From IMG/VR virus record IMGVR_UViG_3300032268_001435, positions 1-54,644 of that record: a DNA stretch of 54,644 bases; one strand, written 5' to 3'. Both the position numbers and the translations under genes were made by a program. The notes beneath the pieces were generated by a model. The model made no database searches and was not told where the DNA came from. It worked only from the letters and a program-made list of their open reading frames with translations. Each line of letters begins with the position of its first letter. Position 1 is the stretch's first letter. Below are positions 1 through 54,644 of the stretch, piece after piece. This DNA is from a virus. Taxonomy: Duplodnaviria; Caudoviricetes.

Positions 1-15
1 AGTCGAGGTGCTGCT

Positions 16-267
16 ATGAAGAAAAAGAAGAATGTTCCAGCTCCTGTCATTTCCTCTTCTGATGAAGCGTCTGCTGCTATTCAGAGTTGGTATTTGAGTT
101 CTCCGGAGTATGATCCGTATGATTGTCCGGAGATTTCAGAAAATCATATGGAGCGTCTACAGGCTCTTGTTCGTAAGATTTGGGAGGATGCATATCAGAC
201 TGGAAGGTCTGATGCACGATCCGATGCTGCTGTTGAAGTCGCAGAGGCAGAATGGTTCCACAGCTGA
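16..267 (+). CDS. hypothetical protein
   Basis: 83-aa ORF, GAGGT SD upstream, first of a tightly packed plus-strand run. Confidence 0.7.
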   Translation: MKKKKNVPAPVISSSDEASAAIQSWYLSSPEYDPYDCPEISENHMERLQALVRKIWEDAYQTGRSDARSDAAVEVAEAEWFHS

Positions 268-273
268 CTGTGC

Positions 274-531
274 ATGATTATGAAGTGCTACACTCTCAAG
301 TATGATGTGCCTGCCAAGCACATGTACAAGAATCCCTACGGCATATGGGTGCCTCAGCTCGTGCAGCACAAGTTATCACCTGCAGGAATGGGATCTGCCG
401 TGTACACTCCCCTTCATGTGGGAGCAGTTGCACTGCTGATCGATACGAAGAACATGCCGGGCAAGTGCATATACCTCTCAGGCGGTTTCACCGTGGAGCT
501 GCATGATTCAGATTTGGAGCCACTATCATGA
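274..531 (+). CDS. hypothetical protein
   Basis: 85-aa ORF, ATGA overlap with the next gene. Confidence 0.65.
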   Translation: MIMKCYTLKYDVPAKHMYKNPYGIWVPQLVQHKLSPAGMGSAVYTPLHVGAVALLIDTKNMPGKCIYLSGGFTVELHDSDLEPLS

Positions 532-860
532 ACAAGAAAGATCCTGTGGATCTGGAGACAGGCGATCTCGCATGGATCTGGTCCACAACGGGCCCACTCT
601 CTGCGCTGGTTATTGATACTGATCCTAGTAGGGAGGCACAAACCTACTACCTGCTTTCCTGCCCAGATCGGGAGCCTGAGTGGATTCCGGAATCGTTGGT
701 GTTCTCCTCACCGGAAGCCGTAACCCACCCATGGCAGGCCCGGCAGGTATACCCATCCCTGATCGCCAATGAGATCGTATCCGTGCAGCCAATGCCCCAG
801 GGCTGCCTACAATTCTACCTCGATGAGGTCGAGTCCAGAGTGAAAAGAGAAGGAGAATGA
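528..860 (+). CDS. small SH3/KOW-like beta-barrel protein (putative)
   Basis: LETGDLAWI N-terminus and EWIPESLV-type strand; coupled start. Confidence 0.6.
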   Translation: MNKKDPVDLETGDLAWIWSTTGPLSALVIDTDPSREAQTYYLLSCPDREPEWIPESLVFSSPEAVTHPWQARQVYPSLIANEIVSVQPMPQGCLQFYLDEVESRVKREGE

Positions 861-863
861 GCC

Positions 864-1097
864 CTGAGCAGCGATATCTATATTCTTGAAACGTCGGATG
901 GTGGGATTGAGTTGGAGATTGGTGTTCGTTCTGTAGGTATTCGTGTATCGGATCCAGACGAGAATGCCATTGTTTTCTTTGATATGACAAATGCGGATCA
1001 TCGTGAACGTATGAGGGTAATGGTTCAGGCTTTGCAGCACCAACTTGATATTCACTCTGAGAGCGGTGAACAATGCTTAATCCGGGAGACCTGGTGA
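864..1097 (+). CDS. hypothetical protein (start uncertain: CTG 864 or TTG 912)
   Basis: Frame open from 861; AAGGAG SD at 850-855 lies 8 nt before CTG 864. Confidence 0.5.
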   Translation: MSSDIYILETSDGGIELEIGVRSVGIRVSDPDENAIVFFDMTNADHRERMRVMVQALQHQLDIHSESGEQCLIRETW

Positions 1098-1297
1098 AAA
1101 TCTCTCCTCGTCCTGCGATGTTCGAGACTGTGCACGCAAGAAATCTCTCCACGACACACGTGGTGGAACTGCTGAAGGGAACGCTGGGAATTCTAGTAAG
1201 CCTCCACGGCGAAGTCCACAGGCGAGCCCATGTCCTCATCGGGGGTCAGCTGTACGAGACATACTATGACAACATCGAGCAGCACCGTGACACCTGA
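1073..1297 (+). CDS. small SH3/KOW-like protein (putative)
   Basis: MLNPGDLVKI...GTLGILV pattern. Confidence 0.65.
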   Translation: MLNPGDLVKISPRPAMFETVHARNLSTTHVVELLKGTLGILVSLHGEVHRRAHVLIGGQLYETYYDNIEQHRDT

Positions 1298-1532
1298 AGT
1301 TCCTGATCCCGGATCGCTGATGCGGCTCGTCCAAGGCCTGAACTGGTGCAACGGGCACGTTGTTGACAGCAACGACAACATCGTGGCGGAGATGCACTTC
1401 ACGAAGGAGGATGTCGCGCTGTTCATCTCAGTGAGGCCCAATGCGTGGGATCCGGTGAGGGGGAGAAAGTATCGATGCCTAGTGGGCGATAAGATCGTCC
1501 TTTTCAACCCGGACTACCTGCGCAAGGTGTGA
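1287..1532 (+). CDS. small SH3/KOW-like protein (putative)
   Basis: GTG start overlapping the previous gene; PDPGSLMRL...YRCLVGDKIVLF. Confidence 0.55.
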   Translation: MTPEVPDPGSLMRLVQGLNWCNGHVVDSNDNIVAEMHFTKEDVALFISVRPNAWDPVRGRKYRCLVGDKIVLFNPDYLRKV

Positions 1533-1985
1533 GTTAAAGACAAGACAGATCCTGTCTTCTAATGACTCGTTCTTCCCTACCCTGTGGTAGAGATCCGAGG
1601 GAAATGTGATAAGAAGTCCTGGTGTGGGTGAGATTGAAAACGTCTGCGGAGTCTCCCGAGTCACGACATCAAATTGAATATCCCCAGACCCACTGCATGC
1701 CTGCAGGTATAGAACACCCGAAGAAGTGAATCCGGTGTGCGTGTGCCACTCGTTGCACGATCCCGGAGGATTGATGTTGAACCAAAAACTATCGGCTCTC
1801 ACATCGCGAAGAAAGCGCTCGAGGTCGGGAAACTGCTCAGTCTTCGGGCCGCTTGTCGTTGATGACCAACCGCCACGTGTGCTTCTGCGACGGGACTTCG
1901 GATCGAGCGCCCTGAGCCGCATCACCTCCTCGATTAGACCGACGGGCAGTGTGACCGAGGAGGTGAAAACGAGGTCCTGAATCAT
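1479..1985 (-). CDS. putative 2OG-Fe(II) oxygenase
   Basis: WFNINPPG..HTH, SGVLYL, PGLLITFPSDLYHRV and RICLVFN motifs. Confidence 0.85.
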   Translation of the reverse strand: MIQDLVFTSSVTLPVGLIEEVMRLRALDPKSRRRSTRGGWSSTTSGPKTEQFPDLERFLRDVRADSFWFNINPPGSCNEWHTHTGFTSSGVLYLQACSGSGDIQFDVVTRETPQTFSISPTPGLLITFPSDLYHRVGKNESLEDRICLVFNSHLAQVVRVEKDDLIAH

Positions 1986-2650
1986 GCCACGAATGTGTAT
2001 CCAGCTGGAACTGACCCGCCAGGCGTGCCTAGAATTGTCCAGACACCCGGAATGCTGCCAACGCTTGGATTGCAGTTTGGAGTGACGGCCGGATATATGA
2101 TCCCAGGAGTAGCAGTCGTTGTTAGAAAGAATCCTTGGCTGTCTGTGACAGGATCACCGCCAGTGTAACCAAAGACGCTGCTCCACCCGCCTCCGTTCAC
2201 GCGGTACCACCACTTTCCTCCGTCGGCAGGCGAGCACGCGAGGTCGACCACATCGTTGACGTTAGTGAATGTGGGACCTGACTCTGTCTGAACAGAACCA
2301 TCGCTGTTGTACACAGTTCCATCGCTTCGAGCTCCGACAGAGTTGAATCCGATGAGCGGCCCCGAGTAACTGAAGATGACATTGGCAAATCCTGCAAACA
2401 TGTACTGTGTTGCACCCAGCACCTTCACAGTGAACATCTTTCGCTCAGACCCAATTGAGACCGCTGGATTTCCGAGTGAGGAACCGTTGTATACACCCTC
2501 TCCGAATGTAAGGTCTGTCACCGTGCGTCCACCGTCTGATATCACGAGGTCCGCTTCTGTTCTTCCTGCATCCCAAATCCAACCACTAGGAGCAGGTGAT
2601 CCAATCCTCACTGATCCCTGAACCACTAGACGATTCACATTTAGTGACAT
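1982..2650 (-). CDS. SPRY/concanavalin-like beta-sandwich protein
   Basis: LVISDGGRTVT, DVVDLA, WYRVNG pattern; GGGAG SD; ATACTTA motif upstream. Confidence 0.6.
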   Translation of the reverse strand: MSLNVNRLVVQGSVRIGSPAPSGWIWDAGRTEADLVISDGGRTVTDLTFGEGVYNGSSLGNPAVSIGSERKMFTVKVLGATQYMFAGFANVIFSYSGPLIGFNSVGARSDGTVYNSDGSVQTESGPTFTNVNDVVDLACSPADGGKWWYRVNGGGWSSVFGYTGGDPVTDSQGFFLTTTATPGIIYPAVTPNCNPSVGSIPGVWTILGTPGGSVPAGYTFVA

Positions 2651-2707
2651 TTTATCTCCCCTTAAAGAGACTAAGTATGTGTCAGGAAGATGAAGAGCAC
2701 AAGGATT

Positions 2708-3364
2708 TCACTCCACTCGGACAGACTTTGCCCCGAACGTGCTGCGGGCGACACCGATGATTTTATCGATCGTGAGATCGTCGGGCTTGTGAACCACCAT
2801 GGAGACGCAGATTCCCGGACCTTCCGCCACCGAGACGGAGGTGGAGACGACACGCACCCCCATCCCCTCCACAGAGGCACGCAGGTCCCTCACGACGCCA
2901 GGGCGGTCAAAGAGGTTGAACTCGATCGTGTGGATGTGGTGGGTGGAGAGGAATCGGTGCTCGAGATTTCCCACGATCCAGAGCGTCCCGAGCGTCATCA
3001 CAGCAGCGACTGCCGCCAGAGGGCCGAACCCACTCCCGCACGCGATGCCGATGATGGCGGTGGTCCACAGGGATGCCGCAGTCGTGAGACCCTTCACTGA
3101 TGATCCATACCGCACAATGGCGCCAGCACCCAGGAATCCCAGGCCGTTCACCACCTGCGCGACGATGCGCCCCGGATCTCCTCCGGTACTGAGCGCTGTT
3201 GCGTAGAGGATCGACACCTCGGCGGCGAGGGCGGATCCGACGGCGAGCACCATGTGTGTGCGGAGGCCTGCTGACTGACCGTGGACGTCCCTCTCGAGCC
3301 CAATCACACCCCCGAGGAGTGCAGCGAGACCGAGACCGACGACGTGTGAGACTGTGACTTCCAT
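2708..3364 (-). CDS. mgtC: MgtC/SapB family membrane protein
   Basis: GGVIGLER..AGLRTH, DPGRIVAQVV.GLGFLGAG, GLTTAASLW motifs; ACT-like C-terminus. Confidence 0.92.
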   Translation of the reverse strand: MEVTVSHVVGLGLAALLGGVIGLERDVHGQSAGLRTHMVLAVGSALAAEVSILYATALSTGGDPGRIVAQVVNGLGFLGAGAIVRYGSSVKGLTTAASLWTTAIIGIACGSGFGPLAAVAAVMTLGTLWIVGNLEHRFLSTHHIHTIEFNLFDRPGVVRDLRASVEGMGVRVVSTSVSVAEGPGICVSMVVHKPDDLTIDKIIGVARSTFGAKSVRVE

Positions 3365-3409
3365 AGTATTAAGTATAGCAAGGCGGTGGGCAGGATTATA
3401 TTTATGGGC

Positions 3410-4198
3410 ATGCAAAAAACAAATCTACTCCGCGAGGCAATAAGGGCGATACTCCGCGAGGAGGCGGGACCCGACAAGTCGAGCGCGCTCGCGGACAGGA
3501 TCATAGAGACGAACAAGGGAATGAGGGAGGTGGGACTCCCGTTCCAGATCGTCATCGAGATCTCGGGCGGGGCAGACTTCGAGGCGCAGATCATGCTGAA
3601 GAGGACTGACGCGGGCGGAGGAGACGAGGAGCTCACGCGAATCATGCCCGGATCGACGATCGTCTCGGACTGGATAGAGGAGAACATGATGTCACCGAAG
3701 CGGGAGGCGGCGCTGGAGATCTCAAAGCGTCTTCCCTACGGAAGCATCCTCACAGCACCCCCGTCCCGCAGCGACGGCAAGTGCCTAAGCTCACAGGTGG
3801 TGCAGCTCACGAGGGAGACGCGCCCGGGCTGGGGACCGCTACTATACGACATCGCGCTTGAGGCGGCGACGGAGAGCAGGGGAGGACTCACACCCGACAG
3901 GCTCACGGTCACACCCGAGGCGCAGAGGATCTGGAGGGCGTACGACACGGCGAGGCCCGACGTCTCGAAGCGGCAGCTGGACATCGACCCTCTCGCGATG
4001 GCACTGAGCGACAAGACCTACAGCGGCATCAAGCCAGAGCGCCTCACACCCGACGACCCAACAGACGACTGCGGGCAGGTGTCATCCTGGGAGGCGACAG
4101 ACGGGAACTGGAGCAGCTCACCACTATCACGCACCTACAGCAAGGCGCCCGGGGTGATCCCAAAGCTCGAGGCTGCCGGCGCGATCGTGAGGCGCTGA
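3410..4198 (+). CDS. hypothetical protein with GNAT-like motif and LRxxIRxxLRE N-terminus
   Basis: PGWGPLLYD..LTPD..VTPEAQRIW resembles an acetyl-CoA-binding motif; N-terminus shared with 36840, 38277 and 40420. Confidence 0.7.
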   Translation: MQKTNLLREAIRAILREEAGPDKSSALADRIIETNKGMREVGLPFQIVIEISGGADFEAQIMLKRTDAGGGDEELTRIMPGSTIVSDWIEENMMSPKREAALEISKRLPYGSILTAPPSRSDGKCLSSQVVQLTRETRPGWGPLLYDIALEAATESRGGLTPDRLTVTPEAQRIWRAYDTARPDVSKRQLDIDPLAMALSDKTYSGIKPERLTPDDPTDDCGQVSSWEATDGNWSSSPLSRTYSKAPGVIPKLEAAGAIVRR

Positions 4199-4199
4199 T

Positions 4200-4745
4200 C
4201 CCAAAGTGGGCGTCGACTCGGGCTCGGGCGCGGCTTAAACGAAGAAATACTAGGGGGAGAAGAGCCCCTAAGGGGACACAAGCACTCAAGGGAGCTCTCG
4301 CTACAGGGACGACTAGAGGGGAGCTATAAAGGGGAGACCCAATGCACTCCCAGGCGCCCAGGCGCCCGAGCACGAGCCCAGCACAGTCGGGCGCAGGACC
4401 CAGACCCCTAGCCCCCACCCACTCCTCCCAGTCACACGTGGGCAGTGGCCGATCAGCCACGTCACCCGCTGCTGCGCAGGGGGCACCTCGGGGCGACGCC
4501 CATCAGCGCTGCGCAGTCCCTGCTCGAAAAAGGTGGGGTGGCGGAGGGTGACAAAGAGTGCCAAAAAGTGACAAACATATTACACAAGCTCCGACAAGCT
4601 CCGGCATAGGGGGACAGAGATACTCAGTGGCTGTCGGACTTAGTACCCACGCACTCCCCTCACTGCACGCACTCCCCCGCCACTGCTCTCCCCTGCACCC
4701 TCACTGCGCACCTCGTCTCCCCCTCTCCCCCCGCGCGGCCTCATT
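4200..4745. other. long non-coding low-complexity region at the left edge of the early block
   Basis: No credible ORF; periodic CTA..GGGG runs at 4250-4335, tandem ACAAGCTCCG x2 at 4584-4603, pyrimidine-rich CACTGC repeats at 4650-4735. Confidence 0.6.
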
Positions 4746-4785
4746 TTGTGTGCAAACCGCTCCCCCTCTGTGGTACTGTTATCAC

Positions 4786-5013
4786 ATGTCCTTTTGCCAT
4801 CACTCGCTCTCCACCTCGCTCCCCCCTCTCGGCTCCCTCGTCCGTGTCCACTGGTACACTGGGCCTCCCGAGCACGTGGCGGTCATGTCGGGGATCGTCA
4901 TGACCCTGGAACCCCAATACGGGACAGTCGAGGTGCTGGTCACATGTGCAGGTAGCAGGGAGACGTGGATTCGTCGGTGCCCCCTTCGAGAGCTCGAGGT
5001 GGTGGAGCAGTGA
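4786..5013 (+). CDS. small SH3-like protein, leaderless
   Basis: ATG 6 nt after TACTGT; LPPLGSLVRV. Confidence 0.65.
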   Translation: MSFCHHSLSTSLPPLGSLVRVHWYTGPPEHVAVMSGIVMTLEPQYGTVEVLVTCAGSRETWIRRCPLRELEVVEQ

Positions 5014-5249
5014 CTCCTCTCCCCCCGGGCGCTCTATTCATCGTCTCGCCCGCGCCGGGGGACGACAGATTTCACACCCCCATGGAGTGGATGGCGCACA
5101 AGTGGGCTGGGTGTGTGGGCGTGGTGGTGGACGTCTATGTGTCTGCTGAATGCCACCCCGCGGGGATCAGAGTGCCGCTACTTGTTGGTGGAGCTGTCCG
5201 CCCCTTCGATCGGCGGCACCTCCTGCCCGTCGTTGAGAGCGATGAATAG
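5010..5249 (+). CDS. small SH3-like protein
   Basis: GTGA overlap; LPPGALFIV..GCVGVVV. Confidence 0.6.
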   Translation: MTPLPPGALFIVSPAPGDDRFHTPMEWMAHKWAGCVGVVVDVYVSAECHPAGIRVPLLVGGAVRPFDRRHLLPVVESDE

Positions 5250-5402
5250 CGTGATCGTTAGCGTGACGAGCAGCGTGAGAAAAAGCGTCTTCTCCCTTCC
5301 CCCGATTAGCGTGATCATTAGCGTGACGGGTAGTGTGAGAAATAGTGTGGTGAGCAGCGCGAGAAATAGTGTCACGAATAGCGTGAGAAATAGTGTGAGA
5401 AA
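5247..5402 (+). repeat. 12-bp tandem repeat array A (consensus TAG(C/T)GTGAGAAA)
   Basis: 13 in-phase 12-mers, two of them degenerate, ending 16 nt before the -35 at 5419. Confidence 0.85.
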
Positions 5403-5511
5403 AAATGTAAAGGACCTCGTGTAAATCCCCGCCCCCTGGGTTATGATTCTAACATGATGAAGCGGTGGGAGTGGTTCCCCCGCACGGATAACAGAAACAG
5501 GAGAGACACGA

Positions 5512-5802
5512 ATGAGCAGAAACAGCAACAACGGTCGCAGCAGCAACAACACTGGTCGCACGGAGCTCGTCTCCCGGGAGCGCTTCCTGCGAGCTGTCGA
5601 GGACATCTACCGCGAGCGTGAGCGCAACGCTGAGCTACAGGCCGCCCTCCAGCGTGCCTACACGGACGGCGCTGCTGCGGTCCTCAACTCGGACGTCTTC
5701 ACGGCGTACGTCCCCACCCGTGAGCGTCGAGGCCTCCGGGCTTGGAACTTCGGCCGCAGCGCCCGTCGGGCTGCTGCTCGTCGGGGCAGCACCGAGGGCT
5801 GA
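5512..5802 (+). CDS. hypothetical basic coiled-coil protein
   Basis: AGGAG SD, GC3-rich codons. Confidence 0.75.
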   Translation: MSRNSNNGRSSNNTGRTELVSRERFLRAVEDIYRERERNAELQAALQRAYTDGAAAVLNSDVFTAYVPTRERRGLRAWNFGRSARRAAARRGSTEG

Positions 5803-5855
5803 GGGATCTCCCCCAGGGGGAGAAGAGTGAGTGGATCTAACTGAGGAGGCTAGAC

Positions 5856-6050
5856 ATGGCGAAGTGCAGCGAGTGTAAGGGCAAGGGGATCGTGGTCCGG
5901 GATCGTGTTGCCGCAGGAGGCCACATCGAGGGTAGCATCACCACCCAGTACTTCTCAGTGGAGCCGTGCGACTGTGGCTGCTCCCCCAGGCGTCGAAGGT
6001 CCACCCCCTCAGACGAGGCGCTCATCTCCCCCGAGGGCATCGAGATCTGA
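5856..6050 (+). CDS. small CxxC zinc-finger-like protein
   Basis: GGAGG SD; CSECKGKG...CDCGC. Confidence 0.7.
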   Translation: MAKCSECKGKGIVVRDRVAAGGHIEGSITTQYFSVEPCDCGCSPRRRRSTPSDEALISPEGIEI

Positions 6051-6283
6051 TGCCTCCCACCTACGTCCCCTGGTTCCGAGAGCCCAAGAGGCAAGGATGC
6101 CTAGTGAAGTGGACTCGGAACCAGGGGGAGGGGAGTGGGATCTTTCTTGGTACACGTGAGATCATGCGTCCGGCGCAGCCTGAGCGGCGGGCAGAGATCA
6201 CACTTGAGATCTTGGACTCCGAGTCGGGAAGGGTTCTCAACATTGAGACCTGGAGGGTGAGGCCGATCGGGGAGACTTTGTGA
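6050..6283 (+). CDS. hypothetical SH3-like protein
   Basis: TGATG coupling; QGCLVKW..GSGIFLG. Confidence 0.6.
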   Translation: MPPTYVPWFREPKRQGCLVKWTRNQGEGSGIFLGTREIMRPAQPERRAEITLEILDSESGRVLNIETWRVRPIGETL

Positions 6284-6326
6284 GAGTGCCCGTGCAAATT
6301 TGCAGCTGCTAGGGTACAGTTATACA

Positions 6327-6511
6327 GTGGGAGGGAGAGGGCGCTCGGCACGGTCGGCCCTCCGGATTCCCTCGACAGGCCCCTGCGCGTTCCCAGCGCG
6401 CGCTCCACGGAGGTGCGATGTCTCCCGTGGGAAACAGAGGGGCAATCGACCGTGTCTGGTCGGGTCCGGCGGTGCTTGCGTAGGATGATGATGAGCCTCC
6501 CCCTTCGGGGG
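6327..6511 (+). ncRNA. candidate structured small RNA
   Basis: Own promoter at 6292-6320; nested complementary segments; terminal cUUCGg hairpin. Confidence 0.45.
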
Positions 6512-6576
6512 AAAAAGTGCTCCCCTCCCGTGCAAGGCCACCCGCGCTGTGGTATCCTAGGACCATCGAGGAAGCA

Positions 6577-7326
6577 ATGAGCGCCAACACCACCAAGACC
6601 CAAATCATCAATGACCTCTGCGAGAAGTACCCGACCGGACCCCGTGGGCGGATTCGGAAGGACCACTACGTCCAGCAGGAACAGTGGGTGTCCGAGTACA
6701 CTCGGTACAAGCAGGTCCACGTCCTCGCGGCTCCGCTTCCCTTCCATGGGGTCGAGCTCAACCCGTTCTTCGGTTACAACCCGGTCGACCTCTACAAGCT
6801 GGAGGTTCGGACCCTCGACGCGGCGAAGGACGCGGTCAGGGGGCGTCGCCCCGGTGAATCACAGCAAGCGCTGACCCGGCGCGCACGGCTCCTCTGGTCG
6901 CGTTTGCGTCCGGCGATCGAGCATGTCAAGAAGACCGGCACGACCGGTGCCTGGTGCATCTCTTTCAAGGCGTTCGACTGGGGACACCCCCTTCGGTGCG
7001 GTCTCTACTTCCACGCGGACACCGCTGCAGGTGCTGAGGCGCAGGCCCGCTTCATCGCACCCATGCTGGGTGCTTCACCTGAGATGCAGATCGACATCAA
7101 CTTCCACGACATCATCACCCCCGACGAGGCAGGCCGCCTCAATGGTGCAGCGGTCAACAGGACACTCAATGAAAAGCTGCGTGAGATCGCGGGGCTCGAG
7201 GCTCGACTGAAGCGCGCTCTAGCGGATGCTGAGAAGCTCCGTGAGACTGCAGGCAAGATGATGGGGGCAGTGATGCTGCTCAACACAGAAGAAGAGCCCG
7301 ACGCGGGCGAGAAGGAGGCTGAGTGA
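6577..7326 (+). CDS. hypothetical protein with C-terminal coiled coil
   Basis: Promoter at 6530, GAGG SD, strong GC3 bias. Confidence 0.8.
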   Translation: MSANTTKTQIINDLCEKYPTGPRGRIRKDHYVQQEQWVSEYTRYKQVHVLAAPLPFHGVELNPFFGYNPVDLYKLEVRTLDAAKDAVRGRRPGESQQALTRRARLLWSRLRPAIEHVKKTGTTGAWCISFKAFDWGHPLRCGLYFHADTAAGAEAQARFIAPMLGASPEMQIDINFHDIITPDEAGRLNGAAVNRTLNEKLREIAGLEARLKRALADAEKLRETAGKMMGAVMLLNTEEEPDAGEKEAE

Positions 7327-7631
7327 TGGATGAGACGATCGAGGGTCTGACCCTCCACGTGGGTGCGGACCGCGGACTGTTCGAAGTGCGGGTGAGCATC
7401 ATGGATGAGCCGTCGGGCCGACCCCTCCACATCTACCCGACGCACGACGGTCTCGTGGCACTCGCCCAGACTATCGAGGCGCTCCCCCGGGTCGAGGTCA
7501 TGATGGAGGAGGTCCTGGACGATCCCCGAATCACAGGCCTTCCCATCGACTTCGACGCTGTGGGGTTCGTGCAGGCAGCGCTCACACTGGGCAGGAGCGG
7601 ATGGAAGAGCAGCGTGGGCGGCAGCTGCTAA
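7323..7631 (+). CDS. hypothetical protein
   Basis: GGAGG SD, coupled to the previous gene. Confidence 0.7.
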   Translation: MMDETIEGLTLHVGADRGLFEVRVSIMDEPSGRPLHIYPTHDGLVALAQTIEALPRVEVMMEEVLDDPRITGLPIDFDAVGFVQAALTLGRSGWKSSVGGSC

Positions 7632-7681
7632 AAAAGACGATGTCCCAGTGTAAATCTCTCCTGGGTGTACTACACTTAGGA

Positions 7682-7831
7682 TGTCCCCGATGAGGGGATA
7701 GTTACTCTACATAATAGCTCTTTGGGTAAATTAAGGGTCGGCTCCGGCAAACCCCTCGGGGATGCCTGGCTCATATATATTATTGCTGAGGTGAACGTCG
7801 GTGCGGAGCCCACCGGCAAGTAACTCACCTC
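7682..7831 (+). ncRNA. candidate structured 5' leader or small RNA with possible pseudoknot
   Basis: Promoter at 7648; three hairpins; loop CGGAGCC (7804-7810) complementary to GGCTCCG (7740-7746). Confidence 0.4.
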
Positions 7832-7843
7832 CCAGAGGCACCC

Positions 7844-8311
7844 ATGCGAAGCAAGAGCTCGAAGCTGTGGGCAGTCAAGCAGCAGGCGCGGCAGTCCCAG
7901 CGTGAGGAGGGCACGACCCTTCCCGCAGTCAATACCCTCAGGGAAGCGAAGCGCACTGCACGCACCCAGAAGGTTGCACAGGGCAAGCCCGCCCACGGCA
8001 AGGACATGGACCTGATGGGCTCCTCCCGTCGGGAGCTCAGAGCTGCGAAGCCCAAGACCACTTTCGACATCTCTCCCGGTGCGCTCGTGCGGGTCTCCCG
8101 TGAGCACACGCTCGTCTTCAAGAACGTCGTCTCGGCGGGGTGCGTCCACGTGCCTACCCACTTCAAGGCTGCAGTGGGCACGCTGGGCACTGTCATTAGT
8201 ATAGAGCCCACGGCTGGCGGCTACATCAGCGTCGTATTCCCTGAGCTGGGACTCGTCGACGTGCACCCCCGGTCCCTCCGCGATGTGGGAGACACTGACG
8301 ACGAAGAGTGA
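7844..8311 (+). CDS. hypothetical protein, basic N-terminus and SH3-like C-terminus
   Basis: GAGG SD; ISPGALVRV..GTLGTVI. Confidence 0.75.
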   Translation: MRSKSSKLWAVKQQARQSQREEGTTLPAVNTLREAKRTARTQKVAQGKPAHGKDMDLMGSSRRELRAAKPKTTFDISPGALVRVSREHTLVFKNVVSAGCVHVPTHFKAAVGTLGTVISIEPTAGGYISVVFPELGLVDVHPRSLRDVGDTDDEE

Positions 8312-8419
8312 AAAAAAGTTCTGGGTCCCGGTGCAAGGGGCCGCGCGATGTGGTAGGTTATCTAAGTAGACAGGGACACACCAACCAACGGACTCTGATA
8401 CAGGACAACAGGAAACACC

Positions 8420-9502
8420 ATGGACATCAAGACCTTCGAGAACATCGCCCCTAAGCTTCCCCCCGAGATCGCCGTCCTCATGCGCGGCCCCACCGGCGTC
8501 GGCAAGAGCCAGCTCGCGCGCTCGGTCGCCGAGAAGCTCCACCTCCCCTTCATCGACGTCCGCGGCAGCACGATGTCCGAGGGCGATGTGGGCGGCTACC
8601 CCGACGTCGAGGGCATGAAGAAGAACGGCATCATGACCTTCTGCATGCCGAGCTGGTTCATCCGCGCCTGCCGCGAGGCCTGCGTCGTCATGCTCGACGA
8701 GCTCAACCGCTCGCTCCCCGGCGTCCAGCAGAGCTTCTTCCAGCTGGTCCTCGACCGTGAGCTGGGCAACGACGAGGACGGCGTCCCCTACAAGCTCCAC
8801 CCCGGCAGCCGCGTCTTCGCTGCGGTGAACCATGGCTCGGAGTACGACGTCAACGACATGGACCCTGCGCTCCTCCGCCGCTTCTGGGTGGTCGACCTCG
8901 CGCCCACGCACGAGGACTTCATCACCTGGGCGAAGGAGACGGGACTGGACGCGCTCCTCATCGACTTCATCCGCCAGAACCCGGCCCACCTGCGCGTCGA
9001 CCCGGGCTCGGTGGAAGCGGGCACGGTCTGCCCGAACCCGGCCTCGTGGCACCGCCTCGACACGACGCTGGCCCACATGGAGCTCGCACCCACGAAGATC
9101 GCGGGCAACAAGCACCCCCTCGTCTACTCGATCGCGCAGGGGTTCGTGGGCACGGAGGCAGCCATCGCATTCTCGGAGTTCATCTCCAAGTACGAGATGG
9201 TGCTGAGCGCTGAGGACGTCCTGGACCGCTTCGATGCAGTGCAGGACCGTGTGAAGGCGAGCACGGCCTCGGGCCTCGCGTCGGTGATCGAGAAGGTGGC
9301 CGACCACTGCAAGTCCAACACGTGGACCGTTGACCAGGTGTCCGGCCTCGCGAGCTTCACGAGCGTCATCACCGGTGAGCTGCTGGTCCAGCTGTGGAAC
9401 GCGGTCTCGGCGACTGGAAACCTTCCCAACATCCAGAAGCTCCACAAGAAGATCGGGAAGCGGGTGGTCGAGGCTGTCAAGGCCGGCCGCGAGGTGGCGT
9501 GA
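8420..9502 (+). CDS. MoxR-like AAA+ ATPase
   Basis: Walker A GPTGVGKS, Walker B MLDELNR, DPALLRRF. Confidence 0.92.
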   Translation: MDIKTFENIAPKLPPEIAVLMRGPTGVGKSQLARSVAEKLHLPFIDVRGSTMSEGDVGGYPDVEGMKKNGIMTFCMPSWFIRACREACVVMLDELNRSLPGVQQSFFQLVLDRELGNDEDGVPYKLHPGSRVFAAVNHGSEYDVNDMDPALLRRFWVVDLAPTHEDFITWAKETGLDALLIDFIRQNPAHLRVDPGSVEAGTVCPNPASWHRLDTTLAHMELAPTKIAGNKHPLVYSIAQGFVGTEAAIAFSEFISKYEMVLSAEDVLDRFDAVQDRVKASTASGLASVIEKVADHCKSNTWTVDQVSGLASFTSVITGELLVQLWNAVSATGNLPNIQKLHKKIGKRVVEAVKAGREVA

Positions 9503-9509
9503 CCCTGAC

Positions 9510-9529
9510 GGGGAGGCTTCGGCCTCCCC
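9510..9529 (+). terminator. GC hairpin with UUCG loop (processing/stability element; no U-tract)
   Basis: GGGGAGGC-TTCG-GCCTCCCC between the ATPase and tRNA-Ser. Confidence 0.5.
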
Positions 9530-9535
9530 ACTCCC

Positions 9536-9625
9536 GGAGGAGTGGCCGAGTGGTCTAAGGCACCCGCTTGCTAAGCGGACACACGGTGAAAAGCTGTGTC
9601 AAGGGTTCGAATCCCTTCTCCTCCG
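9536..9625 (+). tRNA. tRNA-Ser(GCT)
   Basis: GGAGGAG/CTCCTCC acceptor, long variable arm, TTCGAAT T-loop. Confidence 0.93.
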
Positions 9626-9675
9626 TCTCCCTCGTCCTGTTGGTTGATCTGGTTGGTTGGTCCTTGATACGAAGT

Positions 9676-9735
9676 CCGTGGAACTTACCTCGTGTAAATC
9701 TACCCAGTGTGGTCTATACTAGGTAAGTTCCACGG
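9676..9735. repeat. perfect 15-bp inverted repeat enclosing a 30-bp promoter core
   Basis: CCGTGGAACTTACCT (9676-9690) / AGGTAAGTTCCACGG (9721-9735). Confidence 0.9.
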
Positions 9736-9740
9736 CAAAT

Positions 9741-9813
9741 GCCCTCGTAGCATAACGGATAATGTCGCTGCCTTCTAAGCAGTCGTATGGGGGTTCGATT
9801 CCCTCCGAGGGTG
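9741..9813 (+). tRNA. tRNA-Arg(TCT)
   Basis: Cloverleaf; anticodon loop CTTCTAA. Confidence 0.92.
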
Positions 9814-9864
9814 CTAACTCTTGCTCTTTGAGCTACATACTTATATTCATGGTGGTTTATCTAC

Positions 9865-10200
9865 ATGAAAAAAGTATGCAAATCTGAAGGTTGTGAAAAC
9901 GTTGTTCCTGGCTCTAGAGGACTCTGGTGCGGTATCTGCAGGAACACACGGCAAAGATACAAGATGACAGGTCCAGAAAGAGCTGCGTTACTTGAAAGTC
10001 AATCTGGTAAGTGCAAGCTCTGCAAACAACAGATTGAGTTCGATGGCACATCACGTCAATATTCAGGGTGTGTCGATCACGATCACAAAACAGGTAGAAT
10101 CAGGGGCATCCTGTGTGGGAACTGCAACACATGGATAGGTTTCCTTGAGAATAGGAAACTCAATTTGCAGGAAGTCCTAGACTATCTCCGAGGGTGCTAA
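9865..10200 (+). CDS. endonuclease VII-family (His-Me finger) putative homing endonuclease
   Basis: QSGKCKLC..VDHDHKTGRIRGILCGNCN; AT-richer than its flanks. Confidence 0.9.
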   Translation: MKKVCKSEGCENVVPGSRGLWCGICRNTRQRYKMTGPERAALLESQSGKCKLCKQQIEFDGTSRQYSGCVDHDHKTGRIRGILCGNCNTWIGFLENRKLNLQEVLDYLRGC

Positions 10201-10270
10201 AAAAAAGAATTCTTGGTCGTGTAAATCAGATGCGGAAGTGTTAGATTAGAAGGGTAGAGGACAGGAAAAC

Positions 10271-10343
10271 GGGACGTTAGCTCAGTCGGTAGAGCAGCAG
10301 GCTTTTAACCTGACGGTCGTGGGATCGTTCCCCACACGTCCCA
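10271..10343 (+). tRNA. tRNA-Lys(TTT)
   Basis: Cloverleaf; loop CTTTTAA; atypical T-loop ATCGTTC. Confidence 0.88.
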
Positions 10344-10358
10344 TTCAGGAGGTTCAGC

Positions 10359-10439
10359 GTGTCAGTGATGATGACAATCTCAGCCCTGATGGTTTTCTCG
10401 GTTGTCGTTGACTTTGTTAGGAGATCGATGGACGTCTGA
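10359..10439 (+). CDS. 26-aa hydrophobic peptide
   Basis: AGGAGG SD before GTG; lies between tRNAs. Confidence 0.4.
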   Translation: MSVMMTISALMVFSVVVDFVRRSMDV

Positions 10440-10458
10440 TAGATACTTAGTGGAGTTC

Positions 10459-10531
10459 GGGCGTGTAGCTCAGCTGGGAGAGCATCGGCTTTGCAAGCCG
10501 AGGGTCATCGGTTCGATCCCGATCATGTCCA
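10459..10531 (+). tRNA. tRNA-Ala(TGC)
   Basis: Cloverleaf with G3:U70. Confidence 0.95.
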
Positions 10532-10535
10532 ATAT

Positions 10536-10608
10536 TCCGGGATAGCTCAGTTGGTAGAGCGTTCGGCTGTTAACCGAATGGTCCCTGGTTCGAGTCCAGG
10601 TCCCGGAG
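10536..10608 (+). tRNA. tRNA-Asn(GTT)
   Basis: Canonical cloverleaf followed by a T-run. Confidence 0.95.
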
Positions 10609-10645
10609 CTTTTTTACTTTGGTCTCAATCTCACGCAGAGGAAGC

Positions 10646-10942
10646 ATGACTGATACCCGATACATGTTCGACACTGTGACTGCGCGGAAGCTGGATAGAT
10701 GGGCCCACGCGCCCATCCAGCCCCTTTCAGACGATGAGCTGAACGTCGTGATGTCGAAGCCCCGACGAATCATCTCCCGGGATGCGAATGTCACCCCCTT
10801 CACCGAGCTCTTCCCCCAAAACGGCACACTGGAGTGGGTGGTGGAGCGGCTCGGAGGTGCGGAGCCCGAGTACTACTACGTGAACAACGAGGGATACAAC
10901 TACTCCCGCTACTGCTTCAGGTTCCTGCCTCGCTCCGTGTGA
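10646..10942 (+). CDS. hypothetical protein
   Basis: GAGGA SD; YYVNNEGYNYSRY C-terminus. Confidence 0.7.
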   Translation: MTDTRYMFDTVTARKLDRWAHAPIQPLSDDELNVVMSKPRRIISRDANVTPFTELFPQNGTLEWVVERLGGAEPEYYYVNNEGYNYSRYCFRFLPRSV

Positions 10943-10949
10943 GGCAGAC

Positions 10950-11020
10950 TCGGGGATCGTCTAACGGCAGGACGGAGGTTTTTGGTGCCTCCTATGGGGG
11001 TTCGAATCCCTCTCCCTGAA
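10950..11020 (+). tRNA. tRNA-Gln(TTG)
   Basis: U1-A72 acceptor; loop TTTTGGT. Confidence 0.9.
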
Positions 11021-11023
11021 TCC

Positions 11024-11106
11024 GGGTGGGCCGCAGAGATGGTGAGCTGCAGCTGATTGTAAATCAGCCGTCCATGACTGAGGGGGTTCAAATCCCTCCC
11101 CACCCA
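11024..11106 (+). tRNA. tRNA-Tyr(GTA)
   Basis: Loop TTGTAAA, variable arm, TTCAAAT T-loop. Confidence 0.88.
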
Positions 11107-11112
11107 TTCACT

Positions 11113-11184
11113 GACCCCATCATCTAGAGGTTAGGATCGCGGATTTTCACTCCGTCAACGGGAGTTCGAGTCTCCCTGGGGTCA
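11113..11184 (+). tRNA. tRNA-Glu(TTC)
   Basis: GACCCCA/TGGGGTC acceptor; loop TTTTCAC. Confidence 0.92.
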
Positions 11185-11222
11185 CTCAGTTTCCAATAAC
11201 ACGCTCACTGGAGAAGAAGACA

Positions 11223-11567
11223 ATGAATCTCGTCGATTATAGCAGCAACCAGATCGTGGATCGTGAAGGTGGTTCCAAGCAGTGGGACAGCGGCAGCTAC
11301 GAGCGTATCCGCTTCAGGAACGGATACGGTGTCTCGATCATCACCGGCGGCTCGGCATACGGGCGTGCCGGCACGCTGGAGATTGCCGTCATCCGATTTC
11401 GGGGCGAGAGCAACGACGACTTCGAGCTGTGCCACGACACCCCCATCACGTCAGACGTCATCGGCCACCTGAGCCACGATCAGGCCCGTGGAATCCTGGA
11501 GCAGATCGCTGCACTGCCCCCGGACGCGAAGGCACTTCCTGGAGCGATGTTAGATTACGAGTCGTGA
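11223..11567 (+). CDS. hypothetical phage protein
   Basis: GGAG SD; FRNGYGVSII..LEIAVI..TPITSDVIG. Confidence 0.8.
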   Translation: MNLVDYSSNQIVDREGGSKQWDSGSYERIRFRNGYGVSIITGGSAYGRAGTLEIAVIRFRGESNDDFELCHDTPITSDVIGHLSHDQARGILEQIAALPPDAKALPGAMLDYES

Positions 11568-11627
11568 TGCATAGACGGTAAAGCAAAATTAGTATACAAC
11601 TTGCTCTACTAACTTTATATTACATGC

Positions 11628-12110
11628 ATGGAAAACAAATTTGAATGCATGTATTGTGGTCAAAATGAGTGGGTTTCTAAAAAAGGAATGAGATATCATC
11701 AGGCTTTTTGTGACAAGAATCCAAACAAGAGAAAACCTGCACCGAAATCAGAAGCTTTTTATAAAGCAATGAAAGAAAGGAGGGGCATCTCTACAAATCA
11801 ATGGACAGACTTTGATTGGAGTTGTGTTCCATTTGAAAGCCTGGGTGGTCTAAAGCGCAGAGAACTACTTTTTAAAGAGTCTAAATATAGTTGCAGTCGT
11901 TGCGGTTTTAATGAAACAAGAGACTGTGGTGGTGTTATACTAGAAGTTGATCATATTGATGGAGACCACAAGAACAACACACGTGAAAATCTTCGTGTTC
12001 TCTGTCCAAACTGTCACGCATTGACCCCAAACTTTAGAAACTGGGGTCGATCAAGAGAGAAGACTTCAGGAAGAATTAGAAAAGGAAATAAAAACTTTCC
12101 TAGTAAATAG
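11628..12110 (+). CDS. HNH endonuclease
   Basis: CSRCG..LEVDHIDGDHKNN..NLRVLCPNCH; AT-rich. Confidence 0.92.
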   Translation: MENKFECMYCGQNEWVSKKGMRYHQAFCDKNPNKRKPAPKSEAFYKAMKERRGISTNQWTDFDWSCVPFESLGGLKRRELLFKESKYSCSRCGFNETRDCGGVILEVDHIDGDHKNNTRENLRVLCPNCHALTPNFRNWGRSREKTSGRIRKGNKNFPSK

Positions 12111-12125
12111 TTAGAATTGTCTTAA

Positions 12126-12197
12126 GCCCTTGAAGCATACTGGTCATGCACCTCACTTGTAATGAGGAGAAAGCTGGTTCGATTCCAGTCGGGGGCT
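12126..12197 (+). tRNA. tRNA-Thr(TGT)
   Basis: Cloverleaf; loop CTTGTAA. Confidence 0.9.
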
Positions 12198-12218
12198 TCA
12201 CAGATTAGAGGTTTGTCC

Positions 12219-12488
12219 ATGGACGTAATGAAGTGTCTCAGGTGTGGTTCATCTCCCGCTACGGTCACCTACCCATCGATGATCGGGGCTGCTGCCCGCT
12301 GCGAGTGCAGCAATCCAGAGTGCAGGCTGTACAGCCCAGATCGGTACGGACAGGCAGTGGAAAATGTCGAGGAGACACGTGTAATTGACGTCCCCAAGGA
12401 CTATACTGTGAATGTGGACGAGGAAGTGAACACGGCACCTCGGCCGGTGTTCCTCTGGTGCACACACCACCACGACTTCGGAGACTGA
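12219..12488 (+). CDS. Cys-rich hypothetical protein
   Basis: GAGG SD; CLRC..CSNPEC. Confidence 0.65.
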   Translation: MDVMKCLRCGSSPATVTYPSMIGAAARCECSNPECRLYSPDRYGQAVENVEETRVIDVPKDYTVNVDEEVNTAPRPVFLWCTHHHDFGD

Positions 12489-12490
12489 CC

Positions 12491-13069
12491 ATGGCAAGAC
12501 TCCCCAAGGGCATCATGGACGCGGCAGACTTCCTCGGAATCACACCTCGTCGACGCCCGAACGGGAGGAAGATGACCAAGGCAGCCATCCAGCGTGGGTG
12601 GGATGCGGTCGTCGCATGGCTCGACGACAGGACGTACGAGGTGGACTGCTACCCAGGCGCTCAGGACCAGGTGGACTTCAACGACTACTGCGTCCACATC
12701 AACAGCAGCAAGGGCGCTGAGAGCCGCCTCTACACGCTCCTCCACGAGGCGGGGCACGTCATGGTGAGGGATGACTGGGCTAGCTTCTCTCAGTTCTACC
12801 CGAACTACCTCAAGTCACAGTGGGGACTCGATGGGCGAACGACCAAGAGCAAGAGCCACCGCGTCGCTGCGATCGCTGAGGAGTACGAGGCGTGGCGGCG
12901 GGGTCTCGTCCTCGCGTGGCAGCTTGGGATTCCCGTGAACTCCAACAAGTACGATCGAGAGTCCTCGGAAGCTATGCTCACCTACATCCACTGGACCGCT
13001 GTTGTCTCCCAGAAGCACCGCAATGCGGGCCAGAAGGCAGCACAGTCCCGTCGAGCGCGGAAGGTCTAA
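12491..13069 (+). CDS. HExxH zinc metallopeptidase-like protein (ImmA/IrrE-like)
   Basis: LYTLLHEAGH and downstream EEYEAW. Confidence 0.75.
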   Translation: MARLPKGIMDAADFLGITPRRRPNGRKMTKAAIQRGWDAVVAWLDDRTYEVDCYPGAQDQVDFNDYCVHINSSKGAESRLYTLLHEAGHVMVRDDWASFSQFYPNYLKSQWGLDGRTTKSKSHRVAAIAEEYEAWRRGLVLAWQLGIPVNSNKYDRESSEAMLTYIHWTAVVSQKHRNAGQKAAQSRRARKV

Positions 13070-13124
13070 AAAAAAGTTTGTCTGTCCGTGCAATGTGGCC
13101 CCACATAGGGTAAAGTGAACACAT

Positions 13125-14531
13125 ATGGCAAAGAACACTTCCACATCGAACGATCTCCCCCAGGCCTCCAAGGAGGTCACCAAGGCGCAGGCTGACGCCT
13201 TCGACATCGATCCCCACCTCATCAACCTCATGTGGGATGAGCCCTTCTTCTCGAAGGTGCTCCGCCCCGTCACGAAGATTCGCTCGGAGGAAATCTCCAC
13301 GGCGGGCGTGCTCGCCAAGGACGGCGACATCAACATGTGGTGGAACCCCTACTTCCTCGCCGGCCTCACGTCCAAGCAGGTGAAGGGCCTCCTCAAGCAC
13401 GAGTGCTTCCACCTCGTTCTCGAGCACACCACCACCCGGCGCATGGAGCCCCACACGCTCCACAACTACGCGACGGACCTCGCCATCAACTCGATGATTC
13501 CGGAGGAGGAGCTCCCCGAGGGTGGTCTCATTCCGGGCAAGGCGTTCAAGCCGCTGGAGCCCGAGATCGCGGCGAAGATTGGTGAGGCTGCTGTCGCCCG
13601 CCACGAGCGAATCAGCCAGAAGATCGCGTCGCTGCCGAAGGGCCTCTCCTCCGAGCAGTACTTCGCGCTCCTCCAGGACGTGGCTGAGGACATCGAGAAG
13701 GCTGCCAAGGGCAAGAGCCTCGCACAGGCGCTGAAGGACGGCGACGTCCGCGTCGACGAAAACGGCAACCTGGTGGACGCAGACGGCAACCCTGTGCGCA
13801 TCGTCCCCGGTGGGATGGACGACCACGAGGGCTGGGATGAGATGGACGACGAGGAGCGGGAGCTCATCAAGGGCAAGGTGAAGCAGGCGCTGGAGCGTGC
13901 GGTCAAGGACTGTGACTCCTCGGGCCAGTGGGGCTCGATCCCCGCGGAGACCCGTCAGAAGCTTCGAGACCTCCTCAGCCGAGAGATCGACTGGAAGTCG
14001 GTCCTCAAGCAGTTCTGCGGTATGACCCGCCGCGCGGACCGCACCACCAACGTGAAGCGGCTCAATCGGAAGTATCCGGCGATCCAGCCTGGCACCCACC
14101 GGAACTACACGTCGTCGATCGCGGTCTACATCGACCAGTCGGGCTCCGTGGACGATGAGTCGCTGGAGCTCCTCTTCGGAAACCTGATGACGCTCGCGAA
14201 GCACACGGAGTTCACGATCTTCAACTTCGACACCGAGGTGGACGAGAAGTCGGAGCGCGTCTGGAAGGGGAACAAGAACCCGGGTCTCGCCCGGACGCGG
14301 TGCGGCGGGACGGACTTCAAGGCGGCCTCGGACCACGCCAACAAGAACAAGCACCGGTTCGATGGGTACATGATTTGCTCCGATGGAGAGTGCACAGATC
14401 CTGGACCTTCTCTTCTCAAGCGCTGTTGGATTATCGTCCCCGATCGAAAGATGCTCTTCAATCCCAGCAAGCGTGATGCTGTTGTCAAGATGAAGCGTAA
14501 CAAGGTGGTCGGCGTCTCAAGTTCTACCTAA
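13125..14531 (+). CDS. metallopeptidase + VWA-like protein (DUF2201-like), probable MoxR partner
   Basis: HECFH, NYATDLAIN, MIDAS DQSGS, GGTDF, SDG. Confidence 0.9.
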   Translation: MAKNTSTSNDLPQASKEVTKAQADAFDIDPHLINLMWDEPFFSKVLRPVTKIRSEEISTAGVLAKDGDINMWWNPYFLAGLTSKQVKGLLKHECFHLVLEHTTTRRMEPHTLHNYATDLAINSMIPEEELPEGGLIPGKAFKPLEPEIAAKIGEAAVARHERISQKIASLPKGLSSEQYFALLQDVAEDIEKAAKGKSLAQALKDGDVRVDENGNLVDADGNPVRIVPGGMDDHEGWDEMDDEERELIKGKVKQALERAVKDCDSSGQWGSIPAETRQKLRDLLSREIDWKSVLKQFCGMTRRADRTTNVKRLNRKYPAIQPGTHRNYTSSIAVYIDQSGSVDDESLELLFGNLMTLAKHTEFTIFNFDTEVDEKSERVWKGNKNPGLARTRCGGTDFKAASDHANKNKHRFDGYMICSDGECTDPGPSLLKRCWIIVPDRKMLFNPSKRDAVVKMKRNKVVGVSSST

Positions 14532-14590
14532 AATGCATAAGCACGTGCATTAGTTAGCCGTCCAATGATATTTATATCTGGAGGCTTCTG

Positions 14591-15211
14591 ATGAGACTGT
14601 GCGAATTCATAGGCTGCAATCAAGAACTTAAGACACATCAAAACAGATTCTGTTCAAAGACATGTGCTAATCTGCATCGATGGGGTGCAAAAGACAAAAA
14701 CGGCAAGCTCATTATCAAGACGTGTATTGCATGTGGTAAAGAATGGGAATCACGTAGAAATGAATCAAAGCGTCAGCGTCTCACTTGCAGTGATGCATGT
14801 GAATATGAAGCTCGAGGACGTGTACATCGTCTTCCGATGTCTGACGACACAAAAGAAAAGCTCTCACGTTCTCACGCAGGAAAAGTTTTAAGCGATGATC
14901 ATCGATATGCAATCGGACGTGGCGTGTCTGGTTCTAGCAACACACACTGGATAGATGGTCGATCCCGCAAGAAAAAGGGCGCAGAAGATTACAATTTTGA
15001 GTTTTCAGATTCCTTAAAGACGACCATAAAGAAAAGAGACAACTTCAGATGTCGTAAGTGTGATGAAGATGGTTCAAAGTTCAGACTTTTTATTCATCAC
15101 ATAGATTTCAATAAGAAGAACAATTCAATTGACAATCTTGTCACAGTCTGTTCTTCATGCCACAGTCGAATTCATGGAAGAACTCTTGACAACACTTTTA
15201 ACATGACATGA
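14591..15211 (+). CDS. HNH endonuclease with NUMOD3-like motifs
   Basis: SDDTKEKLS; RDNFRCRKC..IHHIDFNKKNN..NLVTVCSSCH. Confidence 0.9.
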   Translation: MRLCEFIGCNQELKTHQNRFCSKTCANLHRWGAKDKNGKLIIKTCIACGKEWESRRNESKRQRLTCSDACEYEARGRVHRLPMSDDTKEKLSRSHAGKVLSDDHRYAIGRGVSGSSNTHWIDGRSRKKKGAEDYNFEFSDSLKTTIKKRDNFRCRKCDEDGSKFRLFIHHIDFNKKNNSIDNLVTVCSSCHSRIHGRTLDNTFNMT

Positions 15212-15296
15212 ATGTCCCCTCGGGCAGCTTGATATACAACCGGGTTCCCCGGGTTACACAGAAGACAACGACTCAAGAGGAAGGTAGGATAAAGGG

Positions 15297-15521
15297 ATGA
15301 AGATGAAGGGTGGTCCACTGGGACGCGGTGAGGGTGCTCCGAAGCCCCGCAAGTGGGAGCAGGCTGAGGAGGCGACGAAGTGGTGCAACGTCTGCCGCGA
15401 CTACACGGAGCACGACCGGTTCGGGTGTGTTGAGTGCTACGACCCAGTGCGGGACAAGATCGAGGAGCTCGACGAGGAAGACCCGGATGTAGGGGACGAG
15501 CAGCCCGTCGCGTCCAAGTGA
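15297..15521 (+). CDS. small zinc-ribbon protein with acidic tail
   Basis: CNVC..CVEC. Confidence 0.7.
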   Translation: MKMKGGPLGRGEGAPKPRKWEQAEEATKWCNVCRDYTEHDRFGCVECYDPVRDKIEELDEEDPDVGDEQPVASK

Positions 15522-15544
15522 CACTTGCCCCCTGGGGGGCTCAC

Positions 15545-15591
15545 GGGGCTATGCCGGAACCGGTATACGGACGTGGTGAAAATGTAGACAC
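15545..15591 (+). pseudogene. two overlapping tRNA-Leu-like 5' fragments (acceptor strand + D-arm)
   Basis: GGGGCTATGCCGGAACCGGTATACGG and ACGGACGTGGTGAAAATGTAGACAC; no anticodon or T arm follows. Confidence 0.55.
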
Positions 15592-15620
15592 TCGTGCATA
15601 CTTATGATTTTGGAGGTAGT

Positions 15621-16238
15621 ATGCACGAGTGCAATGGATGTGCCAAGATCTTTGAAAGAGAGAGAAGCCTAAACACACATAAGCGTTTCTGCAAGATGTG
15701 GCAGTCTCTCGGGCTAAAGAAGAATAAAGATCATCTGAACGTTGAAGTCAGAAAGAAGATTTCTACTTCATGTCCCTTGTGTTCAAGAGAGTTTGAAAAC
15801 GTCTACGCAATGTCTGCACACAAGGGACACTGCTCGGGTGCAAATTCAACTCTTCATCTTGAAGAAGCACGTAGGTGGTCGAAAGGTCTAAAGTCCGAGA
15901 CTGACGAAAGAGTTAGACGGCAAGCGCTTAAACAAACGATCCCACTTCAGTATATTATCGATGGAAACCACCCAAAGGCACAATCTTACGGTCTCAAGAG
16001 AAAACTTTTGAAGCACGGTGTGTTCAACAACGCGTGCAGCATTTGCGGTCTTGAAGAGTGGATGGGATCACAGATTCAATGTGAACTTGATCATGTGAAC
16101 GGAAACAGACACGATCATAGATTAGAAAACTTGAGAATGTTGTGTCCTAACTGTCATTCTCAAACAAATACATTCCGAGGAAAGAACAAGGGTTCATATA
16201 ACAAATCACGCCTGGGTGATGGAACAGGTGAGACATAG
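15621..16238 (+). CDS. HNH endonuclease with N-terminal C2HC zinc fingers
   Basis: GGAGG SD; CSICG..ELDHVNGNRHDHRLENLRMLCPNCHSQT; stop lies inside tRNA-Leu. Confidence 0.92.
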   Translation: MHECNGCAKIFERERSLNTHKRFCKMWQSLGLKKNKDHLNVEVRKKISTSCPLCSREFENVYAMSAHKGHCSGANSTLHLEEARRWSKGLKSETDERVRRQALKQTIPLQYIIDGNHPKAQSYGLKRKLLKHGVFNNACSICGLEEWMGSQIQCELDHVNGNRHDHRLENLRMLCPNCHSQTNTFRGKNKGSYNKSRLGDGTGET

Positions 16239-16294
16239 CGGACTTAAAATCCGCCGGGGTAATGCCCATGCGGGTTCGACTCCCGCCCCAGGTA
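16210..16294 (+). tRNA. tRNA-Leu(TAA)
   Basis: GCCTGGG/CCCAGGT acceptor, loop CTTAAAA, variable arm. Confidence 0.92.
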
Positions 16295-16319
16295 CTAAAT
16301 AATCTAGGAGACATGTAGA

Positions 16320-16658
16320 ATGTTCGGTTCGCTCTTCAGGACAATCAAGGAGTCGGTGGTCTCGGTTGGCAATACTGAAGATCCCGATGCGCCCTTCAAG
16401 TGGGCACAGAGGTGCGGGATCAGGAGGGATCCCAAGGTCTTCGCCTGGGTTGACCTACACCCTCTCAGTGTGGGAGGCGGTGAACCGTACGATGGGATGA
16501 ACGGCCCTTACGGATTCACAACTCGTGACGCTGAGCTGATCGACTCCTTCATCAGAGCAGCACGGTCGCAGGGTGAGGACGTTGCGGGGTGGATCGTTGA
16601 GTCCAATGACGGTGACGAGTGGCAGCGATGTGACGGTGCCTGGGACAAGAACTGGTGA
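16320..16658 (+). CDS. hypothetical protein
   Basis: AGGAG SD. Confidence 0.7.
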   Translation: MFGSLFRTIKESVVSVGNTEDPDAPFKWAQRCGIRRDPKVFAWVDLHPLSVGGGEPYDGMNGPYGFTTRDAELIDSFIRAARSQGEDVAGWIVESNDGDEWQRCDGAWDKNW

Positions 16659-16667
16659 GGTGAAGCA

Positions 16668-16883
16668 ATGTACGCAAACAGGATGATCGTGGGCGTGACG
16701 GTTCGGTGCGGGGAGTGCAACAGGATTGGGACAACCACAGCCCAGCTCACGCCCAATGTCGTTGCAGGCGAGCTCGTGCTGCGTTCCGACAACATGCAGC
16801 CTCCTGCGGACTGGACAACCAAGCAGGTGGACTCCCGAGTCGAGGAGCTCTTCTGCCCAATCTGCTCCCGTGAGGCCCTGTGA
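16668..16883 (+). CDS. small zinc-ribbon protein
   Basis: CGEC..CPIC; GAGGT SD. Confidence 0.7.
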   Translation: MYANRMIVGVTVRCGECNRIGTTTAQLTPNVVAGELVLRSDNMQPPADWTTKQVDSRVEELFCPICSREAL

Positions 16884-16999
16884 TCATTGAGAACTTCCTA
16901 GTGCTGCTCGTCGCGCTAGGCATCTTTTTTGGCACTCTCTCGCTCGGGCGCGCAAAGGACCACATTGGGTCGACACGATCGAGGAACGGTGACAAGTGA
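16880..16999 (+). CDS. 39-aa membrane peptide
   Basis: GTGA overlaps at both ends; hydrophobic N-terminal half. Confidence 0.5.
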   Translation: MIIENFLVLLVALGIFFGTLSLGRAKDHIGSTRSRNGDK

Positions 17000-17502
17000 G
17001 CCTTCGGAACGACATCACTGGAAACCACCTCGGGTTCAGGGTGGACATGCTGGAGAAGGAGAGCAAGAACCACGATGAGCTCATTGAGTGGCTGATCGAG
17101 CGTGTCGCGCTGCTCGAGTCCCCACACCAGCAATTGTCAGCATCACCTCTCGGTCCGGACTACACTCCTCTGTCAGAAGTTCCAACTGTGCCCCGACAGG
17201 CCGCAGCACTTCCAGGCCTGAGCTACGAGATCGATGCACTTCGACATCGTGCGGAGGCGCAGGAAACACAAATCTCTGAGGACGCACTGTTGATTGAGCG
17301 CCTCAGGACTGAACTGGATGCTGCACGTGAGGAGGCAATCAGCTGCGCGCTCGATCGTGATCGTGAGCGGTCCCAGGCGAACGAGTGGCTCGTGCAGTTG
17401 CACGATGCGAAGAAGGAGCTCGTGCGTGCGACATCCATCCTGGAGGCAATCCGCTCGGTGACCGAGGAGCTTGGGTTCGAGATGCCGGAGGATCTTTTCT
17501 AA
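16996..17502 (+). CDS. coiled-coil hypothetical protein
   Basis: E/L/R-rich heptads. Confidence 0.75.
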   Translation: MSLRNDITGNHLGFRVDMLEKESKNHDELIEWLIERVALLESPHQQLSASPLGPDYTPLSEVPTVPRQAAALPGLSYEIDALRHRAEAQETQISEDALLIERLRTELDAAREEAISCALDRDRERSQANEWLVQLHDAKKELVRATSILEAIRSVTEELGFEMPEDLF

Positions 17503-17574
17503 AAGTTCACAGTGGACGTGCAATCCCTGGGCGACTGTGGTATTCTTATACCATCAACGGACACCAAGGAGAAG

Positions 17575-17883
17575 ATGATGACGGAATTCGCTCCCCGCCC
17601 GGTCAACGTGAATGGTATGAGTCTCACTGCGTACGTCGATGGCGTCACCATGGCTTCTGTCGTCGCGCGGTTCGGTGAGGGTCTGATGATCGGGTACGAA
17701 GACGATGAGAAGGGCTATGACGGACGGGAGGTCGGGTTCGTCCACCTTCCCACTGGCCTCGAGTTCTACGTCTACGCACGGTGGGATGCTGTCCGAGTGG
17801 GCTGCCGCCAGGATGAGAGGACGGATGCTGTGAGCCTCTCCGAGGAACTCTCCCGGTACCTCCGACATGCTGCGACTAACTGA
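17575..17883 (+). CDS. hypothetical protein
   Basis: Promoter at 17518, AAGGAG SD. Confidence 0.75.
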   Translation: MMTEFAPRPVNVNGMSLTAYVDGVTMASVVARFGEGLMIGYEDDEKGYDGREVGFVHLPTGLEFYVYARWDAVRVGCRQDERTDAVSLSEELSRYLRHAATN

Positions 17884-17948
17884 GAAAAAGTTCTCCGTCC
17901 CGTGCAACACTTGAGCTGCTGTGGTATCCTTATCAAGTAGGAGGCAAC

Positions 17949-18713
17949 ATGCGGAAGTCAGCCCAGCAGCGAATCTCGGACACGGAGGCAGCCATCTCCC
18001 AGTGGGAGGCGGCAGGCCTCACCTCGGACCGTCGCCTCCACTTCATGCGCGACGCACTGACCCGCATCCGCACGGCGAAGGGCCTCTCGACCGCCCAGCG
18101 CGAGTGGCTGGACACCCTCTGCGCCGAGGGACCTCCCGCCCCGAAGGGTGACCCGGCCCTCCTCACCCGGATGTCGGCTGCACTGCCCCTCCTGGACGCA
18201 CGCGGCAAGGAGGCACTGGAGAGCTTCCGGGGCACGATCAACCGCGGCTACAAGCTCTCTGAGAAGCAGGAGGCCTTCCTGGTCCGGCTCCTCGAGGGGG
18301 CCGAGCGGATCGCCCAAGAGGGCCACTGGCAGCCGAGCCCTGAACTCCGTGCCAAGGCGGACTTCGCCTGGTCGATCCTGATGGGACGCGGCAGCTCGTG
18401 GAAGGGCACCCACCCTGGCACGATGAAGGCTTGCGAGCGCTACGATGCTTGGCGTAAGGAACCCCAGGTCCACCACATTGACGAGTGGGTGGTCACCAAG
18501 ATGCTCGAGTCCTGCGCTCCTGCGATGCGGGAGTTCGTGGAGCCTAAGTTCGAGGAGGGCGAGATGGTGGTCATCATTACCTACGGAACGCAAATGGGAT
18601 TCGGCGTCGTCTGCTCGCGCCCGGTCGGCCTGGATGGCAAGGTTGCCTATGAGGTCCTCCTGGGCGGCAAGCCGGTCGCCTGTCCGACGGACAACATCAA
18701 GAGGATGAAGTGA
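17949..18713 (+). CDS. hypothetical protein with duplicated LSxxQ helical motif and SH3-like C-terminus
   Basis: KGLSTAQREWL / YKLSEKQEAFL; FEEGEMVVI; GGAGG SD. Confidence 0.8.
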   Translation: MRKSAQQRISDTEAAISQWEAAGLTSDRRLHFMRDALTRIRTAKGLSTAQREWLDTLCAEGPPAPKGDPALLTRMSAALPLLDARGKEALESFRGTINRGYKLSEKQEAFLVRLLEGAERIAQEGHWQPSPELRAKADFAWSILMGRGSSWKGTHPGTMKACERYDAWRKEPQVHHIDEWVVTKMLESCAPAMREFVEPKFEEGEMVVIITYGTQMGFGVVCSRPVGLDGKVAYEVLLGGKPVACPTDNIKRMK

Positions 18714-19087
18714 TGAGCGGATTCAAGAAGGGTGACCTGCTGAGGGTCGTTATGGGCTGTCAGCCGCCCGCGTCCACGGTGCCCCGGGGTGTCCGTGTCC
18801 TCACGACCGCTGAGCGAGAGCGTCTCGCGGCCGACCCATACTATCAGGGTCTCGGCGAGGACGGTGAGACCCGCCTCATTCCAAGGTATCGGAACGATAG
18901 GATAGAACTTGGTAAGAACGTCATTGTGATCCGCGCGCGTGCGAAGGCGCCGCGTGAGCTCGGCTGGGGCAAGTGGGCGAACGGTCACGTGCTGGTGCTG
19001 GATCCGAGCACAGGCAACGAGCTGTACATCAAGAGAAATTTTCTGGAGGCACTGGATGCGCGAAAGGAAGGGGTGGTGACGAAGTGA
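18710..19087 (+). CDS. SH3-like hypothetical protein
   Basis: FKKGDLLRV; coupled start. Confidence 0.7.
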   Translation: MMSGFKKGDLLRVVMGCQPPASTVPRGVRVLTTAERERLAADPYYQGLGEDGETRLIPRYRNDRIELGKNVIVIRARAKAPRELGWGKWANGHVLVLDPSTGNELYIKRNFLEALDARKEGVVTK

Positions 19088-19392
19088 AGGGAATGATCGA
19101 AGGAAAGCATTACAGGGTTCTCAACCCAAAGCGGGCGGACGGCGATCTCCGCATCCCAGGCGTCATGGCGATCGCCTGGACGGACGGCCTCATCGGCAGT
19201 GAGGTGACCTGCGTGCGCACCCGTCCATCCCGAGCTGCACAGCTGGGTGAGGTGGGATTCCGTGAGTTCACTTTTGTCATCAGCTTCGACGGTTACCCGC
19301 ACGCGTTCAGCGTGATGGGCGCGACAGACGATGAGATCGAGCAGCGCCTGCGTGAGCAGTTCGAGGTCCTCGAGGCCGCCGACGGCGCCTGA
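19084..19392 (+). CDS. hypothetical protein
   Basis: GTGA overlap. Confidence 0.65.
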   Translation: MKGMIEGKHYRVLNPKRADGDLRIPGVMAIAWTDGLIGSEVTCVRTRPSRAAQLGEVGFREFTFVISFDGYPHAFSVMGATDDEIEQRLREQFEVLEAADGA

Positions 19393-19465
19393 GAATATTG
19401 TGACATCCCGTGCAACCATGCTAGGCCTGTGGTAATCTATAAGGACGAAGGAGACAGGGAAGAAG

Positions 19466-19837
19466 ATGCGAATGAGCAACAACACTGCAGCGAATCTGGA
19501 CAAGAACGATGTCGTCCATTACCTCATTCAGGACGTGTTCACCGAGGAGTTCCTGGTGGCACACGAGGACGACGAGCTCGGTGGAGACCAGTGGGCACAG
19601 CTCAACGTCGACGCAGAGGACATCGGAAGCGCTTCTTACCTCGAGGAGGAGGTCGACCCCGGCGCTCTGTTCTCGTCTCCCGGTGAGGCACTCGAGGTCG
19701 CCAAGGTCCTCATGGAGGTCCTCAAGGAGCGATTCCCGGGCGAGGAATTCGAACTCCAGATCGTGAAGGCGCGGACTGTGACGACCTCCTCCATCGAGAC
19801 CGAGGAGGTCGACTCCCTCTCGTTCCGACTCCCCTGA
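19466..19837 (+). CDS. highly acidic protein; possible +1 frameshift extension to 19994
   Basis: Own promoter at 19410; D/E-rich; ends CCC TGA C with an open +1 frame. Confidence 0.75.
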   Translation: MRMSNNTAANLDKNDVVHYLIQDVFTEEFLVAHEDDELGGDQWAQLNVDAEDIGSASYLEEEVDPGALFSSPGEALEVAKVLMEVLKERFPGEEFELQIVKARTVTTSSIETEEVDSLSFRLP

Positions 19838-20070
19838 CGACGATTCGGACGAGGACGAGGACGAGGACGAGTGCTTCAGCGACGTGTGCGACGACTCCTG
19901 CGCGGACGGCAACGCTCTGAACGACGACGAGGTCGACAGCGAGCCCCCGCGACGCGAGCGCTCGAAGAAGCCCTCCTCCAAGAAGCGTCGCTGACACGAC
20001 ACTGCCGGGTCCCGTGAAAAAAGATCGCGGGACCCGTGCAATACCTCCCGGTCTGTGGTATTCTAAGACC

Positions 20071-20316
20071 ATGGAGAACAACGACAAGATGCCTCAAATC
20101 GGTGACCTCGCGCCCCTCTACCTCTGCGGCGACTGGTACGACCACGTCATCATCGAGGTGCACAGCGCGACCCGCATCGTCGTGGCGCAGGGCTCCACGA
20201 TCGACACCGCGTTCGGTCCCAAGGAGATCGTCACGCGTCGCACGAAGTCGGGCCAGTGGGTGGCCCTGGGCAAGACCCGTCAGCAGGCCGGCTACCACTC
20301 GGTCTACGCCCGCTAA
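20071..20316 (+). CDS. leaderless small protein (SH3-like)
   Basis: TATTCT-N6-ATG; PQIGDLAPL. Confidence 0.75.
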   Translation: MENNDKMPQIGDLAPLYLCGDWYDHVIIEVHSATRIVVAQGSTIDTAFGPKEIVTRRTKSGQWVALGKTRQQAGYHSVYAR

Positions 20317-20416
20317 AAAAAAGTGAACCACGCTGTGCAAGTTCCCGGCGGCCGTGGTATCCTAATCAAGTAACGGACAACGAACCAACGATCATCGGAC
20401 TGAAAGGGACAAGACA

Positions 20417-20740
20417 ATGACGAAGCGCAACTCGACCTACACCCTCTCCTCGAAGCCCTGCGACATCGAGTACCGCATGAAGCGTGCGGTCGGCCTCGCC
20501 GAGCGGCTCGAGGCGTGCCTCCGCTCCATCGACCCGGCGGTCTTCCCGGAGGGGACGCTCGCGGCGCTCACGGAGCAGGCGTCGGCCCTCGTGGCAGCAA
20601 CGTCGGGCACTCGGACTGGTGCGCCCACCAAGCGCGTCCACACCCGCCGCAAGGGCGTGGAGGCCCAGCCTGTCGTGGAGACAACCCCGTCGGAGACCCA
20701 GGAGGTCACCTTCGTCGAGGAGGACCTCGCGGCGGAGTGA
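20417..20740 (+). CDS. paralog family member 1 (PxDIxxR..SIDP)
   Basis: Similar to 24644 and 27566. Confidence 0.75.
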   Translation: MTKRNSTYTLSSKPCDIEYRMKRAVGLAERLEACLRSIDPAVFPEGTLAALTEQASALVAATSGTRTGAPTKRVHTRRKGVEAQPVVETTPSETQEVTFVEEDLAAE

Positions 20741-20748
20741 GGTGGACC

Positions 20749-20979
20749 ATGGAAGGAGTCGCACTGGGATCGATCCGAACTTTTGTCAGGGACACCTATC
20801 TCTACAGACAGGACGCCGACGGATCGGTCCCGGTCCGTGTCGCCGACCTTGAGATCCTGGCGAGGAAGGGCGATCCTGTCCTCGTAGTGGGAGATTTCGG
20901 AGTCTACGTCGACTTTCTCTTCAAGGGCGACTTGTTCACCTGCAGGTCAACGGTCCTGCGGAATGCCGAGGAGGCCTGA
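20749..20979 (+). CDS. small hypothetical protein
   Basis: GAGGT SD. Confidence 0.6.
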   Translation: MEGVALGSIRTFVRDTYLYRQDADGSVPVRVADLEILARKGDPVLVVGDFGVYVDFLFKGDLFTCRSTVLRNAEEA

Positions 20980-20980
20980 G

Positions 20981-21394
20981 ATGGGTTCTAACTACTGGGG
21001 CACCGTCACCCACTTCAGGCTGCCCGTCCAGGCGATCCGGGAGGTGGAGGAGCTCGTCCGCAAGCAGCAACGGATTGCTGCGATCAAGATCATCCGCACC
21101 CACACCGGCTGTGGCCTCGCCGAGGCGAAGGCTGCTGTCGAGCGGATCGATGGCCGTGAGCCCAACGGTCCCAAGCTCCTCCCGTTCCTAGAGCTCAAGT
21201 CCATCGTGATCACCACCGGCGAGGGCGACGTGACCGTGGACCTGGAGGGCCTGCAGCTGATGGGCCTCATGCAGCTCGAGAAGCTGGGCCTGCAGGAGTG
21301 CCGTAGGATCCTGGACCTCGTCGCTGCGATCGAGGCGTGGCGGGACCAGGGACTCACAGCGGACAACAAGGCTTCTAAGTCGTATCAGGAGTAA
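20981..21394 (+). CDS. protein with ribosomal bL12 (L7/L12) C-terminal-like domain
   Basis: RIAAIKIIRTHTGCGLAEAKAAVE resembles the bL12 motif KxxVIKxVRxxTGLGLKEAKxxVE. Confidence 0.8.
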   Translation: MGSNYWGTVTHFRLPVQAIREVEELVRKQQRIAAIKIIRTHTGCGLAEAKAAVERIDGREPNGPKLLPFLELKSIVITTGEGDVTVDLEGLQLMGLMQLEKLGLQECRRILDLVAAIEAWRDQGLTADNKASKSYQE

Positions 21395-21400
21395 TACACC

Positions 21401-21529
21401 GTGGAAATCATCTGGATCATCTTCCTGCTGTGCACGATCGTGGCACTTCTCCCGGCAGCTGGGTTCATCATCGCGATCCTCATCTTCGGCAAGATCGTCG
21501 AGTGGCTCTTCGGTGGCGGAAGCAAGTAA
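21401..21529 (+). CDS. 42-aa membrane peptide
   Basis: AGGAG SD, GTG start, long hydrophobic stretch. Confidence 0.6.
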   Translation: MEIIWIIFLLCTIVALLPAAGFIIAILIFGKIVEWLFGGGSK

Positions 21530-21580
21530 AAAAGTTGAGGATCCCGTGCAACCACCCAGACGTTGTGGTATTCTAAGACC

Positions 21581-21808
21581 ATGGAGATCAACAACGAAAC
21601 GCTGAAGGCGCACTACATCCTCTACATCCCCGCCGCACGGACCTACGACGGCCGGTCGCTGTACGCGGTCTTCGGTGAGACCGGGCGTCGACTCGCTGAG
21701 TACGGTGATCTACCCCGATTCCTCAGGGTCAATGACGTGGGTGAGTGGACGGGCCACAGCACGAAGTACATCGATAACCCAGCCACCTCCCAGGGACGGA
21801 TGGTCTGA
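21581..21808 (+). CDS. leaderless small protein
   Basis: TATTCT-AAGACC-ATG. Confidence 0.75.
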   Translation: MEINNETLKAHYILYIPAARTYDGRSLYAVFGETGRRLAEYGDLPRFLRVNDVGEWTGHSTKYIDNPATSQGRMV

Positions 21809-21856
21809 CTCCCGTGCAATGGTCGAGCCTACTGTGGTACAGTGAGGGGCTCCCAT

Positions 21857-21952
21857 TAGCGTGAGAAATAGTGTCACAATTAGTGTGAGAAATAGTGTCA
21901 CAATTAGTGTGAGAAATAGTGTGAGAAATAGTGTGAGAAATAGTGCGACGCA
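21857..21952 (+). repeat. 12-bp tandem repeat array B (TAGTGTGAGAAA / TAGTGTCACAAT)
   Basis: 7 clean units plus 1 degenerate unit between promoters 21814 and 21955. Confidence 0.92.
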
Positions 21953-22029
21953 ACGTGCAACGCACTGGTAGCTGTGGTATCCTTATCAAGTAACGGACAA
22001 CGAACCAACACTCGAAGGAAGACCAACTC

Positions 22030-22779
22030 ATGAAGCTCAACGTCCGCAACGACTCCATCGACTTCGGCACCAACATCCTCACGGTCGAGGTTCCCAAGGC
22101 GCTCCGGAACAAGGTGAAGTCGGGCATCGAGTACGTGGACGGCGCACTCGGCGGCGAGGGGTTCACGCCCAGCCAGGTCGTCCTCTTCACCGGCACGCCC
22201 GGCGCGGGCAAGACCACCATGACCCTCACGATGGCTGACAGGCTCACGAAGGGCGGAGCGGTCGTCGTGTTCAACACCGCCGAGGAAAGCCTCTTCCAGG
22301 TGAAGCTCATCGCGGAGCGCCTCTGCCTCAAGTCCGGCTTCGCGGTCGGCCAGGAGACCCACGTCCCCACGCTCCTCCAGAAGTGCGACGAGCTCCGGGC
22401 GAAGAACCCCGGCAAGCCCTTCTTCCTCATCGTCGACTCGCTCCAGTGCATGGACGACGGTCACTACAACGACGGACAGACGAACTCGCAGTCGCCTGTG
22501 CGCGCGCTCGGACTCATCACCGACTGGTGCAAGTCCAACTACTCCAATGCGGTCGTCATCGGCCAGGTCACGAAGGACGGCAAGATGGCCGGCAGCCAGA
22601 AGCTCAAGCACATGGTCGACGCCATGATGGAGCTGAGCATCGAGGAGAAGGACGAGGACCTCCGAGGCTGCCGGGTCCTCCAGACGGTGAAGAACCGCTT
22701 CGGTGGCTGCGGCCACACCTTCTACCTCGCCATGGAGCCCAAGGGCTTCAAGGTGGTGGCCAAGGTCTCGGCCTCCTGA
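22030..22779 (+). CDS. radA: RadA/Sms-like ATPase domain (no zinc finger, no Lon-like domain)
   Basis: GTPGAGKT, IVDSLQ, GQVTKDGKMAG..LKHMVD and KNRFG signature. Confidence 0.85.
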   Translation: MKLNVRNDSIDFGTNILTVEVPKALRNKVKSGIEYVDGALGGEGFTPSQVVLFTGTPGAGKTTMTLTMADRLTKGGAVVVFNTAEESLFQVKLIAERLCLKSGFAVGQETHVPTLLQKCDELRAKNPGKPFFLIVDSLQCMDDGHYNDGQTNSQSPVRALGLITDWCKSNYSNAVVIGQVTKDGKMAGSQKLKHMVDAMMELSIEEKDEDLRGCRVLQTVKNRFGGCGHTFYLAMEPKGFKVVAKVSAS

Positions 22780-22801
22780 GGCTGCAGCACGGCGCTCCAG
22801 G

Positions 22802-22827
22802 GCGGCCACCCCGTGAGGGGTGGCCGC
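22802..22827 (+). terminator. 11-bp GC hairpin with GNRA loop
   Basis: GCGGCCACCCC-GTGA-GGGGTGGCCGC after the radA-like gene; no U-tract. Confidence 0.55.
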
Positions 22828-22846
22828 GTCACCGTTCCACCAACAC

Positions 22847-22876
22847 AGGATAGGCACGCACGCGGCGGGCTTGCAC
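22847..22876 (-). promoter_or_regulatory. reverse-strand copy of the early promoter
   Basis: GTGCAA-N18-TATCCT on the minus strand, back-to-back with promoter 22910. Confidence 0.6.
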
Positions 22877-22944
22877 GCACGGCGGGCAAAAACTTTTTTT
22901 GTGGTTCCCGTGCACCCACCGCGCGCCTGTGGTATTCTAACACC

Positions 22945-23190
22945 ATGGACGCCAACACCTACTATACCAAGAAGCACGCCCTCTGCCTCGAGCTCGCCAA
23001 CGCGATCGGGTCCGCCTTCCCCGCCTTCCTCCGCCTTCAGGAGCACGAGCTCAAGTTCCACGGGGTCGAGGACAACCAGGACCCGGATGTCCGGCTCATC
23101 GGCATGGAGCTGCTCAACCTCATCGTGAACGCGGACGGGCTCTCCAACGCCGTCGAGCCGCTCGCCCAGGCAGCAGCCCAGTCTCGGTGA
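22945..23190 (+). CDS. leaderless small protein
   Basis: TATTCT-AACACC-ATG. Confidence 0.75.
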   Translation: MDANTYYTKKHALCLELANAIGSAFPAFLRLQEHELKFHGVEDNQDPDVRLIGMELLNLIVNADGLSNAVEPLAQAAAQSR

Positions 23191-23242
23191 AAAAGTTTGG
23201 GGGACCCGTGCAAGCGGGGCGCAGCTGAGGTACAAAGGGACC

Positions 23243-23473
23243 ATGAAGAACATCAAGATCGAGTTCAACACCCGCAGCTACGTCTTCTCCCACGGCCGCG
23301 AGCCCCGCGGCTACGGCAGCTGGGCCTTCAACTGGGGCACGGGGACGCAGTTCGCGCCCACGGGGACGTACGCGGAGGCGAAGCGGTGGGCTGCGGAGAC
23401 TGCCCGGGCGAGCTTCGCCCACCTGCCGCTCCACACCTGCCGTCCCGGCGTCGTGATCGAAGTGTGCTCGTGA
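23243..23473 (+). CDS. leaderless small protein
   Basis: TACAAA-GGGACC-ATG; HGREPRGYGSWAF. Confidence 0.8.
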   Translation: MKNIKIEFNTRSYVFSHGREPRGYGSWAFNWGTGTQFAPTGTYAEAKRWAAETARASFAHLPLHTCRPGVVIEVCS

Positions 23474-23510
23474 TCGTGCAATTCTGGCGCACCTGAGGTA
23501 AGGTAACACC

Positions 23511-23681
23511 ATGAAGACCTTCATCATCCACTGGCACACGGTTTCCCAGGGTCAGAACCTCCGCGGCGGCTATAGCGTCGTCGTCGAGCGGGACAAGCGC
23601 GCGGCACGCCGTGCAATCCGCTCCCAGATGCGCGTCAGCCGGGGCGAGAGCCTCCGCATCGACCGGGTCGATGCCCGCTGA
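23511..23681 (+). CDS. leaderless 56-aa basic protein (not in ORF track)
   Basis: TAAGGT-AACACC-ATG; MKTFIIHWH...; stop fused to the next A-tract. Confidence 0.75.
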   Translation: MKTFIIHWHTVSQGQNLRGGYSVVVERDKRAARRAIRSQMRVSRGESLRIDRVDAR

Positions 23682-23733
23682 AAAAGTTCGCGGGTCCCGT
23701 GCAATCCACACCCACCTGAGGTACAAGAAGAAC

Positions 23734-24018
23734 ATGAACAACAACATCGAGATCGTTCGCAGCGCGCTCAACACCGTCTTCGGCAACCGGGTCGGCCGGC
23801 AGCAGATCGAGGATGCCACGTTCACGGGCCGCGAGGACCCGGGCGGCTGGGCCCCGCGAGCGCAGGTCGTCATCCACACCGAGCGCGGCATCCCGGCCCT
23901 CCGGTACGACAGCCAGGCAATCGTGGCGGCCTGGGACCGCGTGAACGACGTCCTCGCGGAGCACGATCTCTTCTGCGAGCCCATCAACGGTGCGATCGTG
24001 GCTGTCTACAACGCCTGA
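23734..24018 (+). CDS. leaderless small protein
   Basis: TACAAG-AAGAAC-ATG. Confidence 0.8.
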   Translation: MNNNIEIVRSALNTVFGNRVGRQQIEDATFTGREDPGGWAPRAQVVIHTERGIPALRYDSQAIVAAWDRVNDVLAEHDLFCEPINGAIVAVYNA

Positions 24019-24071
24019 AAAAAGTTCTGAGTCCCGTGCAATCGTCCCGCGGGTGGGGTATAAAGGAGATC

Positions 24072-24257
24072 ATGGAATACAAGGACATCCGAACCGGTCA
24101 GCGCGTCGTCCTCCCAGGCGGTCTCTCAGGTGAGGTGGTGGAGGTCGATCCCCGCCGCTTGGGGACTGGCGATCCCGTGAGAGTGCGCATTCACCTGCCC
24201 ATCACGGGCACACACGCTCTCTGGGTGGAGCCCAGTCAGCTCACTCCCGGGAGCTGA
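24072..24257 (+). CDS. small SH3/KOW-like protein
   Basis: TATAAA-N7-ATG; IRTGQRVV..GEVVEV..WVEPSQL. Confidence 0.7.
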   Translation: MEYKDIRTGQRVVLPGGLSGEVVEVDPRRLGTGDPVRVRIHLPITGTHALWVEPSQLTPGS

Positions 24258-24311
24258 GAAAAAAGTTTCGAGTCCCGTGCAACCGACCCCCACCTGAGGT
24301 ACAACAGAGAC

Positions 24312-24590
24312 ATGGACAACAACATCACGCCCACGACCTTCGTCGCCTACGAGTGGTACGACCTCCTCAGCCTCTTCCCGGAGGGTTTCGAGGACCACGC
24401 CCGCGAGCGCATGAACAACAAGGGACCCTCCTACGGCGACGCGGAGGCAACCCTCATCAAGGGCACGCGCGCCGAGCGCATCCTCTACGACGCCTGGGAC
24501 AGCTGGCGCGGCGCTGAGGAACACAGCCGCCGCGAGGTCTTCGCCCGCCTCCCCTCCCTCATCAACGCCCTCGTCGCCCTCGACGGCTGA
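24312..24590 (+). CDS. leaderless small protein
   Basis: TACAAC-AGAGAC-ATG. Confidence 0.8.
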   Translation: MDNNITPTTFVAYEWYDLLSLFPEGFEDHARERMNNKGPSYGDAEATLIKGTRAERILYDAWDSWRGAEEHSRREVFARLPSLINALVALDG

Positions 24591-24643
24591 AAAAGTTTCC
24601 ACCACGTCGTGCAACGGACCCACAGCTGAGGTATATTAGGACC

Positions 24644-24940
24644 ATGAAGAACAACACGCTCCCCCTCGCTACCGCCCCCGTGGACATCACCCGCCGCGCC
24701 CAGCGCGCCCGCCAGCTCATCGCCCAGGCGCAGGAGCTGATGGCCTCGATCGATCCCGCCGCCGTCAGCGCCACCGCAGCCCTCGTCCTCGTCGAGCTGG
24801 GCTCGGTCCTCGAGGTCGCCTCCGTCACCGCCACGGGCTTCATCGACGAGATGCCGCAGAAGCGCTCCTGGAACCGTCGCCCCGCGGCCGAGGCCACCGC
24901 TCAGGCCCAGGGTGAGGAGCCCAGCTTCATCGAGATTTGA
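24644..24940 (+). CDS. leaderless paralog family member 2
   Basis: TATATT-AGGACC-ATG; PVDITRR..SIDP. Confidence 0.8.
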   Translation: MKNNTLPLATAPVDITRRAQRARQLIAQAQELMASIDPAAVSATAALVLVELGSVLEVASVTATGFIDEMPQKRSWNRRPAAEATAQAQGEEPSFIEI

Positions 24941-25012
24941 GGCGCGGGGAGGGGCTGCCAAAAGTGGCCCCTCCCACGTGCAATCCGACCGCAGCTGATG
25001 TAGAGTAGGACC

Positions 25013-25192
25013 ATGAAGAACGCCAAGAAGAACGAAGTCACCTACGACGATCCCCTCATCATCGCGGTCCGCCTCGCGGCGAAGTTCCCCCTCGCCCGCT
25101 GCTGGAACGAGGGGCAGCAAATCTACATTCGCTACGCCACTGGGATGAGCGAGTATCTCACCATCCCCCAGGCGATCAAGCTCCTGGGCTGA
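25013..25192 (+). CDS. leaderless 59-aa protein (not in ORF track)
   Basis: TAGAGT-AGGACC-ATG; MKNAKKNEV... Confidence 0.75.
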   Translation: MKNAKKNEVTYDDPLIIAVRLAAKFPLARCWNEGQQIYIRYATGMSEYLTIPQAIKLLG

Positions 25193-25228
25193 CACGCAAC
25201 ACAAACACAGAAGAGGACACACACAGAA

Positions 25229-25399
25229 ATGCACGACACGTTCATCTGCTACTTGATCTCCTTCGTCACCGGCGCGGTGGTCTTCTGGGTCGTCAGCAGC
25301 CGCATCGATGCTGCACAGCGACGTGAGGCCGACGCAAAGTTGAGCCAGGAGCTCCAGGACGCCCACGATCATATCCGTCGAAGGCGAATGGGAGAATGA
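25229..25399 (+). CDS. 56-aa membrane-anchored peptide
   Basis: GAGGA SD; N-terminal hydrophobic helix. Confidence 0.6.
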   Translation: MHDTFICYLISFVTGAVVFWVVSSRIDAAQRREADAKLSQELQDAHDHIRRRRMGE

Positions 25400-25524
25400 C
25401 TGGGCTCTTCGCCTCTCTCATGATGGCAGGCGGATGCTTCACGATCGGCATCCTCATCCCATTGCTCGTCTTCTTTGTGTGGCTCTGGGTGCACCTCTCT
25501 TCTGATGATAAAAACCGACGTTGA
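25396..25524 (+). CDS. 42-aa membrane peptide
   Basis: ATGA overlap; hydrophobic. Confidence 0.55.
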   Translation: MTGLFASLMMAGGCFTIGILIPLLVFFVWLWVHLSSDDKNRR

Positions 25525-25562
25525 CCCGTGCAATCTGGGCCCACTTGGGGTATATTAGGACC

Positions 25563-25847
25563 ATGAAGACGACCTACTTCCTCGGAGTCAAGGCCCACAA
25601 GGCAGCCCCCACCAAGAAGCACGTCCCGGCGGTCTGGGAGTGCATGCTGGGAACTGTCTACGCTCAGAATGCACAGGGCAACACCCAGTACTTCGACTAC
25701 GAGCACGAGGCAGCCCGGGCCTTCGCGGGCGTGGACCTCGAGGGCGCGGATATCCGGCTTGCACGGGCCAAGCGACGAATGACCGACATCCGACCTGGGC
25801 AGCTGGTCCTCTGGATTCGGCGTCCCGTGCAATCGACGGGCGCCTGA
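25563..25847 (+). CDS. leaderless small protein
   Basis: TATATT-AGGACC-ATG; 3' end overlaps the next promoter. Confidence 0.8.
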   Translation: MKTTYFLGVKAHKAAPTKKHVPAVWECMLGTVYAQNAQGNTQYFDYEHEAARAFAGVDLEGADIRLARAKRRMTDIRPGQLVLWIRRPVQSTGA

Positions 25848-25861
25848 GGTATATTAGGACC

Positions 25862-26020
25862 ATGAAGAACGACAAGCGCAACCGCCGCCGCACCGAGCGG
25901 CTCCTCAGCACCCGCGACACGGGCGGTGAGTTCCTCACGGAGTTCGCGACCGAGGTGGTGATTCCGTGCGGCGTCGCCGCCGTCGGCGCTGTGCTCGGTC
26001 TGCTCACGTTCTTCCTCTGA
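25862..26020 (+). CDS. leaderless 52-aa tail-anchored peptide
   Basis: TATATT-AGGACC-ATG; C-terminal hydrophobic helix. Confidence 0.7.
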   Translation: MKNDKRNRRRTERLLSTRDTGGEFLTEFATEVVIPCGVAAVGAVLGLLTFFL

Positions 26021-26129
26021 GCTCCCTGGAGACCCTCCGCGACACTGGGTCTGCGGAATGGGTTTCCACCCGGTCGCAGGGGCCCGAATCGCTCTGTGTG
26101 TCACAGGGAAGCACGGGCGGGGCTCCCAT

Positions 26130-26213
26130 TAGTGTCACGATTAGCGTGAGAAATAGTGTCACAAATAGCTCGAGAAAAAGTGTCACAAATAGCTCGAGAA
26201 TTAGTGAGAGAAA
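26130..26213 (+). repeat. 12-bp tandem repeat array C
   Basis: 7 in-phase units alternating GTGTCAC and GAGAAA types, just before the -35 at 26227. Confidence 0.88.
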
Positions 26214-26261
26214 GTTCGAGTCACTAGTGCAATTCTGGGAGTCTTGGGGTATATTAGGACC

Positions 26262-26579
26262 ATGAAGAACATCATCCAGCACTTCTCCTCCCTCCAGGAC
26301 CTCGACCTCACCATCGAGAATGACTTCGATGGAAATCGGGACTTCTGGGATTTTGCACGGGAAACCCTCAACACCTCCCTGGAAAACCTCAAGTTCATCG
26401 ACTCAGACACCCTGGAGGATATCACCGGAGAGACTGACCTCCCCTTCATCCCCAACACCACCACCCTCAACTTCAACACCTCCCAGGAAAGTGGGACTTA
26501 CCAACTCGGAACCCTCCTGGGAGTTAACTGTCTCATGACCAACACCTTCGGACTCAACACCTACATCATCTCCAACTGA
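26262..26579 (+). CDS. leaderless acidic T/N/D-rich protein
   Basis: TATATT-AGGACC-ATG. Confidence 0.8.
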   Translation: MKNIIQHFSSLQDLDLTIENDFDGNRDFWDFARETLNTSLENLKFIDSDTLEDITGETDLPFIPNTTTLNFNTSQESGTYQLGTLLGVNCLMTNTFGLNTYIISN

Positions 26580-26645
26580 AAAACTAAAACCCAAAAAGAA
26601 CGGGGCCCCAGTGCAAGCTGGGGCCCTGTGGGCTATACTGGGAAC

Positions 26646-26888
26646 ATGAACACCAACAAGACACGCGTGGCACTCCTCTTCAGCGACGCCACCTTCGGAA
26701 CCCACGAGTACGGGTTCATCACCCGGTGGCCGGGCATGGACCCCGACGACGAGGACGTGCTCTACCAGCGGCACCTGCGGAGCCTGGATGTGGTCGCCCG
26801 GGTGGTCGAGGGCACCGTCAAGGTGATGCACGACGACTGCGACAACCGCGGCGGCGCCTGCACGGACTGCCGCACGACCGCCTGGTGA
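26646..26888 (+). CDS. leaderless small protein with C-terminal Cys cluster
   Basis: TATACT-GGGAAC-ATG; HDDC..CTDC. Confidence 0.75.
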   Translation: MNTNKTRVALLFSDATFGTHEYGFITRWPGMDPDDEDVLYQRHLRSLDVVARVVEGTVKVMHDDCDNRGGACTDCRTTAW

Positions 26889-27101
26889 GTCCTGGGCTCA
26901 GAGCCGGGCAGCTGCTGTGGGGGTGAGCTCAGAGCGCCGCCAGCACTGCCCGGTCGACTGCGCTGTGATAACGCACCCGGGGACGCGTGGGCGGCACGAA
27001 TCAGCCGCGCCGCGGGGACAGCGCAGGGCAGCAGCAGTCGCGGCCGCCTCGGCTCGGATCCGGGATGGCGGTCACGGCCGCCTGCGCGCCCTAGGTTCAC
27101 C

Positions 27102-27131
27102 AGCGTAACACCAGCCGCCCACGTGTTGCAC
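27102..27131 (-). promoter_or_regulatory. reverse-strand copy of the early promoter
   Basis: CCCGTGCAA-N18-TACGCT on the minus strand, back-to-back with promoter 27165. Confidence 0.55.
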
Positions 27132-27199
27132 GGGACAAGCGCACAAAAAAAGTGCAGGGCACGCGTGCAACCCGGACGCAGTTGGGGTAGATTAGGACC

Positions 27200-27511
27200 A
27201 TGAAGAACACCAAGACCTGGACGCGAAGCGACATCGATGCTCTCCTCGTGAGCAACTCCCGTGCAGTGGAGAGGGCAATGGTCGTCCTCTACGACCTCCA
27301 GACCCAGGACGAGAAGGCCGCCCCCGCCGCTCGGCACCTCAACGGCCGCGGCTTCAGCGCGAACGCAGCCCGGAAGGGCACCTACTACGCCCGCTGGGTC
27401 CTCGGAGGTCGGCACCTCACCGGACACCACCTCGACCGGGCGCAGGCGATCGCCCTTCGGCACAGCCGGCAGCTCGTGGAGGCGGCCAACGCCCGTACCG
27501 CGGAGGCCTGA
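27200..27511 (+). CDS. leaderless phage protein
   Basis: TAGATT-AGGACC-ATG; AVERA..LY..QT.DE..NGRGFS. Confidence 0.85.
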   Translation: MKNTKTWTRSDIDALLVSNSRAVERAMVVLYDLQTQDEKAAPAARHLNGRGFSANAARKGTYYARWVLGGRHLTGHHLDRAQAIALRHSRQLVEAANARTAEA

Positions 27512-27565
27512 AAAAAAGTTCGCAGGTCACGTGCAAAACACCCACACCTGAGGTAGATTAGGACC

Positions 27566-28009
27566 ATGAAGAACACCAAGCAGCTCAACGTCACGAAGAC
27601 CCCCATCGACATCAAGCGCCGCCTGGACCTCGCGATCCGGCACCTGACCGAGACGGTGGCCCTCCTCGGCTCCCTCGACCAGACGTCCTTCCCGCCCGGC
27701 TACCTCCACGAGGCGGCCTCCCTCTCGGACCTCGCCCTCGCGTCCGTCCTCACGCTGGACACCGTCCGCCCCCGCAAGAAGACCGAGCGCAGCCCGGTCG
27801 TCGAGGCTCCCGTCACCGGGGACGCCCCCGACCTCGCTGGTCCGACGGAAGGGTTCGACACGAGCTTCGACTTCGGTGCAAATGTCGTCGAGGCAGAGGT
27901 CGAGGCCCAGCCCGAGCCGGCCCCCTCGGTCGAGGAGCTCCGCCGGGTCCGCAAGCGCGAGCGTGACCGGGCGTCGGCCGCCCGCCGCCGCGCGGCCGCG
28001 GCCGCCTAA
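27566..28009 (+). CDS. leaderless paralog family member 3
   Basis: TAGATT-AGGACC-ATG; PIDIKRR..SLDQ. Confidence 0.8.
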   Translation: MKNTKQLNVTKTPIDIKRRLDLAIRHLTETVALLGSLDQTSFPPGYLHEAASLSDLALASVLTLDTVRPRKKTERSPVVEAPVTGDAPDLAGPTEGFDTSFDFGANVVEAEVEAQPEPAPSVEELRRVRKRERDRASAARRRAAAAA

Positions 28010-28092
28010 AAAGTGCTCCGGGCGGTGCAAGCCGCCCGTGCGCGGGGTACATTAAGAGGGTAGGCAACAACAGAACAGCGGAGAAAAAAGGG

Positions 28093-28359
28093 ATGAGCAC
28101 GATCAGCACCACCGAGACCGCAGTCCTTCGAACCCTGAGCGACACTTTTGGCTACGTGGGCGTGGGCGGCCTCACAGAGGACAGGCTCCTCTCGTGCTTC
28201 GAGTACATCGACCGGCCTACCCTCCGGGCGACCCTCTACGCGCTCCTGGACAGGGGACTCGTCGAGGCGGCCGACGCCGACTGGGGCGACACCCAGGGGG
28301 TCAAGACGTGGCGGGCCTCGGCCGCCGGGGGTCGGGCCGTGGGCCACAGGCGGTGGTGA
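28093..28359 (+). CDS. winged-helix DNA-binding protein (putative)
   Basis: ETAVLRTL..LTEDRL..IDRPTLRATLYALLDRGLVE..KTWR. Confidence 0.65.
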   Translation: MSTISTTETAVLRTLSDTFGYVGVGGLTEDRLLSCFEYIDRPTLRATLYALLDRGLVEAADADWGDTQGVKTWRASAAGGRAVGHRRW

Positions 28360-28860
28360 GGCGGGGCCCCCCTGGGGCCCAGCACAGGGGGCCCTGCCAG
28401 GGGGCTCTCAGAGGGGGCCCAAAAAGGGCGCCCTAGAGGGGGGCCCGCGGGGGCCCCCTGCATACTCAGTCCGGGGGCCTGTCGGGGGTGGCCTTAGTCT
28501 ACTCTCCCCCTCTCTCTTCCGGAGAACTTTTTACTTTTTGTTAACTGTTTACTACGACACGCTATTAACAAAAAAGCTGCACCGAGTAAAAAGGTAAGGG
28601 GCCCAATTTTCCCGTCTCTCTTCTCCGGAAATTTTTGAGGCGGTTAGTCACACTGACCTCCGGAAATTTTTGAGGTGGGAGGATGGGGTGAATTGGGGAG
28701 TGTTGGGGTAGATCGGGATGTTGGATCTTCCTAGACCCAGTAGGATGGGGAGGGGCGGTCGTATGATTGGATACATGGGGAGGCCTGTGGGAGTGTCGCT
28801 GCGTGTCACCCAGGGTCACGGACGGGGCACGACGTGGGTGTCGAGGTGGTCTCAAAGAGC
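28360..28860. other. long non-coding region at the right edge of the cassette array
   Basis: Periodic GGGGCCC runs at 28360-28460; 18-bp direct repeat CTCCGGAAATTTTTGAGG at 28623 and 28658; G-tracts at 28672-28760. Confidence 0.6.
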
Positions 28861-28905
28861 CTAAGGAGAATGTACAGATCAACGCTGGTTTTTATATTTC
28901 TCAAC

Positions 28906-29481
28906 ATGGGAAAACACGCAAGCCTTCCTCACCACCTGTATGTTAATGTGAAGAATGAGTTCCTCGGGCCCCGAATGCCGCCTGGAGTCACCTCAGGCCT
29001 GTGGCACGGGGTCTTTGCCCGGATGGGGCAGGTGATCACCTGCCATGTGATCCTCGAGTCCGGGGCCCACTGGTCCGGCTTGCCCCTGCATGCACTGAGC
29101 GTGACTGATGACTTCCACCTCGGGCCCAGGGACCTAATGCCCTGGTTCGCGATGGGCGAGCGCCTCGAGGCCTGGGATGCTGGGTACCTGGAGGGGCTCG
29201 CGGTGTGGGCACGTGCGCCCCTCGACGGGGCGGGCCGACACACCGGGATCGTGCTCGATTGGTCAGACGGCTTCTCTCGCTATCCGCAAGAGCATAAGCC
29301 GCTCTCGCTGCTCGCCCTCGATTCCGGGCAGTTCGCGCTGCTGCCGAACAACCACTTCACTGTCACGGACCCACACTTCACCCGAGATGCTGCCCGTGGG
29401 AACATGCACCTCTACCGGAGGGGAGAGGAAGTTTGGTGGGAGGGGAGTGCGACTCCCTGTGTGACGCCGACCGATGAATGA
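28906..29481 (+). CDS. hypothetical phage protein
   Basis: ATG 7 nt after TATATT; ESGAHWSGLPLHAL and QEHK..GQFALLPNN. Confidence 0.75.
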   Translation: MGKHASLPHHLYVNVKNEFLGPRMPPGVTSGLWHGVFARMGQVITCHVILESGAHWSGLPLHALSVTDDFHLGPRDLMPWFAMGERLEAWDAGYLEGLAVWARAPLDGAGRHTGIVLDWSDGFSRYPQEHKPLSLLALDSGQFALLPNNHFTVTDPHFTRDAARGNMHLYRRGEEVWWEGSATPCVTPTDE

Positions 29482-29690
29482 TGGTCACATGGGTCACCCA
29501 GTGACACACCGAGGGACCGGACGGGCCTGTTTGGGTTACCAGGGGTCCCACGATCGCAGTGTCACCTCGTGTCACCCAGAGGCGGCGGCCAGGGTCCCTA
29601 TCATCTGATTCGACGGACGTCGCCGCGGTCTCCGATCTGGGCGTATACCTATCATCATGGGCCCTTTGACAACCGGGCCGAGGAGATCGA

Positions 29691-30068
29691 ATGACACAGC
29701 CAGAAGTGGGCGCACCAGCCCCCGTCCGCAAGTCCACAGTGTTAGGCCCGGCGCCTGTGAAGCCGCGCGTGCTGACGCACGCGCCCCCAGCCCCACGCGG
29801 CAGAAGGGCGAAACTCCGCGACGCAGCCGCGATGTTCTGCATTCAGGTGGTTGCCTACCTCCTCGCCACACTGAACTTTCGGGTCGTGCAGACCGGCAGC
29901 TACGCGGGCGTCGCAGTCACAGACGCGCTCCTCGCGACATTTGGCTTTCTCGTCGTGCGGCGTGTCGCCCGCTCCGAGGAGGCGTGGCACCTGTGGCTCG
30001 GCTACATGCTGGGCGGTGTGGTGGGAGGCGTCCTGGGGCTCGCCCTCTCCCTTTGGATTGGGACCTGA
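29691..30068 (+). CDS. membrane protein
   Basis: GAGGAG SD; about three hydrophobic helices. Confidence 0.7.
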   Translation: MTQPEVGAPAPVRKSTVLGPAPVKPRVLTHAPPAPRGRRAKLRDAAAMFCIQVVAYLLATLNFRVVQTGSYAGVAVTDALLATFGFLVVRRVARSEEAWHLWLGYMLGGVVGGVLGLALSLWIGT

Positions 30069-30077
30069 TGCACTGCA

Positions 30078-30329
30078 ATGGAGCCCCGTGACCTCACCGG
30101 GCGCCTCGTGCGCCCCCGAATTGAGTCGAAGCTGAGGCTCCGGGTCGACGACGCGCTGCCCGAGTTCGCCACGTTCTGGGCGGGTCGGTCCCACGAGCCT
30201 ATCGCCGTCCCCTGGGACTCTCTTGGGATTGTGCTGGGACCCTCACCCGACGTCCGCTGCTACTGGCACGTCGCGTTCGGGGACACGATCGCGCTCGCCA
30301 AGCGGTCAGACCTCGAGCCCATTGGGTGA
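30078..30329 (+). CDS. SH3-like protein, paralog of 30375
   Basis: GRLVRP..AVPWDSLGIV. Confidence 0.75.
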   Translation: MEPRDLTGRLVRPRIESKLRLRVDDALPEFATFWAGRSHEPIAVPWDSLGIVLGPSPDVRCYWHVAFGDTIALAKRSDLEPIG

Positions 30330-30374
30330 GCTTGATCCGTGCAAATTCTGCGTTGACAGTGTATAATTGATCAT

Positions 30375-30635
30375 ATGGAAGGAAATGACGTGATTGAGAT
30401 CGGCTCCCTCGTGCGTCCTCGTAGGGATCACTACACGAGCATAGGGCAGACGTCTCCCGAGGTCTGCGTGCTGTGGCGGGAGACCCCGCACGAGAGGCCA
30501 TCAGGCCGTGACCTCGTGGCTGTCCCCTGGGACTCCCTCGGGATCGTTGTGGGGATTCGGGGTGGCATTGTGATTGTCAACTTTCCCGTGGGCCTCCTTC
30601 GGGCGACCCGGTCCGGGCTCGAGGTCGCATCGTGA
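30375..30635 (+). CDS. SH3-like protein, paralog of 30078
   Basis: GSLVRP..AVPWDSLGIV; TATAAT-N7-ATG. Confidence 0.75.
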   Translation: MEGNDVIEIGSLVRPRRDHYTSIGQTSPEVCVLWRETPHERPSGRDLVAVPWDSLGIVVGIRGGIVIVNFPVGLLRATRSGLEVAS

Positions 30636-30910
30636 GCCCCGGTGACCTCCTCGTGGTGGATGCCTCCCGAAAGGGCACGCAGTCCGAAGTCTGGCTCGTG
30701 CTCGACGGGTCGGGCTTTTACACCGTCGCCCGGGAGGGCGATCTGCTCCTCCACACGGGCACTCGGCCCGACGGGTCCGACTTCCTTGCCGGGACGGGGC
30801 TCCGCCTGTGGTGCTTCATGCTCCGAGGCCAGCCGTGTCACCTCGCGGATCGCGAGCTCGAGCACGTGCGGAGGTCTCTTCGAATCCTGTCCCGTGCGGA
30901 GGCCGCCTGA
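30632..30910 (+). CDS. SH3-like protein
   Basis: MSPGDLLVV; coupled start. Confidence 0.65.
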   Translation: MSPGDLLVVDASRKGTQSEVWLVLDGSGFYTVAREGDLLLHTGTRPDGSDFLAGTGLRLWCFMLRGQPCHLADRELEHVRRSLRILSRAEAA

Positions 30911-31260
30911 TGTCGGGTAAAAAGAAGCGGGGCGGCGCCGTGGGTCCACCGCCCGTGATCGAGCCCCGTCACCCGATCCGTGTGGGTTGTGTCTACGAGA
31001 TCACCCACTTCGGCCCGGGAGCCAGAATTGAGCTCTTCGACCCATCTGTGCCTGGGTGGATGGGCATGGCTGACGGCTCCCGGACTGTGGGCCACCTGGT
31101 GACCGGGGACACGTTCATCGCGGTGGATCGCGTTGAGACGCTCCACGGTGAGACGGACGAGCTCTGGATCGTCCTGTGCCGTGGGATCCTGGGCAAGTGC
31201 CTCCTCGCTGAGTTCGACCTCGCGTCGATCCGGCCCGTGGGCGAGGGGTCCGAGGAGTGA
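30910..31260 (+). CDS. hypothetical (SH3-like) protein
   Basis: TGATG coupling, GGAGG SD. Confidence 0.65.
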   Translation: MSGKKKRGGAVGPPPVIEPRHPIRVGCVYEITHFGPGARIELFDPSVPGWMGMADGSRTVGHLVTGDTFIAVDRVETLHGETDELWIVLCRGILGKCLLAEFDLASIRPVGEGSEE

Positions 31261-31520
31261 CCAGGATGTTTCCGCGTGGGACCTGGGTGGTGCACACGCG
31301 CAGTGACCTGTGGCAGGCGATGGAGCTGGGCACTGTGGTGAGGTACTCCAGCGGCGTGAAGGGTGGGAGGTACGTCCACATTCCACCGGAGCTTCCCGGC
31401 ATCTTCCTCGGGCCTCTCATCGATCGACCCGTACGCGGGCGCCGAAAGAACAGCCTCGTCCGCGTGCTCTGGATGGGGTGCGTCTTCCTGTGCAACCTGT
31501 CGGACCTGAGGCGGATGTGA
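31257..31520 (+). CDS. SH3-like protein
   Basis: FPRGTWVV..PGIFLG..VRVLW. Confidence 0.65.
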   Translation: MTRMFPRGTWVVHTRSDLWQAMELGTVVRYSSGVKGGRYVHIPPELPGIFLGPLIDRPVRGRRKNSLVRVLWMGCVFLCNLSDLRRM

Positions 31521-31677
31521 AGGGTCGCCTCGGCCCTTACATGTGTCCCTGTGGTCGAGATCGACGAGGGGTCGCAGGGCAATTTGCCCTGCGATGCGAG
31601 TCGAAATCTCGCACAGTCTCTCAGAGAATTTTCTCGCATCGTGTGTATAATTGTCATCTGATTACATGGAGGTCTCA

Positions 31678-34600
31678 TTGAAACGTCTTTTGTGCTACCT
31701 TACACTCGTCTCAGCAATTTTCATTCCCAGTCTGGCCCGCTCACAAGCTCCTGACATTCGCAGCATTCGACCCGCTGTGATGCTTCTCATAGACACTTCA
31801 GGATCTATGCAGTATCGATCCGGATCGACGAGCGGCGTGCTGCCGACGTGCACCGGCAGCGGCACGGGCTTGAACGAGCGAAGCCGCTGGGCGACTGTGC
31901 TCGAGGCACTGACGGGCAGCTGGCCCTCTTACACGTGCACATCTAATAATCGCAGGTCCTACTCGGGTGCCCCCGACCAGTACTATCCGCTGCCCCACTT
32001 CGTGGTGCCTCCCACGGGCCAGCAGACCGACGGCATCCTCGACACGTACCTCAGTCGAGTGAAGTTCGGCCTGATGACGTACGACAACGTCTTCGGAGTT
32101 GTTAGAGCCGGTGACCCCGACACGTATCGCTATATGGTGCCACGGACTGTCTTCGAGGCTGCTGGTTTTGATGCCACTTTCAACCGCCTGATTTCAGGGG
32201 ACTTCTCCTACGGGTCCCCCCGCGTGCTTGGATTTCCTGGCTGCGCTGGGCAGTACATTGTAGATGCGGGAGCACGAAACACGAGTGCCCCCGCCGGTGC
32301 ACTTATTGCTTTTTCAAGTGACTCGCCTGTCGCAGGACAGTCAGCAGAGGATATCAACGCGCAGATCCAAGTGCAGCTCCTCAACGCTCGTCCGTATGGT
32401 GCAACACCCACAGCAGCCCTGCTCGACGACCTGAGATACTTTTTACAGAACGACTCGTCGACTCGCTCTGGATCCGGCGGGGACCCACTCGCCGCGTGCC
32501 GCTCCAGGTATTCCATTCTAATAACGGACGGTCAGCCCAGTGATCCCTACCGCGACAGCATGAACTGTGCGTCGGCAGGTCCGACCTGCCCGGCCGGTGG
32601 GTGCTCCTGCCCGTACGAGACACCCTCCACTATTGCTTCTGACCTCTGTCGATTCAGTGCAGCGCTGGGATCTTGCACTGGATCACTGAGGGGTCTTTAT
32701 GTTGTGGGATTTGATGTGGGCGATCCAGCAGCTCAGGCCGCGCTGAACGACCTCGCATCGATGGGAGGGACTGGAAGGGCACTCATTGCATCGGATCGAC
32801 TCGCTCTGATGTCAGCTCTCTCTGTCGCTCTCGATGTTGCGGCTCCTGGCACGACCACCCGGACCAGCCCATCATATGCAACGGGCGCGCAAGCATCCGG
32901 ATCTGGCAGTCAACTTGTTTTTAACTCTGGGTTTCAGATCCCCGCATCGAGCGCTCCCGCTGGGACACCATGGAGCGGTGTCCTCGATAGAACGAGATAT
33001 GTGTGCGATGCCTCTCTTGTTCCACAGCGTCAGGCCCTGGATGCAAGTCAGGACAGCTTTCACACGATCCTGAACAGTCGAAATCTCACCTCCTCACCGC
33101 GCGTTCTTTACACAGTCGCGACCTCAACTCCAGCCCAGATGTCGGGTGTGATCACAGGGCTGTCAGAGGACCTCGCACCCATCGGATCACTTCCGAACGT
33201 GGGACCTCCCATTGGTCCTGGATGTCGATCAGGATCTTCGACAGGAACGACGCCCACAACCGTGTCTCGTCTCTCTCTCACACAATTTAGCACCACAAAT
33301 TCCGCGCTCACACCCGACCACTTTGGCGTTCCCAGCGGAGGAACTACGTCCTCTAGAATCTCACTCAAGAACGACATTATAAATTGGGTCCACGGACAGG
33401 CAGGAACTGCACGTGCCACAAATCGATTTGGTGACATCTACCACTCGAATCCCGTGGTTGTGGGTCCACCCCGATCCGATCTCGCAGATGAGTCCTACAA
33501 CCTCTTTAGGCGTCGTCCTGATGTCTCAAATCGGCCCACTGTTGTGTATGTTGGAACAAATGACGGTGTGCTGCACGCTTTTGCTGCGGAGGCAATCACT
33601 CTTTCTTCAGGTCGATTGATTTCATCCGGTGAGGAAATTTGGGGATTTATCCCACCCGCGGTTGTCCCAAGGATTCGTGCGTCGATGTCAGGACGACAGG
33701 AGCTGCTTGATGGAACCCCTGTTGTTCGGGATGTCTTCTTTCGACGTCTTCCCGGTGATGCACCAACTGCCTCTTCATCAAGCCCAGGATCCTATCACAC
33801 TGTTCTTGTCATGGGATTGAGGGCAGGAGGAAATTCATATTTTGCGCTAGACGTGACGGATCCCATTAATCCTACATTTCTGTGGCAATTCACTAGTAGA
33901 AATATGGGCCAGACGTACGCGAGGCCGGCCCTCGGCCAATTTCTCGTGGATATTGATGGCGCACTACAAGAGCGGGCGTTGGCTCTCCTCCCAGGCGGAA
34001 GGGGTGTGTCTGATGCAGTTCTGGCAGCATCTTCAACATCTTGCGCTCCACAGGGCGCGGGACCCGCGCCTGTGTCTGGAAACACTACGACAAGTAGATC
34101 ATCCCAGCGGTGCTGGAGCTGTGCCGGAAGGGATCTCTACTGGATCGATATTGCAACAGGTAAGATCGTTCAGACACTTGACAATAGAGTGTTTAATGCC
34201 CCACTCATGGGCGGCATCTCACTATTCCCTGGCGACGCGGGGACTGTCACCACGAGGGCTTTCCTGACTGACTCTGATGGCGTCATTTGGCGCGTCGACA
34301 CCTCAAACCCGAGGTACAATTCACTTTCCAATGGCTGGACAGCAGCTCCATTTCACGACATCTTCTGGGATGCCTCTTCCAGAAGCGGTATTGCCGGAAT
34401 GGAGCCTCCTGTCATCTCAACTGACGGAAATGGGCAGGTTGTGGTCCTGCAGGCGACTGGAAATAGTGATGTGTTCGATGATGGCACTGTCCTAAACAGG
34501 GTCGTATCGCTCACAGAAAGGCTTTCTTACGCAACTGTGGGAGGATCTTCCGTGGCGATTCCAACGACAGTTCTCAACTGGGAGGTTCGACTTCGACCTG

Positions 34601-35106
34601 GTGAGATTGTCACTGGACCGATGGATCTTTACTCGGGAAATGCTTATTTTGGTTCGTTCGAGGCAACGTCAGGCACTGATGCCTGTCAGTATGGTCAGAG
34701 TCGCATCTGGGGTGTGAACTACACAGCAGGAAGTGGATCTGTTCCAGTCGGATACTCATCTTACATTATGGATCGTTTTCCAAGGCCTGCGATGGAGTCA
34801 ACTTTAGGTTCTGGTGTCTACGATGCACATTTTATTGGTCCCTACCTGAACCAGATGGTTATGGGTGTGTCGGTGACGCAGCAGGTCACCTGTGTGAGTG
34901 GCACCGATGTTTTTGATCCCTATGTTGGCAGGAGATTCAATGTGTCTGAGACAGGAGGTGGCGCATTTCAGCTCACCGCACAGATTAGCGGTGCTAGCGG
35001 TGCTGGAATTCCTGGGGCTACTACAGTCCAGACAATGACACGAACGCTTCCGTCACCTGTTGCATACACACGCGTATATGCATGGGTTCCTCAAGCTGAC
35101 CTGTGA
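31678..35106 (+). CDS. pilY1: PilY1/PilC-like type IV pilus adhesin (signal peptide, VWA domain, beta-propeller)
   Basis: GGAGG + TTG start; signal peptide; MIDAS DTSGS..LITDG; GDIYHSNP, VYVGTNDGVLHAF, EIWGFIP, DGTP and GGNSYFALDVTDP motifs. Confidence 0.88.
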   Translation: MKRLLCYLTLVSAIFIPSLARSQAPDIRSIRPAVMLLIDTSGSMQYRSGSTSGVLPTCTGSGTGLNERSRWATVLEALTGSWPSYTCTSNNRRSYSGAPDQYYPLPHFVVPPTGQQTDGILDTYLSRVKFGLMTYDNVFGVVRAGDPDTYRYMVPRTVFEAAGFDATFNRLISGDFSYGSPRVLGFPGCAGQYIVDAGARNTSAPAGALIAFSSDSPVAGQSAEDINAQIQVQLLNARPYGATPTAALLDDLRYFLQNDSSTRSGSGGDPLAACRSRYSILITDGQPSDPYRDSMNCASAGPTCPAGGCSCPYETPSTIASDLCRFSAALGSCTGSLRGLYVVGFDVGDPAAQAALNDLASMGGTGRALIASDRLALMSALSVALDVAAPGTTTRTSPSYATGAQASGSGSQLVFNSGFQIPASSAPAGTPWSGVLDRTRYVCDASLVPQRQALDASQDSFHTILNSRNLTSSPRVLYTVATSTPAQMSGVITGLSEDLAPIGSLPNVGPPIGPGCRSGSSTGTTPTTVSRLSLTQFSTTNSALTPDHFGVPSGGTTSSRISLKNDIINWVHGQAGTARATNRFGDIYHSNPVVVGPPRSDLADESYNLFRRRPDVSNRPTVVYVGTNDGVLHAFAAEAITLSSGRLISSGEEIWGFIPPAVVPRIRASMSGRQELLDGTPVVRDVFFRRLPGDAPTASSSSPGSYHTVLVMGLRAGGNSYFALDVTDPINPTFLWQFTSRNMGQTYARPALGQFLVDIDGALQERALALLPGGRGVSDAVLAASSTSCAPQGAGPAPVSGNTTTSRSSQRCWSCAGRDLYWIDIATGKIVQTLDNRVFNAPLMGGISLFPGDAGTVTTRAFLTDSDGVIWRVDTSNPRYNSLSNGWTAAPFHDIFWDASSRSGIAGMEPPVISTDGNGQVVVLQATGNSDVFDDGTVLNRVVSLTERLSYATVGGSSVAIPTTVLNWEVRLRPGEIVTGPMDLYSGNAYFGSFEATSGTDACQYGQSRIWGVNYTAGSGSVPVGYSSYIMDRFPRPAMESTLGSGVYDAHFIGPYLNQMVMGVSVTQQVTCVSGTDVFDPYVGRRFNVSETGGGAFQLTAQISGASGAGIPGATTVQTMTRTLPSPVAYTRVYAWVPQADL

Positions 35107-35118
35107 TTAAAACAAAGC

Positions 35119-35139
35119 AGCCCAGAATCGTTCTGGGCT
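35119..35139. terminator. hairpin between convergent genes
   Basis: AGCCCAGAA-TCG-TTCTGGGCT flanked by A- and T-rich tracts. Confidence 0.65.
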
Positions 35140-35171
35140 TACTTTCTCTGATTCTTTGTATGTAACGGTGG

Positions 35172-35822
35172 TTACTTCCTGGAGGCCTTCCAGGAATCAC
35201 GGACGATGTCCGTGAGGTGGTCCAGTAGGCCCTCCATGTCCTCCCTGTGGACTCTCGCCTTTATCTCAAATTCATCACCCACCTGAAGCACCTCGAGGTC
35301 GCTCTGAGTGGGTGAACCTATTTTAATTCCGCAGATCTCGTCCTCTGAAATGGGCGACATGTTCCATAGATCCACACAGACATTGATTCGATTTCCATCA
35401 ACAATGGGTCCGCTGTGCTTGTGACCGTGAATCTGTAGATCACAGCCACTTAGCAGCACACTTGGGAGAGGCTTGTGACACAGAAGTGCGCGCCTGCCGT
35501 TCTTTAGGACTATTGTGAGCTTCCTGTGTGCTTCGTCGAATCCGTGATCCAGCATTGTCCTTGGTGACCTGTCGTGGTTTCCGAGGATCAGTATTTTTCT
35601 ACCGTTCATGCGTGCGATGATGGGTTTTGCATCTGCGGGATTGCCAAGGAAAACATCACCCACGACGTAGACGGTGTCATCAGGTGATATCCTGCTGTTC
35701 CAGTTTGAGACGATGAGCTCATTCATCTCATTGATACTGGTGACCTTTCGATCACAGTATTTTATGATATTTTCATGATTTAGGTGTAGGTCTGATGTGA
35801 ACCAGTTCAATTTATACTCCAA
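35172..35822 (-). CDS. calcineurin-like metallophosphoesterase
   Basis: SDLH, GD, GNHD and HGHxH motifs. Confidence 0.92.
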   Translation of the reverse strand: MEYKLNWFTSDLHLNHENIIKYCDRKVTSINEMNELIVSNWNSRISPDDTVYVVGDVFLGNPADAKPIIARMNGRKILILGNHDRSPRTMLDHGFDEAHRKLTIVLKNGRRALLCHKPLPSVLLSGCDLQIHGHKHSGPIVDGNRINVCVDLWNMSPISEDEICGIKIGSPTQSDLEVLQVGDEFEIKARVHREDMEGLLDHLTDIVRDSWKASRK

Positions 35823-36840
35823 GTATTGACTTGACCCTCTTTGCCTGCTGCGTGTTTAGATCCCGAAGCTTTTTCTCCTGCGCAGGAGTGATATCCCGAG
35901 ATACCTTCCTGCCAACGTTGTCCTCCATACCCTCGACAAATGAGTTGTAGACTGTTGAAAGCATGTCGTTTAGATCAATTTCACCGGCTGCTGCAAGAGT
36001 TCTTGCGAGTCCTAAAATACCATAGCACATATCGACCAAATTTACATTATCTGGATCAAGTCCTGGATGACTTTCAAGCAATGAGTCAGGTGTGTACTCA
36101 CCCTTTATGATGTAATCTGCAATGTCTCGAAAGAAAGTCCTGAAGTTTGTCGAGATGGACTTGTATGTTATCCCGGTTCTAAATTTTGATGGAACTCTCT
36201 CACCGTCCTTGAGACGTGCAAGAACTCCTTCCGTTCCGATTGTAATGACCAAGTAATCTCCCAGAGCCTTGTAAAGATTACCTGTGACGTATCCCTTAAT
36301 ACCCCTCTCTGGGCTGTATCTACCCTTCATCCACTCAGTGTAGGGTGGGTGTGTGATGACCGTGTCGACCTGTACAAGTCCCACATTTGGAACTCTGACA
36401 ATGATCATCTGTGGGTTTCCTTTCAGGGTGAGATCAGCGTCAATCTCACTTGGGCGCACTGTGCTTATGTACTCGGAAAGATAGTCTAAGTACTGCTTGA
36501 CAGATGCTGCCTCTTCCTTCCTCATCACACCTGCTTCATCTGATGTGTATTCTACAGGAAATGAAACAAGGTAGTCGATATCGCCATACACTGCATCAGG
36601 TCTATCGATGATGTCCTTCTCAGCATGGACTGATGATCCTGTTGGTCGAACTGGATTTATAGGAGACACACCAAGAGCTTCTAGCCACAGGTTAAACCCC
36701 TTGAGAAAGCTTCTGTATATCTCAGCTGCATCCCTGACAATGACGGGTGTGAGATCTTTTCTCTCCTCGGGTGGAAGCTTTAAGCCTCCCTCGACAATAT
36801 ATGACTCTATGAGTTTTCTAAGGATTCTAATTGTGTTCAT
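35812..36840 (-). CDS. nucleotidyltransferase-like protein with LRxLIE N-terminus
   Basis: TGS..YGDIDY..VQVD pattern (Pol-beta-like). Confidence 0.6.
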   Translation of the reverse strand: MNTIRILRKLIESYIVEGGLKLPPEERKDLTPVIVRDAAEIYRSFLKGFNLWLEALGVSPINPVRPTGSSVHAEKDIIDRPDAVYGDIDYLVSFPVEYTSDEAGVMRKEEAASVKQYLDYLSEYISTVRPSEIDADLTLKGNPQMIIVRVPNVGLVQVDTVITHPPYTEWMKGRYSPERGIKGYVTGNLYKALGDYLVITIGTEGVLARLKDGERVPSKFRTGITYKSISTNFRTFFRDIADYIIKGEYTPDSLLESHPGLDPDNVNLVDMCYGILGLARTLAAAGEIDLNDMLSTVYNSFVEGMEDNVGRKVSRDITPAQEKKLRDLNTQQAKRVKSILGV

Positions 36841-36985
36841 TTAATTGTCTCTACTGAAGCAATTTTAAATATGTGTTCTGTACTGCTGTGTACGAATAGT
36901 TACCTAAGAATTGTCCCTGCTAAGAGTAATGTAAATTTAGAATAATTTGACTATAATTTATTGTCATGTCACTCACGGAGGCACC

Positions 36986-37177
36986 TTGAGCACAGAAACT
37001 GTAAATAACATCAAGAAGTCTGTGTGGATCCTGTGGGAGTGGTCTGTGGGTCGCAAAGATCAAAATGTTATTGGAATTTATTCTTCATGGGAATCTGCAC
37101 GTGAAGAAGCAAATCAACGAAGGCAATCTTCTCCTGGCAAAGAACACGATTGGGAGGAGTGGGAGTTACGAGAGTGA
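36986..37177 (+). CDS. small hypothetical protein
   Basis: GGAGG SD + TTG; VIGIYSSWESA. Confidence 0.65.
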   Translation: MSTETVNNIKKSVWILWEWSVGRKDQNVIGIYSSWESAREEANQRRQSSPGKEHDWEEWELRE

Positions 37178-37548
37178 GTGTGAAAAAACATTTACTACCA
37201 GTCCCAGAAGGACGTCTATTAAGAGTTGTCAGGGGTGATAGTAGCTTTGTTTTTTTACACGAAGACTCTGATCTAGAAACCGTTAGAGGTCTTCTATACA
37301 CAACATCTAACACAGTAAAGACAAAACTTGGATGTGTGGATATTCCCTTAGGTTCACTTGTTTTGTGTATGGGTGCTGTAGAAGGACCTTACCCATATTG
37401 GATTGAGGTTGAGGGAGAACCGCCTCGGGATGATATTCCAGGTGCTACATCATATCAAAGATCGACAGAAGCACTTATCATGTGGGATGGAAAACTGGTC
37501 ACACTTCCGTGGAATGCAAAAATTCTTGAGATTATAGATGAACAGTGA
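37174..37548 (+). CDS. hypothetical protein
   Basis: GTGA overlap. Confidence 0.65.
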   Translation: MSVKKHLLPVPEGRLLRVVRGDSSFVFLHEDSDLETVRGLLYTTSNTVKTKLGCVDIPLGSLVLCMGAVEGPYPYWIEVEGEPPRDDIPGATSYQRSTEALIMWDGKLVTLPWNAKILEIIDEQ

Positions 37549-37852
37549 TCCGCAAGACTTTTCAATAGGCGACCTTGTCGTTCTCAGCACAGAGAAATCA
37601 TCTGTGAGGCAAAATGTATCTTCAGACAGTCTGTACTATAAAGGATTCTACAAGACAATAATTCCCATGAGCAGCAGACCAAGCAGCGGCTGGAGAAGGT
37701 GGGTGGGCCCAAAAAAGATTAATGTAGCAGGAATCATACTTGGATCCGCATCCGCTAGACAGACAGATAATTTTGAACGCGCCTATGTGCTTTGGGACGG
37801 TGAGATAGTAGAATCCCGCTGCAATCACTTAAAAAAAGTTCAGGGATTATAA
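37538..37852 (+). CDS. SH3-like protein
   Basis: FSIGDLVVL..AGIILG..YVLWDG. Confidence 0.65.
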   Translation: MNSDPQDFSIGDLVVLSTEKSSVRQNVSSDSLYYKGFYKTIIPMSSRPSSGWRRWVGPKKINVAGIILGSASARQTDNFERAYVLWDGEIVESRCNHLKKVQGL

Positions 37853-38178
37853 TGAATAAGAAGCACTTGAAGATAGGAATGATTCTAAAGTGCCGCCCAG
37901 ACACAATCATAGGTTATTTTCCATATAATGAAAACAGGGCAGATCAGTACATTGTTGTAAGACCAAAGTCACTCATTGTTGGAAGTGGAAATTTCTATGA
38001 CAGCAGTGGTGAGGTTTTGGTTTATGTTGGAGAGAAAAAAGAAAAAGTGACATCAAAACAGATGTCACTTTTTGAATCAATCTTAGAAAAGAACTTAGCT
38101 GTACACGAAGTTTTGTGGCGTGGTTCTGTGTTTAGAATTCGTGAAAGTACACTGAAGTACGTTTTTCCTCTGCGATAG
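37852..38178 (+). CDS. SH3-like protein
   Basis: LKIGMILK..HEVLWRG. Confidence 0.65.
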   Translation: MNKKHLKIGMILKCRPDTIIGYFPYNENRADQYIVVRPKSLIVGSGNFYDSSGEVLVYVGEKKEKVTSKQMSLFESILEKNLAVHEVLWRGSVFRIRESTLKYVFPLR

Positions 38179-38276
38179 ATTACAAATAAGTATCGAAAGA
38201 AGTCAATTTCCATTCTTGGTCATTATTTATAGACAAATTAGAGTGCATTGTTTGCACTATTCATGGAGAGGCTCGA

Positions 38277-39119
38277 ATGACCAAGATTTCTCGGGATCAA
38301 TTGCGCAGAATTATTAGAGAGACGAAGGCATCTGTAGATGCTGAATCTTCAAAGAAGTCAACACTTTCAGAATCAACCCTCAAGGACATCAGTACCTTGA
38401 ATGAAGCAAAGAAGGCAGTTGCACTTCACGAAGCTCGTCTTGTGAAGCAGCTTAATGAGTACACTGATCTAAATGCAACAATTAGCGCATCCAGCGAAGT
38501 TGTTGATGTGCTCAATGAAAAGTTCTTCAGCAAGATAGGCCAGGGTCTATCCGCTATGGGTAAGTCTATCGCTAGATCAGCTGTTCCTGGTTACACAGGA
38601 TACGGAGGCGCTACGACAGCTGACATCGCAGCTGAGATTCCTGAGATGAAAGCTCTAGAAAAGGGTCTTAAGGCCGTAAATGTTGCTGCAAAGACAGCAA
38701 AGAGCAAGAAGATCTCTGACACTGATGCAGTTGGCGTTGCTATGATGGATTATGTGAAGTCACTCACAGATCTTTACAGCGAATTTAAGAACGTAGAGAC
38801 TGATGAAAAGGTGAAACGAGCTCTTCCTGATGTGCTTCCAAAGCTTTCTGCTGCATTCAAAGATGCAAGAGAGTTTATTGGTAGAGTTGCAATAGAGGCT
38901 CAAAATGCCTCTGAGGAGCTTTATAAGGCACTTAGAGGTTCAGAGCTTCTCAAGATGAGTGAACCAGAGACAGGTGGCGCAGTTGCTCTTGATGCTGATG
39001 TCTCTAGCGCTAGTGCAAAGAGGGGTGATATTTCTGGTCGTGCAAGAGGCAAGCAGACATCAGGCGGCGCTCTCGCAGGTGCTGGTCCAACAGCAGGTGG
39101 AATCGCAGGTTCTCGCTGA
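38277..39119 (+). CDS. putative virion/internal head protein
   Basis: MTKISRDQLRRIIRE N-terminus; repeated LSE/LNE sites; A/K/G-rich. Confidence 0.6.
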   Translation: MTKISRDQLRRIIRETKASVDAESSKKSTLSESTLKDISTLNEAKKAVALHEARLVKQLNEYTDLNATISASSEVVDVLNEKFFSKIGQGLSAMGKSIARSAVPGYTGYGGATTADIAAEIPEMKALEKGLKAVNVAAKTAKSKKISDTDAVGVAMMDYVKSLTDLYSEFKNVETDEKVKRALPDVLPKLSAAFKDAREFIGRVAIEAQNASEELYKALRGSELLKMSEPETGGAVALDADVSSASAKRGDISGRARGKQTSGGALAGAGPTAGGIAGSR

Positions 39120-39124
39120 TCTAA

Positions 39125-39385
39125 TTAGCTACTTGTCAGAGAAGCGGCGGAGACCCATCCGATCTTCTCTCCCCACATCACTTTGACATAAGCACCACAA
39201 GCATCCGCATCCACAACAAGTGCATGCGGATGCTTTTTTTCTTCATAAATTTCACTTGCATAATTCCATCGTGTGAGATCTGGTCCAAACTCATTCTTTT
39301 CACGCCAAAAAATTGCATTCTTGGAGTGAAATCTAACCACAACACCTTCAACATGATGATTTTGTGACCATCTAAAATTGAACAT
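39125..39385 (-). CDS. small SH3-like protein
   Basis: AAGGAG SD; GTGCAT-N17-TATGAT upstream; VKVMWGEKIGWV. Confidence 0.7.
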   Translation of the reverse strand: MFNFRWSQNHHVEGVVVRFHSKNAIFWREKNEFGPDLTRWNYASEIYEEKKHPHALVVDADACGAYVKVMWGEKIGWVSAASLTSS

Positions 39386-39519
39386 ATTGTCTCCTTGTTA
39401 ACATCATATAACAACTACAGACATTATGCACAAAAATAATTTTTAGGGGTTTTCGAACTATAAAGAGTGTTTATCGTCCTTTTGTCCGATTCGGACGTCA
39501 AAAATAAGGAGATAATTTA

Positions 39520-39957
39520 ATGACTCGCATTTTTCCAATTCGCTGGTGGTCTGATTTAACAACCAATTCTCTTGATGAGTTTGACAGCATTTTTGACGCG
39601 CTCGTTGGCACAAGAGTTATCTCAAGAGACAGCTCACACACTGTTCCCAGAGCCAACGTTCAGCAACTTGAAGAAGGTTATGTTATTAAATTAGCTGCAC
39701 CTGGATTTTCTAAAAGTGATTTCAAGATACACACAGATGCAGAATGTCTGACAATTTCTGCTAAGTCTGAAACTGCTGAGTCTGATTCTCAATTCTCTTC
39801 TAGAGAATATGCTTATGATGAATTTACCAGATCCTGGAAACTTCCGACTTCTGTGAATGCTGCAGATCTCACTGCCAGGTATGAATCAGGTATTTTAAGT
39901 GTAATGCTTCCCACACACAAAAAAAAATCTGATCGATTTGAAATCAAAGTTGAATGA
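39520..39957 (+). CDS. small heat shock protein (Hsp20)
   Basis: PRANV..APGF.K..FTRSWKLP..ARYESGIL. Confidence 0.93.
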   Translation: MTRIFPIRWWSDLTTNSLDEFDSIFDALVGTRVISRDSSHTVPRANVQQLEEGYVIKLAAPGFSKSDFKIHTDAECLTISAKSETAESDSQFSSREYAYDEFTRSWKLPTSVNAADLTARYESGILSVMLPTHKKKSDRFEIKVE

Positions 39958-39978
39958 TTTTAGATATTAGTTCTGTAT

Positions 39979-40005
39979 AATGCGGTGGGTATTATCCACC
40001 GCATT
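39979..40005 (+). terminator. hairpin terminator after hsp20
   Basis: AATGCGGTGGGT / ATCCACCGCATT followed by GCTTTT. Confidence 0.7.
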
Positions 40006-40040
40006 GCTTTTAAAGCAAAACAGAATGCATAATTACAGGA

Positions 40041-40427
40041 ATGGTTCTCAGAAGAAAATTATATCTCACAAAGACACAGTTATATCTTACATTACTTTCT
40101 GCTTCAATAATAGCAGTTTCTAGTGCGGTCCTTGCCCAGGAAGACTCAAACAAAGAAGATCCTGGACAACTAGATGTGTCTGCTGAGGAATACGATCCAG
40201 TTCATTTTATTCCGTCTGATGAAGACAGAGAAAGATTCTTAAGAATTGAACAGGGTTCATCATGTGAGATAAATGATCTTCTATATGTTCAGGATACGAT
40301 GACATCTAATAATCAAGTGAGAAACTCAGCGATTTTAAATCATTCATCAGATGACATTCTGATGACAATATGGTCAAGAGAAATTTCAGACTCATTTACA
40401 CAATCGTGTGAGGGTTCAAATGAGTGA
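40041..40427 (+). CDS. secreted or membrane-anchored acidic protein
   Basis: Signal-peptide-like N-terminus. Confidence 0.65.
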   Translation: MVLRRKLYLTKTQLYLTLLSASIIAVSSAVLAQEDSNKEDPGQLDVSAEEYDPVHFIPSDEDRERFLRIEQGSSCEINDLLYVQDTMTSNNQVRNSAILNHSSDDILMTIWSREISDSFTQSCEGSNE

Positions 40428-40707
40428 TTTAGAAATTCGTCTTCTACGGAGACTGATTCGTGAAGAGATAGGTCATAATTTCTCAACTCGTAATAATGAT
40501 CCCATACAGTATTATGAAACCGCACCTGTCGATGTTTCAATCTATCCTGTTGATACTGGATTTTACGTGGAAATAAAAGTTCCACAGGATGAGTCTCTTT
40601 CAACTTACACACATAGTTTTAAGACTAAGGATGAGGCAGAGCTCTTCGCCCGAAAATATGTTGACTTTGTAAAGAAGACGCTTGACCAAAAAGATCCCGC
40701 CTATTGA
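40420..40707 (+). CDS. hypothetical protein with LLRRLIREE N-terminus
   Basis: Shared N-terminal motif. Confidence 0.7.
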   Translation: MSDLEIRLLRRLIREEIGHNFSTRNNDPIQYYETAPVDVSIYPVDTGFYVEIKVPQDESLSTYTHSFKTKDEAELFARKYVDFVKKTLDQKDPAY

Positions 40708-41519
40708 CTTTCAATTGTTCTTGAAATTCTTCTAATATCATCCAAAGAAGCTGATATTGCTATATTTTCAAAGTCTGTGAATGCTGAGTGTATCACGCCC
40801 ACAATTTCTCCGCTGTTGTTAAGAATTGCAGATCCTGAACTTCCTGGACCAGTGGGGATTGTATAGTAGCTCCTATTTCCAGAATCTCTGCCTACATATC
40901 GACCCTCAAAAATAGGGACCATTCTTGGTTCAAATATTCCTAATGGAGAGGCTACATTGTAAACAAGATCTCCCACTTCAGGGCCAATCGAAGAGATTGG
41001 AACTGGATTACCCCATATACCTGGAGTCACTACAATGCATATGTCATTGTCATCATCTGACGAGAACACACTTGTTAAATGTGTGTTTCCATAGTAATCA
41101 ACTGATGTCAATACTGATCTTTGCTCAATAGAGATCTCTGCAGCTCCTCGCAGCGTTGTAATTCTCATCGAGTAGTTTCTTCTATCTCGACACACATGTG
41201 CTGCAGTCAAAATAAATGTCATTTCTCTACTGTGCCTTATGATCATTCCAGATCCGTTTCCTGACATCGTGACAGGATTCATCGAATCTGTAAAATCTGT
41301 ACATGATGTATCAGGAGGTAGTGAAATACACCCAGTAGGAACCGACGACATATCAATGTCTAGCTTTACAAAAGATGTGTATCTCCACACTCTTCTATCA
41401 GAAATATGAGGTACAGATGATGGTGTGCATGATTCCATGAACAGAATAGGAATTATTAAAATCAAAGTCAATATAAGAATACTTGATGTCTTTGCTATCT
41501 CGGTAAAGACGTCTTTCAT
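40701..41519 (-). CDS. trypsin-like serine protease, membrane-anchored or lipoprotein
   Basis: LTAAHVC, ND and GPGSSGS triad motifs. Confidence 0.9.
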   Translation of the reverse strand: MKDVFTEIAKTSSILILTLILIIPILFMESCTPSSVPHISDRRVWRYTSFVKLDIDMSSVPTGCISLPPDTSCTDFTDSMNPVTMSGNGSGMIIRHSREMTFILTAAHVCRDRRNYSMRITTLRGAAEISIEQRSVLTSVDYYGNTHLTSVFSSDDDNDICIVVTPGIWGNPVPISSIGPEVGDLVYNVASPLGIFEPRMVPIFEGRYVGRDSGNRSYYTIPTGPGSSGSAILNNSGEIVGVIHSAFTDFENIAISASLDDIRRISRTIESQ

Positions 41520-41582
41520 ATTTCTAAGTATGTTTACTTTTTACACCTTTGATGTGAAGTCGTATTCTATAGACTGAACATT

Positions 41583-42086
41583 ATGCGTGTTGTACTTTCT
41601 GATCTTGGTCCCTGGGAGCTGTTGACATCTCATCTTCTTGAAAATGATGACACAGTTGAGTACACATATACAAAATTTTTTGACACTAGACACGGCGGTG
41701 ACAGAGATCCCATCCTCGATTTTAAGAAGACAGATATTGCATCTGTGATATTAAGTTTTATAAATGATGAGTGTCTAAGCGAGTGTGCACTTTCAAAAAA
41801 GATACTAGATAATTTTCAAAAAACTCCTACTGAGGGAGAGATTCTGGACTATCTTTTAGAATTGATGTATGATAATCAAAGAGATTTAGATGTATTTGAC
41901 CTATCACTCTTTGATGCAGGCTCTGGAATTTGCACAATTGAGTTCGAGTTAAAAGGCAAAACTACTGTTGAGAAAATTAGAAAGTCAAGACCTGAAAATG
42001 TGAATCTTCTTGACATTTTTGTTACAACAAAAGTGTGTTATATACAAGCAATTCCAGAAAACTTGAGTGAGAAAAAACATGAGTGA
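41583..42086 (+). CDS. acidic hypothetical protein
   Basis: 167-aa ORF, ATG 7 nt after TAGACT. Confidence 0.65.
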   Translation: MRVVLSDLGPWELLTSHLLENDDTVEYTYTKFFDTRHGGDRDPILDFKKTDIASVILSFINDECLSECALSKKILDNFQKTPTEGEILDYLLELMYDNQRDLDVFDLSLFDAGSGICTIEFELKGKTTVEKIRKSRPENVNLLDIFVTTKVCYIQAIPENLSEKKHE

Positions 42087-42822
42087 ATCAAAAAAGTTTA
42101 AATTCTTCAGAGAAAAGTCAAATATCAATGTCACAGTTGAGGATGACTCATATTATCCACAGCGTCTTTATGTGGGTCCATACTCTAGAAATTCTAAGAC
42201 ACTTTCAGTAGGAATGGAAGTGGATGTCCCTGAAGGCCTTGAGTCTGATGAGGCAGTTCATTATTACAAGAAGGGAGAGACGCAACTTTTTACTCATGTG
42301 AGAGGAGATCTTCCGCAATTTTTTGTTGATCCAAGAGTTCAAGTAAGAATGACTCCTAGTATGGGTAAGGGGTGTTTTGCTCTTGAAGACATTCCAAAGA
42401 ACACTCTCATAGAGTCAGCACCTGTGCTACTTGTACATAAAGACACATTTTCAAATCTCAATAGCTTTAATGGAGGCACTCATAAATTTTCGGAGTATCC
42501 GTTTGGCTGGGGAAGAGATGGACTTTGTGCATTTTCACTTGGTTACGGAGGCATCTACAACCACAGAGTCAATTGTAATTTATCATGGCGTCCAAATTAT
42601 GATTTTGAATCCATGCAATACACTACAACGCGTGATATAGTGGCTGGAGAAGAGCTTTTTATTAGATATGTTCCGCTCTATAAACTAGGTGATCTTTGGT
42701 TTGAGGATGAGGAATCAGAGAGGTATGCAAAAGCATACGAAAAATCTAATAAGGAAGACCCAGGAACTCTAAAGTCGTGGAAGATGTTTCAGCCCGGTTC
42801 AAAATTACCAAAAATTGATTGA
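42079..42822 (+). CDS. SET-domain lysine methyltransferase
   Basis: GKGCFALEDI, YNH and RDIVAGEELFIRY motifs. Confidence 0.9.
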   Translation: MSESKKFKFFREKSNINVTVEDDSYYPQRLYVGPYSRNSKTLSVGMEVDVPEGLESDEAVHYYKKGETQLFTHVRGDLPQFFVDPRVQVRMTPSMGKGCFALEDIPKNTLIESAPVLLVHKDTFSNLNSFNGGTHKFSEYPFGWGRDGLCAFSLGYGGIYNHRVNCNLSWRPNYDFESMQYTTTRDIVAGEELFIRYVPLYKLGDLWFEDEESERYAKAYEKSNKEDPGTLKSWKMFQPGSKLPKID

Positions 42823-42865
42823 AATTCACTATACATTTAACAGATATACACTATAATAATTTGGC

Positions 42866-42937
42866 GCGGCCATAGCTCAATGGTAGAGTCTCAGTTTTCC
42901 AAACTGATTGTTACGAGTTCGAGTCTCGTTGGCCGCT
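42866..42937 (+). tRNA. tRNA-Gly(TCC)
   Basis: GCGGCCA/TGGCCGC acceptor, loop TTTCCAA, U73. Confidence 0.93.
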
Positions 42938-42961
42938 TTACTTTTTAAAAAAAGAGGTCAT

Positions 42962-43639
42962 GTGAGAACACAACGACGTTCTAGGAAGACACGATTCAAT
43001 GCAAATGGCGGAGGAAATTCTGACATGTCACCTGATCAAATGATGCACGTGATGGATGATCCTGATGGCCATCCTATGGGCATCCCTGGTCTGGACAAGG
43101 GTGTTGCTGTTGATGAGAATCGAGTGTACTTCTACGCTCATGTCACTGAGTCTAGTGTTCTTGATCTTAATAAGATCCTCCGTAGTCTAGACACTGAGAT
43201 GCAGTGTCTATCAATTCGATTTGGTCTCAAGAATTCTCCATTTCCAATTAGACTCCACATTCACTCAGGCGGCGGTGACCTATTTTCAGGTCTTGCCGCT
43301 GTTGACACTATTAGATCGCTGAAGACTGATGTTCACACCTACGTCGATGGATCTGCAGCATCAGCGGCGACGCTTATGAGCCTTGCAGGTGACAAGAGAT
43401 TTATTCACAAGAACTCACTTATGCTTATTCATCAGCTTTCAGCTATGATGGTTGAGGGAACTCATGAGCAGTTTAAGGATGAGTTTGAGAATCAGCAGCG
43501 TTTAATGAATCGAATTAAGACCCTGTATCGTGAGAAGGCTCGTATGTCTGATGAGGTTCTTGAGGATCTTCTCAGGCATGATCTCTGGTTGGACGCTGAT
43601 AAGTGTCTGGAATATGGGCTCGTTGACGAAGTGATTTGA
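42962..43639 (+). CDS. clpP: ClpP-like serine protease (start GTG 42962 or ATG 43025)
   Basis: IHSGGG, GSAASAA, LIHQ and DLWLDADKCLEYGLVDEV motifs. Confidence 0.9.
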   Translation: MRTQRRSRKTRFNANGGGNSDMSPDQMMHVMDDPDGHPMGIPGLDKGVAVDENRVYFYAHVTESSVLDLNKILRSLDTEMQCLSIRFGLKNSPFPIRLHIHSGGGDLFSGLAAVDTIRSLKTDVHTYVDGSAASAATLMSLAGDKRFIHKNSLMLIHQLSAMMVEGTHEQFKDEFENQQRLMNRIKTLYREKARMSDEVLEDLLRHDLWLDADKCLEYGLVDEVI

Positions 43640-43643
43640 AAGC

Positions 43644-44204
43644 ATGAATATCTTTGTGTTGGACTTGGATCCGCTCAAGGCGGCAGAGTACCATTGCAAT
43701 AAACATGTCGTAAAGATGATTCTGGAGAGTGCGCAGATGTTGTGCACTGCGCACTGGCTCTCCCTTCTTGATAGCAAATCTAAAAAAATTAATGACTTCA
43801 AGCGTGTAAGAGACTGTCAAGACTGGTTAAAGTCTAATACAGGCACTGCTCTACAGCCTCCGTGGAAGATGACACACATCAACCACCCATGCAGTATTTG
43901 GACTCGCGAGAGCCTTGAGAATTATAAGTGGCACTCTAGACTCGGTCTGGCTCTTTGTGATGAGTACACAAAGCGCTATGAAAAGGTGCACAAGTCTCTA
44001 GGAGTTCATCTGTGGCTTTCCGAGAACAAGCCACTGTTACCATCATTCTCTCTAACAGAGCATCCCAGATGCGTCCCAGATGACTGCAAAGCAGCATCAG
44101 AGGACGTAGTCACATCCTACAGACACTACTACAATCGCTACAAAAATCGGTTCGCCAAGTGGGAACCAAAGTCTCAGACTCCTAGCTGGTACACAGGAAA
44201 GTGA
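43644..44204 (+). CDS. pyrimidine-dimer DNA glycosylase (DenV-like family)
   Basis: MNIFVLD..KHVVKMILESAQML..HINHPCSIW..EYTKRY. Confidence 0.85.
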   Translation: MNIFVLDLDPLKAAEYHCNKHVVKMILESAQMLCTAHWLSLLDSKSKKINDFKRVRDCQDWLKSNTGTALQPPWKMTHINHPCSIWTRESLENYKWHSRLGLALCDEYTKRYEKVHKSLGVHLWLSENKPLLPSFSLTEHPRCVPDDCKAASEDVVTSYRHYYNRYKNRFAKWEPKSQTPSWYTGK

Positions 44205-45841
44205 CACGAATGGAAGACTACAGTAAGTTCTTTCCCTACTCAAACATTAGAGATCAACAGAAGGAAGCAATTGACTTCTGCATCAAGAATCTCAATGAGG
44301 GAAAGCGTTTTATCATCATTGAGGCTGGGACTGGAGTTGGAAAGTCAGCAATTGGTCTGACAATTGCAAAGGCTTTTTGTGCTTTGAATTCTCCGAAGAG
44401 AGACGAAAAGACTGACACGACTTCTGAGGCTGGTGCGTGGTTTGTGACCACTCAGAAGATCCTACAGGATCAGTACACTCGTGACTTTCACAAGATTGGT
44501 CTGAGATCTATCAAGAGCTCGAGCAACTATCAGTGCAAGTTCAAGAAGCATAACACGTGTGCTGACAGCCAGAAGGAGCTGAAGGTCGAGGACAAGGGGT
44601 CCAAGTTTTGGAACTCCTGCATGGGTTACTGCACATACAAGAATGAAAAGCAGGAATTTCTTAAGTCCACGACTTCGGTGACAAATTTTCCCTACCTCCT
44701 TACGGAGTCTAACTACTCGGGAAAGATCACAAAGCGTCAATTGCTTGTAATTGATGAGTCACACAACACTGAAGGTGAACTGAGTAAGTTTATTGAGGTG
44801 ACAGTATCTGAGCGTTTTTGCACGACTGTCCTTAAAATAGACTTTGAGCGACCAAAGACGCAGCATCAGGCACACTTGTGGATTCGTGACATCTACCTTC
44901 CAAAGGTGAAGTCACACGTCGATCACGTTGAGTCTATGCTTGAGAAGTACAGTGGAATCAAGGCAAAGCTCAATGATTTTATTGCTCTCTCAAGACAGAT
45001 TGACCTCCTCAAGGGGCACAAGGAGAAGCTCACAAAGTTTATTGATGTGTACGACTCAGACAACTGGGTGTATGAGTTTGTTGAAGCAGACGGTAAGTCA
45101 ATGTGCAAGCTTTCTTTTAAGCCTATTGATGTCGCTCCTTTTGCGGAGAACATGATTTTTAGACTCGGAGAGCGTGTAATTCTCATGTCGGCAACCATCC
45201 TGAATCGGGATGCATTCTGTCAGTCACTTGGTATCAAGCCAGAAGACTCAGCATTTATCAATCTTCCATCTCCGTTTCCAGTTGAGAATCGCCCTATCTT
45301 CTTTTTTCCTGTGGGCAGTATGACTCAAAATGGAATTGATAATTCACTTCCTAAGCTTGTCGAGGCAATTAAAAGTATTATGACAGAGCATAAGAATGAA
45401 AAGGGCATCATCCATACGCACTCATACAAGATTGCTTCTTATATTAAAAAGCACATCAAGTCAAATCGTCTGCTGGTTCATGATGCGAACAATCGGGACG
45501 AGACATTAGAAAAGCACATGAAGTCTAAGGAGCCAACAATTCTCCTTTCACCATCTATGTCTGAGGGCGTTGATCTCAAGCAGGACATGTCACGATTTCA
45601 GGTCGTGTGCAAGGTTCCGTATCCATACCTCGGAGACAAGCTTGTTAGCAAGCGAATGCACAAGTGGAATTGGTGGTATCCACTGCAGACTGCAAAGACG
45701 ATCGTTCAAGCTGTCGGACGGTCAATTAGAAGCGCAGATGATCATGCTGTCACCTACATTCTAGACTCAAATTGGGAATCTTTCTACAAGAAAAGTCGTG
45801 ATATGTTTCCTCCTGATTTTCATATGTGTCTCAAGAAGTGA
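44201..45841 (+). CDS. DinG/XPD-like SF2 helicase
   Basis: EAGTGVGKS, Cys cluster, DESH, SAT, EGVD and QAVGRSIR motifs. Confidence 0.92.
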   Translation: MTRMEDYSKFFPYSNIRDQQKEAIDFCIKNLNEGKRFIIIEAGTGVGKSAIGLTIAKAFCALNSPKRDEKTDTTSEAGAWFVTTQKILQDQYTRDFHKIGLRSIKSSSNYQCKFKKHNTCADSQKELKVEDKGSKFWNSCMGYCTYKNEKQEFLKSTTSVTNFPYLLTESNYSGKITKRQLLVIDESHNTEGELSKFIEVTVSERFCTTVLKIDFERPKTQHQAHLWIRDIYLPKVKSHVDHVESMLEKYSGIKAKLNDFIALSRQIDLLKGHKEKLTKFIDVYDSDNWVYEFVEADGKSMCKLSFKPIDVAPFAENMIFRLGERVILMSATILNRDAFCQSLGIKPEDSAFINLPSPFPVENRPIFFFPVGSMTQNGIDNSLPKLVEAIKSIMTEHKNEKGIIHTHSYKIASYIKKHIKSNRLLVHDANNRDETLEKHMKSKEPTILLSPSMSEGVDLKQDMSRFQVVCKVPYPYLGDKLVSKRMHKWNWWYPLQTAKTIVQAVGRSIRSADDHAVTYILDSNWESFYKKSRDMFPPDFHMCLKK

Positions 45842-45880
45842 TCAATACTTACAGACTGTTCATTTGAAGGATTCACGTAC

Positions 45881-46273
45881 ATGAGTTACAAAGACGGCGC
45901 AGGATTAATTGTTGTTAGAGACTTTTTTGACGGTCAAAAGTTTTTAATTCTTCTCAATTATGATGGAACATGGGACTTGCCAAAGGGTGGCATGGAGCCA
46001 AATGAATCATCTTTTGAATGTGCAATTCGTGAGACATTTGAAGAAGCTTCTATTGATGATCTTTCATTTGATTGGGGTGTTGATCCAATATCATCAGATA
46101 ATCTCTCTTTCTATATTGCAAGATCTCACCAAGATCCAGTAATTAAAATGAATCCTGTCTATGGAAATTATGAGCATATTCAGGGTGTTTGGGTGAGTCC
46201 AATTATTGCGGTTGAATTACTTCCAGATTTTTTAAAAACTTTTGCAGTCTCAGCAATTGATAGATTACAGTAG
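45881..46273 (+). CDS. Nudix hydrolase
   Basis: PKGGMEPNESSFECAIRETFEE Nudix box. Confidence 0.9.
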   Translation: MSYKDGAGLIVVRDFFDGQKFLILLNYDGTWDLPKGGMEPNESSFECAIRETFEEASIDDLSFDWGVDPISSDNLSFYIARSHQDPVIKMNPVYGNYEHIQGVWVSPIIAVELLPDFLKTFAVSAIDRLQ

Positions 46274-46341
46274 ACTATTGTATGATCTTTAGGTGATAAT
46301 AGTTTATCCCTGCAAATTGAGTGCCATATTTATTATGGAGT

Positions 46342-47559
46342 ATGTCAATATTCAGGGAACACAAAACAATTGCTGATAGGTCTGCATCAGACCGTAGACG
46401 TCACAAGAAGAAGATTGAGGATGCCATCAAAGAGGGCATTCACAATATCGTCTCTGAAGAGTCTATAATCGGTCAGGACGGCAAGAAGAAGATCAACATC
46501 CCCGTCCGCGGTATCAAAGAGTACCGATTCATCTACGGAGACAATGATCAGAACAAAAGAGCTGGATCAGCTCCCGGCGAAGACCTTCAGAGAGGTCAAA
46601 AAGTAGGTGAAGCTGGATCCAAACAAAAAAGTAAAGGCGGTAAGGGAAGCGATGAAAAGGGAACTGAATTCTACGAAGTAGAAATCACCCTCGAAGAGCT
46701 TGCTAATTACCTCTTTAATGATCTAGAGCTTCCTGAGCTTGCCAAAAAGAGCATTAAAAATATAGTTGGCGAGAAGTGGAAGCGACACGGATATAGAAAT
46801 GACGGTATTCGTCCTCGTCTTGATAAGAAAAAGACGGCGATCAACAGGATCAAGCGAAAAAAGTCTGCCCTTAGAAGGGAAAATCTAGAATCGACTTCTG
46901 TGAATGAAGTTCAGACTTCCTCGGTTGAAGATGAGGAAGAGAGATTTCCATATCACGAAAATGATCTGAAGTATCGTCACATCAAGAAAGACGTGAAGGA
47001 GTCATCCAACGCAGTCATTTTCTTCCTGATGGACATTTCCGGATCAATGTCACAAAATAAGAAGTTTCTTGCAAGAAGCTTCTATTTTCTTCTCTATCAC
47101 TTCATTAATGCTCGGTATGAGAACTGTGAGGTCGTGTTCGTTGCACACGACACGGAAGCATATGAAGTTGATGAAGACAAATTCTTCAAGAGAGGAAATA
47201 GTGGTGGCACTGTAGTTTCTTCAGGTCTTCAAATGGTTCAGGATATCATCAACAAGAGATTCCACCCAAACAGCTGGAACATATATTGCTTTCAGTGCAG
47301 CGATGGAGACAATTGGGAGAGTGATGAGAAGAAGACACTTGATCTCGCTTCCTCAATCAAGAGTGTGAGTCAGCTCTTCGGATACTGTCAAATTGAGCCT
47401 AAGGAAGAAAAACTCTCTTGGGATCCTGATAAGAAGCTAAATCAGGTTTATTTGCCTCTTGTTGACAACAACTTTAAAACCGTTGATATTTCTTCAAAGG
47501 GTGATATTTGGCCCGCCTTTAGAAAGCTGCTCGGAAAGAGAGTGCAGGTAAATAGATGA
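46342..47559 (+). CDS. yeaH: YeaH/YhbH (DUF444) VWA-like protein
   Basis: DRRRH, DLELP, MDISGSM, SGGT and SDGDNW motifs. Confidence 0.92.
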   Translation: MSIFREHKTIADRSASDRRRHKKKIEDAIKEGIHNIVSEESIIGQDGKKKINIPVRGIKEYRFIYGDNDQNKRAGSAPGEDLQRGQKVGEAGSKQKSKGGKGSDEKGTEFYEVEITLEELANYLFNDLELPELAKKSIKNIVGEKWKRHGYRNDGIRPRLDKKKTAINRIKRKKSALRRENLESTSVNEVQTSSVEDEEERFPYHENDLKYRHIKKDVKESSNAVIFFLMDISGSMSQNKKFLARSFYFLLYHFINARYENCEVVFVAHDTEAYEVDEDKFFKRGNSGGTVVSSGLQMVQDIINKRFHPNSWNIYCFQCSDGDNWESDEKKTLDLASSIKSVSQLFGYCQIEPKEEKLSWDPDKKLNQVYLPLVDNNFKTVDISSKGDIWPAFRKLLGKRVQVNR

Positions 47560-48878
47560 CACATTTTGATTCCAGTGATGAATGGTCAACGGATCTCCTC
47601 TCTGAGTATGATGAGAGGATTTGTGAGCTAGCTAAGTCAGAAGGTCTTGACTGGTTTCCTATCCACTATGAAGTTTGCGACTACTACTCCATGATCGGTC
47701 ATATGTCGTATCATGGGATGCCCACACACTACGGTCACTGGAGTTTTGGAAAGAGCTTTGAGAGAACCCACCAGATGTACAATCTTGGAATGGAGGGATT
47801 GCCTTATGAGCTCATTATTAATTCAAATCCATCCATAGCATATCTGATGAAGGAGAACCCTGCGTACCTTCAGATTCTCATTATGTGTCATTGTGTGGGT
47901 CACTCAGACTTCTTCAAGAACAATAGAATGTTTAGGGACACTAGACCCGAGTCTGTTGTACAGAGATTTAGAAATGCAAAAAAGAGAATTCAAGGATACA
48001 CAGAGGATCCTCACATTGGAATTGATGAGGTTGAAAAGGTCCTTGATGCTGCACACGCGATTCAGTTTCAGGCAGATAGATTTCCTATTATTAAGCCTAC
48101 ACACAAGGACTTAAAAGATAAGTACATAAAGCTTATAAACGAGGACACGAAGGGCGATTGGAAGAAATTTGATATTACAAAAATTCCACTTGAGCCACAG
48201 TACGATGTTCTTGGATTTATTTCTGAGTACGGTAAATTTGATGACTGGAAGCGAGACATCATTGATATTGTCAGAGATGAAGCAAACTATTTCATGCCTC
48301 AGATTCATACAAAAATTATGAATGAGGGATGGGCAAGTTTCTGGCACTATCGATTAATGAATAAGTTAGAGCTTCCTCAGAAGTACCACATTCCTTTCCT
48401 CAAAAGTCACAACCAAGTCATACGTCCTCATGTAGGTGGTCTGAATCCCTACCACCTTGGATTTGAGATCTTTAAAAAAATCGAAGAGCGTCACGGAATT
48501 GACGAGTGTTTTATTGCACGTGAAACTGCACATGATATAAGCTTTTTACGTCAATACCTAAAAGAGGAAGATGCTTTTGATCTGGGACTTTTTACATTCT
48601 CACGTCAAAAGGACGATTATAAAATTGATGAGATTTCTGATGAGGATGGATGGAAAGAAGTGAAAAACACTCTTATCAAGAATATTGGGATGAGTGGAAT
48701 TCCATCAATTCATATTTCAGAACTCACAAAAGATGATGTTCTAGTTCTGGAACACGATCATGATGGTCGAGATCTAGAACTAAATAATGCTGATGAGGTC
48801 ATCTCACACGTTCATGAGCTATGGGGTGGCGAGGTAAAAATGTTCACTATTGTCGAGGGAGAATCCTGGGAAATTTAA
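47556..48878 (+). CDS. spoVR: SpoVR/YcgB family protein
   Basis: GMPTHYGHWSFGK, YELIINSNP, GHSDFFKNN, TKIMNEGWASFWH and NPYHLG motifs. Confidence 0.95.
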   Translation: MTHFDSSDEWSTDLLSEYDERICELAKSEGLDWFPIHYEVCDYYSMIGHMSYHGMPTHYGHWSFGKSFERTHQMYNLGMEGLPYELIINSNPSIAYLMKENPAYLQILIMCHCVGHSDFFKNNRMFRDTRPESVVQRFRNAKKRIQGYTEDPHIGIDEVEKVLDAAHAIQFQADRFPIIKPTHKDLKDKYIKLINEDTKGDWKKFDITKIPLEPQYDVLGFISEYGKFDDWKRDIIDIVRDEANYFMPQIHTKIMNEGWASFWHYRLMNKLELPQKYHIPFLKSHNQVIRPHVGGLNPYHLGFEIFKKIEERHGIDECFIARETAHDISFLRQYLKEEDAFDLGLFTFSRQKDDYKIDEISDEDGWKEVKNTLIKNIGMSGIPSIHISELTKDDVLVLEHDHDGRDLELNNADEVISHVHELWGGEVKMFTIVEGESWEI

Positions 48879-48920
48879 CAGATTCTCTGCTCAGATATCT
48901 TTACAAAACGGCGGTATTAC

Positions 48921-50855
48921 ATGAAGTCATCAAAGAAGAAGTTCCTAGATCTTATTCAGACACAGCGAGACATCAAGAAGACTGAGAAGTTCGAGGGAAC
49001 TCTCATCGACTACATGGAGGTTGTCAAGCAAAATCCAGACATCACAAAGACAGCTCACAAGAGACTTTGTGATTCCATTGAAAGTAAGGGCGTATCAGTA
49101 ATGCCTGATACTGACTCAAGAAAGCATAGAATTTTTGATGGTGAAAATATCAAAATCTATGACTACTTTCAGAAGGATTTCTTTGGCGCTGAAAGAACTG
49201 TTGCCAAGTTAATGAGATTCTTAAAGTCTGCTGCACACAAGGGAGAGGAATCACGTCAGGTTCTCCTCCTTATGGGCCCAGTTGGCGCTGGAAAGTCAGC
49301 TCTAACAGAGCACATCAAGAGGGCAATTGAGCAGCTTCCATATTTCCACCTCGATGGTGACCCACAGCGTGGTGAGCCACTTCAGCTTGTTCCCCGTGCC
49401 CTTCGTCCAGACTTCGAGAAGGAGCTTGGCGTCACAATTGAAGGTGATATCAGCCCAGTTGCACGCCAGAAGCTGCTTGCGGAGTATGATGGAAAGTACG
49501 AGAATTTCAAGGTTGTTGAGACGACATTCTCCCAGCGTGGACGCCGAGGCGTCGCTTCTGTGCCTCCCATGGATGCAAACAGCCAAGATGTTTCAGTCCT
49601 GATTGGCTCTGAGGACATCTCCAAGCTTGATATCTACGCAGAGGACGATCCACGAGTTCTATCACTCAATGGTGCCTTCAACGTGGGTAACCGTGGTATC
49701 GTTGAGCTCGTTGAGGTGTTCAAGAATGAAATTGAGTTCCTCCACACGATCATCACAGCCACCCAGGAGAAGAGGGTTCCCTCACCTGGCAAGCATGATA
49801 TGATCTATTTCGACGGCGTGATCCTCGCCCACTGTAACGAGTCCGAGTGGAACCGTTTCCAGTCCGAGCACACCAACGAGGCAATTCTTGATCGTCTTGT
49901 GAAGATCAATGTTCCCTACGTTCTAGAGCTAGATCAGGAGGTCAAGATCTACGAGAAGATCCTTGGAAAGGCAAACTTCTCAGCTCATATCGCTCCGCAC
50001 ACACTTAAGGTGGCATCCATGTTTTCAGTGATGTCACGCCTAAAGCCAACGAGCAAGTGTGATCTTCTTACAAAGATGAAGATCTACAATGGAGAGGAGG
50101 TGATTGAGAAGGGACGTGTAAAGAAGGTTGACATTAGAGACCTCCGTGAGGAGGCTCAAAATGAGGGCATGAGTGGTATATCCACCAGGTTTATCATGAA
50201 GTCGATTGACAATGCTCTTACAGATGCAGATAAGAATGTTATTACTCCTATCTCAGTCATGGACTCACTTGTCAAGCAGGTTAAGGAACAAATTGTTGAT
50301 CAGGAGTACAAGGACAAGTGCCTTGAACTTATTCAAAAGGTTGTCCGTGAGGAGTACCTCAAGATCCTCGAGACAGAGATTGCCAAGGCATTCATTGCAG
50401 CATATGAGGAGCAGGCACAGTCACTATTCGATGCTTATCTTGATAATGCTGAGGCTCATGCAACTCGTCAGCGTCTTAAGAACAAGATCACGAAGGAGGA
50501 GATGAATCCTGATGAGAACTTTATGAAGTCCATCGAAGAGATGATTGGCATCACAGGATCATCACGTGATGGATTTCGATCAGACGTCACAGCATATATG
50601 TTCGCAAGAATGCGCCGAGGTGAGAAGGTTGACTACACTTCGTACGAGCCTCTCAAGGAAGCAATTGAGAGTTATCTAATCAGGTCTGTCAAGGACATGG
50701 CGAGAATTGTGACCAAGTCCAAGACACGAGATGATGAACAGAAGAAGAAGTACAACGAGATGGTTCAGACTCTCATGAATGACTACGGATACAACGAGGA
50801 TTCAGCAGAGGAGATTTTGAATTATGCCAGCAATCACCTCTGGAGAGATAGTTGA
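48921..50855 (+). CDS. prkA: PrkA/YeaG AAA+ serine kinase/ATPase
   Basis: GPVGAGKS, NRGIVELVEVFK, APHTL and EGMSGISTR motifs. Confidence 0.95.
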   Translation: MKSSKKKFLDLIQTQRDIKKTEKFEGTLIDYMEVVKQNPDITKTAHKRLCDSIESKGVSVMPDTDSRKHRIFDGENIKIYDYFQKDFFGAERTVAKLMRFLKSAAHKGEESRQVLLLMGPVGAGKSALTEHIKRAIEQLPYFHLDGDPQRGEPLQLVPRALRPDFEKELGVTIEGDISPVARQKLLAEYDGKYENFKVVETTFSQRGRRGVASVPPMDANSQDVSVLIGSEDISKLDIYAEDDPRVLSLNGAFNVGNRGIVELVEVFKNEIEFLHTIITATQEKRVPSPGKHDMIYFDGVILAHCNESEWNRFQSEHTNEAILDRLVKINVPYVLELDQEVKIYEKILGKANFSAHIAPHTLKVASMFSVMSRLKPTSKCDLLTKMKIYNGEEVIEKGRVKKVDIRDLREEAQNEGMSGISTRFIMKSIDNALTDADKNVITPISVMDSLVKQVKEQIVDQEYKDKCLELIQKVVREEYLKILETEIAKAFIAAYEEQAQSLFDAYLDNAEAHATRQRLKNKITKEEMNPDENFMKSIEEMIGITGSSRDGFRSDVTAYMFARMRRGEKVDYTSYEPLKEAIESYLIRSVKDMARIVTKSKTRDDEQKKKYNEMVQTLMNDYGYNEDSAEEILNYASNHLWRDS

Positions 50856-51124
50856 TGCAAGTGAAGTTTTCTTCACCTGAGATCATCTTTTTAATTTCTG
50901 GCGCGCTATTTCTATCAGATAAAACCATTCCAGGCATTGTTTTTGCTGTGCTTGGAGTGGTTGGTTCTGTCGCTAGAGTTGCATTAGAGATGCAAGATCG
51001 ACAAGAGAGAATTAAATTAGATCAGGAAGAGATCAAGGTCGTCTATAGCGTCCTTTCATCTGTATCAAAAATATTTAGTAACATTACTGTCCAACACTAC
51101 GGAGATTCAACTGATTATAATTGA
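50852..51124 (+). CDS. small membrane protein
   Basis: Two N-terminal hydrophobic segments. Confidence 0.65.
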   Translation: MMQVKFSSPEIIFLISGALFLSDKTIPGIVFAVLGVVGSVARVALEMQDRQERIKLDQEEIKVVYSVLSSVSKIFSNITVQHYGDSTDYN

Positions 51125-51135
51125 TTTCGTAGAAG

Positions 51136-52521
51136 ATGACTGTAAGAACTATCAAAAAAAAATCAATCGATTTAAATCTCAGACAGCTCACAGAAAATAT
51201 CCAAAAAAAATTGGATGATTTGGTGAGTCAAAGACACCACTTTAGTTTTGGCAACAGAACGTCTCAGGTGCAGCCCATCGATGTAGTTCGATGGGCCTCT
51301 GAAATGACTTCTGTTTCGTCCGAGTCAAAGCACCTAAAGAATATCATTCTAAGCGCTTTGAATGACGCAGAAGGCACCCAGGGAACTTCTGCAGTGGTCT
51401 GCTTGATAGCCCTTAGCCACTTATTGAGGCGTCCAGGCAGTCTATGGTCGACTAAAAATTCTGAAAGCATTGAAAATGAGCTGAAGGTCCTTTTAAAGCG
51501 TCACACACGACGTTGCTCATCTTCTGAGGTTCTTCAAATACTCAGCAATTTTGATCGTGATCCTAGCTCTTTTGGAATAGCAAATCGAGCTATTAGAATG
51601 AGCGGAGCAAATTCTACAATTCAAGTTGCATCTGATGGCTTTAGATCGAGCATCCAAATTGCGAATGGCTATAAGTTTCCTGTTGAATTTCCAGATATTT
51701 TTCTCTCTTCAGGTGGAGTCACTGTATCAGAGAAAAATTTTGAAGAATGCAGAGTTATGGCTATTGATGGAATTATTGAGAGCATGTCAGAGATAAATGG
51801 AATTGTTCATACATCTTATGACAAAAATATTCCAGTCATAATTGCCGCCCGTGGATTTGATAAAGATGTTCTCAACACTCTAGGAATAAATTTTTATCAT
51901 AGTAGACTTCGTGTGATTCCTTTGATTGTTCCTTATGATGCCACTGGTGCCAATATGATAAATGACATCTGTGTGGTTTCTGGATGTGACCTAATAAGCT
52001 CACTTAAGGGAGACCTTATATCAACCAAGAAGTGGGAAGAGCTAGGAACAGTCCAAAGTATCAAAATTACATTTGATAGATCGAATATCGTTCTAATGAA
52101 TGATAGAACTCGAAAGTCTGTTGAACGTCATCGAAAAAATCTTCGAAAAATGAAGATAGAGTCAATGGAACCCCTAAAGAGTGAGATAATAGAGAAACGT
52201 CTTACGACTCTCATGGGATCAGGAACGATTGTCAATCTAGGTGACGATCTAGAAGATCTAAAAGGCCTCTACACTGATAGGGTTAATTGTCATATTAGAA
52301 GTTTTAAGTCAGGTGCAAAATTTGGTATAGTTGATCTTTCTGAGCTATTAGAACAAGTTCAGTCTCCTGATCTCAGGAAGATAATTTTATCACTAAAAAA
52401 TGTATCTCAATTTTTTCTTACAAGTCAATTAATGTCTGGAATAAAGCATGCAACTTCTTGTGAGAAAAATTTAAGAAGCATCGGAGGAATGATTTGTAAT
52501 GACAATTCAAGAAGTCTCTGA
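51136..52521 (+). CDS. divergent GroEL/Cpn60-like protein
   Basis: IDGIIESMSEI, PVIIAARGF, INDICVVSG, EELG and EKRL; GDGTTT replaced by TQGTS. Confidence 0.7.
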   Translation: MTVRTIKKKSIDLNLRQLTENIQKKLDDLVSQRHHFSFGNRTSQVQPIDVVRWASEMTSVSSESKHLKNIILSALNDAEGTQGTSAVVCLIALSHLLRRPGSLWSTKNSESIENELKVLLKRHTRRCSSSEVLQILSNFDRDPSSFGIANRAIRMSGANSTIQVASDGFRSSIQIANGYKFPVEFPDIFLSSGGVTVSEKNFEECRVMAIDGIIESMSEINGIVHTSYDKNIPVIIAARGFDKDVLNTLGINFYHSRLRVIPLIVPYDATGANMINDICVVSGCDLISSLKGDLISTKKWEELGTVQSIKITFDRSNIVLMNDRTRKSVERHRKNLRKMKIESMEPLKSEIIEKRLTTLMGSGTIVNLGDDLEDLKGLYTDRVNCHIRSFKSGAKFGIVDLSELLEQVQSPDLRKIILSLKNVSQFFLTSQLMSGIKHATSCEKNLRSIGGMICNDNSRSL

Positions 52522-52999
52522 GCTCGTTGAGGATTATACAGAAAGCTGGAATGTGCCGGTTTCTGGAGATCAAGTTGACATCAACTACATTGTTAAAAAA
52601 ATTAAGTCCAACAGCAACTACACAGTTCATGTAGGCACTGATTCACATAGACCAAAAGGTGGTGTCAGCCACAATTTTGCTACTGTGATATGCCTTTATG
52701 AGCAGGGAAAGGGTGCTGATTATTATTTTAGAAGAACCACAAGAAACTTTCATTACAAGAATTTAAAACAGCGAATGATGGAAGAAGTGTCACAGTCCAT
52801 AGACGTCAGCATAGAACTGATGAAATACATTCCAAACAATCGAATTGTTGTTCATGCCGATGTCAATTCAGATGATAGGTTTCCAACCTTTACTGTGCTC
52901 AATCAGATAAGATCGTGGGTTTCTTCTATGGGATTTAATTTTAGATGCAAGCCCGATGCTTGGGCATCATCCGGTGTTGCTGATAAGCACGCAAAGTGA
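52499..52999 (+). CDS. RNase H-like YkuK (DUF458) protein
   Basis: VGTDS, HADVN and KPDAWASSGVADK motifs. Confidence 0.85.
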   Translation: MTIQEVSELVEDYTESWNVPVSGDQVDINYIVKKIKSNSNYTVHVGTDSHRPKGGVSHNFATVICLYEQGKGADYYFRRTTRNFHYKNLKQRMMEEVSQSIDVSIELMKYIPNNRIVVHADVNSDDRFPTFTVLNQIRSWVSSMGFNFRCKPDAWASSGVADKHAK

Positions 53000-53081
53000 A
53001 TTTGTATTTTACACCACCTAAGACTAGATATAAAAATGCTTAACAGTCGTACACTAAAGACGATTATAAGTAGAGGATTAA

Positions 53082-53291
53082 ATGAGTTTAGAAACAAGAG
53101 TGGGTAGAGCTGTTTTAGATCTTAGCGATATTGTGAAGACAAATGTCGTAAGTGCTGTTGCAAGAGCACGCACTGAGGGTAAGCTTACTCTTTCTGATAA
53201 GGACCTCACTGTTACTGCAAATATCATCACAAGTGCTATTGATGCAACTATGCGTGATGGTGTTGATATGCTCATACGTCTTGTAAAGTGA
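53082..53291 (+). CDS. hypothetical protein
   Basis: GAGGA SD. Confidence 0.7.
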   Translation: MSLETRVGRAVLDLSDIVKTNVVSAVARARTEGKLTLSDKDLTVTANIITSAIDATMRDGVDMLIRLVK

Positions 53292-53298
53292 TGTCTCA

Positions 53299-53763
53299 AT
53301 GAGGACATGTCAAAAGCACCTAATTCAGTGCCACTGCATGCTTCCTCAATACAGGAAGATGAAGAATCCTGTATTTCATAAGTTTACAGTTTTTTCAATT
53401 CTTGAAAATGACACGGTTGTTCCAAAATATGTACAGTGTAATAACTGTAATGTTATTCATAAGGTTTTCGATCTCTGTCGATCTGAGATCATACCCGGTA
53501 AGGATGAACTTAGGTCAGTTGTAACAACAGATGAATTGAAATTTTTTATCCCTTCTGACTTGAGAAATTTATTAGAGCTTTATAAGTGTGACTTGCCTGT
53601 CTGGGAACACATCAAGTTTACTCTTGATGAGAAACACTGGGGAGCGCAAATAATTTTAACTCGTGAAGTTATTGATGGAGAAATTGTAGGAAAAATTCTT
53701 ACAATTGAAGAAAAAGACAGGTTTGCTCTAGAAAATTACATAAGTAGAGAGGTTTTTGAGTGA
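53299..53763 (+). CDS. Cys-rich hypothetical protein
   Basis: CHC..CNNC..H. Confidence 0.75.
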   Translation: MRTCQKHLIQCHCMLPQYRKMKNPVFHKFTVFSILENDTVVPKYVQCNNCNVIHKVFDLCRSEIIPGKDELRSVVTTDELKFFIPSDLRNLLELYKCDLPVWEHIKFTLDEKHWGAQIILTREVIDGEIVGKILTIEEKDRFALENYISREVFE

Positions 53764-54014
53764 TGGATGAAAAGAAGCTAAAACTATCAAATGAGTTTTC
53801 TGAAAAGAAAATTTCAGATGAGGATGCAGTTAATTTTTTTCTAGCTCGTCAGATTTCACAAGAAATTCAAAAATTTGGTGTGAGTCAGATGACCATGCTT
53901 AAAATTATAGAATTGCTTGCTCTTGAATTAGAAGATAGAAATAAGATGTTATCAATAGTCGGTGCCGTCAAAGGAAGAAATGAGACTTCTACGTCACCAA
54001 TATTGAGTGAGTAA
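53760..54014 (+). CDS. hypothetical protein
   Basis: Coupled start. Confidence 0.7.
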   Translation: MMDEKKLKLSNEFSEKKISDEDAVNFFLARQISQEIQKFGVSQMTMLKIIELLALELEDRNKMLSIVGAVKGRNETSTSPILSE

Positions 54015-54031
54015 TAATAAGGAGAAGTAGT

Positions 54032-54229
54032 ATGAGTGCAACAGTACTTGATAAGTGGAAGGAGCTCAAGCTCATTGTCGATAGCATTGATCTTGATGTT
54101 CATAAGAACGCAGGCGGAAATGCTTCAGCAGGAGTTAGAGCAAGAAAGGGGCTTAGAAGCCTTAAGACTGCAGCCGCTGAGCTTGTTAAGCTTACAATTG
54201 ATACTGAGAAGACTGAAAAGCCTGAGTGA
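54032..54229 (+). CDS. histone H1-like nucleoid protein (Hc1 family N-terminal domain)
   Basis: GNASAGVRARKGLRSLK matches the Hc1 GNxxAGxRxRK motif; AAGGAG SD. Confidence 0.8.
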   Translation: MSATVLDKWKELKLIVDSIDLDVHKNAGGNASAGVRARKGLRSLKTAAAELVKLTIDTEKTEKPE

Positions 54230-54470
54230 TTCTCGGTATCCACGATATTTTAGACAGAGTAAGAAGACTTTAGATTTAAAATCTCTTACTCTGATCTTGC
54301 ATAAGTGGAATAATATTTTGAAATGGTTGCCCCGATTGTATCGGGTGGATCCTGATTCTGCATAAGGATGGTTGGTGAAATTTGCAGATTGGTTGATAGT
54401 TAGAGAAACTATTTAATTGTGAATAATTTCGATCATGGGTTTAATTCCCATCGCATCCAGGTGTAAAAAT

Positions 54471-54644
54471 ATGGCATCGACACTTAGAGGACAAGCTTCA
54501 AAGAAAAAGCAGCCTGTAGAAAATCAGACGAGACCAAGTGATGAAACACTAGTAACATCAATATCAGAAGCTGTATCTGTAGCTACTAAGAATTCAGATG
54601 CTTCTTTTGCTGTTATTGAGCCAGAGGCTATAATCACAGATGAG
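54471..54644 (+). CDS. 5' part of a gene running off the window
   Basis: AGGT SD; frame open to the window end. Confidence 0.6.
   Translation, partial: MASTLRGQASKKKQPVENQTRPSDETLVTSISEAVSVATKNSDASFAVIEPEAIITDE

Follow-up and report, generated by a model that had tools for sequence, protein, structure and literature searches.

An HNH endonuclease gene with a linked tRNA-Leu(UAA) inside a former tRNA-Leu gene of a phage: a proposed variant form of intronless homing

A free-standing HNH endonuclease gene in a viral contig lies within what was a tRNA-Leu gene and runs into a second, complete tRNA-Leu(UAA) gene. The contig, analyzed over its whole length of 54.6 kb (completeness estimate about 14%), is called the window below. 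We read the locus as a case of intronless homing into a tRNA gene by a nuclease that travels with a spare tRNA, the cleavage specificity being inferred. A mobile cassette (15571-16303), made of a partial tRNA 5' stump (fragment 2), the HNH gene and its own tRNA-Leu(UAA), would have overwritten the 3' two-thirds of a resident tRNA-Leu(UAA), leaving the 5' part of the latter as an orphan (fragment 1). We assign this reading a probability of about three in four. The features on which it is built are the following, in the coordinates of the window.

15545..15570, + strand: fragment 1, orphaned acceptor strand and D arm of the resident tRNA-Leu(UAA) (profile, HNH-less contigs)
15571..15591, + strand: fragment 2, partial Leu-type 5' stump, left end of the insert (profile; absence from contig X6 record 17)
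15589..15631, + strand: RNA hairpin of 14 bp (predicted fold; arms 15589-15602 and 15618-15631)
15621..16238, + strand: free-standing HNH endonuclease gene, 205 aa (intact ORF, homologues)
16210..16294, + strand: complete class II tRNA-Leu(UAA) (ARAGORN, Rfam; acceptor self-pairing 7/7)
16295..16303, + strand: 9-nt trailer, right end of the inserted or co-converted segment (HNH-less allele lengths)
15571..16303, + strand: whole proposed cassette, about 733 nt (contig joints, length arithmetic, acceptor pairing)

The nuclease gene, the tRNA-Leu that it overlaps and the upstream fragments

The open reading frame of the nuclease ends with a TAG codon at 16236-16238 and has two candidate starts, GTG 15594 and ATG 15621. 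The latter was retained, since P0001-P0009, which are close homologues, share its N-terminal residues (Met-His-Glu-Cys). The protein comprises two N-terminal C2H2/C2HC-like zinc fingers and a C-terminal HNH domain, in which the catalytic His...Asn...His of HNH (His-Me finger) nucleases and the flanking zinc-binding CxxC pairs are present; the residues concerned (H158, N170 and H179, C139/C142 and C175/C178) are invariant across an alignment of 28 homologues. The Pfam models HNH (18.2 bits, cut-off 21.4) and HNH_3 (19.3 bits, cut-off 24.8) both scored below threshold, and several homologues carry a precomputed PF01844 or PF13392 annotation. Only zinc-finger and HNH families were returned by the Pfam search, with no GIY-YIG domain, and solved structures, searched by sequence, revealed no significant similarity (best E 0.36, a zinc finger). 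At E ≤ 0.001 there were 857 homologues, the closest having 98% and 73% identity. The gene sits in a low-GC island (0.42 over 15571-16209 versus 0.53 for the window).

The start codon is embedded in the predicted hairpin, the 3' arm of which pairs with ATG 15621-15623 while a GGAGG motif (15612-15616) occupies the 15-nt loop. The fold has an energy of -22.8 kcal/mol (z -5.17), and none of 200 shuffles was as stable. Hairpins at the ORF start were also found in the related loci L088, L072 and L027, and a weak one in L161. Translation-start hairpins are described for T4 nucleases, including segB, and for mobE of Aeh1 (PMC2988022), and the hairpin in the window may similarly limit translation of the HNH gene.

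ARAGORN identified 11 tRNA genes in the window, one of which is a tRNA-Leu(taa) at 16210-16295. The Rfam tRNA model scored 51.3 bits at 16210-16294 over its full length; the size given by ARAGORN (85-86 nt), the long variable arm and the Leu anticodon are those of a class II tRNA. A preliminary description of this DNA had stated that the last 29 nt of the HNH frame form the 5' end of a complete tRNA-Leu(TAA), and the ORF call, ARAGORN and Rfam all bear this out: the overlap comprises the acceptor strand and the D arm of the tRNA, and the frame ends at the boundary between D arm and anticodon stem. The 5' half of this tRNA is atypical, scoring 5.4 bits on a Leu 5'-half profile that was built from the 5'-terminal 28 nt of 101 tRNA-Leu genes of phages, the tRNAs of the window and of L088 being excluded.

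The same description had placed two Leu-type 5' fragments upstream of the nuclease gene, a claim for which the sequence evidence is mixed and, on balance, positive. When the 5'-half profile was run over all 54.6 kb and both strands, the best match fell in fragment 1 (15548-15569, 10.3 bits, E 0.088) and the second best in fragment 2 (15570-15591, 8.6 bits, E 0.32), the third scoring 6.7 bits; neither E-value carries much weight when taken singly. The two fragments are adjacent, on the strand of the HNH gene and directly 5' of it. By contrast, the generic Rfam tRNA model found nothing in them at E ≤ 10, even when the stretch was made to end at the fragment end, and they displayed no significant likeness to the window's own tRNA, as an equal score was reached by 349 of 500 shuffles against the whole tRNA and by 270 of 500 against its 5' half. 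A search of viral contigs with the first 19 nt of fragment 1 yielded one chance match, in L168, within a coding region devoid of a tRNA. That fragment 1 is a genuine tRNA 5' part was established by the HNH-less contigs described below, which run from 15563 to 16237 and onward as one tRNA-length unit.

HNH-less alleles and the extent of the insertion

Phage records searched with 14400-17400 (megablast) gave no match. The two flanking proteins, of 468 and 112 aa, had no relatives among viral contigs, and all tblastn matches of the former were at 27% identity or less. Near-identical DNA was found in freshwater metagenome runs, and the contigs of four of these were compared with positions 14400-17400, the parts of the window that had metagenome contig cover being used as evidence. 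The HNH gene is present in the window, in X3 record 6 and in X4 record 13, and absent from X6 record 17, X2 record 1 and X2 record 2. These metagenome assemblies show that the HNH insertion is polymorphic among near-identical phages.

X6 record 17 (1965 nt), which comes from a study other than that of the window's likely source sample, aligns with 15223-15563, continues with 8 letters and then aligns with 16237-17400. Its second part differs from the window by one additional letter after 16258 and by deletions of 1, 3 and 6 nt at 16264, 16288 and 16298; these indels are located in the variable arm, the acceptor strand and the trailer. X2 record 2 (168 nt) aligns with 15483-15563, continues with 66 letters that do not align with the window tRNA, and resumes at 16304 (16304-16324). 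In both contigs the distance between the positions equivalent to 15545 and 16304 is 85 nt, which matches a class II tRNA-Leu in length. A single intact tRNA-Leu of this size, starting with fragment 1, makes up the empty site, and by alignment and lengths this allele is unlike the one that lies beside the HNH gene. By length arithmetic, we infer that its 3' acceptor strand pairs with fragment 1.

Since the HNH-less alleles are a continuous 85-nt tRNA-Leu without fragment 2, the inserted segment is about 733 nt long (15571-16303). Fragment 2 is absent from the allele of X6 record 17, and the 9-nt trailer (16295-16303) is also missing from the HNH-less allele. As judged from the alignments, the cassette took the place of positions 27-85 of the resident tRNA-Leu. 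The left edge of the insertion coincides with the boundary between D arm and anticodon stem, as the preliminary description had proposed in placing the HNH gene inside a former tRNA-Leu gene; the HNH-less relatives that it had envisaged do exist (X6 record 17 and X2 record 2) and have neither fragment 2 nor a free fragment 1. The third HNH-less contig, X2 record 1 (3057 nt), is of another kind. It lacks 15476-16193 and still carries a tRNA of the window type, in front of which stand the final 16 nt of the ORF with the codons of a conserved C-terminal Ser-Tyr. In this allele the nuclease gene appears to have been lost secondarily from a genome that bore the cassette.

We considered the possibility that the HNH gene was inserted at position 26/27 together with a new tRNA 5' half only, and that the 3' part of the resident tRNA was reused. 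The right boundary of the joint in X6 record 17, exactly at 16236/16237 and thus at the boundary between D arm and anticodon stem, is what this scheme predicts; the HNH-less allele aligns from 16237 onward at 85% or more, and in another member of the family, L106, the stump and the 5' half of the tRNA-Leu downstream have nearly the same sequence. Yet, the 3' acceptor strand of the present tRNA (16287-16293) makes 7 of 7 pairs with its new 5' strand (16210-16216), the corresponding figures being 1 of 7 for fragment 1 and 3 of 7 for fragment 2. A reused 3' part is also at odds with the four indels of X6 record 17, spread between 16258 and 16303 and reaching into the acceptor strand, and with the 66 unalignable letters of X2 record 2. 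When fragment 1 was joined to 16237-16294, ARAGORN did not call a tRNA. One of the two joins of fragment 2 to the same stretch was called, which means little because 24 of 200 random 26-mers joined likewise were also called.

A further argument against reuse of the resident 3' part is provided by Aeromonas phages, in which the entire tRNA allele differs. In phage avDM4, an unannotated homologous HNH ORF (L002 1342-1806) ends inside a tRNA-Leu(taa) at 1771-1854, its stop codon being the anticodon of the tRNA-Leu(UAA). Phages 60AhydR15PP and Aes508 have the same site without the ORF and carry a tRNA-Leu allele that departs from it in the T stem and on each side of the acceptor stem. An upstream remnant visible in the alignment of avDM4 and avDM5 was also considered as a candidate stump, but it scored less than 7 bits on the 5'-half profile and was not retained.

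The present tRNA is therefore a self-consistent whole gene and not a chimera with fragment 1, and the acceptor pairing (7/7 versus 1/7), together with the 3' indels in the HNH-less allele, indicates that a whole tRNA arrived with the nuclease. We consider reuse of the resident 3' part unlikely, though still the best placed of the alternatives. The exact resumption of the X6 alignment at 16237 may reflect a crossover inside the tRNA, that is, a partial swap for the anticodon arm. The preliminary description had favored an intron-free homing by exchange of tRNA halves: the intron-free part of this proposal stands, there being no group I intron in the window, whereas replacement of a 5' half only is not borne out by the acceptor pairing, the indels and the failed join of fragment 1, the check that it had itself suggested. 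Its notion of repeated invasions fits the finding that fragment 2 lies inside the insert, as would result from an older invasion elsewhere with the stump carried along.

The HNH family and its tRNA-Leu context

We surveyed 153 non-duplicate loci of the HNH family, drawn from 80 viral and 80 metagenome loci, phage loci and the window, after removal of exact duplicates of the HNH neighborhood. At least one tRNA was found at 139 of them, and a tRNA within 60 nt downstream of the HNH ORF at 75. In 35 of these 75 the ORF ends inside the downstream tRNA (in 11 cases with the stop codon at tRNA positions 8-10) and in 28 more the gap is 0-10 nt, so that the two genes overlap or lie no more than 10 nt apart in 63. 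HNH ORFs ending inside tRNA genes are thus real and common, a point of relevance for annotation. A tRNA also lies under the HNH match in 6 of 30 phage records among the tblastn matches listed.

An orphan Leu 5' half is located just upstream of the HNH gene in 18 of the 153 loci. Eight of these stumps are 5' exons followed by a group I intron core; another eight, including that of the window, belong to loci with a Leu-anticodon tRNA directly after the HNH gene (gap -36 to +5), the order being [Leu 5' stump]-[HNH]-[tRNA-Leu] in 8/153; the remaining two have neither an intron core nor such a tRNA directly after the HNH gene. Among the 75 loci with a nearby downstream tRNA, this is a tRNA-Leu in 8/8 intron-less stump loci versus 18/67 others (Fisher p = 9e-5, for loci that are not phylogenetically independent). 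Across the family the stumps end at about tRNA positions 26 to 37, and the intron site lies after position 34. In L110, L012, L115 and L102, the Rfam group I intron model reaches its gathering score directly after the HNH gene, and in-silico removal of a 692-742-nt intron after U34 produced a tRNA-Leu(taa), as called by ARAGORN, in 4 of the 10 loci tried. The family is tied to tRNA-Leu genes, lying either next to them or inside them.

The tRNA-Leu genes directly downstream of an HNH gene had a median score of 5.3 bits on the 5'-half profile (n = 27), compared with 13.2 bits for those directly upstream (n = 42; Mann-Whitney p 0.019) and 13.7 bits for those elsewhere (n = 66; p 0.087). Their 5' half is less canonical than that of other tRNA-Leu genes, with modest significance, and some of them are short and class-I-like. 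A tree of the HNH domain was computed by a quick method from 131 of the 153 loci (86 columns), rows being dropped when the match did not span query residues 112-186 or contained a stop. It contains a clade of 73 rows (starred) in which most of the members linked to tRNA-Leu are found and intron-borne forms are mixed with free-standing ones, and it groups the window with L088, L089 and L091 with weak support. The tree is poorly resolved and gives no information on the sequence of events.

L088 is the closest full-length relative placed on DNA (64% identity over the full length) and the single close full-length relative that came out of the metagenome scan. Its locus consists of a 5' stump, a hairpin, the HNH gene, 6 nt, a complete tRNA-Leu(CAA), 9 nt and an orphan T arm, and the orphan acceptor strand is the exact complement of the first 7 nt of the stump. 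To judge from this arrangement, one tRNA gene has been split by an insert composed of an HNH gene and a tRNA, and both halves have been kept. Fragment 2 of the window occupies the position of the 5' stump that precedes the start-codon hairpin in L088; it is probably the relic of an earlier invaded tRNA-Leu, carried along with the insert. The orphan 3' piece of L088 resembles the T arm and acceptor strand of the window tRNA.

Another possibility was that the arrangement results from a deletion. An ancestor of the type [tRNA-Leu A][HNH][tRNA-Leu B] would have lost the 3' part of A, perhaps through self-cleavage by the nuclease. Such an ancestor would be common in the family, since a complete tRNA-Leu lies directly upstream of the HNH gene in 39 of the 153 loci, 7 of which also have a tRNA-Leu directly downstream. 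However, the HNH-less alleles carry at the same place a single 85-nt tRNA starting with fragment 1, and no second tRNA. Furthermore, in L088 the missing 3' tRNA piece is found downstream of the cassette, which is simple only under insertion. A deletion is accordingly improbable.

Still less credit can be given to the view that the fragments are chance look-alikes and that the HNH gene is an ordinary intergenic insertion abutting a tRNA. The lack of significant likeness between the fragments and the window tRNA, the silence of the generic tRNA model and the frequency of abutting or overlapping tRNAs in the family (gap of at most 10 nt in 63/75) would all agree with it. Yet the top two profile matches are these fragments, which lie side by side immediately 5' of the HNH gene and in its orientation, and this view is contradicted by the HNH-less alleles, in which fragment 1 runs on into the remainder of a tRNA. 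Finally, an HNH-bearing group I intron with fragment 1 as its exon 1, the situation of the intron-bearing relatives above, is refuted for the window, as the intron core (RF00028) gave no match at E ≤ 10 in 15200-16600 and none at gathering score window-wide, the HNH gene runs straight into a complete tRNA, and fragment 1 ends at the D arm rather than after U34 and did not yield a tRNA when joined.

Proposed mechanism and comparison with known systems

In the homing scheme that we favor, the nuclease would cut HNH-less tRNA-Leu genes near the D-arm/anticodon region. The break would be repaired from an HNH-bearing genome, so that the nuclease gene and the linked variant tRNA-Leu, presumably not cut itself, are copied in. 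The left junction may have been formed by non-homologous or microhomology joining at a shared CGG/ACGG (15567-15570), and because it formed without homology the stump of the resident tRNA survives in tandem with the stump that was carried in. The ORF would run into the tRNA up to the first in-frame stop, the overlap being a by-product of tight packing.

A broader scheme can be put forward tentatively. Some members of the HNH family may have succeeded the tRNA-Leu(UAA) intron as a portable homing cassette that dispenses with a ribozyme and can invade any tRNA-Leu gene, whether or not the phages are related. Both homology arms would then derive from tRNA, the left one being the 5' stump that is carried along and the right one the tRNA-Leu of the cassette, and the loss of the target would be made good by a nuclease-resistant spare tRNA, which in some relatives is short and class-I-like with a Leu anticodon. 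The overlap would couple ORF and tRNA: cleavage by RNase P at the 5' end of the tRNA would take the stop codon off the nuclease mRNA and hold the amount of nuclease down.

The tRNA-Leu(UAA) group I intron itself shares its host gene with the window cassette, and relatives of the window HNH are found within it, the intron occupying its usual place after U34; one and the same host gene in this way links free-standing nucleases with others of their family that are borne by an intron. The cassette differs in that it has no ribozyme and in that the interrupted gene is replaced by a second gene instead of being spliced. A homing nuclease can, on this reading, colonize a structural RNA gene without a self-splicing intron, by bringing a replacement gene. 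According to the available part of a 2014 review, the phage group I introns then known were all in protein genes (PMC3984707). In the literature accessible without subscription, our search found no description of HNH-bearing tRNA-Leu introns in phages, nor of a nuclease-plus-tRNA cassette splitting a tRNA gene or of stumps of this kind.

HNH genes are reported to be the most widespread coding genes in the tRNA arrays of mycobacteriophages and mycobacterial plasmids and have been proposed to be a source of repertoire diversity (PMC5966550, PMC6409571, citing Pope et al. 2014). The available sections of these accounts describe no split tRNA genes, stumps, ORF-tRNA overlap or empty-site alleles. 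The locus studied here provides a concrete explanation of how orphan pieces of tRNA genes arise, and of how tRNA alleles are turned over, in the arrays of phages.

Temperate phages that integrate into tRNA genes, such as the Cluster J mycobacteriophages with a tRNA-Leu, restore the displaced end of the gene from attP (PMC3706429). Such integrase systems and the window have in common that a mobile element lands in a tRNA gene and supplies sequence that keeps a working tRNA. As these systems are presented in the available text, a site-specific recombinase restores the 3' end via a short identical core in a reversible manner, whereas in the window a nuclease and repair would have imported a whole tRNA and left the old 5' end as a dead stump.

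SegB of T4 is a free-standing GIY-YIG homing endonuclease encoded in a tRNA cluster. It targets conserved tRNA-gene DNA, and its homing carries neighboring tRNA genes and removes markers of the recipient (PMC2330249, PMC13096335). Like segB, the window HNH gene is a free-standing nuclease gene inside a phage tRNA array. SegB, however, recognizes the T-loop DNA of many tRNA genes and cuts their 3' ends, whereas the window nuclease is of the HNH type and tied to tRNA-Leu. Moreover, segB lies between tRNA genes, the available parts of these papers describing neither splitting nor stumps, while the window ORF overlaps its tRNA. By analogy, the window nuclease would work like SegB; it is not a SegB-type member.

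In the intronless homing of the Seg and Mob nucleases of T-even phages, the nuclease gene lies beside a variant of its presumed target and both are co-inherited via break repair with co-conversion (PMC2988022). Common to these systems and the window is a nuclease gene that is present or absent among close relatives and does not lie within an intron or intein. The Seg/Mob systems, as far as the available text of that paper describes them, have a protein gene as target, junctions in homologous flanks and no stump left behind. In the window, the left junction falls within the tRNA gene that served as target and would be non-homologous, and what accompanies the nuclease is an entire additional tRNA gene. 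Aeromonas phages that carry or lack the homologue can be cultivated and provide a system for testing the proposal. We regard the locus as a variant form of intronless homing for which the empty site is documented.

A second nuclease gene and the other tRNA genes of the window

Immediately 3' of the DUF2201/VWA-like gene, the window carries a second HNH ORF:

14591-15211, + strand: second HNH ORF, 206 aa, low GC, Pfam HNH match of 25.8 bits

Alignment of contigs to the window showed that this ORF is present in record 1 of the freshwater metagenome X2, and that the contigs from three other such metagenomes (X3, X4 and X6) depart from the window sequence upstream of 15223 and therefore lack it. 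Present in the former and missing from the latter, this second nuclease gene is thus polymorphic too; it lies 400 nt upstream of the main HNH locus. The tRNA-Leu of the window stands apart from a nine-gene tRNA array, which lies 3-6 kb upstream of the HNH/tRNA-Leu locus:

9535-12199: tRNA array (Ser, Arg, Lys, Ala, Asn, Gln, Tyr, Glu, Thr)
42866-42937: tRNA-Gly

HNH genes overlapping or adjoining tRNA genes

Aeromonas phage avDM4 (OP380596.1; locus L002) contains an unannotated HNH ORF that shares 36 nt with a tRNA-Leu, the anticodon of which doubles as the TAA stop of the ORF:

L002 1342-1806: HNH ORF, 154 aa

The HNH stop codon fell at tRNA positions 8-10 in 11 of the 75 loci with a tRNA at most 60 nt downstream. 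Class-I-like tRNAs of 75-77 nt with Leu anticodons (TAA, TAG, CAA), missing the long variable arm, directly adjoin HNH genes belonging to the family of the main locus:

L153 3258-3332
L154 1222-1296
L072 2920-2996
L161 1822-1897
L089 629-704

HNH-bearing group I introns in tRNA-Leu(UAA)

L012, a large viral contig, also carries a GOLLD RNA about 1 kb downstream of its intron-bearing tRNA-Leu:

L012 2247-3060: tRNA-Leu(UAA) split by a group I intron with an HNH ORF (likewise in L013)
L012 3993-4419: GOLLD RNA (RF02032), full-length Rfam match, 238.9 bits

In viral and metagenome contigs (L012, L013, L102, L115, L162 and L110), a group I intron roughly 690-740 nt long interrupts tRNA-Leu(UAA) 3' of U34 and carries an HNH ORF belonging to the family of the main locus. 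A 2014 review (PMC3984707) places every phage group I intron known at that time in protein genes.

What the first reader, a model, noticed from the sequence alone, without database searches (positions are those of the whole stretch)
20036..28053. Array of one-promoter/one-gene cassettes with leaderless mRNAs
Seen in sequence: nearly every small gene here has its own copy of a ~55-bp unit, typically (stop)AAAAAGTT..CCCGTGCAA-N12-TGNGG-TANNNT-N6-ATG. In 16 genes the ATG is exactly 6 nt after the -10 hexamer: 4786, 20071, 21581, 22945, 23243, 23511, 23734, 24312, 24644, 25013, 25563, 25862, 26262, 26646, 27200 and 27566. At 24072, 30375 and 13125 the gap is 7-8 nt. The AGGACC between -10 and ATG is too close to act as an SD. 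Nine of these proteins start MKN/MKT, with A/C-rich codons. The upstream stop codon is often fused into the A-tract (20314, 21527, 23188, 23679, 24016, 24588, 27509, 28007). Established: sigma70-type +1 lies about 7 nt after the -10, leaderless mRNAs initiate on 70S ribosomes without an SD, and repeated early-promoter elements (T4-like PeSL) shuffle phage genes. Inference: a modular host-takeover array whose repeat is both the expression signal and a recombination substrate, and whose mRNAs could bypass shut-off of SD-led translation.
Basis: partly seen in the sequence, partly recalled or inferred. Interest (0 to 1): 0.88.

Follow-up and report, generated by a model that had tools for sequence, protein, structure and literature searches.

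The report
Leaderless early-gene cassettes shuffled at promoters
An uncultured freshwater phage carries a row of small genes, each behind its own copy of one promoter placed so that the messenger RNA should begin exactly at the start codon, and related phages have gained, lost and reordered these genes by recombining inside the promoter copies.

Summary
The window holds 29 copies of one promoter-like unit, all on the + strand: A-tract, CCC-GTGCAA, 17 bp, TGNGG-TANNNT (26 pattern matches against 0.05 expected). In 16 units an ORF-opening ATG lies exactly 6 nt after the -10 hexamer, and in 3 more it lies 7-8 nt after (P about 1e-21).

The record is a fragment of an uncultured phage. Its larger relatives (up to 284 kb) carry a T4 Gp23-type capsid gene.

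The same promoter occurs in 95 related loci: 293 copies forward and 0 reverse. The ATG-at-+1 layout is almost confined to one high-GC freshwater clade. There 78 of 136 units have it, against 1 of 102 in low-GC relatives, which use short Shine-Dalgarno leaders.

Near-identical strains from other lakes differ by cassette insertions, deletions, replacements and reorderings whose crossovers lie inside the promoter units.

Array genes avoid the codons read by the phage's own 11 tRNAs, which fits early expression.

No RNA data exist, so the transcription start is inferred. I read this as a leaderless, stem-loop-less variant of T4-type PeSL cassettes. The "bypass of host shut-off" idea is untested.

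The parts
4750..5013 (+). Promoter unit (-35 at 4750-4755, 18-bp spacer, -10 at 4774-4779) plus leaderless ORF 4786-5013 (75 aa), gap 6
6292..6488 (+). Promoter-like unit (-35 at 6292-6297, -10 at 6315-6320). GTG, not ATG, lies 6 nt after the -10. It is unclear whether this is a gene.
6530..7326 (+). Promoter unit (-10 at 6553-6558). The usual +1 triplet is ATC, followed by a 12-nt leader with GAGGAAG and ORF 6577-7326.
   Evidence: sequence read
8331..9502 (+). Promoter unit (-10 at 8354-8359), a leader of about 60 nt, and an AAA_5 (MoxR-like) ATPase at 8420-9502. The orthologue in L037 is leaderless (gap 6).
13088..14531 (+). Promoter unit (-10 at 13111-13116), gap 8, DUF2201_N/VWA protein at 13125-14531. 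The orthologues in L033 and L037 have gap 6.
17518..17883 (+). Promoter unit (-10 at 17541-17546), 22-nt leader with AAGGAG, ORF 17575-17883
17902..18713 (+). Promoter unit (-10 at 17925-17930), 12-nt leader with GGAGG, ORF 17949-18713
19410..19837 (+). Promoter unit (-10 at 19433-19438), 21-nt leader, ORF 19466-19837
20036..20316 (+). Promoter unit plus leaderless ORF 20071-20316 (81 aa), gap 6. In L027 and run X9 an extra cassette sits here between two copies of the same 27-bp promoter core.
20335..21529 (+). Leadered promoter unit (-10 at 20358-20363) plus a four-gene SD-led operon (20417-20740, 20749-20979, 20981-21394, 21401-21529)
21546..21808 (+). Promoter unit plus leaderless ORF 21581-21808 (75 aa), gap 6
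21814..21945 (+). Promoter-like unit (18-bp spacer, -10 at 21838-21843) pointing into a 12/24-nt tandem repeat array at 21855-21945. No ORF.
21955..22779 (+). Leadered promoter unit (-10 at 21978-21983, 40-nt leader sharing about 30 nt with the 20358 unit) plus KaiC/RecA-fold ATPase at 22030-22779
22910..23190 (+). Promoter unit (GTGCAC) plus leaderless ORF 22945-23190 (81 aa), gap 6
23208..23473 (+). Promoter unit plus leaderless ORF 23243-23473 (76 aa), gap 6. Absent from L025 and L026.
23476..23681 (+). Promoter unit plus leaderless ORF 23511-23681 (56 aa), gap 6. Absent from L025 and L026.
23699..24018 (+). Promoter unit plus leaderless ORF 23734-24018 (94 aa), gap 6
24036..24257 (+). Promoter unit plus ORF 24072-24257 (61 aa), gap 7
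24277..24590 (+). Promoter unit plus leaderless ORF 24312-24590 (92 aa), gap 6. It sits at a different place in L024.
24609..24940 (+). Promoter unit plus leaderless ORF 24644-24940 (98 aa), gap 6. Paralogue of 20417 and 27566.
24978..25524 (+). Promoter unit plus leaderless ORF 25013-25192 (59 aa), gap 6, followed by two small membrane-type ORFs without a promoter of their own (25229-25399, 25396-25524)
25528..25847 (+). Promoter unit plus leaderless ORF 25563-25847 (94 aa), gap 6. Its stop codon lies inside the next unit's TGAGG.
25827..26020 (+). Promoter unit plus leaderless ORF 25862-26020 (52 aa), gap 6. L026 has two extra cassettes here, with the crossover within 25845-25868.
26130..26579 (+). 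Tandem 12/24-nt repeats (26130-26206), promoter unit (-10 at 26250-26255) and leaderless ORF 26262-26579 (105 aa), gap 6
26611..26888 (+). Promoter unit plus leaderless ORF 26646-26888 (80 aa), gap 6
27165..27511 (+). Promoter unit plus leaderless ORF 27200-27511 (103 aa; phrog_21015, function unknown), gap 6
27531..28009 (+). Promoter unit plus leaderless ORF 27566-28009 (147 aa), gap 6. Paralogue of 20417 and 24644.
28025..28359 (+). Leadered promoter unit (-10 at 28048-28053, 33-nt leader) plus ORF 28093-28359
30339..30635 (+). Promoter unit (GTGCAA, 17 bp, TATAAT at 30362-30367) plus ORF 30375-30635 (86 aa), gap 7

Best explanation
This is the early-gene region of an uncultured freshwater phage whose larger relatives have a T4-type capsid gene.

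Promoter. Each unit is a promoter for a sigma70/SigA-type holoenzyme, with these parts relative to the predicted start:
- A-tract AAAAAGTT at about -53 to -46, probably an UP-like element.
- CCC-GTGCAA at -38 to -30, acting as the -35 element.
- A 17-bp spacer.
- TGNGG-TANNNT as an extended -10.

Leaderless mRNA. In 16 units (19 if gaps of 7-8 are counted) the A of the ATG sits exactly where transcription should start, 7 nt after the -10 and preceded by C. The mRNA would then begin with AUG and be translated without a Shine-Dalgarno sequence. Only a 5'-terminal AUG can be used this way, so every such gene needs its own promoter. That explains the one-promoter/one-gene layout.

Recombination. 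The repeated units share identical runs of about 24-30 bp. They act as crossover points for homologous recombination, which inserts, deletes, replaces and reorders cassettes among co-circulating strains.

Shown here: the motif statistics, the conserved spacing, the restriction to one clade, the breakpoints and the codon partition.
Inferred: the transcription start, which RNA polymerase holoenzyme is used, the UP-element role, leaderless translation, and that recombination is homologous and not site-specific.
For: 1. Motif statistics. 26 pattern matches, all on the + strand, against 0.05 expected. 29 units by inspection.
2. ATG spacing. ATG exactly 6 nt after the -10 in 16 of 29 units (P=7e-22). 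In 253 non-identical units from the window plus 95 related loci, ORF-opening ATGs within 3-12 nt of the -10 fall at gap 4 (7 units), gap 6 (72), gap 7 (7), gap 8 (2), gap 9 (1) and gap 10 (6). The 72 gap-6 units have 32 different discriminators and 60 different spacers, and 68 of 72 have C at -1.
3. Orthologues keep the same N-terminus whether leadered or leaderless. The AAA_5 gene has a leader of about 60 nt in the window and gap 6 in L037. The VWA gene has gap 8 in the window and gap 6 in L033 and L037.
4. The five array genes without a promoter of their own have SD-like pairing (dG -4.8 to -11.8; 3 of 5 at or below -6).
5. No intrinsic terminator on the + strand between 17 and 31 kb.
6. Clade restriction. 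High-GC relatives have 78 of 136 units at gap 6 and low-GC relatives 1 of 102, with 0 reverse-strand units in 894,683 bp. 10 of the 12 ATPase rows with a leaderless unit fall in one branch (SH-aLRT 90, quick tree).
7. Recombination.
 - L027 has an extra cassette flanked by two units sharing the identical 27 bp found at window 20034-20060.
 - L026 has two extra cassettes, with the crossover within window 25845-25868.
 - L025 and L026 replace two or three cassettes by one leadered gene, with the crossover at TGAGGTA.
 - Contigs of run X9 join 24043 to 24626, 27158 to 25547 and 28030 to 23220, each with novel letters in between.
 - 16 of 43 distinct block ends lie inside units that cover 11% of the range (P=6e-6).
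8. Early status. Array genes have GC3 0.88 against 0.40 in the AT-rich half. Codons read by the phage's tRNAs are AGA 1% against 44% and AAA 0% against 31%.
9. The -10 layout matches the C. glutamicum SigA consensus tgngnTA(c/t)aaTgg (passage in PMC1779776).
Against: - No RNA data exist, so the transcription start is unproven (no RNA holder listed).
- The E. coli-consensus scan did not flag any unit. GTGCAA matches TTGACA at only 3 of 6 positions by my own comparison.
- GTGCAA is conserved across relatives of very different GC content. That could mean a phage-encoded factor recognises it. Relatives do encode a sigma70-like protein with regions 1.2, 2 and 3 but essentially no region 4.
- TGAGG at -17 to -13 and AGGA at -6 to -3 pair with the anti-SD (dG at or below -6 in 11 of 19 units). 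Read-through transcripts might therefore also be translated, although the spacings of about 12 and 2 nt are poor.
- 27 of the 43 distinct block ends lie outside units. They reflect divergence within genes, tandem-repeat copy number, the tRNA/HNH region and a GIY-YIG insertion.
- All comparative sequences are metagenome contigs, which can be chimeric at repeats. Several joints have short sides (27-30 letters).
- The host is unknown.
Confidence: 0.72

Rival explanations
1. The units are promoters, but for a phage-directed holoenzyme, not the unmodified host enzyme. Either the region-4-less sigma70-like factor of this phage family recognises them, or an activator binds CCCGTGCAA in place of a -35 contact, as MotA does on T4 middle promoters. 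The array would then be middle-class, not immediate-early. Leaderless starts could still hold.
For: - Relatives G001-G003 encode a 230-260 aa sigma with regions 1.2, 2 and 3, and only 18 residues matching region 4.
- The non-consensus CGTGCAA is conserved from 42% to 68% GC relatives.
- nt-1 has Mot-box-based PmSLs (PMC4122927, read).
Against: - In G003 the operon holding the sigma gene is itself preceded by a look-alike (GTGTAA, 18 bp, TATAAT). This is a weak argument that host enzyme reads such sites.
- The -10 is of housekeeping type.
- Array genes use host-like codons and avoid the codons read by the phage's tRNAs, as expected for the first genes expressed.
- No sigma gene or activator was found in the window, but the window is only a fragment.
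Confidence: 0.2
2. The promoters are real, but the mRNAs are not functionally leaderless. Starts would lie a few bases away from the ATG, or most protein would come from read-through polycistronic RNA using TGAGG/AGGA as weak ribosome-binding sites. The fixed 6-nt gap would then be inherited along with the copied unit.
For: - There are no terminators between cassettes.
- Anti-SD pairing at or below -6 kcal/mol occurs in 11 of 19 units.
- There is no RNA evidence.
Against: - 32 different discriminators and 60 different spacers among 72 gap-6 units show that the spacing is maintained, not merely copied.
- C at -1 and A at +1 in 68 of 72 units fits start-site preference.
- The SD-like motifs sit about 12 nt or 2 nt from the ATG, outside the usual 5-9 nt. 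That range is textbook knowledge, not tested here.
- Low-GC relatives with the same promoter carry obvious SD leaders (98 of 102 units), so the loss of the leader in one clade is a discrete change.
Confidence: 0.12
3. The cassettes move by a dedicated site-specific system, integron-like or mini-circle-like, that recognises the unit. General homologous recombination would not be the mechanism.
For: - Cassettes are single genes bounded by a conserved site in one orientation.
- PeSL mini-circles were reported for RB49/phi1 (as cited in PMC4122927).
Against: - Crossovers fall at different places within the unit: in the -35/spacer (L027), at the -10 (L025, L026), from the -10 to codon 3 (L026), and in the shared leader (L029).
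- The units have no consistent inverted repeat (3 of 27 with z below -2).
- No integrase-type gene was seen among the window proteins scanned. Only 61 ORFs were scanned.
Confidence: 0.05
4. The apparent shuffling is an artefact of metagenome assembly joining co-occurring strains at repeated promoter sequence.
For: - All comparative data are contigs.
- Many contigs end at units, and several joints have sides of only 27-30 letters (with the tool's own warning).
Against: - The extra cassettes are real sequence that the window lacks.
- The shared identical runs are about 24-30 bp, which is shorter than the usual final assembly k-mers. This point is my own knowledge, not tested here.
- The L027 arrangement recurs in a contig of run X9 with the same coordinates. 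The window's arrangement recurs in L025 and in contigs of X2, X3 and X11.
- More distant relatives (L024, L033, L034) also differ in cassette order.
Confidence: 0.05

Closest known systems
PeSL (promoter-early stem-loop) elements of T4-like phages (Arbiol et al. 2010, PMC2839356, seen as search listing and abstract start only; Comeau et al. 2014, PMC4122927, parts 1-2 of the text read)
   Same: - Repeated early-type promoter elements with a -35, 17 bp and a -10, and an AT-rich stretch upstream.
- They are concentrated in a variable region of small ORFan genes.
- They lie at the borders of insertions, deletions, replacements and displacements between close relatives.
- The host phage lineage has a T4 Gp23-type capsid.
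   Different: - No consistent stem-loop or terminator upstream (3 of 27 units).
- No Shine-Dalgarno sequence in 19 of 29 units; the ATG sits at the predicted +1.
- The -35 is GTGCAA, not TTGACA, TTTACW or TTGYVH.
- The crossover homology extends into the first codons (ATGAAGA).
- The context is 60-69% GC.
Thermus phage phiYS40 middle/late leaderless transcripts (Sevostyanova et al. 2007; seen only through passages of the review PMC3594737, because the primary paper is not held)
   Same: - A large phage in which many genes are expressed as mRNAs without a leader, in a high-GC host lineage that tolerates such mRNAs.
- The phage genome is much more AT-rich than its presumed host and carries tRNAs. 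This point is recalled for phiYS40, not checked here.
- phiYS40 also has a PrkA-type kinase, 32% identical to the window's.
   Different: - In phiYS40 the leaderless class is middle/late. Here it is the presumed early, promoter-dense ORFan array.
- The phiYS40 starts were mapped experimentally and linked to IF2/IF3 changes. Nothing of that kind is known here.
- No cassette shuffling at promoters was reported in the passages I saw.
Predicted leaderless SigA-like promoters of Cluster O mycobacteriophages (PMC4351075, passages read)
   Same: [quoted passage not shown]
   Different: There the leaderless layout is described for three (PL1, PR2, PL2) of the 8-9 predicted promoters in each genome, and they are not an array of one-gene cassettes. 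The phage type is also unrelated (siphovirus).
Jumbo phages with mapped early starts (phiKZ, PMC8244752; AR9, PMC5312081; passages read)
   Same: Large phages with many copies of one early promoter motif.
   Different: No leaderless transcript was detected in phiKZ, and AR9 UTRs are 26-491 nt. Both use phage-encoded multisubunit RNA polymerases and AT-rich non-sigma70 motifs.

Membership tests
PeSL elements of T4-like phages | Sigma70-like early promoter with -35 and -10 boxes about 17 bp apart | tested here: met
   27 of 29 units have a 17-bp spacer and 2 have 18 bp. All have TANNNT or a close variant.
PeSL elements of T4-like phages | Stem-loop (terminator-like) just upstream of the promoter | tested here: not met
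   Only 3 of 27 units fold better than shuffles (z below -2). Mean MFE is -17.4 against -18.1 kcal/mol for 300 random 63-nt segments of the region. No + strand terminator between 17 and 31 kb.
PeSL elements of T4-like phages | Shine-Dalgarno sequence and start codon at the 3' end of the element | tested here: not met
   In 19 of 29 units the ATG lies 6-8 nt after the -10, which leaves no room for a transcribed SD. Eight units do have leaders.
PeSL elements of T4-like phages | Located in hyperplastic regions next to ORFans, at indel and replacement borders between close relatives | tested here: met
   19 of the 20 array proteins scanned match no family with a known function. Crossovers lie inside units.
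PeSL elements of T4-like phages | Carrier is a T4-like phage | tested here: inconclusive
   Three large syntenic relatives have a Gp23 capsid gene (E 1e-64 to 1e-65). The nearest cultured capsids are only 41-48% identical. The window fragment itself holds no capsid gene.
PeSL elements of T4-like phages | Excision of mini-circles between tandem elements | not testable with these tools
   This needs outward PCR or long reads.
Leaderless mRNA genes | [quoted passage not shown] | not testable with these tools
   No RNA run holds the stretch.
Leaderless mRNA genes | The -10 hexamer ends 6-7 nt upstream of an AUG that opens the ORF | tested here: met
   16 units at 6 nt, 2 at 7 nt and 1 at 8 nt, of 29. 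72 of 253 non-identical units at 6 nt in window plus relatives.
Sigma70/SigA-type extended -10 promoter | TG/G upstream of TANNNT (extended -10) | tested here: met
   T-17, G-16, G-14 and G-13 are present in 15-16 of the 16 gap-6 units. This is the same layout as the C. glutamicum SigA consensus tgngnTA (PMC1779776 passage).
Sigma70/SigA-type extended -10 promoter | -35 hexamer close to TTGACA | tested here: inconclusive
   GTGCAA matches at 3 of 6 positions. The E. coli-type scan (at least 4 of 6 per hexamer) reported none of the units.
Integron gene cassettes (attC) | Imperfect inverted-repeat recombination site at each cassette border, plus an integrase | tested here: not met
   No consistent inverted repeat in the units. 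No integrase was found among the 61 window ORFs scanned.

The most novel reading that the evidence does not exclude
This phage clade may run a two-tier translation programme that evolved when it moved to a high-GC host, possibly an actinobacterium.

- The first genes expressed are leaderless and written in host-like codons (GC3 0.88). They need neither an SD interaction nor phage tRNAs.
- The rest of the genome stays at about 40% GC and depends on the 11 phage tRNAs, which are themselves encoded inside the early region.

The promoter unit, start codon and first codons together would form one mobile 'expression plug' that lets any captured ORF join the first tier. Orthologous genes (AAA_5, VWA) are caught in leadered, gap-8 and gap-6 states, so the transition from SD-led to leaderless initiation can be traced within one phage family.
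Probability: 0.3. Interest if true: 0.8.

Novelty: new variant of a known kind. Interest (0 to 1): 0.62.

Why it matters
If the starts map to the ATGs, this would be a virus whose early programme is mostly leaderless. It would also be a natural series showing how SD-led genes become leaderless while keeping the same promoter: low-GC relatives use leaders, this clade does not, and single orthologues are caught in intermediate states.

It gives population-level evidence from several lakes that short regulatory repeats act as the joints of gene shuffling outside the cultured T4-like phages. It shows too that the homology used can include the start codon and first codons.

The sharp split in codon use within one genome, matched to the phage's own tRNA set, offers a testable link between the timing of expression, the mode of translation initiation and tRNA supply.

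A practical point follows. Gene callers that expect ribosome-binding sites will misplace starts in such phages.

Tried and rejected
- Nucleotide search of the array against 50,697 phage records: no match.
- Exact 40-column promoter-plus-ATG pattern in IMG/VR: 0 hits.
- VWA protein as a query for related viral loci: pattern candidates were found but none was confirmed. Later tblastn on loci fetched with the ATPase did find its orthologues.
- RNA evidence: no RNA holder listed for 20036-28053. This says nothing about expression.
- Protein searches of cultured phages with the ATPase, VWA protein and PrkA gave only distant hits (33% identity or less), so there is no cultured relative and no host from that route.
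- Host:
  - A relative's contig sits in an Acidimicrobiaceae MAG and another in a Halobacteriovorax MAG. Co-binning is weak evidence, so I do not name a host.
- Function of cassette proteins:
  - Pfam found only the ribosomal L12 C-terminal domain match for 20981-21394 (27.3 bits, cut-off 25.9) plus sub-threshold hits.
  - PHROGs found only phrog_21015 (function unknown) for 27200-27511, plus sub-threshold hits.
  - phmmer of 20981-21394 against PDB sequences: no hit.
  - ESM Atlas for 27566-28009: no usable hit.
- Anti-SD pairing did not separate the gene classes cleanly. The AT-rich-half starts were taken unverified from the ORF list. Two starts I entered there (6571, 17570) were wrong; the correct ones are 6577 and 17575. 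I use only the internal-gene and unit figures from that call.
- The breakpoint statistic mixes true structural breakpoints with ends of BLAST blocks caused by divergence. I therefore rest mainly on the inspected events.
- Tree of the ATPase: the careful search did not finish in 288 s. Only the quick tree (SH-aLRT, no bootstrap) was used. 94 sequences were reduced to 75 distinct rows, and the window's own row was merged with identical ones.
- Considered and rejected:
  - Chimeric window. PrkA and the helicase of the AT-rich half are syntenic with the ATPase in 4 of 5 relatives.
  - Tandem gene duplication as the source of the repeat. Only one three-member paralogue family at 30-34% identity was found.
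  - Stoperator-like or terminator role for the unit. The fixed 17-bp phasing to a -10 argues against the first, and no T-tract hairpins were found.
- Supplementary files of the PeSL papers were not opened. Their lists of element sequences might refine the comparison.
I resent the same report with that field filled in.

Full report
OBSERVATION

A search for GTGCAA-N12-TGNGGTANNNT with up to one mismatch finds 26 sites, all on the + strand. 100 dinucleotide-preserving shuffles gave a mean of 0.05 and at most 1. A second pattern gave 21 forward and 0 reverse sites, with 0 for the reversed control. Adding sites with looser -35 or -10 letters, I count 29 units between 4750 and 30375.

- In 16 units an ATG lies exactly 6 nt after the -10 hexamer. 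These are the 16 positions listed in the finding.
- In 2 units the gap is 7 nt (24072, 30375) and in 1 it is 8 nt (13125).
- 8 units have leaders of 12-60 nt.
- 2 units (-10 at 6315 and 21838) have no clear ORF.

The chance of 16 or more ATGs at one fixed position in 29 sites is about 1e-21. The MKN/MKT count (nine) and the eight stop codons fused to the A-tract are also correct. The + strand ORFs that begin at these ATGs have coding-type GC3 of 0.73-0.93.

ANATOMY OF THE UNIT

I count from the A of the ATG as +1.

- The -10 hexamer TANNNT spans -12 to -7.
- It is preceded by T-17, G-16, G-14 and G-13.
- GTGCAA spans -35 to -30, giving a 17-bp spacer in 27 of 29 units.
- CCC lies at -38 to -36.
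- An A-tract followed by GTT or GTG lies at about -53 to -46. A is the commonest base there in 10-13 of the 16 gap-6 units.
- Position -1 is C in all 16 units, and codons 2-3 are A-rich (AAG AAC in many).

The spacer and the stretch between the A-tract and CCC vary freely. The copies therefore share functional positions and are not recent duplicates.

An E. coli-consensus scan does not report these sites, because GTGCAA matches TTGACA at only 3 of 6 positions. The -10 layout is the one published for Corynebacterium glutamicum SigA, tgngnTA(c/t)aaTgg (passage in PMC1779776).

The same scan finds no intrinsic terminator on the + strand between 17 and 31 kb. Only 3 of 27 units have a significant hairpin upstream.

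THE GENES

19 of the 20 array proteins scanned match no family with a known function. Pfam found only a ribosomal L12 C-terminal domain match in 20981-21394. PHROGs found only one family of unknown function, for 27200-27511.

All-against-all comparison finds one paralogue family, 20417/24644/27566, at 30-34% identity. One member is leadered and two are leaderless. Nothing else is related, so the repeat is not a by-product of gene duplication.

Genes that lack a unit of their own (20749, 20981, 21401, 25229, 25396) have SD-like pairing upstream (dG -4.8 to -11.8). This is expected if only promoter-proximal genes can dispense with an SD.

WHAT THE RECORD IS

The window is a whole IMG/VR record, rated 14% complete. 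It has 11 tRNA genes.

Its base composition is split: 58-69% GC over most of 3-33 kb, with lower-GC islands around the tRNA genes and endonuclease genes, and 35-49% GC from 36 kb onward.

It is not a chimera. The PrkA kinase and an XPD-type helicase of the AT-rich half lie next to the ATPase locus in 4 of 5 large relatives as well.

The KaiC/RecA-fold ATPase (22030-22779) has 15 relatives in viral contigs of up to 284 kb. It has 346 relatives in marine and freshwater metagenome contigs, of which the best 80 were kept.

Three large relatives carry a T4 Gp23-type capsid gene (E about 1e-65). The nearest cultured capsids are those of Flavobacterium phage immuto and Microcystis phage Mel-JY01, at 41-46% identity. 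The same three relatives also carry a sigma70-like gene with regions 1.2, 2 and 3 but almost no region 4.

No cultured phage is close.

THE LEADERLESS LAYOUT IS CONSERVED BUT CLADE-SPECIFIC

The promoter motif occurs 293 times on the gene strand and never on the other strand in 95 related loci totalling 894,683 bp.

| Loci, by GC | Loci | Units | ORF-opening ATG at gap 6 | Gap 5, 7 or 8 | Leadered |
|---|---|---|---|---|---|
| 58% or more | 19 | 136 | 78 | 9 | 37 |
| 50-58% | 28 | 55 | 4 | 0 | 41 |
| Below 50% | 48 | 102 | 1 | 0 | 98 |

In the low-GC loci the leaders are typically short and begin with A or G at the same distance from the -10, followed by AAGGAAGG-type motifs.

In a quick maximum-likelihood tree of 75 distinct ATPase sequences, 10 of the 12 rows with at least one leaderless unit fall in one 16-row branch (SH-aLRT 90). 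That branch holds the high-GC freshwater loci. The careful search did not finish.

Pooling the window and all loci gives 253 non-identical units. The first ORF-opening ATG within 3-12 nt of the -10 lies at gap 4 in 7 units, gap 6 in 72, gap 7 in 7, gap 8 in 2, gap 9 in 1 and gap 10 in 6. The 72 gap-6 units carry 32 different discriminators and 60 different spacers, and 68 have C at -1. The spacing is therefore maintained by selection and is not simply copied.

Orthologues change state while keeping the same N-terminus.

- The AAA_5 gene has a leader of about 60 nt in the window and gap 6 in L037.
- The VWA gene has gap 8 in the window and in L025, and gap 6 in L033 and L037.

SHUFFLING AT THE UNITS

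The 8-kb stretch is held, at 39-56% of its sampled 31-mers, by 19 DNA runs from lake and freshwater metagenomes of 12 studies, besides the probable source.

Contigs of four runs from four studies were laid on 17000-31000. They are mostly 90-99% identical and break or join at units.

- In run X9, 24043 joins 24626 with 9 novel letters in between, which drops two cassettes.
- In run X9, 28030 joins 23220 with 6 letters in between, so gene 27566 is followed by gene 23243.
- In run X9, 27158 joins 25547 with 25 novel letters that include a new CCCGTGCAA.
- Several other joints have short sides (27-30 letters), and I do not rely on them.

Fetched contigs give the sequences themselves.

- L027 (95-98% identical) has an extra 89-aa leaderless cassette before gene 20071. 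It is flanked by two units that share the identical 27 bp of window 20034-20060. The window has the left flank of the first unit and the right flank of the second.
- L026 has two extra cassettes between genes 25563 and 25862. Identity switches within window 25845-25868, that is from the -10 to the third codon.
- L025 and L026 replace genes 23243 and 23511 (L026 also 22945) by one SD-led gene. The switch is at TGAGGTA.
- L029 lacks 20315-21892.
- L024, L033 and L034 hold orthologous cassettes in other orders.

Of 43 distinct ends of collinear blocks in six near relatives, 16 lie inside units that cover 11% of the range (P=6e-6). The other ends are:

- divergence within genes, mostly in L024;
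- copy-number changes in two tandem-repeat arrays;
- the region of tRNA and HNH-endonuclease genes;
- one insertion of a GIY-YIG/NUMOD3 homing endonuclease between the ATPase and gene 22945 in L027, L028 and L029.

Promoter recombination is therefore a major source of variation here, but not the only one.

WHY I CALL THE ARRAY EARLY

The 26 genes served by the units have GC3 0.88. The 18 ORFs of the AT-rich half have GC3 0.40.

The codons read by the phage's tRNAs are almost absent from the array and common in the AT-rich half:

| Codon | Share within its amino acid, array | Share within its amino acid, AT-rich half |
|---|---|---|
| AGA | 1% | 44% |
| AAA | 0% | 31% |
| ACA | 4% | 46% |
| GAA | 9% | 43% |
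| TTA | 0% | 13% |

The tRNA genes lie inside the promoter-rich region, and no unit occurs beyond 30375.

This fits genes that are translated with the host's tRNA pool before the phage tRNAs accumulate, in a high-GC host. It is an inference, not a measurement.

MECHANISM PROPOSED

Host primary-sigma holoenzyme binds the unit and starts at the A of the ATG. The 5'-terminal AUG is then used for initiation without an SD. Because this works only at the 5' end, each such gene keeps its own promoter. Read-through from upstream units probably occurs, but it would translate downstream ORFs poorly. The many near-identical 24-30-bp runs in the units provide homology for recombination between co-infecting relatives, which moves one gene at a time together with its expression signal.

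The main open alternative is that a phage factor, not the host sigma region 4, reads CCCGTGCAA. That factor could be the region-4-less sigma or an activator. I put this at about 0.2. It would change the timing class but not the leaderless reading.

COMPARISON WITH WHAT IS KNOWN

The closest described system is the PeSL of T4-like phages (PMC4122927, read; PMC2839356, listing only).

- Same: the phage lineage in the broad sense, the promoter-based repeat, the ORFan-rich plastic region and the kinds of rearrangement.
- Not met: two defining features, the upstream stem-loop and the SD at the 3' end.

I therefore file this as a variant that works like a PeSL, not as a member of that class.

Phages with many leaderless mRNAs are known. 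The phiYS40 middle and late genes are one case, known to me here only through review passages in PMC3594737. A few leaderless promoters are predicted in Cluster O mycobacteriophages (PMC4351075).

My searches of the held library found no description of a promoter-per-gene leaderless early array. The searches were:

- 'leaderless' with 'early promoters', 'phage' and 'transcription start sites': 0 papers.
- 'leaderless' with 'bacteriophage', 'early genes' and 'promoter': 6 papers, none describing such an array.
- 'leaderless' with 'cyanophage': 10 papers, judged from the listing only.
- 'leaderless' with 'mycobacteriophage' and 'promoters': 22 papers, 12 listed.

Subscription journals are largely outside that library.

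LIMITS

- There is no RNA, no host and no experiment.
- All relatives are contigs from metagenomes.
- The window is a fragment.

Noticed in passing
window 3000-33000 versus 36000-54644: One phage record has two codon dialects. Genes behind the promoter units have GC3 0.88. ORFs of the AT-rich half have GC3 0.40, although their orthologues (PrkA 74-76% identical, helicase 52-58%) sit beside the same ATPase locus in relatives. The codons read by the 11 phage tRNAs (AGA, AAA, ACA, GAA, CAA, GGA, GCA, TTA) are nearly absent from the first set and common in the second.
   Followed up: partly
window 21855-21945 and 26130-26206: There are two arrays of 12/24-nt tandem repeats (consensus unit ATTAGTGTGAGAAATAGTGTCACA). 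Each lies directly upstream of a promoter unit. The promoter-like unit at 21814-21843 points into the first array. Both arrays begin after GGGGCTCCCATTAG. The first array is 36 nt shorter in contigs of three other lakes' runs. They could be protein-binding iterons or a small RNA.
   Followed up: partly
L028:994-1719 (- strand); insertion point between window 22780 and 22894: An AT-rich GIY-YIG plus NUMOD3 homing endonuclease gene of 241 aa is inserted between the ATPase and gene 22945 in L027, L028 and L029. It is absent from the window. The window itself has an endonuclease VII-like ORF (9865-10200) and HNH ORFs (11628-12110, 14591-15211, and perhaps 15594-16238) among the tRNA genes. These account for the low-GC islands.
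   Followed up: partly
window 20981-21394: A 137-aa protein in the SD-led operon matches the ribosomal protein L7/L12 C-terminal domain just above Pfam's cut-off (27.3 bits against 25.9, residues 29-56). phmmer found no match among PDB sequences. A mimic of the factor-binding domain of L12 would be interesting beside leaderless genes, but this is one weak hit.
   Followed up: partly
G003:C1:3026-3718 (L105:27-719, - strand); also G001 and G002: Relatives encode a 230-260 aa sigma70-family protein with regions 1.2, 2 and 3. Only 18 residues match region 4. This design would suit promoters that depend on an extended -10. Its operon in G003 is preceded by GTGTAA, 18 bp, TATAAT.
   Followed up: partly
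window 46321-50855: A DUF444 (46321-47559), SpoVR (47556-48878) and PrkA (48921-50855) trio, the bacterial yeaH/ycgB/yeaG-type set, is carried by the phage. PrkA is conserved at 74-76% identity in 4 of 5 relatives searched. Among cultured phages the best PrkA matches are Thermus phages, including phiYS40, at about 32%.
   Followed up: partly
window 27126-27160 and 22871-22900 (- strand): There are reverse-oriented, degenerate copies of the unit: an intact CCCGTGCAA or GTGCAA beside an A/T-tract, but a poor or displaced -10. They lie in the two longest intergenic stretches of the array and resemble the 'degraded half PeSLs' described for T4-like phages (PMC4122927).
   Followed up: no
window 19847-19871: A (GGACGA)n repeat encoding an acidic run varies between strains. 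Many contigs of runs X2 and X9 end here or run on with different acidic-repeat sequence.
   Followed up: no
window 31651-35106: A 1151-aa ORF has a weak PilY1 beta-propeller match (24.6 bits, below the 28.1 cut-off). It spans the transition from high to low GC (GC3 0.52).
   Followed up: no
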